From: Paramoeba atlantica
Lineage: Eukaryota; Protista; Discosea
Direction of reading: 5' to 3'
Length of the DNA stretch: 64,000 nt
Assembly: GCA_977017575.1 (NCBI GenBank)
Contig: CDRNVI010000012.1
Span: 682,001 to 746,000 of the forward strand
In this document: piece by piece, positions 1 to 64,000 of the stretch
Position numbering within the stretch: the first letter of the stretch is position 1
Layout: each line of letters starts with the position of its first letter
Position numbers and translations under genes: made by a program
The notes under the pieces: generated by a model
The model's input: only the letters and a program-made list of their open reading frames with translations
The model's database searches: none
What the model was told of the DNA's origin: nothing

Positions 1-470
1 ACCTTTGTTTTTTTGAAGACCTTTGTTTTTTTGAAGACCTTTGTTTTTTTGAAGACCTTTGTTTTTTTGAAGACCTTTGTTTTTTTGAAGACCTTTGTTT
101 TTTTGAAGACCTTTGTTTTTTTGAAGACCTTTGTTTTTTTTTTGAAGACCTTTGTTTTTTTGAAGACCTTTGTTTTTTTGAAGACCTTTGTTTTTTTGAA
201 GACCTTTGTTTTTTTGAAGACCTTTGTTTTTTTGAAGACCTTTGTTTTTTTGATGACCTTTGTTTTTTTGAAGACCTTTGTTTTTTTGAAGACCTTTGTT
301 TTTTTGAAGACCTTTGTTTTTTTGAAGACCTTTGTTTTTTTGAAGACCTTTGTTTTTTTGAAGACCTTTGTTTTTTTGAAGACCTTTGTTTTTTTGAAGA
401 CCTTTGTTTTTTTGAAGACCTTTGTTTTTTTGAAGACCTTTGTTTTCTTGAAGACCTTTGTTTTTTTGAA
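1..470. repeat. 18-bp minisatellite array (GAAGACCTTTGTTTTTTT)n, about 26 units, runs off the window start
   Basis: Tandem unit directly visible; the ORF 13..567 (KTFVFL)n is its translation artefact. Confidence 0.97.
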
Positions 471-1085
471 TATTCTTCAAAATTATGGCGAAGGCGTCCG
501 GGCCTTGCGAGAAGAGTATAGTGAATCTTCTAGTACGGTCCACGTTAGGTCGGGGTGTCCTTTTTGAACCAACTTTAGATTTTGATGGACATGCTAAACT
601 TCGCCTGCGTACTGTGATGAGAATATGTAAAATTTTTCGTCCTGGCGACTGCATCGCGCTGTGCTGGCGATATGCGGGGGCTGCGGAGTATCGGATTTGG
701 AGGGGGGCTGTCACACAGAGAGGTTATGGGTCTCTCTTTCAGCTAGGTCGCTGGCGGGTGAAATACTACCGGCGATCGGAAACGCTTCCTTTCCCGCCGT
801 ATGACCCACGTATAGTGCTGTGTGGGGTGCGAATTCGGAAACCTCGACGTTCGAATACCCGAAAGAAAGTACGTAAAAATAGGGCACTGTGTGGCAAGCA
901 TGCTCTTCGCGACAACGACCCTGAAGGGTCTGCTGTGAGGAAGTATTTATCTATAGGAACTCTTAACACGACTTCGTTGAAACTTAAGGGCGACGACGTT
1001 TTCAGACTGAAAGCATCCTCCCGATTACATGAAACATTGCGATATATGGCTCAGAAAGATTTGAATGTTCTGGCTTTACAGGAAA

Positions 1086-1523
1086 GAATTGCTCTCCGGG
1101 AAAGAAACATTAATTTCACAAGTACATACTACTCGAGTCCTAATATTAATCTGCTATTGAAATATCTCAAAATATTTTAACATACATGTATTTCTCATTA
1201 TCTTTTAAACCTACTATCCATCTGTATGCTGAATTTCCAATATGATGCATCTTTCATTATTTGTACGCAAAATAATCAAATATTTTATACCTATCCTTTT
1301 CACCTCCCAGAGAGATATACATCCCTCCCTATCGCGAACGGGTGTCCACGCGGGGACCACCATACAAAAAGTTTTGTATGGAGAAAAAACACTTCTTCAA
1401 ATAAAGGCGATAATCGTATGGACTAAACTGCAAATTCAATCATTCTAAATACAAGCGTACAATGCCCGCCGGCCATTTATCGGCGTATAAATCCCTTCGA
1501 ACAATTCTATTCGTAAACTTCTA
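1086..1523 (-). mobile_element. ORF-less YR-element derivative (A + B terminal repeats, no spacer)
   Basis: Starts GAATTGC and contains CGAACGGGTGTCCACGCGGGGACCACC and CGTACAATGCCCG..GGCCA, ending TTCGTAAACTTCTA. These match the B and A repeats of the element at 50297-55091. Confidence 0.8.
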
Positions 1524-4390
1524 CAAGATTCTCTTTTACTTCTAGCGGTGGGTCTGACATTTTGCGCAGGCAACTACGGTACGGAGATAAACACTTTTTC
1601 ATCTACCTTTTGTCGGCGGTGAATGGGTACAACGGTATGGGGTTTATCTCTCAGCATCCGTTTTTGAAGGTTTGGAAGGTGAGTGACAGGATCATGGGGG
1701 CCGAGTTTACTATAGAAGGGGGGTCGGCCTTTATCATGAATGTATATGGGCCGACGCGCGATTCTTCACAAGATGCAATGGAAGAGTTTGACATTTCTCT
1801 CACCACTGCGTTTCATGACGCAGTTGGTAAATATTCACGACGGCCAGCTCTTCTCCTTGGAGATTTGAATGCACCGCTCACTTTTAAAAATAAGACAGAA
1901 GAGGACGCGCTATCAATGGAAAGATTAGAAGGCCTTTTAGAAGGCATAAATTGTAAATCGGGGCACATCTTATGCCCAAGCCGCCGTAAATATACATGTA
2001 TACTGCCGAACGATGCTAAGCGACAGCTCGATCACATTGCAGTGTGTTCGCGCTTTGCGTCTGCCCTACATAAACATCAAGTTTTTGGCGCACCAACACC
2101 AACTGTACACTTTCTGGTGAGAGCCGAGATCAAGATCAAATGGAAAGTTTCCACAAATACCCACAGAAATAAGATTCCCTGGCTTCAACTTTCTAACCCA
2201 GAACATAGTGAAAAATTTAACAAACGAATCTGCGATTATGTCAAAGGCGAACTGCACAACAAGGATTTCCCTTCCTGGGATCTTCTTGCCTCTTGCCTTC
2301 GATCGTCTGGCAGGGAAATTCCGAAACCACAAAACAAAATATCTCTTGAAATCGATTCGCCAATGGAAACGCTCGAAGGAACCGAAACTGGTTATTTGCG
2401 CAGAATCTTTGAGCTAAGCAGAAAACACAAGGACTTCAATGAATTGGTTTTACAAACACAGGTGCCAATAGAGGAAGCAATAGCCAAATCATGTGATGTC
2501 CTGGAAACTAAACTAAAGAAGAATCATGCCAGCCTATGGAGAGCTCTGAAAGAAATATGTGGAGTTCATCGCGCCGATTTTAAGATTTCAGGGACCTGTA
2601 ATAAACAAAAGCTGGCGGAAATCAAATCATTCTTCGAAGCCTTTGCGGGAGACGCCGGGGGGGACACGAATATAAAATTTCCTGAGGCCAAACCATCCCC
2701 TAACACGATTAACGACTCCACTTTTACGGAAGATGAGCTTCAAATTGGCATCTCACACTTTGGTAGAGGAAAATCGCCAGGAAAAGACGAAATCCCAATG
2801 GAAGCCTTGAAATGTATAGCTGGTAACGAGTTACTTCGAGATTGGCTGCTATGTGTCATAAACAGAGTTCACGATACCGGGATGGCTCCGGATGTTTGGG
2901 GTGATGTCTTACAAGTTCCTATACCAAAGAAGGGTGATTTGAGTCTTCTTAAGAACTGGCGACCTATTTGCTTAGTGAATTGCATCGTCAAACTAATGAA
3001 CAGTTTAATCTTGCAACGAATGAGACCTTATGTGGAGCCCGTGCTTCGCGAGAATCAATATGGGTTTCGACCAGATCGCTCAACAACTCAAGCCCAGGCG
3101 ATTCTCAACGAAGCAAGAGTTAAAGCTTTGCGGGAAAATGGGCTCAACATTGGTTTCGTGGATTTTGCAAAGGCTTTTCCATCTGTTTCGTTTGATGCTA
3201 TCAGGGCATCTCTGGTAGCATTTCACATTGGCCCCAAGTTAGTAGAAATGATTATGTCGGTCTATCGCAATATGAGAGGCGTCGTTCGTACACCGTATGG
3301 GCTAACGGAAGCTTTCCCCATCACGACAGGAATTCTACAGGGCGACGTTCTCGCACCGTACCTCTTTGTTATGGTCCTGGATCGAATATTATTTAAGGCA
3401 ATAGATTCAAAACCCCACGGCATCTTATTATCATCCAAGGGTACGAGGAGCAGAGGGTTACGGGAAACGCGGCTCACTGATCTGAATTATGCTGACGATT
3501 TGCTCCTATTTGGGAGCGACAAGGAAGACTTGCAAAGCATGATGGAAGATACAGCAGAGCAAGCCCTTGCTGCGAATTTAAATATTGCTGTGGGGCCCAC
3601 CAAAACCGCCTGGATGAGCATAGGAAAAAATAACAACATCGAAGAAATAATATCCGATACATTGGGAAAGGTTCCACACGTCGAGAGTTACCGTTACCTA
3701 GGGCACCTTTTTCATGAACAGGACCCCAAGGCGTGCATTAGGGACAGGGTGCGGCTTACCTGGGCAAGCTTCTCAAATTTTCAAGGAATATGGATATCAC
3801 CACTATCTGTGAAAACTAAACTTCGCCTTTTCGATACACTGGTTTACCCCGTTCTGAACTATAACTCAGGTACTCTTGTATTGACGGATAAAACGTTAAA
3901 TTGGGTAGACATTCAGGTAAACAAAATGCGTCGCATCATATGTCGTTGCCCAAAATTGGACCACCGTGGGAAAAGTATACCTCTTACAGCCCTTTACGTT
4001 GACACACCGTTATTCTCCACACTACATAAGGTAAACCGGGCACGACTTCTAGGGCACCTGATAAGACATTCGGAGATATATTCCGAGCTTGTGCAGTGGA
4101 ACGTTAAAGAAAAAAGCAGGATTCATTCTCCTTCTGAAGCCTGCATGGGCGATATGGGGATCATGATTGAACAAGCATTGGTCTATGCAGGGGATCGAAA
4201 ATATTGGCAGACCCAAGTTGAGAATCTGCAAGCTAGCCTTGGGCGCAAGAAAACATACGTGAGCTATCGGGGAAAAGGTTGGCATAAGGTTACCTCAACA
4301 GCACTTCGGGATACCAATTTATCGGATCTTCAGTATGCGGAGGAAGGCACCACGCCATTTATAATCGAAATCCACGCCGAGGGGGCTCCA
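1524..4390 (+). CDS. Central part of the LINE ORF (C-terminal APE, RT, thumb); joins in frame to 485-1085 and to about 4804-5430
   Basis: ORF 1562..4393. Junction A|CA at 1085/1524 restores LQETR in frame. Confidence 0.88.
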
Positions 4391-4803
4391 TGAAACTTAT
4401 AAGTAACAAACAAATATAAGTAAATACATATGACTAATATAATCACACTTCCAAATCGTCCCAAAATCAAAGAACACATAATACGATATATAGATAGAAT
4501 TCACATGCACAAACATAGTTCAAAAGAAAGCCTGCATAGAACCAATAATAATGTGTCACGTTGTTAACGGGGTTCCCCCCCACCGGAACCCTCGGCCAAA
4601 TGGCTGGGGGCTTGGTGGGTGGGCACAAAAACTTAAAGTGAAGTAAAATAACAACCTAACAAGGATATATAAGATAATAGTAAATACCCATCCCATGTAA
4701 AATTCTGAATACAAATCATAATTCGAAGAAACTATGTGCCCCGAAGGGCCAGCAGGCAAATATATAACAGCCCCTCGGCTAAATTTCAAAACGTGGACTA
4801 TTA
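4391..4803 (-). mobile_element. Solo YR footprint (A-spacer-B); boundaries uncertain by about 3 nt
   Basis: G-rich spacer TGGCTGGGGGCTTGGTGGGTGGGC at 4601-4624. The A-like end (minus TAATAGTCCACGTTTTGAAATTTAG) aligns with the YR1 A start TATAAGTATACGTTTAGAAATTTAG and shares GGCCCTTCGGGGCAC. Confidence 0.72.
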
Positions 4804-5430
4804 GACGAAGGTGCTTTACATATTTATTCTGATGCATCGGTGAGTTCTGGGTTTATTGGGAAAATGGGGCTGGGAATGGTTGAAGTACAATGTGGGAAGG
4901 AAGTGTCAAGCTTTGCCATTTGCAAGGAAACTTTAGGCTGCGGCTCGCCGGAGAGGGCGGAACTATATGCGGCACTAACAGCCATACAAAGGGCACCACA
5001 AGATAGGGAAAGAATCATACTGCATACGGATTCCTGAGTAGTTTGGCATTTTTCAAATGTGATTAGAAAAAAGTATTATTTGATTGGTTTTGAAGGCCTT
5101 CCAAATAGCGATATATATTTGGATCTGGAACACGCTTTTCGAGGCTTAGAAGCGCGTAGTGTGCAGCTTTTTGTTTTTAAGGTGAAAGGTCACTGCGGAA
5201 ATATTTACAACGAGAAGTGCGATTTAATAGCCAAAGCAGCTCTTTCGCGCAACTCTTCGAAGAAAAAGCGCAAAACCTCCGCCGCGACAAGCGAAGGCCA
5301 AAATCCTGATCTCCTTTCCGAGCCTGGCATGCCAGAGGTAGCAAGGATCTCTAACACCAGTGCCAATTGTCGCCGCGGTAGTCTACGGGACGGGAATCAA
5401 ACAGCCCAAGCAAAGCGTCGCCCCCGCTAG
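4804..5430 (+). pseudogene. RNase H domain of the LINE, with in-frame TGA at 5035-5037
   Basis: DEGALHIYSDAS...ERAELYAALTAI...ILHTDS*VVWH...KVKGHCGNIYNEKCD in one frame. Confidence 0.8.
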
Positions 5431-5909
5431 AAACCACGAAATGCGGCCACCTACCAGGGCAAGCGATCACTGAGCTGTATGCAGTGGGGAAGGTATTGGG
5501 GGGAAATTTCCACTTGAAAAATAAGTTGCTCGAAAGTAATATGAGGAAATTTAAGAATGAATATAGATAAATACTTAACTAACTCTATGGAGTTAGTGTA
5601 GAGTGAGTGAGTGAGTGAGTGTGACGCAGTTCAACTTTCGAAAGCATTTACCCGGCTCCAAGCCCTGTTGAAAGACTTTAGCCTCGTAGTATCAACGCAC
5701 AAATGCTTGTGGTTTGGAGGGATGGGAAAAGTACCTATGCCTCAAGAGTTATGCGATGCAGAGGTAAGAAATGCGGAACACACATTGAAGACTTTAGGCG
5801 CATTCATTGGGGAGGACTCTAAGATCAGTGAGCAACTTCTTACTTCTCTCCAGAAACACAACGACATTTTCCGTCGTCTGAAACTCATGGGGTTAAACAA
5901 TACTTCTGC

Positions 5910-6352
5910 GAATTTTTTTTTTCTTTTTTTTTTTAAATTTTCTTTTTTTGCAATTAATAAGGGGGGGAGAAGTATGAATCGCGGCATTGCCTCTATATTT
6001 TGACCCAGTAGACGAACCAAGTAGGTCCATTGGGGGGGGGGGTATACGAGTTGAAAACAAACAATCAAATTAGCAATTCTTTTTCTGTCCACAGATGTAC
6101 CTTTTTTCTCAGCCCAAAACTAGCAATTTAGTCTCCCCTAAGTATATACTACAAACAAGAAAAACAGTAAAAATTAAAACAAGCAATCCATGCCCAATCC
6201 ATTCGCGCGTTCCGGACCGGATCTTTCGACCTCTCCACGGCCTGACTTGTGAACCCTTCCCTTGTTATATGGGAGGGCGCAGGCGCGGGCCTGTGTCGAC
6301 AGCGACACGGTCGCGAAACAGGATGCTGGCCGACGGGGAGGAGATTCACTTC
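5910..6352 (-). mobile_element. 5'-truncated copy of the CRE element 3' UTR with poly(A)
   Basis: Near-identical to 57895-58300, the 3' UTR of ORF 58456..62301; T-run at 5910-5949 is the poly(A) on the minus strand. Confidence 0.85.
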
Positions 6353-6379
6353 CTCTTTTTTTTTTTTTTTTTTTGCTTA

Positions 6380-6740
6380 GTACTTTTTTTTTTTTTTTTT
6401 GACTTTATATATGTATGTACGGTATGACTTTCTCACTTACTTTCCTACTTGCTCAACTTCTTTCCCTAACTTCCCCCCATTTTGAAAACGAGCAAAATAT
6501 AAAACTAGTAAATGCATGCTTTCCCATCTTACCCACTTCCCCTTACGAATCTTTCCAGCTTTCCAGGGAGGGTAAGGTCTCCCTCTGCTAGGAGGGGCAG
6601 ACTTTCCCCTAACCATTCGCGCGTTCCGGACCGGGTCTTTCGACCTCTCCCAGCTTGCCTTGTTAACCCTTCTCTTGTTGTACGAGAGAGCGCAAGCAAT
6701 GGGCCTGTGCCGACAATTTTTTTTTTTTTTTTTTTTTTAA
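6380..6740 (-). mobile_element. Diverged variant copy of the CRE 3' UTR module
   Basis: Contains CCATTCGCGCGTTCCGGACCGGGTCTTTCGACCTCTCC at about 6613-6650 and a pyrimidine-rich tract like 57590-57660. Confidence 0.65.
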
Positions 6741-6762
6741 ACAAAAAGGGGGTATTAAGCAA

Positions 6763-7613
6763 TTTTTTTTTTTTTTATTCTGTAATACGATCTATAACTT
6801 TTCTCTCTCCGTATCCCCCTAACGGGGATTCTGACTTTCTTCACTCACTTTTCAAATCGCGAGGAATTGGGTGGCCCGAATGTCGCTGCTGGTTGTCATC
6901 CGTTGAAGTCGTGGCGCAGAAAACCTCACGAGCGAATTCACAAATGGTCCGAGCAGAAAGAAATTTTAGAGGCTCAAGAACTATCTGCAAATCCACTGCC
7001 GAGAGATGCGGTCCGGTACATCGAGAATACACCGATTTTCGTTTCCTGAGCAGAAAAGGATTTTTGGCGCTCGAAAGAAACGCAAACATGATGTTAACCC
7101 AACGTCCCATACGCAAACTCTGCGCAGCAGCTTTACGAATTGTACCTGTCGTCACGCACGTCGACTTGTCCCTCGGCACTTCGACATCCGTTGAAATCAT
7201 AGCGCAAAGAACCCCGCAAAGAATGATTTGGCACATGGTCCGAGCAGAAAGAGATTTTAAAGGCTCAAGAACTATTTGCGACACATCCGTTGCCGAGATA
7301 TGCGAACCTGCCCACCGAGAATACACCAACGCATTCTGTTTCCTGAGCAGAAAAGGACTTTTGGCGCTCGAAAAAAACATAAACTTGATGTCATTCCAAT
7401 GACCGATCCACACAAATTGTGCAACAACTCCATGGATTTCGTCGAACAATTCCCACGTTGACGTGTCCGAAGGCACTCTACTTCCTCGAAATCCTCCACG
7501 CACTCCGATCGTCGCTTGCGGCGCCCCAGCGCCCAGGTACATAAAAGTGAAGGTTGTCAGAATAAGAAAAAGAAAATCAACAAGGTACAGAAACTGTATC
7601 TTTATCGTTAAAG
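6763..7613 (-). other. Processed retrocopy of an SL-trans-spliced, polyadenylated RNA with about 295-bp internal repeats (ORF 7542->6841, 233 aa, unknown function)
   Basis: SL at 7613->7578, ATG at 7542, stop at 6841, poly(A) at 6776->6763; four GAGC-N17-GCTC motifs. Confidence 0.75.
7578..7613 (-). other. Spliced-leader exon copy (36 nt)
   Basis: CTTTAACGATAAAGATACAGTTTCTGTACCTTGTTG, not followed by a GT intron. Confidence 0.88.
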
Positions 7614-8970
7614 AAATTGTTGTCAAAATGCGTTAACGTCCGACAAAGATATCAAATGCGGGTGCACCATCCCGATGCTTCGGAGGCATTGACAGAACGT
7701 TTTGATAAAGAGGTGGAAGACGTTCTACAATCCTGGTTCGGATCACTCACAAAGGAGCAAATAACGCAAATCAGGCTACCGGTGAAGAAAGGCGGGTTAG
7801 GTTTAACAGCGTGCCTTCCAACGAGACATGCCGCTTTTGAATCTTCATGGTTTTCGGTTTTTGAGCGCCCAAAAAATCTTTCAGCTCGGACTGAACAACG
7901 TGAAGTAAACGCAAGCGACAGCGCCCACAGCGACAAGGACAAAAACGTGCCATTCGACGAACACACAGTAGCGGCAAAACTACATACGCAGGCGTGGGAA
8001 TCTTTAACATCATCGACAGCGAATAGTGCCTCCATCCTGAAAGCGGTAAGTTACACGGGTAATGCAGAATGGGTTATGTCCAATGCAAAATTTGTGCCCT
8101 CGCATTTGTTCTCGCTTGCAATGATGCCGAGATTGGGTATTGCTCATCCGAGTCTACCTAAGCAATTGCTCTGCCCTGGTTGCAAAATGCTACTAGAATC
8201 GCAAACAATTTTAACACACATCCCCGGGTGTTCGAAGTGCCCAGGCTTAAACGCAACTACAAAACATAATTCGCTAGTCAATTTTCTTTACGAGCTCTGT
8301 TTGAAGGCAGGCATTCCATGCGAAAAAGAACCGCGTAATTTCTCGACATATGCGTGCACGCAGTGTAACCAGAAAGTGGACTCCGATTACCGGCGGACGC
8401 ATGAAAAGGTATGCGGTGGTCGTTCTTTTCGAAGATCAGGACCTGACCTTGTCGTTTTTTGGAATACAGGGGAAATTTTTTATGATTTCACCGTAATTCA
8501 TGAATTAGCGCCATCGAACCTAGGTACAAACTGTGCAAAGCTGTTTCGTGATGCCATCAAACGAAGGCATGACACTTACGTCCGACCCGGCACAATTCCT
8601 GAGGACATGTTCAGATGCATTCCAATGCTGTCAGGGGGGGCGCTTCACCACAACACGAAGTCCCTTCTGAGTGCTCTAGCAGATGCGTGCTGTCTCCCCC
8701 GGAAGCAAGTACACCTCGAATTTCAGCTCCACCTGCAAGAGTTAAATGGGGCCGTTGTGCATTCACAGCTGAGGTCTTTTCTGGAGAAGGATAAGGGTGC
8801 CGCAGAGTTGGGAATTTAGAGTTGGAGATCCATGGTCAAAAGAGAATCCGAACTTCTAATCGATATTAGAAGCTAAGTCAGACTGCATAATTTACAAAAA
8901 GGAAAACATATGATCTACTCAGTGGGTATTAAACATATTATTATAAGAGTTTTCCAAGCGCAAGAAAATA

Positions 8971-9090
8971 CTTAACAAAAGAAAGGGTCTTAACAAAAGA
9001 AAGGGTCTTAACAAAAGAAAGGGTCTTAACAAAAGAAAGGGTCTTAACAAAAGAAAGGGTCTTAACAAAAGAAAGGGTCTTAACAAAAGA
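8971..9090. repeat. 18-bp minisatellite (CTTAACAAAAGAAAGGGT)6+
   Basis: Perfect tandem units between a REL 3' UTR and an SL-capped REL element. Confidence 0.95.
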
Positions 9091-9127
9091 CTTTCATGCA
9101 AGCAATGCCAGCCACACGCAAGAAGAC

Positions 9128-9163
9128 CTTTAACGATAAAGATACAGTTTCTGTACCTTGTTG
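9128..9163 (+). other. Spliced-leader exon copy at the 5' end of REL-A
   Basis: Identical 36-mer, 22 nt upstream of ATG 9186 (MGVTTRAKAKE). Confidence 0.9.
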
Positions 9164-11607
9164 TTTTTTTTATCTCCTTACCTTTATGGGCGTGACTACT
9201 CGCGCCAAGGCAAAAGAATCGGGGGAAACCCCAATGATTTTGCCCCTTCCAGCTCGGCGGAGGAAGAAAGCACCCCCAGCGTCACCGTCCACACTCTCGG
9301 TCGCCCCTGCCCCCGACACCAGAGAAGGTTTCTACAAGCATTGCCGACGCACAGTCAACGCGAATCAAGTCACCGGGTGTGGAATTCCAGGGAAGCAAGT
9401 TGTCCTCGCAGCAAGCGCCGTCCACACCACATTCTACGCCTTCCCCGCCGAGGGCCCCAAGGCCGAGCATGCATACACTATCTCGGAGAGCGCGAGTGAA
9501 GGCGCACTCGTCTCGAATGTCGACTAGTCCCTCGCCGATATTAAACCAAATGCAAAGGGTCGGAGCGCACATGGAAAAAAAAGTCGGAGCGCACAGTATA
9601 TCGGTCACAACACTTTCATACGCTAAGGCACTTTCAAGCTCGCCCGCTAGATCGCCACGCACAGCTAGAGCAGAGGAGACAGAGGAACCAATCGACGACA
9701 TAGTTCTGCGCCCGTTGAATCCGACGGCACGGATACTCTCCGACGAAGAACTGTTCCACCAAAGGAAAGAACGCAAACAAGCTAGATGGGAATATCACGA
9801 AAAACTACGCAAAGAGAGGATAGCGAAGAATTCAGCTGCAGAGGCCATCGTTGCGCAGAGCGCTACTGAGCCACCCGTCCCATCTACTCCTCCTTTGATC
9901 CCTCCGCGGCTTCCTCCGCCACTTCCCTCGCCAACTCCAGCGATCAAATCCACGGTTACAATACCGGCTAAATTGTTTTCCAAGGATCTTCTGTCAAACA
10001 TTTTTTGTCGCCGCGCAAAAAAACACCCGGAAAGTGATACGACCGCGATACTGACCGCGATCAGCCAGGTGGAAACACCCAATACGTCAAAGGTCAACGG
10101 GATGGAGCCCCACACTCCCATGACGGGCAAGGATGACTCGTGCGAGATCGAAGAGAACCAACTGGTAAGGGAAGATCCCGCGATACACGCAGCCTCGTCA
10201 GAAACTGATCTCATAGAAACACCCCATAGAAACGCTCATCTGATAAATTCTAGCTCGCCAACGAGAACTCAGGAAATATTCCATGACTTCACCTCGCCAC
10301 CGCCAACGATTCCTTTCGACGATCGCAGCCTCGTTAAAGAGCTTATAACAAACGTATCCCCTTCGTATGATTTTCCGCTATCATCAGAAACAATTTTGAA
10401 ACACGCGAAATCGGCGAAAACGGGCGAAGAGGTCGTTGTGGCTTGGAGTTTCGACCGTCAAAACAAACTTAACATTTCATCCGGGAAGGTCTTAGGGAAG
10501 AAAGGAAGAGGAGGTGCGGCAAAAATAGCTGTGGAATATCTCGGACTTTATGGTCACCGCACCGGGGAGAGCCTTACCGGCCAACTACCCGCACATAACA
10601 ACGTCCGTATCTACAAAATTATCTGGAAGAGCGGAAAGAATGTCGAAGAAGAGCTACATAACACAGATCAGCTTAATACTACTTCTACTACGGAACAGGA
10701 TCTCGATTTCGAGCCGCTGCCCACCATGCGTACCATACCTGCCGAATATATTCCCGGAGAAGTGATGATTTTTAGAGACATACTTCGAGATTATCCCGAC
10801 AGCAATTACGAGTATCGCAATAGAATATGGCACCGTTTGATGTCTGCTACGAAACATTCCTTAGCCACAATCCGAGAAACTGCAGGCAAGAAGCGGCGGC
10901 GGAAGCCGCATCCCCATGAGGTGTCCCAGTGTTCACCTGCAGAGGAAAACCTCGAAAAGGCAGATATACGTGCGGCAAAAAAAGCTATCCGTCTTGCTTT
11001 GGAGGGTTGCACCTCCAAAGCAACAAAGGTTCTGGACATAGAGGTAAGAAAAGGTCGATTATCCGACGCTGAAACTCTTGCAAAGTTAGAGGCTCTTCAC
11101 CCACAATTGCCGTGCAGTTTCCAACTCCCCACCGATGCACCCGCTATCGCATGTGTCACATCCGTTGAATTGCGAGAAGCAGGCAGACGTCTAGCAAAGG
11201 GGGCTGCTCCAGGTCCTTCTGGCATGACGGACGGTATCCTACGCATTCTTCTCGATGACGAGACCTGTTGCTCATGCCTCTGCCACATGATGAGGGATTT
11301 GGTAAATGGAAATTATAAGTATACGTTTAGAAATTTAGGATGATTGATATAATGGCCCTTCGGGGCACATAATATTTATATTATGAGATATGATTTGTTT
11401 GTTTTGTTTATATAAGTGTACGTTTAGAAATTTAGGATGATTGATATAATGGCCCTTCGGGGCACATAATATTTATATTATGAGATATGATTTGTTTGTT
11501 TTGTTTAGAGATTTCATTTATTTAGTTTGGTATAGTGACACTCCTTCTCTAACCTTTTTATTGCGGACGCGTACTACAAGGCAGTTGCAGAAGAAAAGCT
11601 ACGGAAC

Positions 11608-14520
11608 ATGACGGTATCTAAACAATCGACGAATCGCCCGGCCTTTCTCTGCTACCGCTGCCACAAACCATTTCCGAGCGAACTGCCCGTTAAATCAATC
11701 GTCTACTCGCTTGACCCCGGGTTTTCGCGGAGGGGTGACGAGCGGCACTTCGAGTGCAAAGAGGAGTCACTAGGTAGTGCTCCCCACCCCTTACATCGCT
11801 CGTGCCTGTCCGCTGAAAAAGCGGCGGGTGATTTGTCCAGGTCTATCATTCAGCTCATATTTGCACTCTGCAGGGAAGGTGCATGCCTTTGTGGCATGTC
11901 ACGGAACGGGACTGCAGAAGCCACAGCATCGGGTGGCGGAAGTAAGGACGTACTCAAGGGCGGGTCAGGCCAAACGATCTCTAGAAGTATATCCCGCCGG
12001 AAACAAAATCAGGAAACTGGACGTGCAGTCTGCCAAGGACAAGCTAACATGCACAATTTTGAATCTACCAAGTACGAGCCCGCTAGCACACCAAATGAGA
12101 ACCCCGATAAATCCCATGTGGACGAATGCTACTTGGCTCTCAAGGGCACGACTGTGGGGAAGGCTCGAACTTTTTTGTCGGGAAAGAGGGGTACCACCAG
12201 ATCCAATACACGCCGTTTTGTTCCTTCAGCAAATGGATCTGGCACCTGCGACACTGTTGAGCTACACTTGCAATCTTCAAACCGTATTTCAGCTGAGTCA
12301 AACCGATCCTACCCCTCTCAAAATGTTTGCAAAAGCTCTACAGGCAAGAGGCGCTCTCGAACCAACGCGTCAGATGGAGCCAATCACTCCGTGGCAACTA
12401 CGCCGGCTAAGGACAAAATTATCGTTAAGCGAAGGGATCGCCGCGTTGATCTGTTGGAAGGCCGCAGCCACATGGACAGAAGTCGCAGAACTAACCCTCG
12501 AAAGATTCGTGCGGAATCAACCGAACGAAGTCATAGTCTATTGGGGACGGAACACCAAATCGACTCGTCTCAACCCGTACCGCTTATCGATGTGCACAGC
12601 CATACAAGGGGAAGGAACTCTAGAGATTGCGGAATACGTCCGGTTTATGAGGAAGGGTCAGCAGGTGACAAGCACAACGGTTCGGGAAATGGACGTGAAA
12701 ATGAAGAAAATTCTGGGCCCCGGCTACGGGACACACTCCCTGAAGCGGGGCGCGATAACGTATCTCTTCAACGAGGTGGCGCTCGGACGCGTCGCTCTCT
12801 CAGACGTGCAAAACATAGCCAAACATCAATGCATCAACTCCCTATTACGATACAACGGGAACCTGATAACTACGGAAAAGGCGCTCGGTACGCAGCGAGC
12901 TTCGGTTCTCCTACCAACCCTATAACTCAAGAGGATGTCAACCTTTGTTTCGATCAAATACCGCACGTTAGGCGATACAGTGTTATTTGCGCGCGGCGCA
13001 CTTCCCGTCTTGCACGTCCCGAAGACATGAACCTCCCCCTACACGTTAAGGCTGGAATACCCGTAATGGACGTGCAGAAAGTGAAGACTTGGATGTCCCC
13101 TGGTGCGCTTCACCGCCTGGAAACCGTGATGAGACACTTATTTGACACGCGACTTGCAGCGCAGACCGAACCAGCAATCAAAGGTAATCTTTCGGAAGCT
13201 GATGTCGTTGGTTTGCTTGACGCTGGAGTGATTGAAACAGTCGAACAGAAAGAACTCCATCAGCATCCGACTTTACAATACGTTATTCCTTTTACCGTAG
13301 TTGAATCCGATGAGGAGGGGAACGCCCGGCGCCGATTCATATCCTGGACCAAGGACGACAATATCAGATTAAAGGACTATAAGCCCGACGTTCCTTTATT
13401 GCACCCTTCTTGGTATCTGCATAAGGCTGAGGAAGAAGCAGGCGTTAAGCGCGACTTACGTTGCGGGTTCTACTAAATCGGAGTTCCGCGCGCGGCACGT
13501 GCCAAATTTCGTTTTCGTGACCAAGATGGAGTCTTGCACCAGATGAAAGTTATGCCCATGGGGCACCGATGCGCCCCGGAAATTATGCACAAACTGACAG
13601 CAGCTATCGCGTGCGACTCCGCTGTATACAAGCCCACACTGGGCTCCTGTATTGGCTCCGTGGATATTTACATAGACGGTATTCGATTTGCCGGAACCCG
13701 TGAAGAATGCATCAAATTTGTTAAATTTGTTGACGGACGGTGTGCTCAAGTCGGTGGCTTATTTAAGGAGACCGGATCCGACCCTTCCAAAGAATATGTG
13801 TTCAATGGAGTCCTGTACAATCATGAAACCCACAAGGTCAGCCTGGGACCTAAGGTTTTACAAAAAATATCGCGCGATCGCTATCGTAACATAACGTTTT
13901 CTCAACTGGAGACGGCGGTGGGGCGCCTCCTCTACGCGGCAGCGGTCTTGGGACATATCATTCCTGAGTATCATTTTCCTTTAAAGATTGTTCGACGACG
14001 GATCAATGAGCTCAATAGAAATCCCAAACTGGCGGAATATCCTGTTCCGCTTCCGACAGCAACTCGTTCTATCCTGGCGGACTGGAGGAATATCATTTTA
14101 CGGAACGAACCAATCGCACCGCCACCACACCCGGATGTCGTTCCTCATAGGCATAGTCTTTACACGGACGCGTCCGCTAAAGGATGGGGGGCAGTTCTGT
14201 ACCGGGACGATGGTCAAGTGATCATTGTGGGGGACTCGTGGGAACCGGAATTTAAATATGAAGTTAATCATGCGGAGGCTATGGCAGTTCGACTGGCATT
14301 TGAAAAACTGGGCCACCACTTTCAAAAGGGGACTTGTGTGGACCTCTTTATAGATAATACGTCGTGCAAAGCTGCCCTTAATCGTAAAGTTGCAAAATCA
14401 GATAGCATTGCGGTGGAGCTCAAACATATACTCAAAAAGAATCAGAATCTTGGCGTATGCATTATGGCTCGCTACATAAAATCTGCCGATAACCCCGCGG
14501 ACCCGATTAGCCGGTTATGA
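11608..14520 (+). pseudogene. pol: YR1 pol (N-terminal extension, RT, RNase H) with in-frame TAA at 13474-13476
   Basis: DLRCGFY*I (paralogs GFYQV/GFWQV), MPMGHR, YIDG, LYTDAS, DNPADPISR. Confidence 0.88.
11777..12925 (+). CDS. Tyrosine recombinase of YR1 (first catalytic Arg replaced)
   Basis: HSLKRGA and HQCINSLLRY motifs present; CWKAAATWTE where paralogs have CWKAASRWSE. Confidence 0.82.
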   Translation: MLPTPYIARACPLKKRRVICPGLSFSSYLHSAGKVHAFVACHGTGLQKPQHRVAEVRTYSRAGQAKRSLEVYPAGNKIRKLDVQSAKDKLTCTILNLPSTSPLAHQMRTPINPMWTNATWLSRARLWGRLELFCRERGVPPDPIHAVLFLQQMDLAPATLLSYTCNLQTVFQLSQTDPTPLKMFAKALQARGALEPTRQMEPITPWQLRRLRTKLSLSEGIAALICWKAAATWTEVAELTLERFVRNQPNEVIVYWGRNTKSTRLNPYRLSMCTAIQGEGTLEIAEYVRFMRKGQQVTSTTVREMDVKMKKILGPGYGTHSLKRGAITYLFNEVALGRVALSDVQNIAKHQCINSLLRYNGNLITTEKALGTQRASVLLPTL

Positions 14521-16438
14521 AAGTATTCAAATCAGAAATAATGTAGTACTCAAAAAAAAAAATACTATATATGTAGGCTATATATGTAGGTGTTTCAGTA
14601 GGTGGCCGCCACCATTTGCTGAAAACACATGCGCTCGGGTGGTAGTATTACGTGCGAGCGGGCTGGTTCGCGGAGTTGGCGGACGGGATGCCCGTTCGTA
14701 AGTAAAGGAGTTTGTTGTGGATTTGTTTCAAATACTGTAAGTTTGATTGAAATGGCCAGGTACCTTAATTTCTTTTCATGGATAGGTGGTGAGGATACTA
14801 AAGCAGTTGAATTCTTTGAATTGCTTTATGAAGAAAGATATTACATGAATTAGGAATTGGTTTCATTTTATTTATTCTTGTTCATTATGTGTGAGAAAGA
14901 AGACGCTGATTTCTATAAGTATACGTTTAGAAATTTAGGATGATTGATATAATGGCCCTTCGGGGCACATAATATTTATATTATGAGATATGATTTGTTT
15001 GTTTTGTTTATATAAGTGTACGTTTAGAAATTTAGGATGATTGATATAATGGCCCTTCGGGGCACATAATATTTATATTATGAGATATGATTTGTTTGTT
15101 TTGTTTAGAGATTTCATTTATTTAGTTTGGTATAGTGACACTCCTTCTCTAACCTTTTTATTGCGCCCGCCCACCAACCCCCAACCACTTCGCGGAGTTG
15201 GCGGACGGGATGCCCGTTCGTAAGTAAAGGAGTTTGTTGTGGATTTGTTTCAAATACTGTAAGTTTGATTGAAATGGCCAGGTACCTTAATTTCTTTTCA
15301 TGGATAGGTGGTGAGGATACTAAAGCAGTTGAATTCTTTGAATTGCTTTATGAAGAAAGATATTACATGAATTAGGAATTGGTTTCATTTTATTTATTCT
15401 TTTTCATTATGTGTGAGAAAGAAGACGCTGATTTCCTGTCCAAAGATATCATGCACCGAATTAAACGAGCCAGGCTCCTAGCGCTTCCGAAACCGGACAA
15501 TGGTGTCAGACCGATTGCAATGGGTGAGGTAATCTTGAAACTCGCGGAAATACTTCTTCTTCAGCGCTATGAAAAGTCTTTACCCCCACTGTTCGCGCCA
15601 TACCAATACGGGGTAATGATGAAGAGCGGTTGCGAAAAAGTAATACACGAATTAACTGACTTACATCGCTTAGGGCATGCGATTCTTTCGGTAGACCTCC
15701 GTAACGCATTTAACTCGCCGTCCCGCGACGACATATCAAGATGTGTTTTCGGTTTTTCCACACTGAGACCTTTCAGAAGGATGTTCACAGCTGAGTACGC
15801 AGATCCATCCGAGCTTCTTTTCTACGGCGCAGATGGGAAATTTGCAGGAGTGGTGCAAAGTTCCTCTGGCGTGCGTCAAGGCTCCCCTCTCTTGACGCTC
15901 TACTTTTGCGCTTTGATGCAACCAATACTCGAGACGCTGGCAGAAGAATTTCCTGGAATCAAAATCTTTGCCTTCATTGATGACATCAACTTGGCCTCAG
16001 CAAACAGTACCCTCCTGGCGAAAGCCTTCGACCGGTTACGTGCACTCCTGACGGCGAACAGCTTAGAAGTTGCGCCCACGAAATGTGTCTGGTTCGGAGG
16101 GAAGAATAAGATACAGCTTCCTGATTTACTACACGATCAAGGCATAAGATGTGAGTTTGAAATCATAAAAATTCTTTCATAGTTTACGGAGAGAATTGGG
16201 CGAATAAATTATTTACGTTATACCAGTTTATCTATTGTGTGATGGCCGAGGGGCATTGTACCTGTTGTAAGAATTCAACTGATTTGATATATACACCCCC
16301 CAGATGTAACCCCATGTGTATACAGACGAATATGACGTTTGCTATGGTGATTATAAATTCAAGACTTTATTTCCTTTGTTAATTCGCGACAGTTAAAGTT
16401 TCCGTCGCAAGGATGATCGTAATGTTGCTCGACAAACG

Positions 16439-19400
16439 TTGATGGGCAAGTTGCGCAAGGAAGGTCTTGACTTATGGGGGGTGTGGGAAGATAAGCCGTC
16501 TAAGGAGTACCCCTTTCCTCACCCGGATTTGGACTATTTTGAGATTAACATTATTGAGGATCGCGAGGTGCCGTCATCAGTTGCTAATTCGCAAGTCCCT
16601 ATTTCTGAGCCAGTGGGATCGTCTGGGGAACTGCCAAGTAGCGCCCAAGAAATGGCAGGGGGGAGACAGATTGAGGGACCCTCCTTGACGCTTCCGGAGG
16701 CCCCACAGGAGGGCAGTCCCAGGCTCCTTGACCCCAACGCATTGAACCCTTATGAACCGATAACCTTTGAACCGTGGATTAATGCGTTAGACGACGACGG
16801 ATTCCGTACCAGAGATTTGATTCGCGAGCTGAGAGAGGCCCCGGAATTTGGTTTGCATGGTAACCGATTTTATTATGATCGGAGCTTCGTTGAGCGGCAG
16901 GAACGTGTGTTCAATTCGATTTTTTGCAAGTGGATTGTTTTTGCTCGGTTGATACCAAATTGGAACCAAGGGGTCTATCTCGAGATGGGACGCGGAATAA
17001 TTCAAACCCTTCGGGATGCTTACTGTCGGGCGCGCCGAGTTGACGTTGATCTCGTCCACCAGAAAATGGAGAAAGATGTACGCCCAGAGGACAAATTTTA
17101 TCATCATGTGAGCGATCAGTTAGTCGAACGACAACAACTGTACGCCCGAGTCCAATCGTTTTCTACTTCAGGAACGCAAGTTTCACGCCCAAATCCAGTA
17201 CCTTTTCGTCAGACCGGACCTCTTCAGCGACGAAATTTGTTGTGTTTCTTTTGTTGTTGATTTCTTTTTCTTTCCTAATTGATCCGGGAACTGTTCTTTT
17301 TTACTTTGAGGCTTTGCTGGTTTCGAGGGGACAAGTGTCATCCATGCTGTTTTATGCTGTTTTATGTGGTCCAACATATATTCAGCTCGATCTTTTTGTT
17401 TCATTCAAAACCAAGGCCAGAGAACAGGAGGATAGGCCATATTCCTTTGTTTTTTTGAAGACCTTTGTTTTTTTGAAGACCTTTGTTTTTTTGAAGACCT
17501 TTGTTTTTTTGAAGACCGTATACTTTATATAGGATCTCTACAAAGTACGATATTCACACAAAATGAAATTCTTAAGACAACGTTTTTTATTAAGACAACG
17601 TTTTTTATTAAGACAAAAAAAAAGACCATCGTTTTTTGTAAGACCATCGTTCCTACTCTTTTTCTTTGAAATGGGCATGCTCACGCGTGCCAAAGCGAAG
17701 GAGACGGGGGTAGCTCCCGTCGTCCAGTCGCTTCCCCCCACACGCCGGAAGAAGAGACTCCCCGCGGAAAAGCCAACGCTACTACCGCCGCCATCGCCAC
17801 CACCGCCCCAGCAGTCGCCACCGCCGCAGCAACGATCGCCACCACCACCACAGCCACCACTGCAGCCACCACCGCAACGACCGGACCAATCGTCAATCAA
17901 TTTCACGGCCCCGAAGTCGCGTGAGCCATCATGCAACAGACCGGAGAAAGGCAGCGCGAGTTGCGAAACAAGCGTATCAACAAAGAACACCTCCCTAACC
18001 TCTTACCCTTCAATAGGCAAAGCGTCGCCCGGTAAAATCGCCATCCGTCGACGCGGCACTCGTTATAGATCCTTCCAGCACCTGCTTGATACAATGAAAG
18101 AACAGGAGGCTGTCGCAAAAGAAACCGCCACGAAGGAAGCTGCCGCGAAAGAAGGCGCCGCGCAGGAAGCTGCCGCGAAAGCGATAACAGCGAAACAGGC
18201 TTCACAAGAAGGACTCGAAAAAGTAACTCCAAACCGGGTAGCGGTAAATCAGACAAATCGGCTGGCGGCCATCGGGAAAGTGGCCGGTTTTGTCGGGAAA
18301 ACAGTCTGGAAGGGACTTCAAACCCTCAACGGAGCTCATTTATTGAAGAGAGATGAAAGCCCACTAAAAAAACAATACGTCAACGGCTACTCAAATCATG
18401 GGGAGGGATGGTTTCACGACGTGCGAGGTTTCGACATCTTCTCCGACGCGCCCGAAGGGGATACACCTGATACGTATTTCACGCCTGTAAAACCCGATTA
18501 TCGGACTCCCAACGATGATGAAACACCACCTACATGTACATCGCGTGCATCACAATCGGAGGGCTAGGGGGGACCTTCGATGAATCTTCATCGAAAGTTG
18601 TACACTTTCGATGAATCTTCATCGAAGGTGTTTTTGACTTTTTTTGACTTTTTTAACTTTTTGTTTTTGAACGAATTTTTCCATTGGCTGTTGAAAACAC
18701 GTTGCATGAAACATATAATTTCATTTTAATTTCAATAATTTTTTGTTTTTTTGTCTGAATTCTGACTTTCCGTTTTCTTTCACATTTTGGCTTGGGGGTA
18801 CGTTCGTTGATTTCTCAACGAACGTACCCTGTGACCGTAAAAAATCTGCAGGACCTTAGAGGGAGGAGGAAGAAAGGCCCAACTGATAACTACTTGATAA
18901 TCTTGATAATCTTGACCAACTACCTTGATAACAAATTTTAGTACCCATTCGTGGGAAGCAATTTGCGAAGCCCAACTACCTTGATAACAAAAAGTTGTAC
19001 ACTCTCGAAAGTTGTACACTTTCGATGAAGCTTCATCGAAGGTCCCCCCTACCCCAATCGGAGCAGGATGAAAATGAAACGGCGGGAGACTTCCACGATT
19101 GCGAATCTCCTCCACCCTTTTCCACCACCAAGGCAGAGGCCGCCGTCTCGAATGCACAGGCTGGACACGCAGAAACAAGAACTCTTTCTCCGCAATATCC
19201 CCCCCTCCCAGCACCTCTTCCGGTAGACAACGAAAACAACCCGTCGATCCCACTACCGATCGGTGAACTTTACACTGCCGGAATGGTTGAAAGAGAGGAT
19301 GGTGATTATAGCATAGGGGAGATAATTCAACCCACCTAAAATCAGGAAGGAATTGCACTTCCGGAAGAAAAACATATAGTCAATCAGATATAATAAGAGT

Positions 19401-22400
19401 ATGTAAACTGTAATGTTTAATCTGTAGAACTACAGAGCTACCGAAATATAACATCCATCATGGACAACAGAGTAAAAGACATTATCTTCACCAGTACTGT
19501 AATATCAACTTCGCGAAGTAAGTATCAAATCTATTTTATATACCTCATGAACTTTTTCCTGGAGAGAACTCCCTTCCCTCCCTTTCTCGAACGGGTGTCC
19601 ACGCGGGGAGTGGTTTGGGGGTTGGTGGGTGGGGCAAAAAGTTTCAAAGGATAAAAACGCGCTCTATTACCAGTTCACTGTATAATGCTTTGTGTCACTA
19701 TATAAACTAGTTTATGAATAACAAACGTACAATGCCCGTCGGCCAACTAACGTAAATATAATTCTCAGAAATCAAAATTTCCATTGTACAATTCTTTTCG
19801 TAAACTTTTAGTACGACAGAAGGAGGACACGAGCCCGACAAGGTCAACTCGATCGATCCGCATGCCAGACACGACGACTTAGAAAGAATTTGCTTCGACG
19901 AAGAAGTCGATTCTGGACGGCTATGCACTGAGCTTGGGTCTATGTCACCGCAGTCTCACTATCCGATTCCCGCCGATCATTTGTGGAATGCCTCGAAACA
20001 TGTCAAAAAGGGAGCGATGTGCACCATCGCATGGACATTCGATAACCGAGACCAGATCAATATATCTATTAGCAAAGTTACCAGCGTGAATAGGAGAAAA
20101 GGTGCCGCCAAATTGAACTTGCAATACAAAGGTATTGCAGGCCACAAGATCGATGAAGAATTTTTCGGAACGCTGCCACCACAAGAAACGGTTAGAGTGT
20201 ACAAAATTATATGGCACTGTACTCCACCGCCCCCAGAAACCTGTCCACCGAAGCTGAACCAGTCGATCCCGCACATTCCCAATGCAGCCCTTCCCGTCCC
20301 TGATTGGACTGACGACGATCTGGACCGCGCACCTATCCCAACATCACGAGTTATGAGGCCTGAGTTAATACCAGGCGTCATCGCCACATACCGAGAAATA
20401 ATGAGTGACTACGCGAACAGCCCTTACCCACAAAGACACAAAATCTGGCACGCGGTCCTCTCGGCCATGAAAACATCCTTAGCTACACTTCGACAACAAT
20501 CCAATCGCAACAGACGTCGGCGACCATTCCCGCCGGAGGAAACAGCGCGAGACTCAGCCCAACAGAATATGAAAGATGGGAAAGCACTTTTGGATCGTTC
20601 GAATGGAAAAGAAGACAATGGAGACGAACTTTCGGAGAACAAGGGAGACCTCACGGCTTCTGATAAACGAGCCATTAAAAGAGCAACACGGCTCGTGATA
20701 GAAGGATATGCCAGGAAAGGAGCTCAAGTGCTTGACCGCAAAATTGAGAAGCAATACTTATCCGAAGAAGAGACATTCAAGAAACTTCAAGACTTACACC
20801 CACAAAACCCATACGAACTTGATCTTCCATGTGACGCCCCCCTAATAGGCGGACTCACCCCTACTGAACTCCGCTCTGCTGGGTTGCGCCTCGCCAAAGG
20901 AGTTAGCCCCGGACCAACTGGTACGACGGACACGATAGTACGCATACTCATCGATGGCCCTGTATGCTGCGGGAGTCTTTGCCACATGATTCAGGACCTG
21001 ATCAATGGATTTCTCACTAAAGAACTGATGCGCCGATTAACACGAGCAAGGTTAATTGGTATTCCCAAGCCTGATGGAGGCATCCGCCCGATCGCAATTG
21101 GTGAAGTCCTAATGAAACTTTCTGGCTTGGTCCTTGTTCAGCGATTTGAACCCACCCTGCAACCGCTATTTGCGCCGCTCCAACAAGGAGTGCTATCTAA
21201 GTCAGGCTGCGAGAAGATTGTACATCGGCTAAACTCCCTATATCGCGACGGCTCGTGCATCCTATCCGTAGATGTAAAAACGCCTTCAACTCCCCATCGC
21301 GACCAGCCCTGGCGAAAGCCGTATATGGTCTTGCTACATTGAAACCCTTCCAGAGGTTTTTCCATGCTGAATACGCAACGGCATCTGAGTTGCTATACTA
21401 CGGAAATCAAGGTCACCATGTAGGAACAATTCCAAGCACAAATGGTGTCCGACAAGGGTCCACACTTTCATCGGTTTATTTCTGTGCCCTATTGCAACCA
21501 ATCCTTGAAACTCTGTCTGCAGAGCACCCTGATATCACAATCAACGCTTATGTCGATGATGTAACTATTGCGTCAAAAAACCCCGAGCGATTGGCCAGTG
21601 CCTTCTCCCGACTAAAAACGCTTCTAGAGGAACAAAATCTAATAGTTGCTCCCAAAAAATGTGTCTGGTTTGGCGGACTGGAAGAAGAACCATTACCACA
21701 AGAATTAGAGAGCGCCGGGGTAATCACCAAAAAAAAGCAACAAAAATCCTTGGGGCTTTCATCGGGGACGACAAATCGGTCAGCGAACGCCTAATACAGT
21801 CACTGACGAAGCACAACGACAGCTTCCGACGGCTCAAATTGATGGGGGTTAACAATGTATCGTGCAATCTGCTTTCCAGATGTATAAACGTTAGACAGGC
21901 CTACCACCTCCGTGCACACAACCCCACCGCTTCAGCTGAACTAGCGACCCGATTCGACAAAGAGGTAGAAAACGTTCTTACATCATGGTTCGGACATCTC
22001 TCGGATGAACAAATCGCGTTGCTGCGAATGCCCACAAAAAAAGGAGGACTTGGCTTGACAGACTGCTCTTCCACGCGAGAGGCCGCGTACCGCTCCTCAT
22101 GCCACTCTGTTCTTGAGCGCCCCATAAACAATTCAGCTCGGACAGATGGAATCAGGGAGCGAAATGTTGGATCAGCAGGCCACCTTCAGAGCAACATACC
22201 TCCGGTAGACGAAACCACGACGGCGGCTCAAAAGCACATCAAAATTTGGAAAAAGATGACCCGCGAGCAATCAAACATAGCGAAGGTACTCGAAAAAGTA
22301 ACACACAAAGGCAATAACGGATGGACGCACTCTGACGCGCGACTCATACCATCACACCTGTTCAGTCTCGCCGTCATGCCCCGATTGGGGATCGCTCACC

Positions 22401-23478
22401 CAGATCTGCCATCACACATCACATGCCCCGGCTGCAGAATTCTTCTTGACTCCGATTCAATCTTGACACACATCATGGGCTGTACAAAATGCGGTGGTCT
22501 CAATGCCACGACTAAACACAACACTCTGGTCAACTTCATTTACGAACTCTGTATGAAAACAGGCATTCCGTGCGAAAAGGAGCCCCGTGCACTGTCAACT
22601 TTCCGCTGCACACAATGTAACGAGATCGTTAACCCCAATCACCGAAAACTTCACGAGAAAACGTGTGGTGGGCGGTCGTTTCATCGGTCCGGTCCTGACA
22701 TTGTTATATATTGGGCAACCGGCGAGATATACTACGATCTAACAGTCATCCACGAATTGGCACCCTCAAACCTTGACACAAAGTGTGCACATTTATTCCG
22801 CGACGCCTGTCGACGAAAACATGACACATACGTCAAGACCGGGAAGATCATGGCTGAAAGCTTTCAATGTATTCCTGTCCTCTCAGGGGGTGCAATGCAT
22901 TCAAACACGAAGGCTCTTATGGATGCTCTCGCAGATGCCTGTGGAATGCAACGCAAACGCGTTTATGCCGAATTTCAGCTATTGTTGCAGGAGCTTAATG
23001 GGGCGGTAGCATATTCACAGCTGAGTCGATACCTTCGCAAGGAGGACAAAAGTCGGGAATATGCTTTCTAAAGCACGGAACAATGCGCCTTCGCCAGTGC
23101 ACTGATTTCAATTCGCTGAGAATCTAACGCTGAGAATCTAAGAACATATAATATAAGAATGAAAAAAAAACTATAAAAGTTTACGAAAAGAATTGCACAA
23201 TGGAAATTTTGATTTTACTTGAACTTGAATATCGTGAAGTTCTGCCTGATTGACATTCCATGTGCCAGGGTTGTAGTTATATTCTCACAGTAGTCAAAAA
23301 AAAATAAATTTTGAACAGATAGCCGAGGCCAGACGCAGACGGCGACGTCCACTGAAAGAAAACCTTGTGTTTCGGTTGCCGGTCACCAGAACATATCTGG
23401 CGCAATTGTCCCAAGCGCTTTAATCAGGATTTTCGCTCGGGGGTGGCTGGCCCTGCCGCAGGCAGCAAGAGTTTATGA
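16439..23478 (+). CDS. gag: YR2 gag-like ORF in two pieces (16439-17248 and 23374-23478)
   Basis: Rejoining at the duplicated TTGTGTTTC gives CFGCRSPEHIWRNC (CX2CX4HX4C) and the ending GSKSL*, matching YR3 gag GGKSL*. Confidence 0.78.
17444..17650. repeat. Two adjacent 18-bp minisatellite variants
   Basis: (GAAGACCTTTGTTTTTTT) about x4 at 17444-17517; TTAAGACAACGTTTTTTA and GTAAGACCATCGTTTTTT units at 17571-17650. Confidence 0.88.
18567..19049. mobile_element. MITE (non-autonomous DNA transposon), 483 bp
   Basis: Terminal inverted repeats GGGGGGACCTTCGATGAA(T/G)CTTCATCGAAAG; flanked by TA on both sides (or CTA if the right terminus is one C shorter); no ORF. Confidence 0.82.
19350..19810 (-). 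mobile_element. Solo YR footprint (A-spacer-B), near-identical to YR3 termini
   Basis: Matches 50297-50757 apart from a few substitutions; removal restores CAG GAA G|GT ACG in frame. Confidence 0.93.
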
Positions 23479-26400
23479 CTAAACCCCACCCAAACGGCCA
23501 GTACTATAATTACATTCAAACGAAAACAAACAAGCCTTTTTACGCAAGCCCCGAAGCGGAGGAGAGTGGAATGCAATTTGGTTGTGAAGGATGTTCAGAA
23601 CTTAAGCGGGAGGTGCGTGCAATCCGAGAGTATTTACGGCGGAACTTTGAGTCTACAGCAGGCGTGTCCAGCACGCTTCAAATTGGTGAAATTGTTAATG
23701 AGGGTGTCCACACTGACACCGGAAATACGAAACGCATTGGATGCCATGGGAGAGATGTGGAGCACAACAACGTGGCAAGCGAGGGCTCGCTTGTGGGAAA
23801 GACTGACAATGTTTTGTCAGTGGAGGGGAATAGAGGTCACCCCAATTCACGCGGTCGCATTTATCGCAAGTTTGCCAATTCGAATCCAAGCAAAGTTAAC
23901 GTACGCACGCAGCCTTGCATCAATTCTCAACCTGGCAGGGCAAGTGGTGAATCCTCTGCGCTTCTACGTAAAATCATTGATGGCCGAGGGGGCGACGGAG
24001 CCGCTACGCCAGATGACCCCATTGACTCTGACCGATCTAAATCAACTGTGGCTCCATCTACCGGACAGCGAAAGACATACCTTGCTACTTTGTTGGAAGG
24101 CAGCAAGTCGGTGGTCAGAGACGGCAGTGTTGACCCGAGACAAGTTTCACGAGATATCGCCTACCAGGATAGTGATTTGGTGGGGGCGCCACACAAAAAC
24201 GTCTCGCTTCAATCCTTACCGCCCGTCAATGTATACGGTAGTGGAAGGTCCGGGAACGAGCCGGCTGGCGAACTATATTTCCAGACTTGGGGGGTACCAG
24301 CCAATGTCTCGAACAACGGTATCCGAAGCGGATCGCCAAATAAGGCGCATTTTGGGGGAAGGATTCGGGACGCACTCTGCCAAGAGGGGGGCGATAACTC
24401 AGTTGTTCGCCGAGGTCGCAAAGGGGGGTACGAGCCTCGAGGAAGTACAGCGGTTAGCGAAGCATCAGTCGCTGGAGTCACTCCTAAGATACAATGCAGA
24501 CCCCGCTACGACGGCGCTAGCGCTGGGTACGCAGAACGCGACAAGCCGGTTAAACATAATGTAGACGCTGATTTAGTTTTTCGCAAGTTTTTGGAGGACA
24601 TTCCTCACGAGAAAGTTCGGCATACGATCACACGTACACGACGCACTTCGAAAGTAGCGCTCCCAAAAGATTTTTCCATCCCATTGCATGTGAGAAAAGG
24701 TATTCCACGCATTGAAGTGCAAGCCCTCAGGAATATGATGAATGAGACTGCGGGAGCTCGATTCGATGAGACGTGGAATACGTTGTTATCTTTACCAGGG
24801 GTGGCATCTCGGGTTCCCACATATCGATCTTTCTTGCCGGAGGGAGATGTAAAGGAGTTGGTCGACGCGGGTTTCGTTTCGCGTGTGGATGCAGAACAGG
24901 AGAGTAGTCGCCCCACGATGGATTGGGTAATCCCTTTCACTGTTGTTGAACCGGCCGATGATGGCTCCGAGAGAAGACGTTTTATTGCATGGACACAGGA
25001 GGATAATGAGCGGATTAAGGAGAGTTACGTGCCATATGTTCCTGTGAGACACGCAGCTTTCTATCTACACCGCGCGAAGGAACAGAGTGCGGTGAAGCGT
25101 GATCTTGCGTGCGGATTTTGGCAGGTCGCAATTCCGTTATCATGCCGTCAAAAATTTCGTTTCGTGAATAAAATGGGGGACCTGTATGAGATGACGGTGA
25201 TGCCGATGGGCCACCGGTGTGCACCGGAGCTGATGCACGCATTAACTGCAACGCTGGCTGGAGATAGAGAATATTGTGAGAACAAGATGGCGTTTTTTCA
25301 TGGAGGCCTCGATACTTATATCGATGGAATTCGATTTGCAGGGAATGACAAGATCACAAACGACTTTGCGCGATTCGTGGACGATAGGATACAACATTGC
25401 CGCAGCCGAGCTCACCACCAAGTCAATCTGACAAAATTATGGCAAATAAACCCTCCTTCTATGATACCCTTGCGGCGCACTTCCCTTCACGGTTTCCAAC
25501 GAGAGCCGCACGTAACCGTCGACCGCTCCATTCTCCGCCGCTTCTGAACTCCTCCGCCCCCTCAGCTCTACCGCGCCCTATGCCACCCCCGCTCGCCTCA
25601 CCACAGCTAATCCGACTGAGCCCCTCTCCCCCAAAAGGTGCTTCAACGGAGACGCCTCAGCCGCCTAAAGGATTCTCGCACCGCAAGGATCACGAGATGG
25701 TCACGCCACAAAGAACAATACCAGTTGCGGTTTCACGAAAAGATTCAGAATTTCCACCATCGATCTCGTCGACAAACGTTTCGCCAAACGTCGCATCAGA
25801 ATCACCAAACATCAGGTCTCAGAAAACCATGAAAATTACAATTTCAAAGTCAAACATTCGGAGGCAAACGTTCAACGATTTGTGGACACGCATGCAGAAA
25901 GAAAAACGAGAAGCTCAGCGAAAGAACGCCTCGGTAGCACCGCGCATAGTCCAATCTTCTCCTATTAGCAAAACTCCGTATCAAGTAAATGGATGGAGTT
26001 CCATTATCACGAAATCGTGCGGCATGGCAGCGAAAACGTGCGGCGCAGCTGTCTCAACTTTGACATCGATTGCAAGCAGTCAGCAAAGCAATCAGCTGCC
26101 TCAACTTCCTAATCGCAGCCACAGTCCATCACCAGTGAAACTGCGAAACGAGGATGATTCAACTCGGATAAGGATCCAGAATGTGACAGCGGAAACGACA
26201 AATGGAACTGCGGTTACATGTCATAAATCACATCACGGGAATTCTCAAGTGAACACGAATACCCCGCCGACGGTAGCAAATGACGCCAATGAAACCAACA
26301 TCGAGATGCATCCAGATCCCAAAGACCCTCGATTTGAAGGCTACAGATGGATCGGTAATGGTTACGTGCACGACGTTCACAATTTTGATGTTTTCTCTGA

Positions 26401-29400
26401 AGAGCCGTCTTCCCCATCAGATGAGCCACGTCAGTTTTTTGAGTGCAACACTCCCGAAACTCCCATGAAAAAAACGAACCAACGTGATCAGCTTCTCTCT
26501 CAGTTGGGGTCTCCATCAAGTCCCAAAATCGATGCGGAATTACCCGAGCGGGAGCCAAATGCAACGAAGTCACAGAACGAGAAAAATTCAGCGATCATGT
26601 TTATCGGAATAGACCCAAGCACAGAGGAGAATAAATCCTTTGACCTGATGAAGAATGTAACGCCCGAGTCACAATTTCCGGCCTCGCCGGATGAGATTTG
26701 GACGCATTCGAAGCAAATCAAACCGGGCGCAATGTGTACAGTGGCCTGGACATTTAACAAACAAGGTGCGCTTAACATCTCAATAGGCAAAGTCACTCGA
26801 ACACATAGTAAGCGTGGAGGATTTGGTAAGTTATCTTTTTTTTTTTTTTTTTTGTGGCTCCAGCTTCATGCTCTTCCAAAAGTTCATGTACAATGGACTC
26901 ACAAAGACGCGTTTATTTTTTTTTAGTCGATCAATGATTTAGTCTTTTTTTTTACGACTTTAACGTCTTGTTGTAGTATACAATGGCAGTATACAATGTT
27001 GCTGTATACTCAAAATAATAGTTTCACGTGTTTTCCGTTCCTTTATTTATTCACATGTTACTCAAAAAAGCAAAACAGTAATAGCCGAATGCTGAAAGCA
27101 GCGAAAAAGTGACGACTCAAAGCAGCGAAACGGTGATAACCCAAAGCAGCGAAACAGTAACAACCAAGAGCTGAAAGCTGCGGAACAATAATCACCAAGC
27201 AGCAAAAAGAAAATAACCAAAGGCTGAAACCTAACCAAGCAGCGAAACAGTAATCACCAAAGGCTGAAAGCAACGAAACATTATTAATATCTATCTCGTA
27301 TCGGGGCGTTGTTGGTCACAAAGTTGGGGAACAATTTTCCGGGGTTTTACCTCCACAAGAGGACGTACGGATCTATAAACTAGCGTGGCATCAAGCGCCG
27401 CCAGCGATCGATACTACTGTGCAAAGGGATGCGTTTCTGGAGAATCATCAGATGAACTTTCCAGAAAAAGCCAAAGATGATTCATCAGTGGATTTGTTAC
27501 CAATACCCACGCTACGTTCAATAAGCCCTGACCTCGCTCCGTGTGTTGTCGTGGTGCTGAGGAACATCGTCCAGGAGTATATAAATTCCGATCACACGCA
27601 AAGAACAAAAATATGGCACCGTTTGCTATCAGCCATTAAGTTATCCCTAGCGACTGTTCGAGAAAACAGTGGAAAAAGGCGAAGACGGCGCCCGTTACGG
27701 GAGCCGTCTGACGGTGAACGAAAAGAGGAGACACTGAGCGATACACGGGCCATCAAACGAGCGACAAGGCTAGTATTGGAAGGATGTACTTCCAAGGCAG
27801 CCAAGGTCTTGGATCAGACCTTTACACCAAAGCAACTAACGGATGAAGAGACCCTTGACAAGCTTGCCGCATTACATCCGCAAAGACAATACGAAGTTTC
27901 TTTGCCGGAGGATGCGCCGATAATTAGCGGAATAATGACGGAGGAGCTACGGAAAGCTGGGAAGCGACTCGCAAAAGGCGTAAACCCTGGCCCAACTGGA
28001 ATGACAGACGGGATTGTGCAACTCATGCTCGATGATGAGATCTCATGCACTAATCTTGCCCATATGATATCGGATCTAATCAACGGATTCGTGGATCACA
28101 GCGTTTTGTTTCGATTAAACCGAGCACGGCTCGTAGCCATTCCTAAATCCAACGGAGGAGTCAGACCAGTGGCAATGGGCGAGATATTTATGAAGCTTGC
28201 CGGCGTTATATTGCTCCAGCGCTACGAACACACTTTGGGCCCTCTTTTTGCACCACTGCAACACGGCGTTTCGTCAAAGGCAGGATGTGAAAAAATCGTT
28301 CATAGACTGCATGAGCGTCTTAAGTCTGGACACGTCATTCTTTCCATTGACGCCAAAAACGCCTTCAACTCCCCGAATAGGGCGGATATTGCCAAACACG
28401 TATTTGCTTGTGGTACACTACGCCCGTTTCAACGGATCTTTCACGCTGAATACGGCCAACCCTCAGAGCTACTGTATTACGGATCCGATGGAACGCTATT
28501 CGGAGTCATTCCCAGCACATGTGGTTTGCGGCAAGGTTCCCCGCTGGCATCTCTATACTACTGCGCCTTCCTGCAGCCACTATTGGAGATTCTGAAACAA
28601 GAGTTTCCCGACATCGAAATATATGCGTTTATTGATGACGTGAACATGGCTTCGAAAAACCCACAATCATTGGCCAAAGCATTTGTAAGGCTCCAAGAAA
28701 TGGTGAATGCTCACAACATTGAACTTGCTCCTGGAAAATGCGTGTGGTTCGGTGGACAGGAAAAAATCCCGATTCCAGAACAGCTTGCAAATGAAGGGGT
28801 CAAGGCTGCGTACGGTTCTATAAAGATCCTTGGGGCACACCTTGGAGAAGACGAATCTGTAAAGTCGGGTTTGTTTCAGCAGCTTGTCAGGAATACCGAA
28901 GCCTTTCGCCGATTAAAACTTATGGGCGCCAACAATGTCTCACTTTTGCTACTTTCCAAAAGCATGAATGTGAGGCATCAATACGCCATAAGAGTGCACG
29001 AGCCAACGTTAACCGACGCGGTCTCTCTCAGTTTCGACAACAACGCCGAAAAAGTGCTGCACCAGTGGTTGGGAGAAATGACCAAAGAGCAAATCGAATT
29101 GGCTCGGCTGCCGCTAAAGAAAGGAGGCCTCGGTCTGACATCATGTCATAGTATTCGTGCGGCGTCATACGAAACTTCTCGTTACCTAGCTCTAGAGCGC
29201 AAAAACTCAATTTCTGCTCGGGCGGGCAATGTGAGTAACGTATCCGCTATCATGGATAATGGAATGAGTCAAACAGCAGTGGTCGCCCCAATTGATGAAG
29301 TAACAACAGCCGCGCAATTGCACCAGAAAGCATACGAGGCTTTAAAGGATCACGATCCCAAGCTAGCCACAATATTAAATGCCACCACACGGAAAGGAAG

Positions 29401-31197
29401 TTATGACTGGTTACAGTCTAATGCTAAATTTGTACCCACGCGTGCATTTCAGATTGCAATCATGACACGCCTTGGGATGCCTCATCCTCGACTCCCGAAA
29501 TCGCTGCTGTGCCCCGGCTGTCGTATGTTACTCGACAACAAAACAGCTTTGCAGCACATCCCCGGATGTGTCCAATGTACAGGGCTTAATGCCACAGTAA
29601 AGCACAATCGGCTGGTTAAGTATATCTTCGATTTGGCGCAAAAGGCCGGTATACAATGCGAGAAAGAACCGCGATCTTTTTCGACTTGGCAATGCGGAAT
29701 TTGCAAGAATAAAGTGTTTCCAAGCAACAAAATGATTCATGACAAAACATGTGCCGGACGTCAGCTGTTTCGCTCAGGGCCGGATTTGGTGATATATTGG
29801 TCAACCGGGGAAATATTTTATGATCTAACCGTGGTGCACGAGCTATCGAACTCCAATCAAGTGAAATCTTGTTCCCAGCTTCTTACAGATGCAATCAAGC
29901 GGAAACGGGATACATATGTGACATCCGGAAAAATTCCCGACTTCGCATTTCAGTGCATCCCAGTGCTGTCCTGCGGCTCTCTTCATCAAAATACGAGATC
30001 TCTGTTGCATGTCCTATCCGACGCGGCACTCTTAAATCGTCGAGCAACTGAAATGGAGTTCAAGCTCCTACTTCAGGAACTTAATGGGACGGAAGTGTAC
30101 GCCCAGTTGCGGAACCACTTATCCCCGGAAGGCAGCAGCAGGTACAGCATTTGAGCCAAATGTATCAACATAGTTTCGCTTTTCAATGCCTATATTAAGA
30201 GTTTACGAAAAGAATTTTAGGAAGTGTGCAGTGGTTAACGTGTTTCATGCACGCACCAACCAGTGCAATCTTGAATACATCTTTAGCATATACTGCACTT
30301 TTACGCATAAACTTTACGTGTAATGTACTTTTGTTTCGTTATTTCATATAATATTTCTTAGAAGAAGATTCTTAGGACGATAGAGCGGAGCGGGTGAATG
30401 CCTTGTTTAAGGATCATGGTCTTCCACCTGAGCAGCGGTACACATTCAACGGTATAACATATCACCATCGTGAGGGGAAGGTATCACTGGGACCAAAATT
30501 GACCCGCAGATTAGAGCATGATGAATTTATTGGTGCTACGTATTCATCGTTAGAGGCTGGTGTCGGACGTCTGGTTTTTGCCTCAGGTGTCATGGGTGTG
30601 AATCTACCTCAATATCATCTGGAGTTAAAAATTGTGCGCCGGAGAATCAATAGGTTAAATCGAGAACCCGAACTGCTCGATCAAATAGTGCCCTTGCCAA
30701 CGCCAGTACGGGTTGCGCTAACTGAGTGGCGCGATACCCTTTTATATCGATCGCCGGTGGTTCCGCTTCCGCATCCGGAAACAGTTCCGCATCGGCACAT
30801 TTTATGTACAGACGCCTCCTCGAAGGGTTGGGGGGCAGTTTTATATCTGGATTACGGACAAATGTTGTGCACTGGATCTCAATGGCCCCCTGATTTCGAG
30901 TATGAAGTTAACCGCGCGGAAGCGCGGGCTGTTCGCTTGGCCTTTCAAAAATATGGTCATCATTTCAACTCGGATACATGCGTCGACCTGTATGTTGACA
31001 ATACTTCGTGCGTTGCTGCGATAAATAGAAAAATGCCACGTTCAGACGGTATAACTTCTGAGCTACGCCGGTTGTTAGATTTCTTAAAGCGTAAAGGTGT
31101 CGCCGTTCAGGCACAGTATATTTGTTCGAACGAAAATCCGGCCGATCCTTATAGTAGACTCTGCACGGTAGACTCGGATAAAGCAGATGTCATGTAG
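23475..31197 (+). CDS. pol: YR2 pol in two pieces (23475-25387 and 30384-31197)
   Basis: In-frame rejoin FVDDR|AERVNALFKD across the 9-bp duplication GGACGATAG; RT motif YIDG, RNase H motifs CTDAS and ENPADPYSR. Confidence 0.88.
23566..24564 (+). CDS. Tyrosine recombinase of YR2
   Basis: CWKAASRWSE, HSAKRGA, HQSLESLLRY (R...H-x-x-R...H...Y). Confidence 0.9.
   Translation: MECNLVVKDVQNLSGRCVQSESIYGGTLSLQQACPARFKLVKLLMRVSTLTPEIRNALDAMGEMWSTTTWQARARLWERLTMFCQWRGIEVTPIHAVAFIASLPIRIQAKLTYARSLASILNLAGQVVNPLRFYVKSLMAEGATEPLRQMTPLTLTDLNQLWLHLPDSERHTLLLCWKAASRWSETAVLTRDKFHEISPTRIVIWWGRHTKTSRFNPYRPSMYTVVEGPGTSRLANYISRLGGYQPMSRTTVSEADRQIRRILGEGFGTHSAKRGAITQLFAEVAKGGTSLEEVQRLAKHQSLESLLRYNADPATTALALGTQNATSRLNIM
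25388..30374 (+). mobile_element. REL-C: CRE-like element inserted in YR2 pol with a 9-bp TSD
   Basis: TSD GGACGATAG at 25379-25387 and 30375-30383; ORFs 25397..26836 and 27293..30154 rejoin (GFGKLS|ISYRG); full RT and REL motifs. Confidence 0.9.
26837..27292 (-). mobile_element. 5'-truncated polyadenylated 3' UTR copy with degenerate AAAGCAGCGAAACAGTAATCACC-type repeats
   Basis: Reverse complement of about 41985-42422; T-run at the left end; short TATCT duplication at the flanks. Confidence 0.75.
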
Positions 31198-33649
31198 TCG
31201 ACTTACTTTGAATTTGAAGATACGATACCAAAAAAAAAAAAAAATGTAGCAGTGAATATCGAGAAGCACGGGCACGGTGAGCGATACGGAATTTCCTTAT
31301 GATTTATTTTGGCGGAGTAGGCACCGCTGAAATACATCAACGTGCGATTGGGTTGTAAATGGAAGTAGGACGAGCGAATGGGTGGTCCCCGCGTCACCCG
31401 TTCGCAAGCTGGGAGAGGACAGAAGTGTTGTGGGATTATTTAATTTTGTTATGTTATGACCGGTCATACAGTATTCATATGAATTTTGAATGTGCATAGA
31501 ATTGAACGTATCAAATATCAGATAGAAGAGGGGAATGAAGATATTGTTTTGCTTAGTGCTTTCTTTCTTTCTTATAATATTTATGATGCACAATTCTCAT
31601 AGTTTACGGAGAGAATTGGGCGAATAAATTATTTACGTTATACCAGTTTATCTATTGTGTGATGGCCGAGGGGCATTGTACCTGTTGTAAGAATTCAACT
31701 GATTTGATATATACACCCCCCAGATGTAACCCCATGTGTATACAGACGAATATGACGTTTGCTATGGTGATTATAAATTCAAGACTTTATTTCCTTTGTT
31801 AATTCGCGACAGTTAAAGTTTCCCCACCCGCCAAACCCCCTAACCACTCCCCGCGTCACCCGTTCGCAAGCTGGGAGAGGACAGAAGTGTTGTGGGATTA
31901 TTTAATTTTGTTATGTTATGACCGGTCATACAGTATTCATATGAATTTTGAATGTGCATAGAATTGAACGTATCAAATATCAGATAGAAGAGGGGAATGA
32001 AGATATTGTTTTGCTTAGTGCTTTCTTTCTTTCTTATAATATTTATGATGCACAATTCGGCGCATACATCGGTGATCCAGATTGTATCAGTCAGAAACTT
32101 TGTGACATTCTACAGAAGCACCAATCAGCATTTCGTAGACTAAAAAAAATGGGGATCAACAATGTGTCCACTCTACTACTATCAAAGTGCGTAAACATCA
32201 GACACCGTTACCACATTCTGGTACATGATCCACAACAAACTCTGGATATGGCCTCTGATTTCGACGCAGAAGTAAATAAAACCCTCAAGGCTTGGCTAGG
32301 CAACCTCACGGACCGACAGATATCTTGGCTACGTCTACCGACGCGCAAGGGTGGACTGGGAGTCACCCCCATCGAACCACTACGTGAATCTTCGTACAGC
32401 GCTTCAAAATTTGCTGCTCTTGAGCATCGAAAACCCTCTTCAGCTCCGGCAACCCAAACGATGAATGCGCCAACTCCGGTTGATGGTGATTCTCGCGACC
32501 CCTACATCAATTTCGATGAGCAAGCTAGTGAAGCAAAATACCACAACAAGGTCCGTCAAGCCTTAATAGAGGAAAAAACACTTGCGCCCATCATCAAACT
32601 AGCGTCTCACAAGGGTCAATACGCTTGGCTCACATCCAAAGCTCGTCTAGTGCCTAGTTCAGCATTCAAATTATCGATTATGCCGAGATTCGCACTACAC
32701 CACCCACAAATCCCGGACGATGTTCAATGCCCTGGGTGCAAAAGTCTCCTTACGTCATCTACCATACTAAATCATATCCCTGGGTGCGCAAAATGTGCAG
32801 GAGTAAATGTGACAACCAAACACCACGCCTTAGTTCGGTACATCTATGAGCTTTGCTTGAAGAGTGGCCTCACCTGTGAAAAAGAACCTCGGCAATTTTC
32901 TTCATTTCAGTGCTCCGGATGCCAGAATAGTGTAACCGAGGAAAATCTCACAGAACACCAGCGCAGCTGTCGCGGCAGTGTCCGCAGATCTGGGCCCGAC
33001 CTTATGATCTACTGGGCAGACGGTCCGATGTATTATGACCTAACTGTAGTTCACGAGTTTTCAGCAGCTCACATAAACAAAACGCCTCAAAAAATGATGA
33101 ACGAAGTCATCACGAAGAAACGCGACCGTTACGTAACTTCTGGGATGATTGCGAATGATCGTTTCATGTGTATCCCTGTCCTTTCGGGTGGAGCGCTACA
33201 TAAGTATACAAAACGTCTATTAACAGCTTTAGCAGATCGTTGCCTTATTTCACGGCAACATATATTAGAAGACTTTGCCCTGTACCTCCAAGAACTGAAC
33301 GGGAACATAGTTCTGTCGCAGATGCAAAAATATTTAACTCCCGACAAGGAAGAACAATACACCATATAAGTTCAGACAGTGGACCAAAAGAGATGATCTC
33401 CCTCTCGTTTTTAATCAGACAGGAAAATGCATGTTTGTTCTGCTATTAAAGCTAGTTTGCAAAAAAAAAACGAGAACGAAAAACTATACGAAGCCACCAA
33501 TACTGTGGAAAACAGAGTGATGCGGAACAAAAAAAAAAGTGGTGGAAAGTTGTATTCTATTCTTTTGAATACTTTATATCCTTAATGTTATGTTATGTTA
33601 TGTGTTCAGGTTAATACAAAAAAAAAGTTTATAATAATACCAAAGTGAA

Positions 33650-33703
33650 AAGGTACAGAAACTGTATCTTTAACGATAAAGATACAGTTTCTGTACCTTG
33701 TTG
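33650..33703 (+). other. SL exon (33668-33703) with a fold-back inverted duplication (23-bp perfect stem, ACGA loop)
   Basis: AAGGTACAGAAACTGTATCTTTA-ACGA-TAAAGATACAGTTTCTGTACCTT. Confidence 0.9.
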
Positions 33704-33754
33704 AAATTTAGGGTGATTGATATAATGGCCCTTCGGGGCACATAATATTTATAT
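33704..33754 (+). mobile_element. YR1-type A-repeat fragment joined to the SL
   Basis: Matches 11331-11381 with one mismatch; the genomic copy is preceded by TTTAG. Confidence 0.85.
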
Positions 33755-33769
33755 CTAAACATGAAGCAA

Positions 33770-36378
33770 TCAAACACTCACGAAACTCAAATCTGACCAC
33801 AGCAAATAGATCACGAGCTAGTATGCTGGCTGAGAGCCAAAAGAAAGAAGTCTCCCGAAAATGTAGAGCCGCCAGACGACAGTACCACGCCCGACAAGCA
33901 TCCCAGCTGGAGAGCGCAAGACAGCGATGTAATCACTTCGAAATATTTAAAACAGCCAATGAAATATGCGACACACAGATTTCCCGGCAGGATAATGCTC
34001 CGCTGGAAAATAAAAAGGGTCAATTAATAAATGAGGCACAAGGAAAAGCTGAAATTTTTGCGTCATATTTCGAAGAGTTATATAGCGTAAAGAAACCTAA
34101 ACTAAACTTGGAACAAGTACAAGAAGACCTTGCAAGCATAAAACACCCGAATATTGGCGAATGCGTTCTGAAAACTGAACTGATAGACAATGAGATGCCG
34201 CCCACAGACAGTGAAATAACAGCCGCTATAAGGGACCTTAAGACGAGGAAATCAGCAGGAGCAGACAAAGTGACTCCTGAGCATTTCAAATGCATAGGAA
34301 TAAACACAGTGAACTGGTTTTCTGAAATTGTACGCATGTGCTGGAATAACTCACAGGTACCCTCTGACTGGCTGCAATCAGATCTTTACCCGATCTTTAA
34401 AAATGCTGCCCAATCAAAGCAAGGAAACGAGCGCACAAAGGTAAATTCGTATAGGGGCATCTCGTTAAATAGCGTGGCATCGAAAATTTTTGCCAACGTG
34501 CTTTTGAACAGAGCAAATCCCTGCATAGAACGACGTCTGCACGATTTACAGAACGGCTTCCGGAAAAACAGAGGAACTGACGACGCTATATTCATACTAC
34601 GGCGGGTAACAGAAGAACTAAAAAGAAATCGGACACCACTCTATATTGCGTATATAGACATTATGAAAGCATATGATAGTCTACCGCGAGAAGTCGTATG
34701 GGAAGTATGTGAAAAGTTCAATATTCGGGGTAAACTTCTTATGGCCATCAAAGCACTGTATAGAGGAACAAATTCGTGTATTCGATTAGGGGGGGACACC
34801 AGGAGCCGCCGATTTAAAATTCTAAATGGGCTTAAATGAGATTTAAATTCTAAATGGGCTTAAGCAAGGATGTCCGTTAAGCTGTGTACTGTTTAATGCA
34901 GTTCTGGACTGCGTCATAAGGAGAGCTCAACAAATTAAGAGCATAGGAGTAGAAATGAACTGGCGACTACCAAACGGACGTTCCCACCGCGGTGAAAAGG
35001 TACGTGGTCTGGATAAGATAGAATCGATTGCATACGCAGATGACATTGTTCTAATGTCAGACGAAAAGCACTTACTACAAAGCAGTCTGCAGACGCACTC
35101 AGACGTTATGGCTTCATGGGGGTTAACTATCAATACGGACAAGACAAAGACTCAAGTCATTCAGCCGCAAAACACAAGCGAATATATTACATTAAGTTTG
35201 TACGTAGATAACAAACCAATTCAACATTTCCGATACTTGGGTACCATAATCAGTGAGGACACGAGCCTCGACAGAGAGTTATCTAATAGAATACGATCCG
35301 CCAACATAGCTCTAAGGAATATGTCTATGTTTTGGCGAAACTTCGATATCTCGAACAGGACAAAGGCAATCTTTCTGGATGCCTGCATCTTGACAAGATT
35401 ACTATACGGAAGTGCCTCATGGGCACTTACAACTCAACAACACGACAAGCTCAATTTAGTTTACATGGGAATGGTAAGATTTGCAATGGGAATACCTACC
35501 GCAAAAGCACTAAGGAACCCACAAGGACATGCACAAGCGCAAGGCTACTCGATAAAACGTACATCGCACAAGTACACACTTCGAAGATCCGAATTATGTC
35601 CATTAAGAGTAAAAATCGACACTCGCATTATGGAATTTGCTGGGCATATAGCAAGGATGCAAAACGACAGGACTCCCAACAAAATACTTTTTGGAAAATA
35701 CGCAGCCTCATCAACCGCCCTCTCCCGTCCACCTGTATTTGAAAGAACCGTCATCTCTGCGGTTGAGAGAACAAACATGCCATCGAACATTACATGGAAA
35801 AGTATGGCCCAAGATAGAACACAATGGTCCAGGTACATCACACAATACAATTCGAAGCACAAGCCTATTACGAAACAAAAGAATAAGCGTCAAAAATTAA
35901 TGAATTGACAAAGCGTTAAATCTGAAACTCCACCGCCCGGCGTCAATAAAGAAAGGCGCTAAAGAACTAGGGCGTCGGGAGTTTTGCGGAAACACACTAT
36001 CTGGCACCACCAAAACGAGGTGCTAAGAAACTAGGGTAGTATGTCTTTCCCGTGGATGGGGTTACCCGGCGTCAGCAAAACAAGATGCCAAATAATTAGG
36101 GTAAACGCCCAGACACACCAAACTGGAACCAGCTGCTGCGGCTTTACGCTTGCGCGAGAGCTGGTATGGCCATGGGGCGCTGCAAGCATCTTTACAGAAT
36201 TGCCAGCAGTGTAGGGGTACTTGCGCACCCCGCCTCCCAAGCAAAAATGGAACCAACTTCCTACACCGAGCTACACGCTCTGCAGTTAGTTGGTGTGAGG
36301 CACCTCAGCTCTCTCTGAGGAGGTAACATCTCTTTATTGGGATATATGCCTTTACCATCATCATCATCATCATCATCA
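33770..36378 (+). mobile_element. 5'-truncated RTE-like LINE (RT) with (CAT)n tail
   Basis: ORFs 33823..34839 and 34955..35908; YRGISL, QNGFR, GLKQGCPLS (broken by an about 25-bp duplication at 34811-34863), YADD, GHIARM..RTPNKIL; (CAT)n at 36356-36378. Confidence 0.85.
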
Positions 36379-36420
36379 ATAATACCAAAGATTTCTAATA
36401 GACCGAAACTAAAAACCTGT

Positions 36421-39400
36421 TCAGAGGCCCAGTTCCTGAGATGTCTCCTGCGTTAGATAATTTTTCAGCTGGGAAAATACCACTGATCCGTTCAACTCTT
36501 GAAGGTGCAACGAAAATTCGTTCAAAGTTTTCCCTCTTTCAAGCCCACAGCAGTCCGCTAGCGTATGCAGAAGGGTCTTGAGCCCTTGATGCATGGCGCC
36601 GCCGGAGAGGACTGGGATGCATTTAAAACGTTCCTGCGGAATCATCCCCGATGCGACGTACGTATTATGTTTCCGTGCGATCGCATCCCTCATTAGGGCC
36701 CCACTCCCTCGCCGCAAGTTCGACGGCGCCAATTCATGGATTACAGTGAGGTCGTAGAAGACTTCACCGGACGCCCAATATATGACTATATCAGGTCCGG
36801 ACCGGTGAAGACTAGCATTTCGGCAGATCTGTTGGTGCTCACGTTTGCGCCAATGCGGGAACGACTCCCCGCAAGTGGAGCATTTGTAGGTCGTAAATTG
36901 TCGTGGCTCCCGCTCGCATGGTACCCCAGCCTTCATGCACAGATCGTAAATTCTACGCACCAGCGCATCATGTTTCGTCGTGGCATTGTTTCCAGAGCAC
37001 TGAACACATCCCGCTATGTGCGAGAGGGCTGACGAAGACTCAAGAATGACTCGACACCCCGGGCATTGTAAGTTTCCTGGAAGCCGCGGGTGACTGAGAC
37101 CAAGACGAGGTATAAGTGCCAAGGTGTAAAATTTGGAAGATACTAGTTTTGCGTTCGACTGTATCCACGATGAATTCCCTTTCTCGCTTGCGGCGCGCAG
37201 TAACGACGCGACATTCGGGTCTTTCGACAGCGATTCCTTAATTGATTTGTTAAGCTGTGCTTCGGTGACGAATTCGTCGTTAGGGGGGCGGATTGAATCT
37301 TCATTTCCTACCGGCGATGGGGATGTAAGGCCTGTCGCTCGAACTGAAAGTGAATTTAGTCGTTCAAAAGCGTTGTGCCTCGACGCCTCATACGCCGATT
37401 TTCGTAGAAGATCCGTGGGCGTCAGCCCTAAACCTCCACTCTTTACCGGAAGTCGTGCCCACGCGATCTGTTTCGGATTCATTTCTCCGAACCAGGTGGT
37501 CAGAACTTCTTGCACCTCTTTGTCGAAGGATTTCGCCATCTCAAAGGTTTCCTCTGGCCGATGGACTCGTATGTGGTACCTGTGTCTCACATTAACGCAT
37601 CGCGACAAGAGGAGCATCGAAATGTTATTCGCACCCATGGTTTTCAGCCGCCGGAAAAATGCCCGGTGTTTTTCAAGCTTGTTGAGAAGTAATTCGCTGA
37701 CTCTGGTTGATCCCCCTAAATAGGCTCCTAGAACTTTGACGGCTTTTTCGGCTATCTGAACACCTTCGTTGACTAGTTTCTCGGGTAGTTTGACGTTGTT
37801 TAATCCATCAAACCAAACACATTTTTGCGGCGCAAGTCGGATCGATTTACTTTCCAGGAGCTCCTTGAGACGGACGTATGCAGAGGCGATGAGATCCACA
37901 TCGTGTGAGGAGATGTTGATGTCATCGACATAAGCGTATATGTTAAGCGATGGGAATTCCTGCGCGATCGTCTCAAGAATCGGTTGAAGAAATGTACAGA
38001 AATACAACGTTGATAACGGCGACCCCTGACGCACTCCAGCCGAACTCTCGACTTTGGAGAATAATTCCCCGTTTTTGCCATAGAAGAGGAGCTCTGATGG
38101 TTCCCCATATTCAGCAACAAAAAGTCGCTGAAAGGGTCGAAGTGCGCTAAACGCGAAAATCGCTTTCGCAATGTCATCGCGTGAAGGGCTGTTAAAGGCG
38201 TTTTTCATGTCCAGAGAGAGAATGGCGTGTCCTTCCATGTACCGACGATTGAGCTCGTGCACGATAGTTTCACAGCCCGCTTGGCTCATAACCCCGTGTT
38301 GCATCGGAAGAAACAGCTTCGCGAATTTGTGTTCATGTCGAAGTATTAGGACCAGCCCCGCCAACTTCAACAGAACCTCCCCCATCGCCACAGGCCTAAC
38401 GGATTTTGATGTCTTGGGAAGTGCCACGAGACGCGCTCTCCTCAATCTACGCATGACTTCTTTGGACAGCATCCCGTTGACAAGATCACAGATCATATGA
38501 CACAGACTGGAACAACAGATCTCATCATCCAATAACAACCGAACAATGGCTTCCGTTGTACCCGAAGGTCCGGGAGCCGATCCCTTTGCTAGTCTTTTCC
38601 CTGCATCACGTAGCTCTTGCGGTGGGAGGCACGCAAACTTCGGGGCGTCTGTCGGAAGCGCGAATGAAATAGGCAACGAGGGATGCAATTTTCGCAATTG
38701 GTCCAATTTTCCTTCATCCGTCATCGTTGTAATTGCAGTTTCCTGATCTAATACTCGCGTTCCCTTCTTCGTTGCTCCTTCCAAGAGCAGTCTCGTTGCT
38801 TTCTTTATAGCCCGCAAATCACTCGCCTTTTGCTCCGCTTCACTGTTCAGAGTTGTCGTCTCCTGAATTTCAACTGGACGGCGACGACGCTTCTTTCCAA
38901 TGATGTGGCGCACTGTGGCTAAAGAGTGTTTCATTGCCGACAGAGTTCTGTTCCAAATTTGATTCCGTTGCTCGTACGAGGAACTCGCGTAGTCCCTCAT
39001 GATATCCCGATAGATCGCGACAACACAAGGTACAAACTCGGAACTAACGGACCGTAAGGTGGGCATTGGGTCGAGGTCCAAATCAGCTTCGGTGTGATCA
39101 AGATCATGTCTGTCTTTGTCTTCTGTGGAATTCGTTTCCCCCGCGTTTCTCCTTGGCTCATCAAGCCAGCGTATCGAATGTTTATCGAATGAATTCGCAC
39201 GTTGGGATTCGGCGGAATAAACCCCTCAAATTTGGTTCCAGATTTGTGCCCTTCCACGCCTTCATATGATATGGCTATTCTACCGGCTCCCGCCCGTTAT
39301 TTCATCATCATAAAGAGAAAAAGAAAAAGAAAAAGAAAATCTTAATGGATAGTTCTTGGATAGTTGGGTTGCTGTTCGTCTGTTGTAGGTGTAGATTTCT

Positions 39401-39870
39401 CTTCGTAAATTGAGAGAAGGGGGGAAGGTGAACAAAAAAAAAAAAGAAAAAAAAAAAAAAACTGGACAACTGGGACCCCACAGAAGCTGAGGGATTTTCC
39501 AGCTCAGCACATGACATAAATGACAAAAAAAAAAACCCGTTTCTTGACTGATTTCACCGCACCCCTCGATATATTTAATTGTGTGGAATCGCTAAAACAC
39601 CACGCCACCAGGCAACCATCACCGCGCTTCGACATTTTTGATTGATCCCAAACGAGGTCTGGTGCCATAGGGAAATGTCGAGCCGAATCTATCGTTCCTT
39701 TCCACGTCTCTATTATTCTCGCTTCTTCAGCTAATCCGGCCGGGGGTGCTTCAACTGCGGTTTCAATGGTCGTGTTTGTTTGTTCACTGTCTTCGACCTC
39801 CGATTCCCCAGCAGCATTGAAAACCGGAATCACATTATGGCTGATGCTCCCTCCAGCGCGTGTCGGGATT
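36421..39870 (-). mobile_element. REL-family element; RT-REL part intact (ORF 36421..39081, 886 aa), 5' part interrupted
   Basis: RPVAMGE, GVRQGSPLS, YVDD, RSGPDIVIYW..YDLTVIHEL; N-terminal domain fragment at 39504-39833; poly(A)-tailed insert at about 39300-39460. Confidence 0.9.
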
Positions 39871-39879
39871 TCGTCGGGC

Positions 39880-39992
39880 TTTGTTAAGACCCTTTCTTTT
39901 GTTAAGACCCTTTCTTTTGTTAAGACCTTTCTTTTTATGAGAACCTTTCTTTTTATGAGAACCTTTCTTTTTATGAGAACCTTTCTTTTTAT
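39880..39992. repeat. 18-bp minisatellite grading from TTAAGACCCTTTCTTTTG to ATGAGAACCTTTCTTTTT
   Basis: About six tandem units visible. Confidence 0.9.
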
Positions 39993-40139
39993 GATTCGTT
40001 CCTTTAGATATTATGAAAGTATCGCACATATGTCCCGTATCCCAAAATATCACGAATGTTCACGTATCGCATAAAGTTCCCGTATCCCAAAAAACACTTA
40101 CCATACGCCGTATCATACACCCCGATTTGTGAGGATTCT

Positions 40140-41740
40140 GCAGCTATTCCTTGCCTTCCTAGAAAGCCATTTCATCGTCTTCCAACGGTAGGAAAAATTG
40201 TCTGAGCTGACCGATAATGACTGATCCGTGGAGTTCTTGCAAACGAAGCACGAAATCTTGAATGGCTCTCTCCCGTTCGAGCCCACACGCATCGGCCAGT
40301 GTATGCAGAAGGATTTTCGTGTTCCCGTGCAAAGCGCCTCCCGATAGCATAGGTATACATCGAAATTGGTGGCTTGGTATTTGCTTGGAAAGAACGTAGG
40401 TATTATGCTTTCGTCGTATAACTTCGCGCATTAGCTGTGCACCGGATCTGGATACGTTAGACGGGGAGAGCTAGACCCTTTCTTAAGACTCTTTCTTTTG
40501 TATGATTTCAATTTTTTGCGCATATTCGCTGGCCTGTTGTTCATTCAAAAACAAAGGTCTTAACAAAAGCCCGTGGAGCGCATACATTATATACGCGCCG
40601 ATTACTATCAAATGTTCACATTCTAATAAACTAATATCCCTTTCTTTTCTTAAGAAGTATTTGAGATGACAAGCTTAAAAACTTGTCTCAGTGTATTGGT
40701 CGTGAGCTAGAAACTGGCGGAGTTGAGCGTGGAGGATACTTCCTGCCTGTTCCTGGTGGAGTAGCGTAAATGTTTCCATTACGCTGTGTCTCTCTAGCCC
40801 GCAACGGTCCGCAATAGCCCACAGGAGATTCCGAGTGGCGTTGTGCATGGAACCGCAGGACAGAACAGGGATACATTCAAAGCATTCCTTGTTTATCATG
40901 CCACTGTCAACATAGCGTACACGCTTGCGCTTTATCGCTTCGTAATTCCTCTCCGGGTATGCTCTCTGCTATTTTATCTCCACATTTGTAAGAAGAAAGA
41001 CGTAAAGTTTCTATGCTATATGAATTGAGTAAATGCTACTACATATTCGTTCTTTGATGAAAGGTATGTTGTTTACGCTAACTTTGAAGAGAAAATTTTT
41101 TATTGCTTGAAATCTAGTTGACTTACGAGTGGGTGTTCGCCGGCACCCACCCGCGAACAAAACTACCCACCTAGAAGGAAAAAGAATAGAAAAATATTCT
41201 GTAAAAAAATAATATGCTATTTTGTAATTCGTCACTACGAAGGTAATAAAGACAACATACTAAACAAATTTTTAACCACTCCGATGAATTACTTTCGTAA
41301 ACTTTCATTCATGAGGAATGTCGTATTGTGTTTGATATTCGAGGGAGCCAGTTCGTGAACTACTGTGAGGTCGTAGTATTTCTCTCCTGAAGCCCATTGA
41401 ATTGCGAGGTCGGGGCCCGTGCGACGCAGAGTACTTCCAACACATGTCCTGGTATGTTCCGTTTTGTTTTCAGGGTGGATCGTGGCTGCGCACGCAGAGC
41501 ACTCATAGTAACTGAACTGACGAGGTTCACGTTCACACGGCAAGCCAGCTCGGAGGCATAGCTCGTAAAGGTAGCGAACAAGGGCATGATGCTTCGTAGT
41601 TACATTGTGTCCTGCACATTTGACGCATCCAGGTATGTGGGTTAGCGCTTCCGAGGAGCTTAGGAGCTTTTTGCATCCCGGGCATAGCAACGAGTTTGGC
41701 AGTTGTGGGTGGCTTATTTTTAGTCGTGACATGATGTTTA
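40140..41740 (-). pseudogene. Three short REL-family 3'-end fragments (40159-40431, 40675-40899, 41289-41732)
   Basis: Each shows the C-terminal motifs CIP(M/V)LSxG(A/S)xH..QE or LLCPGC..GPDL..YDLTVVHEL. Confidence 0.8.
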
Positions 41741-41750
41741 GCGTGTAGAT

Positions 41751-42460
41751 GTGCGAAGGAATGATTTTGCGATTCCCGATAAGCCATTCATAGCTCCCTT
41801 TCTTGCTGCAAGCTTTAATCGTCGGAGCCCACTCCTTGTTTTTGAGAAGATTTGTCTGGATTTCTGTGGCTCTTTTGGTCTCCTATATTCAGCCTATGCA
41901 GTCGTCTCTCAATTGCGCCAATATATAGAAACCGAGAAATGGGTAGGAGGACTCCGTCTTTAAACACTCCTCTGAATATTACATTTTCGCTGCTTTTAAC
42001 ATTTCGTTAATAATGTTTCGTTGCTTTCAGCCTTTGGTGATTAATAATGTTTCGTTGCTTTCAGCCTTTGGTGATTACTGTTTCGCTGCTTGGTTAGGTT
42101 TCAGCCTTTGGTTATTTTTTTTTTTTGCTGCTTGGTGATTATTGTTCCGCAGCTTTCAGCTCTTGGTTGTTACTGTTTCGCTGCTTTGGGTTATCACCGT
42201 TTCGCTGCTTTGAGTCGTCACTTTTTCGCTGCTTTCAGCATTCGGCTATTACTGTTTTGCTTTTTTGAGTAACATGTGAATAAATAAAGGAACGGAAAAC
42301 ACGTGAAACTATTATTTTGAGTATACAGCAACATTGTATACTGCCATTGTATACTACAACAAGACGTTAAAGTCGTAAAAAAAGACTAAATCATTGATCG
42401 ACTAAAAAAAAATAAACGCGTCTTTAGACCTTTACTTTTATTAAGACCTTTACTTTAAAA
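41751..42460 (+). mobile_element. 3' end of a diverged REL subfamily plus its repeat-containing 3' UTR
   Basis: YAVVSQLRQYIETEKWVGGLRL* matches the C-terminus of ORF 55702..57270 (YTIVSQLRNHIKGEKWLGGLRL*). Confidence 0.72.
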
Positions 42461-42517
42461 AAAAAAAAAAAAAAAAAGTATGTGGATCAAAAGGTTTTTT
42501 TTTTTTTTTTTGTGAGC

Positions 42518-42551
<34 letters not shown>

Positions 42552-42789
42552 GGGGAAGGAAGTAGGGGAAGGAAGGAAGTAGGGTGAAAGGTTTTAAGTG
42601 GTGGAAAGTTCGAAACATAGATATAAACATTAGAATCAATACTACTCCCCCCCCCCAAAAAAAAAAAAAAAAAAATTAACAGAGTCATTAAAGAATCGTT
42701 GAGTAAGGACCCGAAAATTGCACCAGTGCTGAGAGCAGCAAGTAAAAAAAAAAAATCTCCCGCTTTTTTTTTGTGAACACTATTGTGGT

Positions 42790-44520
42790 ATTCTTGATTT
42801 ATCTTGTCTCCTCGTCCTCAGGTGTCTTATGTGATTCCTCCAACGTCCCTGCAGGTGCTGGCGGTTCCATGCGTTGTGCCATCCGAGCTGAAAAGGTTTT
42901 TTGATGCTCAAAAACGGCATGTCGCGATGAAGTGTACGCAGCGTTCCGCAAGGGTTCTGTTGCTGGAATACCCAATCCACCTTTCTTTAAAGGTAGTCTT
43001 GCTATCATTTCTTGCTCTGGACTCAGAGGTCCCAACCACGATGTGACGACATTCTTGATCTCGTGGTCAAATTTTTGCGCTAGCTCAAGTGAGGCCTCTG
43101 GTTTATGTACCCGTACGTGATAACGGTGCCGAACGTTTACGCTGCGCGATAGCAAAAGCAGGGACGCGTTGTTGGCACCCATCTTTTTAAGACGTCTGAA
43201 TATCGTATGGTGTTTTTCCAGCGTTCGGATTAATTCGGATCCTATGCGCTGTTCCTCCCCAACGAATGCACCCAGTACTTTAATGACTTCGCTCTCTGTA
43301 CGCACACCTTCTTCTTTGAGTGTTGATGGAATGGGGGCGTCGCTTTTCCCTTCAAACCAGATGCATTTTTCGTTATTGAGTTGAATTCCTTTAGTGAGAA
43401 GCAGGGTTTGTAACCGGTGGTATGCCGCCTCGACCTCTTTTCCACTAGGAGAAGTGAGGCTGACGTCGTCGACGTAAGCTAGAACTTTGACGTTTGGAAA
43501 TTCCTGCGCTATGGTCTCCAACATGGGTTGCAGAAAGCAGCAAAAGAAAACCGTCGAGAGTGGGGAGCCTTGACGAACACCTGCATTGCTCTCAAGTACG
43601 CAGTACAATGTACCGGTATGTCCGTAAAAAAGAAGTTCTGAGGCTTCTTTGTATTGCGCCGCAAACACTCTTTGAAAGGGCTTCATTGTGGCGAAACCAA
43701 AGACTGCTTTTGCTATTTCGTCACGGGATGGAACGTTGAATGCGTTGCGAAAGTCGAGCGATAAAATGACGTGGCCTTGCTCATATAGATCACTGAGATT
43801 ATGTATTACGCTTTCACAACCGGATTTGGATAACACTCCTTGTTGAAGGGGCTGGAATAAGGTAGCGAGCGATGATTCGTGTCGAAGTAATAGGACGAGT
43901 TCAGCGAGTTTTAGTAGTGTTTCTCCCATGGCGATTGGACGAACTCCTCCATTTGGCTTTGGAATAGCCACCAATCGAGCTCTTTTCAATCGTCGCATAA
44001 TGTCGGTAGGCAGCACCCCGTTGACCAGATCCACTAGCATGTGGCACAAGCTTCTGCAGCATATTTCGTCGTCGATTAGCAGACGGAGAATGATTAGCAG
44101 ACGGAGAATTTTTTTTTCAGACGGAGAATGACGTCATTCATCCCGGTCGGACCTGGAGATGAACCTTTGGCCAACCGGCGACCAGCAAGTCGAAGTTCCT
44201 CGGGCGATATGCAAGCCATTGCCGGCGCATCGGGTGGCAACGTGAAGGTGCAAGGATGCTTTGGATGTAGTTTCTCCAATTTTTCCAGAATTTCCTGATC
44301 TGACGCACTTGTTGTGATCATTTCCCGGTCTAAAATTTTAGTAGCCCTGGATGTCGCACCCTCCTTTACTAGCCGCATTGCTTTCTTAATGGCTCGATTG
44401 TCACAGTTTTCTTCGTGGGTCTTGTTAGTATCGTTGCGTGATCGAAAAGGGCGATTCCTGCGTCTTCTTTCTGATTCGGCCCGTACTGTCGGATTCTGGC
44501 TCGTACGAAATCTTTGCAGC
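42790..44520 (-). pseudogene. REL-family RT fragment
   Basis: ORFs 44094..44378 and 42799..44049; RPIAMGE, GVRQGSPLS, YVDD; small tandem duplication at about 44078-44108. Confidence 0.85.
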
Positions 44521-44849
44521 TGATATCCTTTCTTGAGAAGGACAAACGGGGTACAGACTATGCGATATGAAGGAACAATGGCAGGAATGTGTTTCGTTTT
44601 TTTTTGTTTTTGTTTTGATTTGAAAGAACTTCACGATATTCAAGTTCAAGTAAAATCAAAATTTCCATTGTGCAATTCTTTTCGTAAACTTTCAGTATCT
44701 GGGCCGTTGTATACGAGGTTCCGTGACTGTGATGAATCCGAGTGTTCTGATTGCGTGTCGCAGTCCGTTTGCAAGATGTTCTTTATATTCAACGAACTTG
44801 AATTTGAGATTTTGATTCACTTTTTATAAAGAACAGTGACAAAGAACAC

Positions 44850-46806
44850 TACATAAGAAAAAGGTCTGTTTCAAAGTAAACTTCGTAGCCTGACATCTTC
44901 GTCTTCTTTTCTTCGTCTGACGCAATCGTCTCAAAGCCTGTCGCCAATGAGAACTTGACTGCCGATAGCAACTTATGCCATATCTGGTTTTTGAGCTTTT
45001 GCGGACTATCCGCGTATTCACGCATGAGGTCTCTGAAAATTGAAATGACGCATGGAATGAATTCGGTTTCAATGGTTTTTGTCGTGGGAAGTGGTTCAAA
45101 GTCAAGGTCTTTTTTTCTCAATACCATCTTTCCACCCCCCGCACCATCGACGCCATCGCCACCTCGGGCACCCTCACCTCCGCCGTCTGCGCCGACGCCT
45201 CCGCCATCTCCGCGATCTTCGTTGCCTCCTACACCGCTCGCATTTCGAGGGCCGACGACCCTTCCGCCGACTGAAGCGCGTTCGCCGTCGCCACCTCCGC
45301 CCCTCACATTGCGGGAGCCGTCGTCCCCCCAAACGAATACACCGCGATCGGACCCGGTGTTACCACCACCATTGCCGTCTCCGACACCACTACCCTTGCC
45401 GCTGCCGACACCCCGCAAGCCTCGAATCAAAGTGATAATGCAGAAAAAGAAGCCTGAGGATCACAGGTTGCACCGAGATAAAGAACAAACAACTCTGGAA
45501 CCCTCTCGTCTGGAAACACTCGGGAAAGTTGCTGGCGTCGTCGGAAAAACCGTGTGGAAAGGTCTTCTGACACTGCACGGTTTCCCAACTGCGGAAGAAA
45601 GATTGGAGCGCGAACGAAGGCTCTCGGAGATCGAAGCTCAAGAAAAGCAATTCAGCGCCCCATCGCCCACTTCGTCGGACTTGGCTACATCCTCCGTTGT
45701 CAAAAGCATTGAGACTCCAGCGCCGAGCATGAGAGGAGAGACGAAGGAGTCAGATACACAGGATCAGACCTTTGCTGACTGTATTACGCCCGACGAAACT
45801 CGGGCTCACCCCAACTGAACCGATTCGCGAAGCAGCGTTCTTCAAATCCAAACGAGCAGCTATGGAGCGACCAATTCATCTTTCAGCTCCCGCTACTCTA
45901 ATGGATTTGCCAGCGCTGAACTCGCTCTCCAGCCAACGACCTCTCACTGATGAAGCGGTTACGGAAGAAGTCCACCACAATGCAGTGCGCGAGTCTTTGA
46001 TGAAAGACAAGGGTCAGGCTGATATCATTCGTGTGGCCAGTGCGAAAGGGAATTACAATTGGCTCACCGCTTGCACCAAATTCATTCCTTCGCGACTTTT
46101 CACGTTGGCGATAATGCCCCGTTTCGGAATAGAGCATCCGTTGCTACCATCGAAGGTACAATGTCCTGGGTGCCACGTTCTCCTCACCTCCAGCAGCGCA
46201 ATTGCTCACGTGTCCGGATGCGTTAAATGCTCTGGGATTAACGCTACCACAAAACACAACAGAATGGTGCGTCAACTCTATGCGCTATGTATTAAGGCCG
46301 GCATTCCCTGCGAGCTCGAACCTAGACAATTCGCGACATACACCTGCGGAAAGTGCGGTACCACTGTTGACGGTGAAAATAAAGCGTCACACCAAAGGAC
46401 TTGCGGATCTGGTTCATTCCACCATTCCGGGCCAGATTTAGTCATCCATTGGGCAGACGGGGACATCTTTTATGATTTTACCGTCATACACGAGCTTTCA
46501 CAATCCAACATCAAACGCAGCGGCGCAATTCTCATGCGAGACGCTATCAAGCGTAAGATTAACCGGTACGTCGTGTCGAGCTTAATTCCGAAACAGCAGT
46601 TTTTGTGCATTCCCATGCTTTCTGGAGGCGCCATGCATCCAAACACCAAGGAATTATTGTCGGCTCTTGCAGATGCATGTGGACTGGCACGCGATAAGAT
46701 TCACCAGGATTTCGCTTTGCAATTGCAAGAACTGAATGGTTCGGTCGCAATGTCTCAATTTAGGAAATACTTGGCACCGGTCGATGGAGATGAAACGGCC
46801 CTGTGA
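44850..46806. pseudogene. Mosaic of REL fragments: minus-strand DLDFEPLPT region (44850-45110), plus-strand Pro-rich N-terminus (45120-45818) and C-terminus (about 45800-46806)
   Basis: Motif matches to paralogs in this window; the internal RT is missing from the plus-strand copy. Confidence 0.75.
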
Positions 46807-46921
46807 ATACCAGTTGAATGCCGTTAGCGAGGTGCGTTAAAAAAAAAATAGGAAATCTTTAACGGTGAATTTTGAATACACGATAAATCAAGAATACCAC
46901 AATAGTGTTCACATTAGTAAT

Positions 46922-47022
46922 TCACCATAGCAAACGTCATATTCGTCTGTATACACATGGGGTTACATCTGGGGGGTGTATATATCAAATCAGTTGAATT
47001 CTCACAACAGGTACAATGCCCC
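46922..47022 (-). mobile_element. About 100-bp fragment of the YR2-type A repeat
   Basis: Reverse complement of about 16250-16350, near-identical. Confidence 0.85.
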
Positions 47023-47023
47023 C

Positions 47024-48848
47024 TTTTTTTTTTTTTTTTTTTTTTTTGCAGTCAAAAAAGCGACACGACTGGTTTTGGAACAGCAAAGGTTCTGGAAAAG
47101 GTGTCTTACAAAGGGAATCGACTCGTTCCTTCTCCTCATTTTTCCTTCCCCCCTTCTCTCGCTTCTTTGAGAGAAAACTACAACCGCACATCTCTAACTA
47201 TATATTAAAAAACGAGTGTAAGAAATCCATTCTAAAGAAATTAAAGCTAAATCTAGAAGCCATAAGTATCCTCCTCTGTACGGGGCTCCAAGAACCGACG
47301 CAACTGGCAGTTTAACACTGCCCCATTCAATTCTTGCAAATGCAGCGCAAAGTCTCGTTCCACCGCCTGCGGATTCATGGACGATTTCTCGGCCAAAATG
47401 TGTAGTAGCTCTCTTGTGTTGGCGTGAAGTGATCCGCTTCTAAGGATGGGTAAGCACCGAAAGTTGTCCTCTCTTAATATTTTGGTCGCCACGTACTTGG
47501 TGCGTTTCCTCGTGATCGCGTCTTGGAGTGCTTTTGCTGGCTTGGTACCGAGAATGGAAGGAGCGAGCTCGTGTACGACTGTAAGGTCATAAAAGATCTC
47601 CCCTGTGGCCCAATATACTACCAAATCGGGGCCCGATCGATGCAACGCGCTGCCTTTGCACGCTGTTGCATGCTCCCTCTTTCGCTCTTCGGAAATTACC
47701 TCCGAGCACCCGAGGCACGTGTACGATGAAAACTGACGGGGCTCCCGCTCGCATGGGATACCGGCCTTCATGCAAAGGTCGTAGATGTAACGAATCAGAC
47801 AATTGTGCTTCGTAGTCGAATTCGTTCCGGTGCACCTGACGCATCCCGGCACGTGGGTGAGAGCGGTCTCGCCGTTGATTTCCGTTTTGCAGCCCGGGCA
47901 GAGAAAGGATGAAGGGAGCTCCGGGTGACAGATACCGAGCCTCGGCATCACTGCTAGGGTGTATTGTCGCGTCGGTATAAATCGTTCGGTCGCGTGCAGC
48001 CACGAGTAGCTTCCTTTCCGAGTAGTTGCCTGCATTATCTGCGCAGTTTTCTTGGTTTCACACAGACGCGTTTTTATCGCCTTGTGTACTGCTTTCTCCG
48101 CAGACTCTTCTTCCGGTACAGCGGCCACTGTTGAGGCATCGCACGTCGCGACTTGAGCTGAAAACTTTTTTTGCTGCTCTAAAGCTGCGTGATGCGAAGC
48201 GTCATATGCGGCCACTCGGATAGAGTCCGTTGAAGACAGGCCCAAACCACCCATCGACAGCGGCAAACGAGCCCACTCGACTTGATCGGATGTCAAAGGA
48301 CCAAGCCATGCTTTCAGAACGTCTTCTACCTCTGAGTCAAATTCCTTCGCCATCTCTCCAGATGCCTCCGGCGCGTGCGTTCGAATCTGGTATCTTTGTC
48401 TCACATTGACGCATTTCGACAGGATGAGGCACGAGACATTATTTGCTCCCATTCTCCGCAATCTTCTAAAAATTGTTTTATGCTTACGAAGATTCCTTAA
48501 AAGAAGATTGCTGACCCGTTCATTTTCTCCGATGTATGCCCCTAGTGCTTTCAGGGCATCTGACTCAGAATTCACCCCGGCCATCTTTAGAGTCTCTGGA
48601 ATTTCTCTACCTTCTCTCCCGCCAAACCACACACATTTTCTGTTAGCGAGTTGTACATCTCTCTCGCCCAAAAGGTCCCACAGTCTATAGAACGCTTTCG
48701 TCAAAAGATCCGCGTCGTCGGACACCAGATTTATGTCATCGATATAGGCAAAAATTTTCAGCGTTGGGTATTCAAGAGCCAATGTTGCGAGCATTGGCTG
48801 CATGAAGGTGCAGAAAAGAAAGCTGGAAAGCGGCGACCCCTGCCGCAC
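47024..48848 (-). mobile_element. 5'-truncated REL element (ORF 47253..48848) with 3' UTR and poly(A)
   Basis: RQGSPLS, YIDD, RSGPDLVVYW..YDLTVVHEL; T-run at 47024-47047. Confidence 0.88.
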
Positions 48849-49169
48849 ACCTCGAGAACTACTAACCGTGCCGTGTAGCGTAATTCCGAGAGTAATTCCG
48901 ATAATATATTTGTTAAGACCCTTTGAGTCTATAAATCAGCTCGACTGCCGATATCGTTGGCGAGAGGCACGGAGGAAACGGCGGTGCTGTCAACAGGGGA
49001 AGCCGAGTAAATTGGAAATAAGTTAAGGCTGCAAGTTGCAGCTATAAGGTTAAAAATTTTTGCACAAATGATGGCGAATATATCTAAATATAGTTACCTT
49101 CGTCAAAAAAAAAAAGATATTTTATTTATAAAAGGATTTTCTGCAAAAAAAAAAAAAAAAAAAAAATAG

Positions 49170-49200
49170 ACGATAAAGATACAGTTTCTGTACCTTGTTG
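49170..49200 (+). other. 5'-truncated SL exon copy (31 nt)
   Basis: ACGATAAAGATACAGTTTCTGTACCTTGTTG directly after an A-run, not followed by GT. Confidence 0.85.
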
Positions 49201-49789
49201 TTTTCTTCCATACACCATCTTCCAGACCATGGGAGGGCACCCCCCTCAAATACACTCCTTTTTGTCGGCATCCCCCTTCCCCGTCTCGTCCCATCACCCC
49301 CCTGCGCCGCATCCCCCCACCTCACCCTCCCTCCGCAGTGCGCTTGCCCCCCTGTTGTGTTTCTCTCTCGCGTCCCCCACCCCCGTGTCAGCAGCCAAAA
49401 GTATACAATACTTGCTCACGGGGTGGGGGCAGAGTTCCTGGCAGATGGGCCCGTGCTTCGCCTCCTCTCGCCCCTGCGTCAGTCCCCCCGTGTCTCTCTC
49501 CGCGCTCTTCTCCCTCGGCGTGACGACGTCTTTGTGTTTCGTGGCCTCCACGTCTCCCACCCTCGTACGGCAACCAAAAGTATTTATTACTGCTAACGGG
49601 GTGGGAGCGGAGGTGCAGGACCATACGGGCCTGGGTGCATGCGGATCGGTGAGTGGGGTAGGGAGTGGGGGAAGGGAAGTACGAGAGGGCTAAGAGGAGT
49701 AGGTGTGGAAAGTATGGGGAGTAAGGGAAAGTGAAGGGCCGTAAGTGTGGAAATTGTGGAAAAGTTGGACTCCATACATAAAAAGTTAG

Positions 49790-49861
49790 ACTCAATACTA
49801 AAAAAAATAGAGGCAATGCCGCGATTCATACTTCTCCCCCCTTATTAATTGCAAAAAAAAA
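49790..49861 (+). mobile_element. Extreme 3' end of the CRE 3' UTR with poly(A)
   Basis: TAGAGGCAATGCCGCGATTCATACTTCTCCCCCCTTATTAATTGC(A)n, reverse complement of 57895-57940. Confidence 0.85.
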
Positions 49862-50258
49862 CAAAAGAAAGGGTCTTAACAAAAGAAAGGGTCTTAACAA
49901 AAGAAAGGGTCTTAACAAAAGAAAGGGTCTTAACAAAAGAAAGGGTCTTAACAAAAGAAAGGGTCTTAACAAAAGAAAGGGTCTTAACAAAAGAAAGGGT
50001 CTTAACAAAAGAAAGGGTCTTAACAAAAGAAAGGGTCTTAACAAAAGAAAGGGTCTTAACAAAAGAAAGGGTCTTAACAAAAGAAAGGGTCTTAACAAAA
50101 GAAAGGGTCTTAACAAAAGAAAGGGTCTTAACAAAAGAAAGGGTCTTAACAAAAGAAAGGGTCTTAACAAAAGAAAGGGTCTTAACAAAAGAAAGGGTCT
50201 TAACAAAAGAAAGGGTCTTAACAAAAGAAAGGGTCTTAACAAAAGAAAGGGTCTTAAC
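49860..50258. repeat. 18-bp minisatellite (CTTAACAAAAGAAAGGGT), about 22 perfect units
   Basis: Directly visible; ORFs 49826..50242, 49845..50330 and 49849..50283 are artefacts. Confidence 0.97.
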
Positions 50259-51032
50259 TCTCGAGAAATCGGAATTTATTTGAAAAAGCCTCCATTGAAT
50301 TGCACTTCCGGAAGAAAAACATATAGTCAATCAGATATAGTAAGCGTATGTAAACTGTAATGTTTAATCTGTAGAACTACAGAGCTACCGAAATATAACA
50401 TCCATCATGGACAACAGAGTAAAAGACATTATCTTCACCAGTACTGTAATATCAACTTCGCGAAGTAAGTATCAAATCTATTTTATATACCTCATGAACT
50501 TTTTCCTGGAGAGAACTCCCTTCCCTCCCTTTCTCGAACGGGTGTCCACGCGGGGAGTGGTTTGGGGGTTGGTGGGTGGGGCAAAAAGTTTCAAAGGATA
50601 AAAACGCGCTCTATTACCAGTTCACTGTATAATGTTTTGTGTCACTATATAAACTAGTTTATGAATAACAAACGTACAATGCCCGTCGGCCAACTAACGT
50701 AAATATAATTCTCAGAAATCAAAATTTCCATTGTACAATTCTTTTCGTAAACTTTTAGAATTGCACTTCCGGAAGAAAAACATATAGTCAATCAGATATA
50801 GTAAGCGTATGTAAACTGTAATGTTTAATCTGTAGAACTACAGAGCTACCGAAATATAACATCCATCATGGACAACAGAGTAAAAGACATTATCTTCACC
50901 AGTACTGTAATATCAACTTCGCGAAGTAAGTATCAAATCTATTTTATATACCTCATGAACTTTTTCCTGGAGAGAACTCCCTTCCCTCCCTTTCTCGAAC
51001 GGGTGTCCACGCGGGGACCACCCTTTCGCCAG

Positions 51033-53849
51033 TCAATCTTTCACCCCTTTCGCCACATTGTCGCAATCCCATCCTCCTCGGCTTATTGGATCCGCAGGGT
51101 TCAGTTTTGACGGAATGTAATGCGGCTGTACTATTATACCCTGTCTCTTTAAAAACTTAAGTAAACCTATCAATTCGATATTTATTCCATCCGATTTGGT
51201 CGATTTTTTGCATATGGAAGCTAAGCATGATGTATTATCAATAAATAGGTCTACGCAGGTACCTCGTTGAAAATGGTGCGACAATTTCTCGAACGCGAGA
51301 CGAACGGCCCTCGTCTCCGCTCGATTGACTTCATAATCGAAATCATCTTCCCAGCGACCTCCCACACATATCACGGAACCGTGGTCCAAATATATTATTC
51401 CTCCCCAACCTTTTGACGAAGCGTCCGTATACAAAACGTGGCTATGTGGTACAGTGTCGGGATGAGGCGGCGGCGCCACGAATATGTTTGAAATCAACTT
51501 TTTCTTCCATCGCGTCAAGTCCATGGTTACATTGGGGGGAAGATGAACCTTCACATCCAATAATGTCGGATCATTGTTTAACGCATTTATACGGCGCCGC
51601 ACTAATTTTAAGGTGAAGTGGTAATTGGCAACGGGTTCTCCCAGTACTGCTGATGCATGGACCAATCTACCCACAGCTGATTCTAGTTTTCCGTACGTTG
51701 CATTCCGAAAAGTATCGCCTTGCATCTTTTTCACGATTCTCGGTCCCATTCTTACCTTACCTTCGGTATGGCTGTATTCCACGCCATTAAAAACATACTG
51801 CTTCATGGGCTCCTTTTCTTTATCCTTAAACGTGGCGTTAACTTTCTCCGCGCGAGTTTCCACAAATTCCGTATACTGCTGAACTTGGTCTAGTGAACCT
51901 GCACTTCTCAATCCATCCACATATACATCGACCTTAAACTGTTCTGTATACGCCGTCTCGGCTCTGCAATACTCCGGATCTCCTGCGATTGTGGATGTAA
52001 TGGTGTGCATCAGTTCCGGGGCGCACCGGTGCCCCATTGGCATCACATTAAGTTCAAACAACTCACCGTTTACTGCGCGAAATCGAAATTTTGTTCTACT
52101 TGCTACCGGAATCGGTACTTGATAAAATCCACATGTCAGGTCACGCTTCACACCAAAAGCTTCCTGCGCTTGATGGAGATAATAAGCCGCGTGTTTTAAC
52201 GGGACGTGCGGCATGTACTCGTTCTTAATTCGCTCATTATCCTCCTTCGTCCAGGCTATGAAGCGCCGCCTCTCCGTTTCCCCTTTATCGTCCGCAGGCT
52301 CAACTACTGTGAACGGTATCACCCATTGATTGGATGGTCTTTTGTTCTCCTCCTCAGGGGAAACACGCGAAACAATACGTGCGTCTAGCAAATGACTAAT
52401 ATCTTCCATGTTCAATCGTGGATTTACCTTTGGCTCACTATCGGGTTTCTTCCTCCGATCCAACAAAGTATTCAACGTTTCTCTAAACCGGTTTCTTGTA
52501 CTTCCATTCATCATGTTCTCAATTTCATTGACATCCATTTTGGGAATTTTCTTTACGTGCAGTGGTAGCTTTAAATCTTCCTCCGTGGCCAATTTTGTCG
52601 TACGTCTGGTACGTACAATCGTGTATCGATGCTTTTCCTGCGGCATGTCCCGCAAATATTCTCGAAATAACTCCTTCATTGCTAAAGCGTCCTCAGTTTG
52701 GCTGTCGCCTTCCCCGTTCCTAGAGCTAGCGCGGTGGTAACTGGGTTTGAATTGTAACGCAACAGGGACTCGATCTGCTGGTGCTTCGCTAATTTTTTCA
52801 CATCTTCGATTCCCACTGTCCCCTTGACAACTTCCTGGAATAATTGCGTTACCGCTCCTCTCTTGGCGGAATGTGTGCCGAAACCCTCTCCCAGAACCCT
52901 CTTTATATTCCTGTCCATCTCTCTCACATTTGTCCGGCACATTCGATCCCATGACCTGAGCGTACGTACGTATTGAGCCAATTCGATTGTGCCCTGGCCC
53001 TGGATGACTGTGTACATCGATTCGCGCCACGGGTTGCACCTTGTAGCCTTTGTCCCCCTTCCCCAAGCAATTACAACCTTTTGCGGTGATATTTCCACGA
53101 ATTTGTCCTTGGTCAAATTGGCGGTTTCGGACCAACGGGATGCTGCCTTCCAGCACATCAGCAATGTTTGACTTTCGGATTGGGTGCACCTTCTTCGTAT
53201 CTTGTTCAGTAGGAATGGTGTCAACGGCTGCATCTGATGTACTGGCTCCTCTGCTCCTTGTGCCTGAAGAGCTTTGCAAAAGAATTTTATTGGGACAGTA
53301 TTTAATCCGATCAGGTTGAATAAGGTCATTAGCGCCCTTCCGTAGGACACCTTGGTTTGTATTGACACTGGCAGAAGTTGCACGAACGTCACTGCGTGAA
53401 GGGGTGTCTGTCTTATATGATTCCCGGTGCAATATACCAGGAACCTTTCCCACAACCTTGCTCGTGTCTCCCACGTCGACGAGCTCCACATTCCGGACAT
53501 CGCGTCCAATGCCACGCGTACCTCGGGAGTAATCCTGCTTACCCCCATCAACAGACTCAAAAGATTTTTCCGAGCCACACTCCTGCATTCCAGGCTCAAT
53601 GTTCCCTGGTACAAATTTCCACAAGCAATTGATCTTCCATTCGAGTCTTTCACATTTTTTACACCCCCTTGTATCACTCGCGTTCTCTTCGCTACACTCT
53701 CCCTTTGATCCCCTGGATGTATCCTCTTGTATTTGACTGCTTTGCTTCTGCCGCGTTTGGCGGGTATTATATGCGAGATGTTCGTTCCTGGATCTATACG
53801 CGTGTATGTGACTCGAGGAACACTGGCGATTAATGGACGGGCGTTTCAT
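51033..53849 (-). CDS. pol: YR3 pol (N-terminal extension overlapping YR, RT, RNase H)
   Basis: DLTCGFYQV, MPMGHR, YVDG, LYTDASSKGWG, LNPADPISR; ATG at 53849 overlaps the gag TGA. Confidence 0.9.
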   Translation of the reverse strand: MKRPSINRQCSSSHIHAYRSRNEHLAYNTRQTRQKQSSQIQEDTSRGSKGECSEENASDTRGCKKCERLEWKINCLWKFVPGNIEPGMQECGSEKSFESVDGGKQDYSRGTRGIGRDVRNVELVDVGDTSKVVGKVPGILHRESYKTDTPSRSDVRATSASVNTNQGVLRKGANDLIQPDRIKYCPNKILLQSSSGTRSRGASTSDAAVDTIPTEQDTKKVHPIRKSNIADVLEGSIPLVRNRQFDQGQIRGNITAKGCNCLGKGDKGYKVQPVARIDVHSHPGPGHNRIGSIRTYAQVMGSNVPDKCERDGQEYKEGSGRGFRHTFRQERSGNAIIPGSCQGDSGNRRCEKISEAPADRVPVALQFKPSYHRASSRNGEGDSQTEDALAMKELFREYLRDMPQEKHRYTIVRTRRTTKLATEEDLKLPLHVKKIPKMDVNEIENMMNGSTRNRFRETLNTLLDRRKKPDSEPKVNPRLNMEDISHLLDARIVSRVSPEEENKRPSNQWVIPFTVVEPADDKGETERRRFIAWTKEDNERIKNEYMPHVPLKHAAYYLHQAQEAFGVKRDLTCGFYQVPIPVASRTKFRFRAVNGELFELNVMPMGHRCAPELMHTITSTIAGDPEYCRAETAYTEQFKVDVYVDGLRSAGSLDQVQQYTEFVETRAEKVNATFKDKEKEPMKQYVFNGVEYSHTEGKVRMGPRIVKKMQGDTFRNATYGKLESAVGRLVHASAVLGEPVANYHFTLKLVRRRINALNNDPTLLDVKVHLPPNVTMDLTRWKKKLISNIFVAPPPHPDTVPHSHVLYTDASSKGWGGIIYLDHGSVICVGGRWEDDFDYEVNRAETRAVRLAFEKLSHHFQRGTCVDLFIDNTSCLASICKKSTKSDGINIELIGLLKFLKRQGIIVQPHYIPSKLNPADPISRGGWDCDNVAKGVKD
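52682..53677 (-). CDS. YR3 tyrosine recombinase
   Basis: CWKAASRWSE, HSAKRGA, HQQIESLLRY. Confidence 0.9.
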   Translation of the reverse strand: MIQGGVKNVKDSNGRSIACGNLYQGTLSLECRSVARKNLLSLLMGVSRITPEVRVALDAMSGMWSSSTWETRARLWERFLVYCTGNHIRQTPLHAVTFVQLLPVSIQTKVSYGRALMTLFNLIGLNTVPIKFFCKALQAQGAEEPVHQMQPLTPFLLNKIRRRCTQSESQTLLMCWKAASRWSETANLTKDKFVEISPQKVVIAWGRGTKATRCNPWRESMYTVIQGQGTIELAQYVRTLRSWDRMCRTNVREMDRNIKRVLGEGFGTHSAKRGAVTQLFQEVVKGTVGIEDVKKLAKHQQIESLLRYNSNPVTTALALGTGKATAKLRTL

Positions 53850-54928
53850 AACGACTTTCCGCCCTGGGGGGCGTTGCCAGCCGTCCGCTGACGAAAATCC
53901 GGCGGTGATGTGCGTTTGTATGGGCAATCTTTAATCAAATGGTCTGGTGATCTGCAATTGTAACATTGCGCGCGATAAGTTCCGTACGAGGGGCGAAACG
54001 ATTGTGAATATTGACCTGTTGATCCTCCTCCGAAATATGTCCCTGTTCGTCGTAGCGCAGAGAAAGAAGTGTACCGACTACGTTGCTTTTCACGCTCACT
54101 CAACTGATCTGTTACATGCTGATAGAATTTGTCGTGCGCCCGATCATCTTTGTCCATTTTTCGGTGAACCGCCTCCACGTCTACCTTGCAAGCACGCCAG
54201 TAAGCATCACGTAGACTTTGGATTATCGCTTTCCCCAACTCCAAAAACGGACCTTCATTCCAGCCGGGAGTTTGGCGTGCCAACAATATCCACTTTCCCA
54301 GCAACTGATCGAAATTCCGCTCCTGTTGCATCTGAAATGATTTGTCCTGATAATATTGATTCAATCTCAAACCATACTCGGGAGCTTCCTTTAATTCTCG
54401 AAAAAGGTCCTTAATTCGAAAGCCGTCGTCGTTGCGTTGATCTATATGCCCCGGCCAAGTCACAGGTTCATACGGATCAATCTTGTAGGTCGCTACAGAT
54501 CCAAAGGGCTGCACGTTAATAGGCAGGGGCCGTCCGCCTTCCAACGCACACTCTTGTCCTTCGCTCGAGTGTCCCAGTCCGTCTTCTAGATCAATGCGAT
54601 AGTAATTTAACTCTTTGTGGGGAAATGGATACTCTCGATCTGGCTCCTCTTCCCATACCGCCCACATTTCCATCCCGACTCGACGTACTTTCCCGTGGGA
54701 TATTTGTTTCGCCGAAGTCGCCGCGTTCTTCCGATTCCATGCCGCCTTAATGTGCAACGAAGGATTCTGATCGCGGGAAAGAAGCAGTTGCTCACAAACT
54801 CTCGTCTTCACCACGGCCAACTCTTCTCTACTCATGGGGTTGTCTGGTACCACTGAAGGTTCACGGGACACGCTTCTCCGTGCCTCTATGGAGCTACGCG
54901 GCGACGGAGGCATAAAAAAAAGTTTCAA
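53846..54928 (-). CDS. gag: YR3 gag-like protein with C-terminal CCHC knuckle
   Basis: CYNCRSPDHLIKDC; homologous to 16439..17260. Likely ATG is at MPPSP. Confidence 0.88.
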   Translation of the reverse strand: MKLFFMPPSPRSSIEARRSVSREPSVVPDNPMSREELAVVKTRVCEQLLLSRDQNPSLHIKAAWNRKNAATSAKQISHGKVRRVGMEMWAVWEEEPDREYPFPHKELNYYRIDLEDGLGHSSEGQECALEGGRPLPINVQPFGSVATYKIDPYEPVTWPGHIDQRNDDGFRIKDLFRELKEAPEYGLRLNQYYQDKSFQMQQERNFDQLLGKWILLARQTPGWNEGPFLELGKAIIQSLRDAYWRACKVDVEAVHRKMDKDDRAHDKFYQHVTDQLSEREKQRSRYTSFSALRRTGTYFGGGSTGQYSQSFRPSYGTYRAQCYNCRSPDHLIKDCPYKRTSPPDFRQRTAGNAPQGGKSL

Positions 54929-55091
54929 AGGATAAAAACGCGCTCTATTACCAGTTCACTGTATAATGTTTTGTGTCACTATATAAACTAGTTTATGAAT
55001 AACAAACGTACAATGCCCGTCGGCCAACTAACGTAAATATAATTCTCAGAAATCAAAATTTCCATTGTACAATTCTTTTCGTAAACTTTTA

Positions 55092-55300
55092 GAGCATACG
55101 GCGCAAATTGAAGAAGTTATTGAAACAGAGTGTGCCAATCTTGCTGATGACCTGCGCAAGAGATCTGGAGCAGCATTTCGAAAAATTCGGAAAATAATCG
55201 GAGACAATAGAGCTAAGATAGGATTCTAAAAAAGGTCTTACAAAAACTTCGAGCGGCACTTGCCCCGCGAGCATGTGGTTCGTAAAGTCGGATTTCACAA
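55092..55300 (+). pseudogene. Possible fragment of an APE-type LINE (continuous with 50259-50296) that YR3 inserted into
   Basis: Rejoined translation IEHTAQIEEVIETECANLADDLRKRSGAAFRKIRKIIG resembles PIEEAIAKSCDVLETKLKKNHASLWRALKEICG in ORF 1562..4393. Confidence 0.35.
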
Positions 55301-55701
55301 TTCTCTCTTTAATAAACCTCCATTAATAAACCTTCTGTGCTCGAGACTAAGCGCTTGCTCAACATGAATCGGACAATATTGATATTTCCTCTTAGGAATA
55401 CCCCATCTTCAATCTTCGAAAGAGACACTTGTGATTGTATTTCAAGAAGGCATTAGTAAGTAAACTTATAATCATTGCACGTTTCGGACCGGGTCTTTCG
55501 AGAAAAAAACCTGATCCTACCTACCTCACGTTGGGGAACCTCACTCGAAAGAGCAATGCGTGAGAGTAAGCACTGTCGGCACGATCAACTACCGTAACGA
55601 CCACATTTCGGAGGCACAGGTCGTAAAAAAAAATGCACAGGTCGTAAAGTAAAAGGCATAAGATGGGAGTGCTGTCGGAGAGTCGAGAAAACCGACTACA
55701 T

Positions 55702-57150
55702 TCAGAGTCTGAGGCCTCCTAGCCACTTTTCGCCCTTGATGTGATTTCGCAGCTGCGACACGATTGTGTATGCTGCGAACTTTTCGTTTTCCAATTGGAA
55801 GGCTTCCCGTATCACTTTGGGGTCTAAGTCAGCGCGTTTCGAGAGGGCTTTAATCAGCTCCTTCGTATTTTCGTGCAGCATTCCACAATCAGTTAGCGCT
55901 ATGCATCGAAAATAGTTTGGATCCACTCCTTTCTCCACTATGTATTTTCGATGTTTTCTTTCTATGGCACTCTCTAGAAGGGCTTTGCTGGACTGTTTCT
56001 GGTAGCTGCTGCAGAGTGTGTGTACGACTGTGACATCGTAGAGGACTTCTCCAATATCTGGCCACATTATGGCCAGATCGGGGCCCGAACGTATACGACG
56101 AGCTCTGCATGGGTGTCTCTCCGCTGCTTCTGGTGAAATAGAGCACTTACACTTCGTGCAAAAGAACGATGAATACAGACGCGGTTCCAACGCACATGGG
56201 AGTCCAGCTTTTCCACATAGATTTGAAAGGTATCGAACAATGTGTGAGTGTTTTCTCGTACAGTTCATCCCAGCACATTTCGAGCAACCTGCAACGTGTG
56301 GAAATATTCCGGAGGGCGATTCACTGACCCCGCATCCAGGACAGGAGATATTACTCGAAGAAGAGAGACTGACGGCCAGCCTCATCTTGAGCGTTTGCTG
56401 GAAGAGGTACGGGTTTACGTAGTTGTTGGTCGAGAGGAGATGAAAATTTGCTTCCTTCGAGCGCTTCATAACTCCACTGAAACGTGGTTTTGTTTTCAGC
56501 TCTGCCGCAAGTTTTTCGTGCTCGTCATTGACTAGTTTCTTCAGTGCCGTGCGTACTCCTTGTGTCCCTGTGGTCTTGTTGCCTTTTTGTTGCTTCTCAG
56601 AGTTTTCTATCGGAGCTTCATATGGGTTGAAATGCTCATCAATAGATTGACGGGAAGCTTCAAAAAGATAGCGATGTTTCAGAACTGTGGAGGTTATTCC
56701 CAATCCTCCCATTTTGCACGGCAAAGAGGCAAGTGCTAAGGCATCTTCGTCAGCATCGCACCACTTTCTTAAGACTTGTTGGATCTCTTTGTCAAAAATC
56801 TGAGCTAGAAGGAATGATGCGCCCGGTTTATGTACTCGCAGGTGATAATCGTGGCGCGGTATCGTGCAACGCTTTAAAATTGCGAGGGAAAGATTACTTG
56901 GTCCCATGCGGCTGAGTCTTCGAAACAGACAGTTATGCTTCTCCAATTTTTCGAGAAGTTTGCGTTCTACGGCTTTGTTGTTGCCTAGGTATCCTCCGAG
57001 CACTTTGATTGTATCTACGCAGTCTTGAACCCCAAGTTCCCGAAGAGAGGAATCTTTGATGTGTAATGCCCTGGATCCTTGAAAAATTTCGCATTTGCGG
57101 TAGTTTATTTCTAAGTTCAGATCGCTCGTAAGCTCTTTGAAATGCAAGAA
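55702..57150 (-). pseudogene. 5'-truncated diverged REL subfamily element
   Basis: KVLGGYLG, GGLGI, CPGC, RSGPDLAIMW..LYDVTVVH. Confidence 0.85.
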
Positions 57151-57230
57151 TCTTAACAAAAGAAAGGGTCTTAACAAAAGAAAGGGTCTTAACAAAAGAA
57201 AGGGTCTAACAAAAGAAAAGGTCTTAAAAA
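57150..57230. repeat. 18-bp minisatellite, about four units (degenerate at the right end)
   Basis: CTTAACAAAAGAAAGGGT repeats. Confidence 0.9.
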
Positions 57231-57244
57231 GAACCTGAGCCAAG

Positions 57245-57872
57245 TTTTTTTTTTTTTTTTTTTTTTGCAATTAATAAGGGGGGAGAAGTATGAATCGCGG
57301 CATTGCCTCTATATTTTGACCCAGTAGACGAACCAAGTACATAGTAGGTCCATTAGGGGGGTATATGAATTTAAAACAAGCAATCAAATTGGCAATTCTT
57401 TTTATTTCCACAGAAGTATATTTTCTTTTTCTTTTTTTTCTCAGCCCAAAACTAGCAATTCAATCTCCCCTAAGTATATACGACAAACAAGGCACAGTAA
57501 AAATAAAAACGAGCAATCCAGACCCAATCCATTCGCGCGTTCCGTTTTTTTTTTTTTTTTTTTTTTTTTTCTCCTCTTTCTCACCTCTTGACATACTTTT
57601 CCCACCTTTCTCCCTACTTTCCTGCTTTCCCCTACCCAACTTTTCAACTTTTCAGGGGGGGGGGGGTAAGGTCTCCCTCAGCTTCGCCTCACCCGGCCTG
57701 CAGGCGGCTCCTCAACCATTCGCGCGTTCCGGACCGGGTCTTTCGACCTCTCCACGGCCTGACTTGTGGACCCTTCCCTTGTTATACGGGAGGGCGCAGG
57801 CGCGGGCCTGTGTCGACAGCGACACGGTCGCGAAACAGGATGCTGGCCGACGGGGAGGAGATTCACTACCCG
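57245..57872 (-). mobile_element. Truncated or rearranged copy of the CRE 3' UTR with poly(A)
   Basis: Shares the terminal ...TTATTAATTGC(A)n and the GC-rich module with 57895-58300. Confidence 0.8.
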
Positions 57873-58455
57873 TGTTTTTTTTTTTTTTTTTTTTGCAATT
57901 AATAAGGGGGGAGAAGTATGAATCGCGGCATTGCCTCTATATTTTGACCCAGTAGACGAACCAAGTAGGTCCATTGGGGGGGGGGGGGGGGGTATACGAA
58001 TTGAAAACAAACAATCAAATTAGCAATTCTTTTTCTGTCCACAGATGTACCTTTTTTCTCAGCCCAAAACTAGCAATTTAGTCTCCCCTAAGTATATACT
58101 ACAAACAAGAAAAACAGTAAAAATTAAAACAAGCAATCCATGCCCAATCCATTCGCGCGTTCCGGACCGGGTCTTTCGACCTCTCCACGGCCTGACTTGT
58201 GAACCCTTCCCTTGTTATATGGGAGGGCGCAGGCGCGGGCCTGTGTCGACAGCGACACGGTCACGAAACAGGATGCTGGCCGACGGGGAGGAGATTCACT
58301 GCCCGTGTACTACCTCACTTGGGGTACCTAGCCCTCGCGGGCTAGGCGTGAGTATAGACTCTGTCGACCCGACCAGCATCCGGGATCACATTAGAGAACC
58401 TCACTCATGAGAGCAAGGCTTGAGAATAGGTGGGTAAGACACAGTGGGTAGGGGC

Positions 58456-61400
58456 TTATGCCCCTACCAAAGACCCCGCTGGATCCGCCACGGGGATGCG
58501 TGACACCATCATCCTGGCCTGCGAACGCATGAGCGTAACATTCAGCTCCGTCAAGAGTTCATTTCGCGCTTGGCTCCGTGACAGAAACCCCTTGGACGCA
58601 TTCGCCCGTTGCGTTCCGATATCCCGGAGTAACGCTAGGGCACTTTCACTCCAGGACCCAAAGGACTCTACAACCATTGCTGTGAAGAGATGCCCGGCTT
58701 CGTCTGCTTCTTGTCGCTGTCGCGCCTTGGTCTCGGCATAGTGCGCGGCAAAAGACCCTGGGGTCACCCAGCTAGCATTACGGACTGAGTCCAAATACTT
58801 TAATTGCTGGGCGTGGGTGACCGCAAAGTCCAATACCATGCCTTGCGCCAGAGTCCCTTTTGCCAAGGATGCAGTGGGCAGGAAGACATCCGCAGGCCTC
58901 GTGAGAGCTCCTCCGGGGCCTCGGTTTCCGAGACTCATCTCGCGCCGTGGTCCCAATTGGGCCTTGGAACAGAAAGATGTGAATTGTTGTGCCAGGGAGT
59001 TGTGGCGGGCGATGATGCCATGCCCATTTTTACAGAGCAAGGCGTGTTCACCGTTCTTGAGGAGAGGGAGGGCACAGCCTTCGGCGGGACAAGGCCTATC
59101 CTCTGGGAAAACATCCACCCCCAACCACCAACGTGATAGCGTCCGGAACTCCGTGGGGGTGAAAGCCAACCCTCTTTGCTTTGAGGGTGTCACAAAAACC
59201 CAGTTTCCGGCCCCTTTACCTGACTGAGAAACCCAGCGTGCCCTTGTTCGGGCGTCTGCCCTTGCGTAAGCAGCATAGAACTCCTGTTCAGCGATTGCGT
59301 GGCTCAGGTGTTTTTGTCGTGGTACGATGGTTTCTGGTTCTGTGGTGTCGGGTAAAAGGGGGTGGCGGAGGGAATGGGAAAGTTTTCTTTTCGCCGGGCG
59401 TGACTGGGCGTCCCGTGCCTCGTTGTGGTAGTCTGGTGAGCTTGGCTTGAGGATACGTCCAGTATACAGATCGACCAGGACAGTCCCAACTTTTTGATTT
59501 ATTTCGCGTGCCGAATCAAGAAACCCTTCAGCTTCGGCTGCATCCCACTTATCCTTGTCGGAGGCAAAAGCCACAGAAGAAACGTATGCGGCCGAGTGGT
59601 GAAGCAACGATGAGCGAAGGCCGAATCCCCCGTAACGTTTGGGCCGTTGTAGTTGGTCAAGGGCGGGAAGATCAAGAGGAAAAAGTGCGTGTTCCACAGC
59701 GCGCATGAGGTGAAAATCCAGCTGACGACAGAGTTCTCCGAGGCCTTGGGGAGGGGTGGTACGCAGTGCGTATACCATTTGGCAGAATCCGGCGCACTGC
59801 CTTATAAGGGCGAGGGCCACTTGCGGGTCTTCTATCAGGGAAATGGCTTCCAACGTATCGCGGGCTGGCTCGATCGCGTGTGTCCTTAGGAAATTCGCAC
59901 AGTGTTCTGGAGAGCCCACCGGACTCCCAAGGATATCAAAGTTTCCGTCATACCTTATTTTGTCGCTAGGAATGTCGGGGAAAAAAGCAGAGGTGTGGGC
60001 AGACGCAGGGGGGGTGATGATTTCACATTTTGAGAGGTTCAGAAAGAGTCCCCACTGAGTTCCTACTTCCGCGAGAACGTCTAGTGCCTTCCGGACTTCC
60101 TGTGGTTCGCCAATGATCACACCGTCATCGAGATACCATAACTGTGTTTGGAGCTTTGTACGCGATGCGATTTCCTCCGTTGCCCCCGACAAAACCAAAG
60201 AGAACAGGAGGGGACCTAGGGGATCACCTTGCTGCACGCCCTCGGCCGAAGGAATTAAATTGTCACCAAATGTTAGACAGCTGTGGTTGGCGTAACACCA
60301 CTCAACCCATGGGGACAACTCGGGGAAATGCTTTCGCGTGAGGAAGATAAACACCGGCCTACTGACATTGTTAAAGGCGTTGCGGAGATCCACTTTACAG
60401 AAGGTTATATTTTCGTTTTCCATGTTGTTGAGCATCAACCTACGACAATTGTGAATGACTCGCTCTGCTCCGGCGGGCGCCGCGACGCCGTACTGTTTGC
60501 GGCCGAAGAAGGAACTTGCCTTTTCCTTTAAAGAAAGACACGCTGCCTTGCTGACCAAACGTCGTAGCGTTTCCCCCGCAGCAATAGGCCTCACGTCTTC
60601 TTCGTCCTTTTCGAGCGCGCAGAGTCGTGCACCTGCAAAGAAGGGGTGTACTTCATCCGGGCCTCTGCCTGCTAAAAGGTGGTTCACAAAGGACGTGAGC
60701 GCCAGGAGTGGATCCATGTACTGGTCAACATGCTCTTGCAGTGCTGCTTGTAGGTGTTCGGGTCGAAGACCCATAGTTCCGGCGGAGGAGCCGCGGTGAA
60801 AACTATTCACGGCCTTTTTTACTTCCGATTCGTCCAGCTGTAAAAAGTCTTCTTTCAATGGTGGCAAAGGGCAGGAGATAGGATTCCCGTGGGAGCTAGG
60901 ATGTTTCCTTTGCAACTTTCGCAATGTTTCTTCATTGTGCGGCGCGAGGGGAGCTGCCGTCAGGGCTGCCATTCCTCTGGAAAATTCCCCGTCACGGACC
61001 AGAAGTTCTGCTCGTACTATAGCCTTTTCCACGTCGTTCTCGTTGCTCGTGTTCTTCGGGCGTTTTCTCTCGTGATCGGACACAGCTTGAGACCAAAGGG
61101 TCGAGTATTGTCCTTCCATCCAAAGCTCCATTCTTTTGAGAATGTACGACGAGTAAGTGATATGGGCTTTGCGGCCTCCTCGGAACGGGGCTGGAAGGAC
61201 GCACTTTGGAAGTAAGGCAAGGAGCGTCCACGCCCTCACTGAATTTTCGCGCACCGCTGTGGATAGGGCGTAAGTCAATATCTGGGCCCACATGCGTCGG
61301 CATCGGTGTGGGACGTCTTTGCAGGTGTTTATCGGTGTCGTGCATATTTGCTCCAGAGAGGGTAGCTCGGCCGTGCCCTGAACATCGTAGATGGCTTCTC

Positions 61401-62250
61401 CTAGGCATTCCGAGGGTTGCGAGGGTGGAGGTGATTGCACGGCGTGCCCTTTGCATTGGTTCACGTGCGCCGTCTTTTTGTTGAGAGCGTAATGTCGACC
61501 GCATGCGGCGCACAGAAAGCGGCCCTCTTTCTCCCACCAAACACTGGAAATTGCTTCCCCATGCCTGTAGGCCACGTGGTGGTAATAGTACTGCCACTGC
61601 CCTCCGTGGGCTTGCGTCTTCCAGGTACACCCATCTGCAGGGCACTCTCGTTGCGGCGGATCTTCCTCAGAAATGGGCGGGGTCGCAGGAACCTGGTCAC
61701 TTGCCAGGGTCGGGGCCTGAGGAGTGGTCACTCGTGATACGTTTTCCGTAGGTTCGAGAACGTGGGGGCCCCGCGTGGTCTTGTAGTCCGCGGTTTCCGC
61801 TTTTCTTGTATTGGCTTTCTCTCGGGCCTTCTGAGGTTTCGTAGCGCCCCGAAGCTGACCCTTAGAACTCGGAGGTGTGGCGGAAGCTCTTCGACGAGGG
61901 AATTTCTTAGCCATGGAATTATTATCAAGCTGTGTGGTATCAACTTCGAGATTCGATCTGATGAGAACACGTGAGTGGTTCGTTTCTTCGTCGCCTCCAT
62001 TTTCGCATCCTGTATCAGGCGTTTGTTGTTGAGTTAAGATGGAGGCGGCATTCGCGCACCAGTCATTAGGGACATTCGCAGGAATCGGAGTTGTATATAG
62101 CAGATCATTATACGTGCTTGGATGCTTGATGAGGTGTGCGTTTCCAGCAAATTGGTCCCAAGATCCAGGTAGATGTATGGATTCCTCTTGTAGGAATGTA
62201 TCGTCGTCCATGAGGGGAAGTGTCTCTTCGTGTGGGCTGATACCAGACAT
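58456..62250 (-). CDS. CRE-type polyprotein: two N-terminal Zn fingers, RT, Zn knuckle, REL endonuclease (1264 aa)
   Basis: CPADGC..HVAYRH and CAAC..H..C; RPIAAGETLRRL, GVQQGDPLGPLLF, WYLDD; CPAEGC..H..C, RHN, RPADV..LDFAVTH; no stops. Confidence 0.92.
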   Translation of the reverse strand: MSGISPHEETLPLMDDDTFLQEESIHLPGSWDQFAGNAHLIKHPSTYNDLLYTTPIPANVPNDWCANAASILTQQQTPDTGCENGGDEETNHSRVLIRSNLEVDTTQLDNNSMAKKFPRRRASATPPSSKGQLRGATKPQKAREKANTRKAETADYKTTRGPHVLEPTENVSRVTTPQAPTLASDQVPATPPISEEDPPQRECPADGCTWKTQAHGGQWQYYYHHVAYRHGEAISSVWWEKEGRFLCAACGRHYALNKKTAHVNQCKGHAVQSPPPSQPSECLGEAIYDVQGTAELPSLEQICTTPINTCKDVPHRCRRMWAQILTYALSTAVRENSVRAWTLLALLPKCVLPAPFRGGRKAHITYSSYILKRMELWMEGQYSTLWSQAVSDHERKRPKNTSNENDVEKAIVRAELLVRDGEFSRGMAALTAAPLAPHNEETLRKLQRKHPSSHGNPISCPLPPLKEDFLQLDESEVKKAVNSFHRGSSAGTMGLRPEHLQAALQEHVDQYMDPLLALTSFVNHLLAGRGPDEVHPFFAGARLCALEKDEEDVRPIAAGETLRRLVSKAACLSLKEKASSFFGRKQYGVAAPAGAERVIHNCRRLMLNNMENENITFCKVDLRNAFNNVSRPVFIFLTRKHFPELSPWVEWCYANHSCLTFGDNLIPSAEGVQQGDPLGPLLFSLVLSGATEEIASRTKLQTQLWYLDDGVIIGEPQEVRKALDVLAEVGTQWGLFLNLSKCEIITPPASAHTSAFFPDIPSDKIRYDGNFDILGSPVGSPEHCANFLRTHAIEPARDTLEAISLIEDPQVALALIRQCAGFCQMVYALRTTPPQGLGELCRQLDFHLMRAVEHALFPLDLPALDQLQRPKRYGGFGLRSSLLHHSAAYVSSVAFASDKDKWDAAEAEGFLDSAREINQKVGTVLVDLYTGRILKPSSPDYHNEARDAQSRPAKRKLSHSLRHPLLPDTTEPETIVPRQKHLSHAIAEQEFYAAYARADARTRARWVSQSGKGAGNWVFVTPSKQRGLAFTPTEFRTLSRWWLGVDVFPEDRPCPAEGCALPLLKNGEHALLCKNGHGIIARHNSLAQQFTSFCSKAQLGPRREMSLGNRGPGGALTRPADVFLPTASLAKGTLAQGMVLDFAVTHAQQLKYLDSVRNASWVTPGSFAAHYAETKARQRQEADEAGHLFTAMVVESFGSWSESALALLRDIGTQRANASKGFLSRSQARNELLTELNVTLMRSQARMMVSRIPVADPAGSLVGA

Positions 62251-62295
62251 TGAGAGTAACCCGTACCTCGGAAAGAGATGAAATAGAAAATAATT

Positions 62296-62331
62296 CAACA
62301 AGGTACAGAAACTGTATCTTTATCGTTAAAG
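62296..62331 (-). other. Spliced-leader exon copy
   Basis: Identical 36-mer, 45 nt upstream of the ATG. Confidence 0.9.
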
Positions 62332-62332
62332 T

Positions 62333-64000
62333 GTTTTTTTTTTTTTTTTTTAGCCCGTGGAGCGCATATATTATATACGCGCCGATTACTATCAAATGTG
62401 AGACATGTTCACCTTCCCCCCTTCTCTCAATTTTCAAAGAGAAACTATCCCGAAAATGAAATCTATATATTTTTATAAGCTGACTCAGCTTATAGTGATA
62501 TTGTGTTTAGAACTTATATACTATATTCTTGAGTTTGCGTGCAGCCGTCTAAGTATTTCTTTAGCTGCGCATAAATCCCTAATCCATTAAGCTCCTGAAT
62601 CGTCAGCTTCATTTCGAGTTCGACCTGTTTCCTGTTTAGCATGGCCGCGTCTGCTAGCGAGTGTACCAAGTTCTGCGTATTGCGGTGCAAAGCGCCTCCT
62701 GCCAGTACGGGTAAACATTGAAATGAGTCTTCACGAATTAAGTTCGTACGTACATATGTGTTGGACTTTCGCTGCAGCGCGTCATTCATGAGCTGTGTGC
62801 ATTTCTTTCCACGATTAGACATTGAGAGTTCGTGAATAACTGTCAGATCATAGAAGACCGCACCCGTGTTCCAATAGATCACGAGATCGGGGCCAGACCG
62901 ACAAAGTTTTTTTCCTGCACAAGTCTTCTGATGTACCAACTGGTTTTCCGGACTGATTGTGGATCGGCAAGCGATGCACTTCCACGTAGAAAAGTTTCTA
63001 GGTTCCGTTTCACATGGGATGCCTGCTTTCACGCATAGACGATGTAAAAATCCGACAAGTGAGTTATGTTTCACGGTCGTATTTATACCTGAACATTGAG
63101 CACAGCCTGGGATATGGGTGAGGGCGTTTCGGTTATTGAGGAGAATACCGCACCCTGGACACAATAGACTGGTAGGTAGATCTGGGTGTTGGGCATTTAG
63201 TCGTGGCATAATCGCGAGTTTGAAGAGATGGGAAGGGATGTACTTCGCGTTGGAAAGGATCCAGTCGCTGTTTCCTTTGAAGGATGTGGCTTGTAGAATG
63301 GGCTTAATGTCGGGATCCGTTTGCAACTCTTTCAATACTTCGACATGATGAATGCTGGTGGAAGTTTTTTTGTCCACTGGTATGACTTTCATTGTCGAGT
63401 TCTTAGGAATAGACGGGTGTGATGGCACCGCGTTGTCGATCCGAGCTGAAAAAGAGTTTCGGCGCTCAAGAACCGAGTAGCGGGATGCCACATATGCCGT
63501 CTCCCTAAGGGGACTGCTCGCTGTCAAACCCATTCCTCCCTTCTTAACGGGTAATCGTACAATTTTCATTTGATCAGGAGAGAGTGGACCAATCCAAGTC
63601 TCTACCACATTTTCAACCTCTTGATCGAATTGTGATGATGCTTTCTCTGTTGTTTCGGGCGGGTGAACACGAATCAGGTATTGTTGACGAACATTGGCAC
63701 ATTTTGCTAAAAGAATCATCGATATATTATTGATGCCCATTCGTTTTAGCCGCCGAAAAGCTGTGACCTGCTTCTCTAGTTGACGCAAAAGTCGTTCACT
63801 TATTGTGTTGTTTTCTCCAATATACGCTCCGAGTACTTTGACCGCTTCGTCCTCCGACTTTACACCTTGGGTGCTCAGCGAATTCGGTATGGAATTTCCG
63901 GATTTTCCTCTGAACCAAACGCATTTTGCCTCGGCTAGTTTCACCTGTTTTTCTTCTAGGAGACCTTGGAGCCTAAAGAATGCTTTCTCCAGTTCGGTTG
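62333..64000 (-). mobile_element. REL-family element running off the window (ORF 62514..63944), with 3' UTR and poly(A)
   Basis: KVLGAYIG, GGMGL, RSGPDLVIYW..YDLTVIHEL; T-run at 62334-62351; terminal 50 nt shared with 40567-40615. Confidence 0.88.

Follow-up and report, generated by a model that had tools for sequence, protein, structure and literature searches.

Results

An SL-headed element at the 5' end of a cDNA chain

The window, the whole 64,000-nucleotide stretch of Paramoeba atlantica DNA analyzed here, holds copies of two retrotransposon families. Family H, the host of the insertion and the donor of the hairpin described below, is the 911-aa type (e.g., 27419-30154), and family X has a 1281-aa ORF. 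Both have a reverse transcriptase (RT) domain and, recognized by inspection, a CCHC knuckle at the C-terminal end together with a nuclease motif of the PD...D type; their proteins are 24% identical. CPGC...H...C and GPDLV...YD.TV motifs are visible in the translations. Family H gives a Pfam match to RVT_1 and none to Exo_endo_phos; that is, no N-terminal apurinic-endonuclease (APE) domain was found. A PDB sequence search for the nuclease domain returned LINE-1 RT domains only, not R2, so the restriction-like nuclease assignment is one of motif inspection. With these features, family H appears from its sequence to be a restriction-like-endonuclease (REL) non-LTR retrotransposon of the R2/CRE/NeSL type. 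Protein searches with family H gave no matches outside one ENA assembly.

The ORF of one H copy is interrupted by a 1.7-kb insert at 5913-7613 (Table 1). The host protein aligns to intact relatives without a break across 5912|7614 (...NNTSAN|LLSKC...), with at most 3 bp duplicated. Since the host REL ORF is contiguous over this junction, the insert lies antisense within the RT ORF, as a first-pass annotation of this DNA had proposed. The insert is a chain in which every piece has the same orientation (minus strand) and its own terminal A run, and the element headed by a spliced leader (SL) is only its 5' link. Further along, 6522-6715 of piece 2 matches 57611-57818 and 6607-6715 matches 58143-58251, while 5927-6353 of piece 4 shares 96.5% identity with 57875-58303, the stretch that follows the 3' end of the 1281-aa family X ORF (58456-62301 (-)) without a gap. 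There is one target site for the whole window chain, as in a template-jump chimera; possibly the chain arose instead by serial insertion into A tails.

Table 1. Features of the interrupted family-H ORF and of the inserted chain, in window coordinates
Feature	Position	Strand	Details
Host family-H RT ORF, left of insertion	5611-5912	+	blastx to intact H copies ends here
Chain piece 4	5913-6355	-	6 extra nt, family X 3' UTR, A-rich tail adjoining host DNA
Chain piece 3	6356-6383	-	9-nt snippet + A19
Chain piece 2	6384-6716	-	5'-truncated variant family X 3' UTR + A17
Composite 3' end of element	6717-6776	-	A14 6763-6776, 24-nt linker 6739-6762, A22 6717-6738
Element body	6777-7577	-	801 nt; ATG at 7542, stop 6841-6843
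3' repeat unit	6887-7141	-	hairpins B1 + A1
Hairpin A1	6944-6984	-	motif 6951-6975; 36.2 bits, E 5.2e-8; 28/36 identical to host hairpin
Hairpin B1	7041-7081	-	motif 7048-7072; 44.9 bits, E 1.3e-10; all 7 lower-stem pairs
5' repeat unit	7175-7438	-	~294-bp period; hairpins B2 + A2
Hairpin A2	7235-7275	-	motif 7242-7266; 38.7 bits, E 9e-9; 27/36 identical to host hairpin
Hairpin B2	7338-7378	-	motif 7345-7369; 37.9 bits, E 1.6e-8; all 7 lower-stem pairs
Spliced leader (SL)	7578-7613	-	36 nt; 5' end of retrocopy
Host family-H ORF, right of insertion	7614-8819	+	thumb, own hairpin 7854-7894, CCHC zinc knuckle, restriction-like endonuclease motif

The 36-nt string at the head of the element occurs in full also at 9128, 33668 and 62331 (-) of the 64-kb window and in a shorter form at 49170, with different sequence downstream each time and a chance expectation of 0 matches. 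In contigs from an RNA run it is joined to several unrelated sequences with an early ATG downstream. Because it heads different sequences both in the window and in the RNA contigs, we identify it as the spliced leader of the organism, whose leader presumably resembles the kinetoplastid/diplonemid type.

The element body contains two internal repeats of ~294 bp with 77% identity, between which there are three indels, all of 3 nt. The repeats of about 295 bp with four GAGC-N17-GCTC motifs that the first-pass annotation described are thus present, with the motifs at the coordinates it gave. Its layout of SL, about 800 nt and poly(A) also stands, and its 3' end at 6763 needs to be moved: an ending of A14, linker and about 20 A is common to three copies of the element (the window copy and those at loci L004 and L007, described below), so A14 is internal to the family RNA and the window copy ends at 6717. 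This 3' end does not resemble any H or X sequence. Rfam searches found no RNA family at gathering thresholds in the window and none that was real at E up to 1 in 5900-7700; the element has no tRNA, 7SL or 5S match in Rfam and no pol III promoter head of such a kind.

Snippets of 6-24 nt lie between consecutive A runs in the window (5913-6400, 6717-6776) and at other loci of the family (L004:4770-4865; L007:5150-5660). Several of them start with TTG or TTGT, as at the end of the leader, and they may be abortive template switches. Head-to-tail chaining is seen elsewhere in the window too, where a poly(A) abuts the next leader (62332-62350 (-) and 49150-49170 (+)); at 62331, an H copy and then a family X element follow each other in head-to-tail order.

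A covarying hairpin in the coding region of family H

Folding 16 H copies together with the four element copies gives a consensus hairpin with a 7-bp lower stem, a 2-nt 5' bulge, a 4-bp GAGC:GCTC upper stem and a 17-nt loop in which certain A and U/C positions are conserved. On this model the proportion of paired cells is 91.4%, where shuffles reach 76% and controls with slid partners 28-40%, and 39 cells show double changes where 13 are expected, a count that none of 500 shuffles reached. The H copies alone give the same picture, with 90.3% of cells paired and double changes in 27, where 9.5 would be expected. A shorter structure, in which GAGC:GCTC was combined with three adjacent outer pairs and an inner A-U helix, paired 81% of cells against 82% in shuffles; it was rejected as no better than shuffles, and the bulged 11-bp helix was therefore adopted.

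In 15 non-redundant H copies from the window and the fetched loci, the motif sits at the same codons, at the end of the thumb block and immediately before a variable linker. Codon use there is strikingly narrow: glutamate is GAG in 14 of 15 copies, serine TCA in 12 of 13 and alanine GCT in 14 of 14, and the codon that follows the motif always begins with C, although it may encode R, H, Q or P. Other conserved residue columns in H use the full range of synonymous codons. In one H copy (37341-37365 (-)) the upper stem reads GAAC...GTTC; the two sides have changed in a compensated way, and the encoded alanine has become valine. G-U pairs are frequent, which assigns the structure to the RNA of sense orientation. 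Taken singly, the hairpins have little thermodynamic stability (-5 to -13 kcal/mol; z-scores from +0.3 to -2.5), so the case for the hairpin is one of covariation and synonymous-site conservation. GAGC-N17-GCTC sites number 13 in the window, against 0.66 expected.

The element carries four members of the hairpin family

A covariance model built from the 16 family-H copies only was used to search 109 kb on both strands. The hairpins of the element score 36-45 bits (E 1e-10 to 5e-8), within the span of 35-55 bits covered by true H members, and beyond H and element hairpins there was no further match below E 0.1 in the 109 kb. The family-H carriers in this sequence amount to 17 sites (16 of them in the model), each at the homologous coding position. 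All four element hairpins adopt the family geometry in single-sequence minimum-free-energy folds. They are of two types, A and B, each duplicated once, and in the lower stems of type B all seven pairs form with a sequence unlike that of any H copy. Comparison of the internal repeats shows 3 differences in the 82 nt of hairpin segments, and a divergence of 23% in the rest. The element hairpins are thus true structural and sequence members of the family-H hairpin.

Two sequence-level claims of the first-pass annotation were recomputed and hold: the ungapped identity of 28/36 to 7857-7892, and the placement of the four motifs in two reading frames (offsets of 97, 194 and 103 nt). Identity of at least 26/36 to the host motif is found in the window only in other family-H hairpins and in the two type-A copies. 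More extended homology was sought and rejected: for the body, tblastx against REL and other window sequence found the SL only, and nhmmer with a REL codon-alignment profile matched only the 40-47-nt hairpins.

At 7374 (+) the window has an A, where three read sets and all other family copies have a G; the A is probably a private variant or a consensus error. This base lies in the lower stem of hairpin B2, and a G there restores a C-G pair.

The element is a dispersed family

Further loci were sought by protein search with the 233-aa ORF, a route by which only loci with a called ORF are retrievable. The search returned one cluster of seven ORF fragments, to which an exhaustive search added two, all from one ENA assembly. 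They represent eight loci in all, the window locus and seven others, with different flanks. L001 is the window locus in a second assembly, with the same flank, a full SL and 99.6% identity; it is without window 6425-6920 (~500 bp, comprising the 3' end of the element and most of chain piece 2; compare L001:6623 onward), which is a deletion polymorphism or an assembly difference. L002-L007 are six further loci, 97.6-99.1% identical and with differing flanks; L008 is a seventh, a 5' fragment whose identity was not scored; and L009 and L007 are one copy. Two subfamilies can be told apart by variants held in common and by a 5' indel. Direct repeats of 8 bp flank L004 and of 10 bp flank L002 as target duplications; for the former, an uninterrupted homologue (empty site) was not found among the sequences compared.

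Additional copies with distinct flanks, which the first-pass annotation had looked to as a check, therefore exist, and its own counter-scenario, a single retrocopy whose motif is not reproduced elsewhere, is at odds with eight differently flanked loci. We had at first read the element as single-copy, from equal read depth over body and flank in three runs. This reading was dropped once the seven other loci were found in an independent assembly, as depth is not copy number. With regard to expression, a tiny RNA-labelled run covered the SL and left the element body uncovered.

The full SL is present at two loci, the window/L001 locus and L008, whose upstream flank is new. The six other copies (L002-L007) begin within the last 5-8 nt of the SL. 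A source locus with a splice acceptor was not found among the ORF-bearing loci, all eight of which carry the SL or its last 5-8 nt. The 5' ends are thus bimodal, and the six short ones start at the 3' foot of a palindrome in the leader, TACAG-TTT-CTGTA (window 7578-7585). Such truncated ends could come from an RT stop, or from fold-back priming followed by hairpin opening; a fold-back at 33650-33703 offers itself for comparison with these leader-foot ends.

Coding potential

A Pfam search found no domain in the 233-aa ORF, and the only matches to it in sets of 5.8 billion clustered proteins and of 1.84 billion representatives are copies of the family. The first-pass annotation had likewise proposed a non-autonomous element. 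Between the internal repeats, dN/dS is 0.82 and the differences fall almost evenly over the three codon positions (19/21/19), and of six other copies three have a disrupted frame. Only 0.3% of shuffles contain an open frame as long as the 244 codons found here (p about 0.003). With moderate confidence we regard the element RNA as non-coding; the rarity of so long a frame and the 3-nt indels between repeats leave some room for coding in the past.

On the other strand, an open frame of 296 codons (6512-7402 (+)) crosses the T runs, and at L006 gene calls fuse the same antisense frame to a host RT ORF. It is probably a by-product of stop-poor composition.

Copies are joined to three LINE families

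Copies of the element are joined to cDNA of three LINE families: X (window and L007), H (L005) and an APE-type LINE (L008). At L007 the element is followed by X-type 3' UTR pieces, with a tail variant and a join point that differ from those of the window, so the two joins are independent. At L005 the 5'-most ~290 nt of the element run co-oriented into a family-H sequence that begins at about RT residue 226, and at L008 the 5'-most ~185 nt adjoin the 5' end of the APE-type LINE, in whose ORF the matches to APE, RT and RNase H are weak. Simple nested insertion was considered for L005 and L006 and rejected, as the remainder of the element does not follow further downstream. Two copies are unjoined and end in poly(A) tails of their own. 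Family X is without the hairpin and yet supplies the 3'-terminal (priming) pieces in the window and at L007; with three LINE families involved, mobilization is not tied to family H.

The element encodes no RT or endonuclease, and it has dispersed copies, A-rich 3' ends and target duplications, all as expected of a retroposon. The hallmarks of a mature mRNA (a leader, poly(A) and no promoter) are there as well. A pol III promoter head and a 3' tail in common with a partner LINE are both missing, and the element is not a classical SINE. We conclude that it is a non-autonomous, SL-headed, trans-mobilized retroposon of ~0.9 kb belonging to a young family.

Both internal template-switch acceptors in the element lie just 5' of hairpins, 5 nt before A2 in one case (window 7281|7280; L005:1296-1585 joined to 1586) and ~15 nt before B2 in the other (window 7394|7393; L008:3013-3230). 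Rough chance would give switch sites this near to hairpins in ~1% of cases, a figure calculated post hoc for two cases only.

Discussion

How the element may be mobilized

The reading we favor, to which we give an even chance, is that the element is a non-autonomous retroposon copied by LINE RTs, and that its hairpins are a protein-binding signal for entering their complexes. The source RNA is trans-spliced to the SL, polyadenylated and structured, and is without an encoded enzyme. Resident LINE RTs may copy it in two ways. They could start on the poly(A) tail of the element, which would give stand-alone insertions with 8-10-bp target duplications, or an RT already on LINE RNA could jump to the element RNA, which would give head-to-tail chimeras. 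The window copy would be of the second kind, with priming at a nick in the H-family RT ORF on family X 3' UTR RNA, followed by at least three jumps of the RT, the last template being the SL RNA, copied to its capped end. A single event of target-primed reverse transcription is the simplest history for the window. The hairpin is a candidate protein-binding RNA signal of the H ribonucleoprotein, and its four copies may let the element enter retrotransposition complexes. The data show the RNA origin, the lack of coding capacity, several independent insertions, the chimeras, and the homology and covariation of the hairpins; we infer both that a protein binds the hairpin and that this promotes mobilization, and consider both plausible.

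A more specific version, which we hold only tentatively, is that the bulged hairpin is the signal by which the H ribonucleoprotein recognizes its own RNA, and that the element is a hyper-parasite that displays the signal fourfold. As the hairpin lies in the thumb-coding region, newly made H protein could seize its own message. The element would then have taken on the features of an mRNA, with a leader and a poly(A) tail in place of a pol III head or a 3' tail in common with the LINE. Hyper-parasitism on the H hairpin would be a partnership of LINE and non-autonomous element of an undescribed kind. The copying of element RNA by three LINE families weakens the idea that this partnership is exclusive to H.

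It is also conceivable, if doubtful, that the element is an abundant host RNA that is copied passively, and that its hairpins serve some other function at the RNA level, such as stability, localization or the binding of a shared host factor. Chimeras that involve three unrelated LINE families, and unjoined copies that end in the poly(A) of the element itself, are what passive copying would produce, and the WEIRD RNA of Magnaporthe behaves in this way (PMC2104539). A host function, however, would not explain why, outside the element, the 109 kb hold this hairpin in copies of family H alone, and the gene expected to give rise to such an RNA was not found among the ORF-bearing loci, each of the eight having SL remnants.

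We think it unlikely that the element is a decoy or defence RNA, made by the host or by a rival element, which would soak up the hairpin-binding protein of H or feed a small-RNA pathway directed against the best-conserved portion of H RNA. Multimerization of the signal in sense orientation would suit such a role, as would the far better preservation of the hairpin segments than of the remainder between the internal repeats. But this RNA spreads by retroposition, with at least eight loci and subfamilies, which is the behavior of a parasite, and it has no antisense or inverted layout from which double-stranded RNA could form. Such spread is better accounted for by a parasite, or by passive copying of an abundant RNA, than by a decoy.

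Improbable, too, is an origin of the retrocopy from a gene that encodes a two-repeat protein of 233 aa, in which the likeness to REL would reside in an LSART-like peptide. The 244-codon frame (p about 0.003) and the uniform 3-nt length of the three indels between repeats speak for a protein gene, and the type-A hairpins do read VLEPLK.LSART in the same frame as ERPKNLSART of REL; the type-B hairpins, in contrast, are in another frame, the dN/dS of 0.82 and the lack of a Pfam match and of relatives in 1.84 billion representatives count against a protein, and what is conserved in REL is synonymous sites and base pairs, not residues. Finally, it is very hard to credit that the element is the decayed remnant of an H-family ORF, or that its motif arose by chance, without a function of its own: the similarity is indeed short (40-47 nt per copy) but comes in four copies, of two types whose lower stems differ and are fully compensated, reaches E 1e-10 to 5e-8 under a model built without the element copies, and stands in a young, multi-copy family where flanking REL coding sequence is untraceable.

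Relation to known systems

Non-autonomous retroposons are known that borrow the 3' tail of a partner LINE or use a plain poly(A). In stringent LINE-SINE pairs, such as UnaL2/UnaSINE1 of eel, a common 3' stem-loop is recognized by the LINE RT. The element resembles these pairs in being a non-autonomous element with a structured RNA signal of an autonomous non-LTR element, but its module is internal, comes from a LINE ORF and is present fourfold, the 3' ends are not shared, and the head is an SL and not a pol III promoter.

Template-jump chimeras of LINEs with non-coding RNA are documented (PMC2104539). WEIRD-MGL and Mg-SINE of Magnaporthe grisea and U6-L1 of mammals are likewise non-coding RNAs that have repeatedly been fused head-to-tail to LINE 3' pieces, and RT template jumps, double and triple chimeras and a single flanking target site are features of the WEIRD-MGL type (PMC2104539). 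Unlike these, the element RNA is SL-capped, inserts alone with target duplications of its own, has four structured signals in common with a LINE coding region, and is found in a chain of at least four links with short snippets between the A runs.

Coding-region RNA of R2 is bound by the R2 protein (PMC2346776). This 5' coding-region RNA is, like the H hairpin, a structured RNA inside the ORF of a non-LTR element with a restriction-like endonuclease, and is proposed to direct the protein of its own element (PMC2346776); the H hairpin differs in being a bulged structure of 41 nt at the boundary of thumb and linker, for which binding is only a candidate function. The SL-tagged retrogenes of dinoflagellates (PMC6050394, PMC5585692) retain a 5' trans-spliced leader, as the element does, which is proof of an mRNA intermediate, but they copy ordinary protein-coding genes, whereas the element is an enzyme-less, apparently non-coding repeated family. 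NARTc, the partner of L1Tc in trypanosomatids (PMC5814959), is another LINE-dependent non-autonomous retroposon of a protist with SL trans-splicing; it is reported to be a truncated form of its LINE, whereas the element has only the 41-nt hairpin in common with H.

What sets the element family apart, then, is that it has only a covarying 41-nt hairpin in common with a LINE, internal to the RT ORF there and in four copies here. It may show one genomic parasite exploiting another. If the hairpin is a self-recognition signal, it would be a compact and testable case of cis-preference encoded in a coding region, and the element would show a parasite of a parasite subverting the cis-preference of a LINE; a short RNA tag of this kind might then direct cargo RNAs to a restriction-like-endonuclease RT. 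Whatever the role of the hairpin, these loci document template jumping in several steps, by three LINE families, in an organism with SL trans-splicing.

Tail sequences of families X and H

Variants of the X 3' UTR (6607-6715, 57700-57760 and 58143-58200 of the window; L007:4900-4975) have a core of ~38 nt in common, and the remainder of the tail differs among them. The core includes a GGTC-GAAA-GACC tetraloop hairpin, and read depth there is 40-80 times that of the flanks. It is likely the RT recognition element of family X. An 18-nt tandem repeat (~AAAGAAAGGGTCTTAACA) is found at 8966-9088, 49860-50258, 39880-39989 and 57140-57233 of the window; it occupies the place expected for the 3' tail of one H copy, and the stretch at 49860-50258 is an array of ~22 units.

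Follow-up and report, generated by a model that had tools for sequence, protein, structure and literature searches.

The window, which is the whole 64-kb stretch of DNA analysed here, is a nest of retroelements. Pfam RVT_1 was detected in its two longest ORFs (E 1e-22 and 3e-21; residues 241-445 in the ORF of 911 aa), and searching the PDB by sequence gave matches to the LINE-1 ORF2p palm only. In the C-terminal half (alignment A3) we observed the invariant residues C238, C241, H253 and C257, which make up a CCHC knuckle, and then the near-invariant P328-D329, D342 and K369. An AF2 model of the half that comprises thumb, linker, knuckle and RLE was obtained with a pLDDT of 83 and a pTM of 0.80. 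When this model was compared with the PDB by Foldseek, the top seven matches were all R2 proteins, with E values from 1.6e-8 to 2.4e-7 over ~440-510 columns; PDB 8iby, 'R2 with 5'ORF', was among the fold-search matches. RVT_1, the CCHC knuckle, the PD...D...K residues and the R2 fold matches together indicate that the repeats are RLE (REL) non-LTR retrotransposons, and the REL identity that an earlier note had given to them is therefore borne out.

The REL copies share 44-55% amino-acid identity with each other and 32-34% with one diverged subfamily, so that their synonymous sites should be saturated. Many of them are 5'-truncated, as seen by tblastn. Their 3' UTRs are short and unconserved, and in several copies these are followed by short A-runs. 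Several element classes start with a kinetoplastid-like spliced leader (…ACAGTTTCTGTAC…), of which six copies are present in the window. The spliced-leader heads and the short 3' UTRs ending in A-runs indicate that the copies are retrotransposed trans-spliced, polyadenylated mRNAs. The first REL copy is split by an inserted block that holds a retrocopy of another kind, and a contig of the public run X2 joins 5907 straight to 7613, which is the empty-site form. The features of the window are the following, where bits refer to the covariance model R1 described below.

5630..8819, + strand: REL copy 1, 5'-truncated, split into 5630-5907 and 7613-8819 (tblastn)
7852..7896, + strand: hairpin of REL copy 1, from the columns of alignment A1 (R1 match 7850-7898, 47.2 bits; MFE -11.2 kcal/mol)
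7852-7860, 7861-7862, 7863-7866, 7867-7883, 7884-7887 and 7888-7896, + strand: the parts of that hairpin, respectively 5' arm, bulge, GAGC, loop, GCTC and 3' arm
22102..22150, + strand: hairpin in REL copy 21737-23071 (R1, 45.7 bits)
29182..29230, + strand: hairpin in the longest REL ORF of the window, 27419-30154, 911 aa (R1, 39.6 bits; folded singly)
32409..32457, + strand: hairpin in REL copy 32056-33369 (R1, 45.1 bits; folded singly)
37330..37378, - strand: hairpin with compensated GAAC/GTTC clamp in REL ORF 36421-39081 (R1 match; folded singly)
42874..42922, - strand: hairpin in REL copy 42811-44073 (R1, 51.7 bits, the best match)
45852..45900, + strand: hairpin in REL copy 45784-46806 (R1, 37.8 bits)
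48144..48192, - strand: hairpin in REL copy 47253-48881 (R1, 42.6 bits)
56602..56650, - strand: hairpin of the diverged subfamily (peptide DEHFNPYEAP) in REL copy 55702-57270 (R1, 40.3 bits; fold -11.4 kcal/mol, z -3.85)
63432..63480, - strand: hairpin in REL copy 62514-63992 (R1, 48.7 bits)
6763..7613, - strand: spliced-leader-headed polyadenylated retrocopy with four R1 matches (7334-7382, 7231-7279, 7037-7085 and 6940-6988)

In the 64-kb window we counted 13 matches to the pattern GAGC-N17-GCTC, where chance would give 0.66, and none of 100 shuffles of the window yielded as many. Since the pattern is its own reverse complement, a pattern search is blind to the strand, which was taken from the translation. 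The nine exact sites claimed previously are all present on the coding strands given for them, at 7863, 22115, 29195, 32422 and 45865 on the plus strand and at 42885, 48155, 56613 and 63443 on the minus strand. So is the tenth copy, at 37341-37365 on the minus strand, which reads GAAC-N17-GTTC and has Glu as GAA and, in place of Ala, Val as GTT. The four further matches (6951, 7048, 7242 and 7345) all lie within the minus-strand retrocopy. By translation, the ten sites (nine exact and the GAAC/GTTC variant) occupy one homologous codon position of the repeated ORF, under the peptide L/F-E-[RHQ]-x4-S-A-[RPQ]. In this frame GAG encodes Glu and the next C opens the codon of Arg, His or Gln, while GCT encodes Ala and the final C opens that of Arg, Pro or Gln.

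We examined codon usage in a codon alignment of the 10 REL copies of the window, in which 152 degenerate columns with a conserved residue were tested, the other conserved columns of the same phylogeny serving as a control for relatedness. The three most codon-conserved of these columns are all within the motif: Ala as GCT in 9 of 9 copies (p 1e-6), Ser as TCA in 8 of 9 (p 4e-5) and Glu as GAG in 9 of 10 (p 2e-3), with family-wide usages of 0.22 for GCT, 0.22 for TCA and 0.42 for GAG. Homologues in the databases amounted to twelve proteins, all from one ENA assembly, from which eleven loci (~210 kb) were fetched; all hairpin copies thus come from one organism and assembly. Together with the window these loci gave 29 distinct copies (<95% nucleotide identity), extracted by protein homology so that the motif played no part in their selection. 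In this larger set Ala is GCT in 26 of 26 copies (p 5e-16; background 0.26) and Glu is GAG in 25 of 28 (p 3e-7), the two being the most codon-biased of 43 conserved columns with a margin of many orders of magnitude, and the next best column having a p of 3e-3. GAA and GTT (Val) go together: the three copies with GAA all have GTT on the other arm, no other copy has it, and none of the 29 is changed on one side only. In a maximum-likelihood tree the GAA/GTT copies fall in two clades, with supports of 96/80 and 98/98, indicating that the double change from G-C to A-U arose twice. The earlier note had stressed that Glu is GAG and Ala GCT at this site; in the larger alignment the usage of these codons far exceeds background and unpaired variants are not common.

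The four base pairs of GAGC/GCTC are merely the top of a bulged hairpin of ~45 nt and 12-13 bp. From its base upwards this consists of a lower stem of 8-9 bp, a bulge of 2 nt in the 5' strand, the GAGC/GCUC clamp and a loop of 17 nt. The sequence of the lower stem is free and covaries, the clamp is invariant except in the compensated GAAC/GTTC copies, and the loop core AAA(A)YCC is kept in all versions of the hairpin. This architecture was found independently by RNAalifold on the ungapped alignment A1 (32 distinct copies, 85 columns), where columns 21-28 pair with 56-63 (8 bp) and columns 31-34 with 52-55, with the 2-nt bulge on the 5' side. Thus, the pairing and the covariation of the 4-bp stem described previously are real, and its extent had been underestimated. 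An inner helix between an A-run and a T-run, replaced by TTCA/TGAA in the diverged subfamily, had also been claimed. It does not stand: only 62% of its cells are paired, it is absent from the RNAalifold prediction and the diverged subfamily has not kept it.

In A1, 87% of the helix cells are in standard pairs. For the whole tested structure, with the weak inner helix included, the value is 81%, and it drops to 26-41% once the 3' partners have been shifted (slid) by 1-3 columns. Changes on both sides were seen in 13 of the 17 pairs of this structure. There are 100 double-changed (compensatory) cells in A1 versus 35.5 +/- 6.3 in shuffles. With 49 distinct hairpins, 88% of the cells are paired (27-40% when slid), 142 cells are compensatory and the observed covariation score was reached in 0 of 500 shuffles. 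Over these analyses, 10-13 pairs have changed on both sides. Folded singly, all 31 of the hairpins so treated (13 + 18) show the clamp, the large loop and the paired lower stem, and nearly all of them the 2-nt bulge. The energies of these single folds range from -5 to -18 kcal/mol, and several hairpins are matched in stability by their shuffled versions (z between -0.6 and +0.4), which suggests that a protein partner would be needed. A search of window positions 6700-8000 with the Rfam covariance models gave no match at E up to 1.

We considered whether such a pattern could have no function at all, being the product of amino-acid conservation and codon bias or of shared descent. The peptide LE[RHQ]xxxxSA[RQP] is indeed conserved within the family, but we give hardly any credence to this explanation. 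Other conserved columns of the same alignment and phylogeny have no such codon fixation and the slid-partner controls fail, which rules out codon bias or shared descent as the cause; in addition, the motif persists in other frames and outside ORFs, and distant relatives do not keep the peptide (see below). The hairpin is modular and under strong purifying and compensatory selection.

G.U and U.G pairs together number 51 versus 18 A.C and C.A mismatches, and this excess indicates that it is the coding (sense) strand that folds. The same count bears on a signal at the DNA level, which could be a palindromic protein site or endonuclease target, a cruciform, or a hairpin in single-stranded cDNA that primes the second strand. 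GAGC-N17-GCTC is a perfect inverted repeat in the duplex, and in two cases a nested insertion or truncation is located 20-50 nt upstream of a hairpin (L006 compared with window 29143-29154, and L009 13149). However, recognition of duplex DNA would not select for a lower stem that covaries without sequence conservation. Moreover, the bulge and the loop are asymmetric and orientation-specific, the covariance model matches one strand only and, as only the sense strand folds well, cruciforms and minus-strand cDNA are excluded. We therefore regard a DNA-level signal as very improbable. The data support an element that lies within the ORF, acts in cis as nucleic acid of the sense strand and shows genuine compensatory covariation. 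TTTCAG was considered as an internal trans-splice acceptor and rejected, since the diverged subfamily has AACGCTC, and the carriers described below and one REL copy have TTTCTGCTC, with no AG.

To search for hairpins irrespective of the protein, we used the covariance model R1, built from 32 REL hairpins. In 275 kb it gave 72 matches at E up to 1e-3, about a third of which lie outside REL ORFs. These are held by at least five unrelated kinds of carriers, each with 2 to about 23 hairpins:

Window, 7613 -> 6763: spliced leader, two 300-nt repeats with four hairpins, poly(A)
L008, 18890 -> 15575: truncated spliced leader, ATG, ~23 repeats of 132 nt with one hairpin each, poly(A)
L004, 2015 -> 1450: full spliced leader, three hairpins
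L009, 17427-17850, the same element as L003 9180-9400: spliced-leader tail, two hairpins of the diverged flavour
L011, 14700-15400: 210-nt repeats, N18 loop

The carrier of the window is unrelated to the REL ORF, and two of its four hairpins are read in another frame of a 261-aa ORF; a second copy of it (L003:358-1158) has 99% identity and different flanks. Similarity between carriers and REL elements is restricted to ~27 nt, which correspond to the core of the hairpin. The carriers read the hairpin in other frames, giving for example SSAKSPFLL or ILSLENPLLLG, and all their hairpins fold to the REL architecture. Where a spliced-leader head is present, the hairpins are always in the sense orientation relative to it, and their distance to the poly(A) is 150-180 nt or more. 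They sort into two flavours that match the two REL subfamilies. The 5' end was examined in four of the five carriers and is headed by the spliced leader in all four; the 3' end was examined in two, both of which have poly(A).

In the organisms that use a spliced leader, gene control is post-transcriptional. The hairpin could then be the site of a host RNA-binding protein acting on stability, export or nuclear import, localisation or translational control, which would aid expression and not the choice of a template. An invariant clamp with a conserved loop core is typical of protein-bound hairpins and carriers could share such a site; besides, the array of up to about 23 hairpins lies in a single frame-preserving ORF of 132-nt repeats that could be a real gene. 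But the hairpin tracks retrotransposed RNAs, as seen from the spliced-leader heads and poly(A) tails of every carrier end examined. In addition, its flavours track the two RT subfamilies, which is predicted by co-evolution with the RT and not by a single host factor. For these reasons we attribute a rather low probability to a host-factor site.

All REL lineages have the hairpin at one fixed position, which precedes the stop codon and the poly(A) by ~1 kb. In the AF2 model, the last thumb helix (116-137) ends with Glu133, and disorder is predicted for residues 135-160. The 5' arm and the clamp are thus coded in the end of the helix, and the loop and the 3' arm in the start of the hypervariable linker, a stretch which according to the model is free to evolve complementarity to the 5' arm. 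The hairpin had been assigned to the region coding for the RT thumb; in this model it is not internal to the thumb but sits where the thumb passes into the linker.

Distant relatives were collected by an exhaustive profile search of 1.8 billion proteins, which gave 2665 matches. In these RTs the upstream motif GGLGxT..AY.AS is kept and the peptide E..SA[RQP] is not, which suggests that RNA rather than protein fixes the codons of E..SA[RQP]. No relatives were found in the JGI metagenome contigs that were searched, and one sister-family locus (L012, a single sequence from another metagenome) has no R1-type hairpin. A distant REL family of ~25% identity (window 58456-62301 and copies in L002 and L009) is devoid of GAGC/GCTC, and two of its three copies are able to form a stem of 5-6 bp in the same register.

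The location between thumb and linker makes a translational role conceivable: the ribosome would be slowed, or the hairpin would refold behind it, and the new RT would bind its own mRNA (cis-preference). The position fixed in all REL lineages agrees with it and so does the model, in which the helix that ends around Glu133 is followed by a disordered stretch of ~26 residues, about one exit-tunnel length. However, carriers have the hairpin in other frames, in arrays and with no RT domain upstream, so pausing is not its sole role, and stems of -5 to -18 kcal/mol are modest. We consider such pausing or co-translational capture quite improbable. A related proposal, which we hold to be unlikely, is that the hairpin would be the physical basis of cis-preference, refolding behind the ribosome as the RT thumb emerges and being captured co-translationally; the RNAs with hairpin arrays would then be parasites that out-compete by multivalency.

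As judged from the sequences compared here, the hairpin is somewhat likely to be a cis-acting RNA tag for the element's RT that has been hijacked by non-autonomous partners. The earlier note had put forward a cis-acting RNA element within the ORF, with RT docking, packaging or translation control as possible roles. Our data support the element itself, its covariation and its sense strand. Among functions RT docking or template selection is the best supported, since unrelated retrocopies with spliced-leader heads carry this same hairpin several times over. Every mRNA here would have the same spliced leader and poly(A), and the 3' UTRs of the elements are short and unconserved; with ends so little distinctive, the RT or its RNP may recognise the internal hairpin and in this way pick the element's own mRNA for target-primed reverse transcription. 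RNAs that are spliced-leader-capped, polyadenylated and equipped with 2 to about 23 hairpins may hijack this machinery in a SINE-like manner. We infer that the hairpin would be bound by a protein, specifically the element's RT, and needed for retrotransposition. Unlike the known LINE template signals it is ~1 kb from the REL 3' end, so it cannot alone position the RT on the poly(A).

The earlier note had also stated that known REL elements use UTR signals and that an internal one would be new. This is wrong, since in Bombyx R2 a stretch of 323 nt in the 5' coding region acts as a protein-binding RNA (PMC2346776; bioRxiv 10.1101/2023.04.07.536001), and an ORF-internal signal is thus here a new variant and not a new principle. 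As in R2, which belongs to the same element superfamily according to the top seven PDB fold matches, the structure overlaps codons, and protein and RNA constraints are superposed. In contrast, the 5' RNA of R2 forms a large pseudoknotted domain close to the ORF start and controls second-strand cleavage, whereas we observed a 45-nt hairpin at the boundary of thumb and linker; the hairpin has no sequence or Rfam similarity to it. R2 is also rDNA-specific and ribozyme-processed, while the elements described here are spliced-leader-capped and polyadenylated. To our knowledge no non-autonomous partner carries arrays of the R2 5' RNA. Novelty lies in the form (one bulged hairpin of 45 nt whose clamp is invariant), in the location at the boundary of thumb and linker ~1 kb from the 3' end, in the context of spliced leader and poly(A), and in the multi-hairpin carriers.

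In the stringent LINEs, such as UnaL2 of eel with its partner UnaSINE1, and ZfL2 of zebrafish, a short 3' hairpin is common to the LINE and its partner SINEs, and the LINE protein requires both its stem and its loop in order to recognise it (PMC1636434; PMC4176376). Likewise, the hairpin described here is common to REL elements and carriers, in two matching flavours. However, the signal of stringent LINEs is in the 3' UTR, by the start of reverse transcription, whereas ours is in an ORF and has up to about 23 repetitions in the carriers; their endonuclease is of the APE type, here it is RLE; and the function was shown by assay for UnaL2, where ours is deduced by comparison.

CRE, SLACS and CZAR are RLE non-LTR elements of Euglenozoa that are tied to the spliced leader. 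The elements of the window resemble them in being RLE non-LTR elements associated with a spliced leader, which here is kinetoplastid-like. Unlike them, they are not inserted into spliced-leader RNA genes: the copies are dispersed and nested and have the leader at their 5' end, as a retrotransposed trans-spliced mRNA would. We know of no internal hairpin in the CRE/SLACS/CZAR clade.

How non-LTR proteins choose their template is partly understood, from the 3' UTR stem-loops of stringent LINEs, the poly(A) and cis-preference of L1, and the 3' UTR and 5' ORF RNAs of R2. Our analysis adds a compact and strongly covarying hairpin in coding sequence, at a fixed domain boundary, which is kept across lineages that have lost nearly all similarity at synonymous sites. 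The carriers are natural 'experiments', in which unrelated RNAs sharing only the hairpin have been arrayed and retrotransposed. The hairpin may offer RLE-type RTs a recognition module that is minimal and open to testing. Enzymes of this type are under development as gene-insertion tools, in which short template tags are valuable. It also illustrates that an RNA structure can dictate a protein motif, E..SA[RQP] being conserved only where the hairpin exists. If the cis-preference proposal were true, this would be a new, ORF-internal mode of template selection in organisms whose mRNAs share identical 5' and 3' ends.

As for the public sequencing runs, X5, labelled RNA, holds the spliced leader only, and X1-X3 look like DNA, since their depth peaks at repeats and some of their contigs run across insertion junctions.

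We looked beyond the REL copies at RLE elements that are more remote from them, at the site homologous to the hairpin:

Window 58456-62301, minus strand: distant RLE family (~25% identity), with other copies at L002:1400-1484, L002:5541-5625 and L009:1046-1130
L012, JGI metagenome 3300045717 contig (59% GC, another organism): sister RLE element P0027, 977 aa

At the homologous spot, GAGC/GCTC is absent from the distant family, in the window element as well as in L002 and L009. In the register of the lower stem, a stem of 5-6 bp is possible in two of three copies (TTCGC/GCGAA vs TTTGC/GCAGA), the sequences being few. As for P0027, it has no hairpin of the type described by R1, the covariance model built from 32 REL hairpins. 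For the corresponding region of L012 we obtained a hairpin fold rich in GC, at -32 kcal/mol, which one sequence alone is too little to evaluate. Upstream of P0027 lies an ORF that contains an RNase H domain.

The hairpin is also found in a tandem array, in one of the loci fetched as homologues:

L008:15575-18890, minus strand: array retrocopy, with a 5'-truncated spliced leader, then an ATG, repeats and a terminal poly(A)

The repeats (~23 x 132 nt, i.e. 44 aa) keep the reading frame and carry one hairpin each. An open frame spans the array, the called products being of 452 aa and 197 aa; the array may encode a real repeat protein or may be only a repeat without stops.

In the alignment of the REL copies of the window, codon fixation is strongest in the hairpin and next strongest at columns 699-700, where Gln is CAG in 8/9 and the Leu behind it is CTG. 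It sits in the C-terminal LQELNG motif, near the 3' end of the REL ORF (e.g. near window 30050), and may be a second constraint at the nucleotide level. The 3' UTR of REL ORF 36421-39081 (window 36330-36400, minus) ends with a (GAT)7 microsatellite in place of an A-run; the other copies differ.

In a contig of the public sequencing run X2, window position 5907 is joined straight to 7613, with 2 extra letters between. REL copy 1 is uninterrupted in this contig, and the window block 5908-7612 is therefore an insertion. The block includes the retrocopy with the hairpins, and the spliced leader of this retrocopy abuts 7612. Repeats of very high copy number show up as read-depth peaks at 5972-6343, 6592-6715, 7584-7707 and 8948-9195.

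Another copy of the 911-aa element carries a 1.15-kb insertion (L006:5209-6361 vs window 29143-29154), 41-52 nt upstream of GAGC, with ~12 nt duplicated. At L009:13137-13171, a 5'-truncated REL copy begins 22 nt before GAGC, directly where the poly(A) of another element ends. With n=2, the closeness of these junctions, both just upstream of a hairpin, may be due to chance.

The 3' part of a kinetoplastid-like spliced leader (ACAGTTTCTGTACCTTG) is present in six copies, heading different retroelement classes at their 5' end:

Window 7581, 9144, 33649, 33684, 49181 and 62299: spliced-leader 3' part

The copies at 33649 (minus) and 33684 (plus) form a facing pair.

What the first reader, a model, noticed from the sequence alone, without database searches (positions are those of the whole stretch)
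33668..33754. SL joined precisely at an AG acceptor inside a YR terminal repeat
Seen: SL-TTG is followed by AAATTTAGG.TGATTGATATAATGGCCCTTCGGGGCACATAATATTTATAT, which in YR1 A follows ..CGTTTAG (AG at 11329-11330, duplicated 97 bp later). This is internal evidence that the 36-mer is a true SL and that YR transcripts are trans-spliced 17 nt into A. Inference: the second A copy (A2) lets the element rebuild the 5' bases and acceptor removed by trans-splicing, a rationale for split repeats in this host.
Basis: partly seen in the sequence, partly recalled or inferred. Interest (0 to 1): 0.8.

Follow-up and report, generated by a model that had tools for sequence, protein, structure and literature searches.

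The report
Spliced-leader fossil marks YR-repeat splice acceptor
A retrotransposon copy in this euglenozoan genome preserves, as DNA, an RNA whose 5' end was the host spliced leader joined exactly at an AG inside the terminal repeat of a VIPER-like tyrosine-recombinase element, so that AG has served as a trans-splice acceptor, but the RNA copied was a LINE chimera, not shown to be the element's own transcript.

Summary
A complete 36-nt spliced leader (SL, 33668-33703) is followed by 51 nt (33704-33754) that match YR1's A repeat 50/51. A second contig of the same locus (L004) matches 51/51. In YR1 this stretch starts right after the AG at 11329-11330, 17 nt into A.

The 36-mer is a true SL. An environmental contig carries it before a GT donor, next to a 5S rRNA gene, and an RNA run shows it on at least four different 5' UTRs.

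After the 51 nt comes a probably 5'-truncated LINE ("LINE-B"), not YR sequence. The whole unit (33646-36377) is one LINE-type insertion, with a 13-bp target duplication, a (CAT)7 tail and a snap-back copy of the SL at its 5' end.

Most likely a LINE-B sat in an A repeat, and its read-through RNA was trans-spliced at A's AG and then retro-copied. A related element sits 3 nt from that site in another YR1 copy.

So the AG was used as an acceptor. Use by YR's own mRNA is inferred only, because the one RNA run has no YR1 reads. "A2 rebuilds the lost 5' end" is the standard DIRS/Ngaro model, not specific to this host. Unverified first-stage notes report similar A-SL-A junctions elsewhere in this genome.

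The parts
33633..33645 (+). left copy of the 13-bp target-site duplication (AATAATACCAAAG)
   Evidence: The same 13-mer lies at 36378-36390. Only 1 of 5000 shuffles and 5 of 5000 random real window pairs reach this length.
33646..33651 (+). 6-nt filler (TGAAAA) at the 5' junction
   Evidence: Read from the sequence. It is not explained by the SL or by the target.
33652..33672 (+). inverted copy of SL positions 10-30; its last 5 nt are also SL positions 1-5 (snap-back palindrome)
   Evidence: An RNA-run contig (X5) shows the same kind of palindrome, with the reverse complement of SL 15-36 placed before SL position 1.
33668..33703 (+). complete 36-nt spliced-leader sequence in genomic DNA, not followed by GT
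   Evidence: It is identical to the exon of the SL RNA gene in L005, which is followed by GTATGAG.
33704..33754 (+). 51 nt of YR1 repeat A (A positions 18-68), beginning exactly after A's AG
   Evidence: 50/51 identity to 11331-11381 and 51/51 in L004; 0 matches expected by chance.
33755..36355 (+). LINE-B body: RT ORFs 33823-34839 and 34955-35908 plus a 3' UTR with a repeated motif; probably 5'-truncated
   Evidence: Pfam RVT_1 at E 4e-13 and 2e-8. It is offset by about 240 aa against the in-window relative at 1517-4390, which has only faint APE endonuclease signals. No other copy at 90% identity or more exists in the protein database; the next hits are at 35%.
36356..36377 (+). (CAT)7CA 3' tail of LINE-B
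   Evidence: The LINE-B-related insertion in L001 ends with the same kind of tail.
36378..36390 (+). right copy of the 13-bp target-site duplication
11314..11565 (+). YR1 repeat A1, holding a 97-bp tandem duplication; candidate acceptor AGs at 11329-11330 and 11426-11427
   Evidence: Self-comparison: 252/252 identical to A2; sequence read.
11777..12925 (+). YR1 tyrosine-recombinase ORF (382 aa)
   Evidence: The AlphaFold model (pLDDT 69) matches Cre, Xer and Tn1549 integrases: Foldseek E 1e-6, and the 50 listed top hits are all tyrosine recombinases. Pfam and PDB sequence searches were blank.
12926..14520 (+). YR1 RT / RNase H region (frames 11608-13476 and 13534-14520; in-frame TAA at 13474)
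   Evidence: RT_RNaseH at E 7e-7. Homologous to the RT/RH ORFs of the other YR elements. The T at 13474 reads C in the contigs of DNA runs X1-X3.
14667..14913 (+). YR1 repeat B1; its T-rich 3' end lies just upstream of A2
   Evidence: 99.6% identical to B2; sequence.
14914..15165 (+). YR1 repeat A2, directly abutting B1
15166..15188 (+). 23-nt linker between A2 and B2
   Evidence: It was recovered as the 'letters between' of the joint 11565>14667 in three DNA runs.
15189..15435 (+). YR1 repeat B2. The element ends at 15435 and the host LINE-A reading frame resumes with no duplication or loss.

Best explanation
The segment 33646-36377 is a single LINE-type (target-primed) insertion copied from a chimeric, SL-capped RNA made of SL(36) + 51 nt of a YR1-type A repeat + a probably 5'-truncated LINE-B + a (CAU)n tail. 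The SL|A junction was made by SL trans-splicing at the AG at positions 16-17 of A. The A|LINE-B junction most likely already existed in DNA. A LINE-B copy had landed in the AT-rich stretch of an A repeat, 51 nt downstream of that AG. Read-through RNA from that locus was trans-spliced at the nearest usable AG, and the LINE-B machinery then mobilised this RNA. When the cDNA reached the RNA's 5' end it turned back on itself and copied 16 more nt, leaving the SL palindrome. What is shown: the junction, the SL identity, the target duplication, the tail, the palindrome, and a present-day example of a LINE-B-type element nested at almost the same spot of an A2. What is inferred: the progenitor locus itself, and that YR1's own mRNAs use the same acceptor.
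For: (1) The SL is real. L005 carries the identical 36-mer followed by GTATGAG and has a 5S rRNA gene about 400 nt away. RNA run X5 has the SL joined to at least four different 5' UTRs, three of them shown running into an ATG. (2) The junction sits exactly after an AG in the unspliced A and is reproduced in contig L004. (3) It is one insertion unit: a 13-bp duplication flanks it and it ends in a (CAT)7 tail. (4) The SL was at the RNA's 5' end: the palindrome axis lies in SL positions 1-14, and the same turn-around is seen in an X5 cDNA contig. (5) In L001, the A2 of a second YR1 copy holds a 438-bp element with LINE-B-like 3' UTR motifs and a (CAT)4 tail. It lies in the same orientation, has a 13-bp duplication, and its 5' junction is after A position 71, against position 68 here. 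(6) Genomic YR1 copies (window, L001, L008) begin at A position 1 with no SL, so the SL|A join is not how the element integrates.
Against: No progenitor (a LINE-B nested in an A at position 68) was found; LINE-B is known only from this locus. No RNA read joins the SL to A, since X5 has zero depth on YR1. An invariant AG at A positions 5-6 lies closer to any upstream pyrimidine tract, so use of the AG at 16-17 is not predicted by a simple 'first AG' rule. Folding does not favour the terminal 5-bp hairpin assumed for the snap-back; the minimum-energy fold uses another stem. The 5' truncation of LINE-B rests on an alignment offset and faint endonuclease signals only.
Confidence: 0.6

Rival explanations
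1. Template switch onto YR1's own mRNA. The LINE-B reverse transcriptase, while copying a LINE-B RNA, left it at the point now at 33755 and jumped onto a trans-spliced YR1 mRNA 51 nt from the SL junction, then copied it to the SL's 5' end. This is the reading closest to the first reader's, because the SL-A RNA would then be a genuine YR transcript.
For: It needs one event instead of two. Chimeric LINE retrocopies made by template switching are well known (human U6-L1 chimeras, from my own knowledge). No nested progenitor was found. The A piece is identical to YR1's A.
Against: The switch point would fall by coincidence within 3 nt of the spot where a LINE-B-type element is inserted in another YR1 copy. 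That is roughly 7 positions out of 250 in A, or out of about 4000 in the whole YR1 RNA. No YR1 RNA is detectable in the only RNA run.
Confidence: 0.25
2. A DNA-level join with no trans-splicing. A YR element recombined or integrated next to an SL sequence already present in DNA (for example at the head of an SL-bearing LINE), and a later LINE-B insertion removed the rest of the element.
For: Other first-stage notes on this genome report YR elements inserted inside SL exons (s1-369740, s1-369743; unverified). YR elements here often nest in each other's repeats.
Against: Canonical YR1 ends are A position 1 and the last base of B2, in three copies, not A position 18. The SL is complete to its last base and the join is exactly after an AG. 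The rest of A is absent beyond the LINE-B tail. The target duplication encloses the SL, A piece and LINE-B as one unit.
Confidence: 0.07
3. A chance resemblance or an assembly chimera.
For: The region is extremely repeat-rich, and palindromes can arise in assemblies.
Against: A 51-nt match has 0 chance expectation. The same junction and flank occur in a second contig that carries differences elsewhere. The unit has an orderly duplication and tail.
Confidence: 0.03

Closest known systems
VIPER / SIRE of Trypanosoma cruzi and other kinetoplastids (DIRS-order tyrosine-recombinase retrotransposons)
   Same: The gene order is YR followed by RT/RNase H. The split direct repeats are arranged A1 ... 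B1-A2-B2. A short unique spacer separates A2 and B2; SIRE equals A2 + about 30 bp + B2 (PMC6681497). The host uses polycistronic transcription with SL trans-splicing. From my own memory, not checked here: SIRE was reported to supply a 3' acceptor site for trans-splicing of T. cruzi P2-beta genes (Vazquez et al. 1994, Mol Biochem Parasitol).
   Different: The repeats are unrelated in sequence. The acceptor is mapped here from a DNA fossil rather than from cDNA. Phylogenetic placement with VIPER was not tested. The YR ORF lies wholly inside a longer ORF in the +1 frame.
SL-tagged retrocopies (DinoSL relics in dinoflagellate retrogenes)
   Same: A DNA-encoded spliced leader at the 5' end of a retro-copied sequence is taken as proof that a trans-spliced RNA was reverse-transcribed (PMC6050394, PMC5585692).
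   Different: Here the SL is euglenozoan, the tagged RNAs are transposon RNAs, and no stacked relic SLs occur in this window.
DIRS-1 internal complementary region / split-repeat restoration model
   Same: An internal copy of the joined termini (here B1|A2) can restore ends that are missing from an incomplete RNA. The ICR was shown to be essential in Dictyostelium (PMC7192593).
   Different: In that model the missing 5' end results from an internal transcription start. Here the proposed cause is trans-splicing, which would also add 36 foreign nt to the template. This was not tested.
SL-gene-specific LINEs (SLACS, CZAR, CRE, NeSL)
   Same: LINE sequence lies next to SL sequence.
   Different: Those elements split the SL exon inside SL RNA genes (from my own knowledge). 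Here a whole SL exon heads the copy, the flanks are not an SL RNA gene, and no GT follows the SL.

Membership tests
DIRS-order, VIPER-like tyrosine-recombinase retrotransposon (YR1) | encodes a tyrosine recombinase | tested here: met
   The predicted fold matches Cre, Xer and Tn1549 integrases (E 1e-6; the 50 listed top hits are all tyrosine recombinases). Invariant WGR, HSxKRG and LLRY motifs are seen in 7 homologues. Pfam and PDB sequence searches found nothing.
DIRS-order, VIPER-like tyrosine-recombinase retrotransposon (YR1) | reverse transcriptase plus RNase H | tested here: met
   RT_RNaseH at E 7e-7 in 13534-14520. RVT_1 is weak (E about 5e-4) in the homologous ORFs of two sister elements, which align with YR1's.
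DIRS-order, VIPER-like tyrosine-recombinase retrotransposon (YR1) | split direct repeats A1 ... B1-A2-B2 | tested here: met
   A1 = A2 at 252/252 and B1 = B2 at 99.6%, with B1 abutting A2 and a 23-nt linker before B2. The same layout is seen in two more elements in the window and in L001 and L002.
DIRS-order, VIPER-like tyrosine-recombinase retrotransposon (YR1) | integration without target-site duplication | tested here: met
   The host LINE-A reading frame is interrupted between ...GGAAAT and CTGTCC... with no duplicated or lost bases.
DIRS-order, VIPER-like tyrosine-recombinase retrotransposon (YR1) | gene order YR before RT/RH (VIPER) rather than RT/RH before YR (DIRS, Ngaro) | tested here: met
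   YR at 11777-12925, with RT/RH downstream to 14520. In L007 a zf-CCHC ORF precedes the YR ORF.
DIRS-order, VIPER-like tyrosine-recombinase retrotransposon (YR1) | groups with VIPER in RT or YR phylogeny | not tested
   No VIPER sequence was fetched. All homologues found come from one ENA assembly or are unnamed.
SL trans-splice acceptor site | the SL exon is identical to that of an SL RNA gene with a GT donor | tested here: met
   L005: the 36-mer followed by GTATGAG, with a 5S rRNA gene at 98 bits nearby.
SL trans-splice acceptor site | AG immediately upstream of the joined sequence in the unspliced genomic copy | tested here: met
   AG at 11329-11330, and likewise at 11426-7, 14929-30 and 15026-7.
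SL trans-splice acceptor site | pyrimidine-rich tract upstream of the AG | tested here: inconclusive
   T-rich tracts lie upstream when A follows B (B1|A2) or follows the first 97-bp unit. They are not clearly above the background of this AT-rich DNA, and A1's first AG depends on the flank.
SL trans-splice acceptor site | RNA molecules carrying the SL joined at this AG | tested here: inconclusive
   The only RNA run (X5) has depth 0 over all of YR1, so absence of the junction means nothing.
LINE (target-primed) retrocopy | target-site duplication, 3' tail and an RT ORF | tested here: met
   A 13-bp duplication, a (CAT)7 tail, and RVT_1.

The most novel reading that the evidence does not exclude
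The B|A junction of these VIPER-like elements is a built-in RNA-processing cassette: the T-rich end of B plus the AG at A positions 15-17. The element's replicative RNA is itself trans-spliced there, and A2 restores the 17 nt and the acceptor at each cycle. LINE-B-type elements preferentially land just downstream in A to capture that acceptor for their own expression. That would be a transposon parasitising another transposon's splice signal.
Probability: 0.2. Interest if true: 0.65.

Novelty: new member of a known kind. Interest (0 to 1): 0.4.

Why it matters
This DNA fossil fixes, to the base, one SL acceptor inside the terminal repeat of a tyrosine-recombinase retrotransposon. It also shows that in this organism trans-spliced RNAs are routinely reverse-transcribed back into the genome. 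That gives a concrete, testable entry point to how YR elements are expressed and how they keep their ends in a host that processes polycistronic RNA by trans-splicing. This has been discussed for VIPER/SIRE but is poorly documented outside trypanosomatids. It does not by itself explain why split repeats exist.

Tried and rejected
(1) RNA test of the AG. Read laying on 9125-15110 with three DNA runs and the only RNA-like run gave depth 0 on YR1 in the RNA run, so the test was uninformative.

(2) More SL|A junctions. I scanned about 118 kb of extra contigs of the same assembly (L001-L004, L006-L010), fetched through YR and RT/RH homologues. I found more YR1 copies and more SL-headed LINEs, but no second SL|A junction.

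(3) The 101-nt piece of YR2's A at 46922-47022, which follows a poly(A) and starts next to an AG. I rejected it as a second example. It has no SL, it starts at about A position 80, and it lies between two convergent LINE-A 3' ends, so it is a remnant left by insertions.

(4) Cis-splicing at the A|LINE-B boundary. Rejected, because there is no GT at 11382.

(5) The idea that the A piece is part of the SL RNA intron or another small RNA. Rfam found nothing in the window, and the 25 nt of intron visible in L005 do not resemble A.

(6) Sequence-level proof of the recombinase. Pfam and PDB hmmsearch were blank; only the fold search worked.

(7) Literature search for the SL sequence found nothing. 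The 1994 SIRE acceptor paper is not in the held library, so it is cited from memory only.

(8) Homology between the 5' end of LINE-B and the L001 insertion. None was found.

Full report
**What is at the site**

- A 36-nt sequence (33668-33703; exact coordinates) ends in ...CCTTGTTG.
- It is followed by 51 nt (33704-33754) that match 11331-11381 at 50 of 51 positions.
- In the other place this stretch follows ...CGTTTAG, so the AG is at 11329-11330.
- A 40-mer from the stretch occurs only five times in the window: four times in YR1 and once here. Shuffles gave 0 expected matches.
- A separate contig of the same locus (L004, same upstream flank, 99.6% over 1594 nt) carries the same junction with 51/51 identity. 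The join is therefore not a quirk of one assembly, and the G at 33713 is a later change.

**The element that owns the 51 nt**

Self-comparison and direct reading give YR1 this layout:

| Part | Coordinates |
|---|---|
| A1 | 11314-11565 |
| internal genes | between A1 and B1 |
| B1 | 14667-14913 |
| A2 | 14914-15165 |
| 23-nt linker | 15166-15188 |
| B2 | 15189-15435 |

- A1 and A2 are identical (252/252). A holds a 97-bp tandem duplication, so the AG recurs at 11426-7, and in A2 at 14929-30 and 15026-7.
- The element sits inside a LINE ORF with no duplication or loss of host bases.
- The 382-aa ORF at 11777-12925 has no Pfam or PDB sequence match. Its predicted structure, however, matches Cre, Xer and Tn1549 integrases, and nothing but tyrosine recombinases appears among the 50 listed top hits.
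- Seven homologues share WGR, HSxKRG and LLRY motifs.
- RNase H follows downstream.
- The order YR then RT/RH, the split repeats and the A2-spacer-B2 tail are the architecture described for VIPER and SIRE in kinetoplastids (PMC6681497).
- The AG lies at positions 16-17 of A, so "17 nt into A" is correct.

**Is the 36-mer a real spliced leader?**

Its core (ACAGTTTCTGTAC) is the conserved core of kinetoplastid and diplonemid leaders; this point is from my own knowledge.

Three results settle the question.
- The 36-mer occurs five times in the window, each time followed by a different sequence and never by GT.
- A metagenome contig (L005) carries the identical 36-mer followed by GTATGAG, with a 5S rRNA gene about 400 nt away. 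That is an SL RNA gene in the usual linkage.
- Run X5 carries the same species label, is marked "RNA?" and dates from 2015. Its contigs hold the 36-mer joined to at least four different short 5' UTRs, three of them shown running into an ATG, at high depth.

**What follows the 51 nt**

Homology to YR1 stops at 33754. From 33755 the sequence encodes a LINE reverse transcriptase (RVT_1), which I call LINE-B.
- Its C-terminal region resembles APE-type LINEs by eye. The ORF is about 240 aa shorter at the N-terminus than its nearest relative in the window, which has only faint endonuclease signals. It is therefore probably 5'-truncated; this is an inference.
- It ends in (CAT)7CA at 36356-36377.
- The 13-mer AATAATACCAAAG lies at 33633-33645 and again at 36378-36390. 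Only 1 of 5000 shuffles gives so long a match.
- SL, A piece and LINE-B were therefore inserted together as one target-primed unit.

**The palindrome**

Upstream of the SL, 33652-33667 is the reverse complement of SL positions 15-30. With SL positions 1-5, this makes a palindrome whose axis is the SL's own CTTTA/ACGA/TAAAG.
- This is what results if the first-strand cDNA, on reaching the 5' end of the RNA, turns back and copies itself.
- One X5 contig starts with the reverse complement of SL 15-36 placed directly before SL position 1. This is the same turn-around made independently during library construction.
- Energy folding does not favour that terminal hairpin, so the support is empirical rather than thermodynamic.
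- The palindrome shows that the SL was the true 5' end of the copied RNA.

**How the A|LINE-B join arose**

A second YR1 copy (L001) is informative.
- Its A2 is interrupted by a 438-bp element with LINE-B-like 3' UTR motifs and a (CAT)4CA tail.
- That element lies in the same orientation and is flanked by a 13-bp duplication.
- Its 5' junction is after A position 71; in the window the A piece ends at position 68.
- A read-through RNA from that L001 locus, trans-spliced at the AG of A2, would have the form SL + 54 nt of A + element.

I therefore favour a progenitor in which a truncated LINE-B sat in an A repeat and its trans-spliced read-through RNA was mobilised (0.6). The alternative is a template switch from LINE-B RNA onto a genuine trans-spliced YR1 mRNA (0.25). 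That route needs the switch point to coincide with this insertion hot spot by chance.

A DNA-level join is unlikely. All three YR1 copies seen (window, L001, L008) begin at A position 1 with no SL, and the target duplication encloses the whole unit.

**Does the element's own mRNA use this AG?**

This is not shown. The X5 run has zero depth across YR1, and also across the LINE that YR1 is inserted in, so absence of SL-A reads there means nothing.

Comparison of A starts in seven subfamilies gives the following.
- The terminus is conserved: TAxxAGTTyACG, five variable bases, then AA(A)TT.
- An AG lies at positions 16-17 in three subfamilies and at 15-16 in two; the other two have TG instead.
- An invariant AG lies at positions 5-6.
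- A cUUCGg-type hairpin lies further in.
- The 3' end of B is T-rich in all subfamilies, so a pyrimidine tract precedes the AG where A follows B (B1|A2), or where it follows the first 97-bp unit. This is not clearly above background.

The acceptor may therefore work best at B1|A2 rather than at A1.

That an internal copy of the joined termini restores ends missing from an incomplete RNA is the established model for DIRS-type elements, and it has been shown experimentally for the DIRS-1 ICR (PMC7192593). Split repeats occur in many hosts without trans-splicing. They are thus not explained by this host, although here trans-splicing could be the cause of the missing 5' end.

It fits that LINE copies in this genome keep their SL whereas YR copies do not. 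A 36-nt foreign 5' extension would, however, hinder the strand transfer the model needs, and nothing here tests that.

**Other notes of this scan**

First-stage notes on other pieces of this genome report A-SL-A junctions and SLs trapped in YR elements (s1-369850, s1-381633, s1-381643). They are unverified and I could not reach those sequences. If correct, they would bear directly on this point.

**Verdict**

- It is good evidence that the AG at A positions 16-17 has served as a trans-splice acceptor.
- It is a retro-copied LINE chimera, not a YR copy.
- It is a new instance of known things: acceptor sites in VIPER/SIRE-type repeats, and SL-tagged retrocopies.

Noticed in passing
window 9128-9163(+), 7578-7613(-), 62296-62331(-), 49170-49200(+, lacks the first 5 nt); L007 about 14760(-), L002 about 898(-), L006 about 9428(+), L010 about 21102(+), L008 about 4092(+): Whole or 5'-truncated SL copies head several different LINE families. 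In the most common family, diverged subfamilies all show the SL, then a short T-rich leader, then ATG GG. The SL therefore seems to be kept as the element's 5' end through many cycles. How it is regenerated is open: new trans-splicing, or an internal promoter starting at the SL copy. Three of the five SL heads in the window lie directly after the 3' end or poly(A) of another LINE.
   Followed up: partly
L005 about 61-26 (-) compared with all genomic SL copies: The SL RNA gene reads ...gtagtaaCTTTAACG. If the exon starts AAC as in kinetoplastids, every retro-copied SL lacks the first two A's and starts at C. That would be expected if cap-proximal modified bases stop the reverse transcriptase.
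   Followed up: no
window 11539-13473 vs 11774-12922; 23424-25544 vs 23479-24561; 51036-53930(-) vs 52685-53845(-): In three diverged YR subfamilies the whole recombinase ORF lies inside a longer open frame that continues into RT. The offset is +1 in all three cases, which suggests a conserved overprinted gene pair. First-stage note s1-369890 flags the same thing.
   Followed up: partly
window 46922-47022(-): A 101-nt piece of YR2's A repeat (matching 16250-16350, 99%) is stranded between the poly(A) of one LINE and the 3' end of a convergent LINE. It has no SL and is a remnant of an A repeat hit by two insertions.
   Followed up: yes
window 8971-9090, 49860-50258, 39880-39989(-), 57140-57233; L008 about 8140-8162: An 18-bp satellite (unit TCTTAACAAAAGAAAGGG) recurs at LINE 3' ends. 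A third YR1 copy (L008) is inserted in it. Compare note s1-369855.
   Followed up: no
window 11355-11367 and equivalents in other YR subfamilies: A conserved hairpin lies in A: GGCCC-TTCG-GGGC, a cUUCGg tetraloop. In YR2 and YR3 the loop differs and the stem is shorter (GGCC-GA-GGGGC, GGCC-GAC-GGGC). It may be an RNA or DNA structural signal of the element.
   Followed up: no
window 13474-13476: The in-frame TAA that splits YR1's RT/RH frame reads CAA in the contigs of three DNA runs, and L001's copy has a 642-aa ORF across it. The family therefore looks recently active. A1 and A2 are also 100% identical.
   Followed up: partly
L001 about 7154, L008 about 8242: YR elements of other subfamilies are inserted within YR1: in the internal region in L001, and in A1 at about position 79 in L008. 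Nesting of YR elements in one another is common.
   Followed up: no
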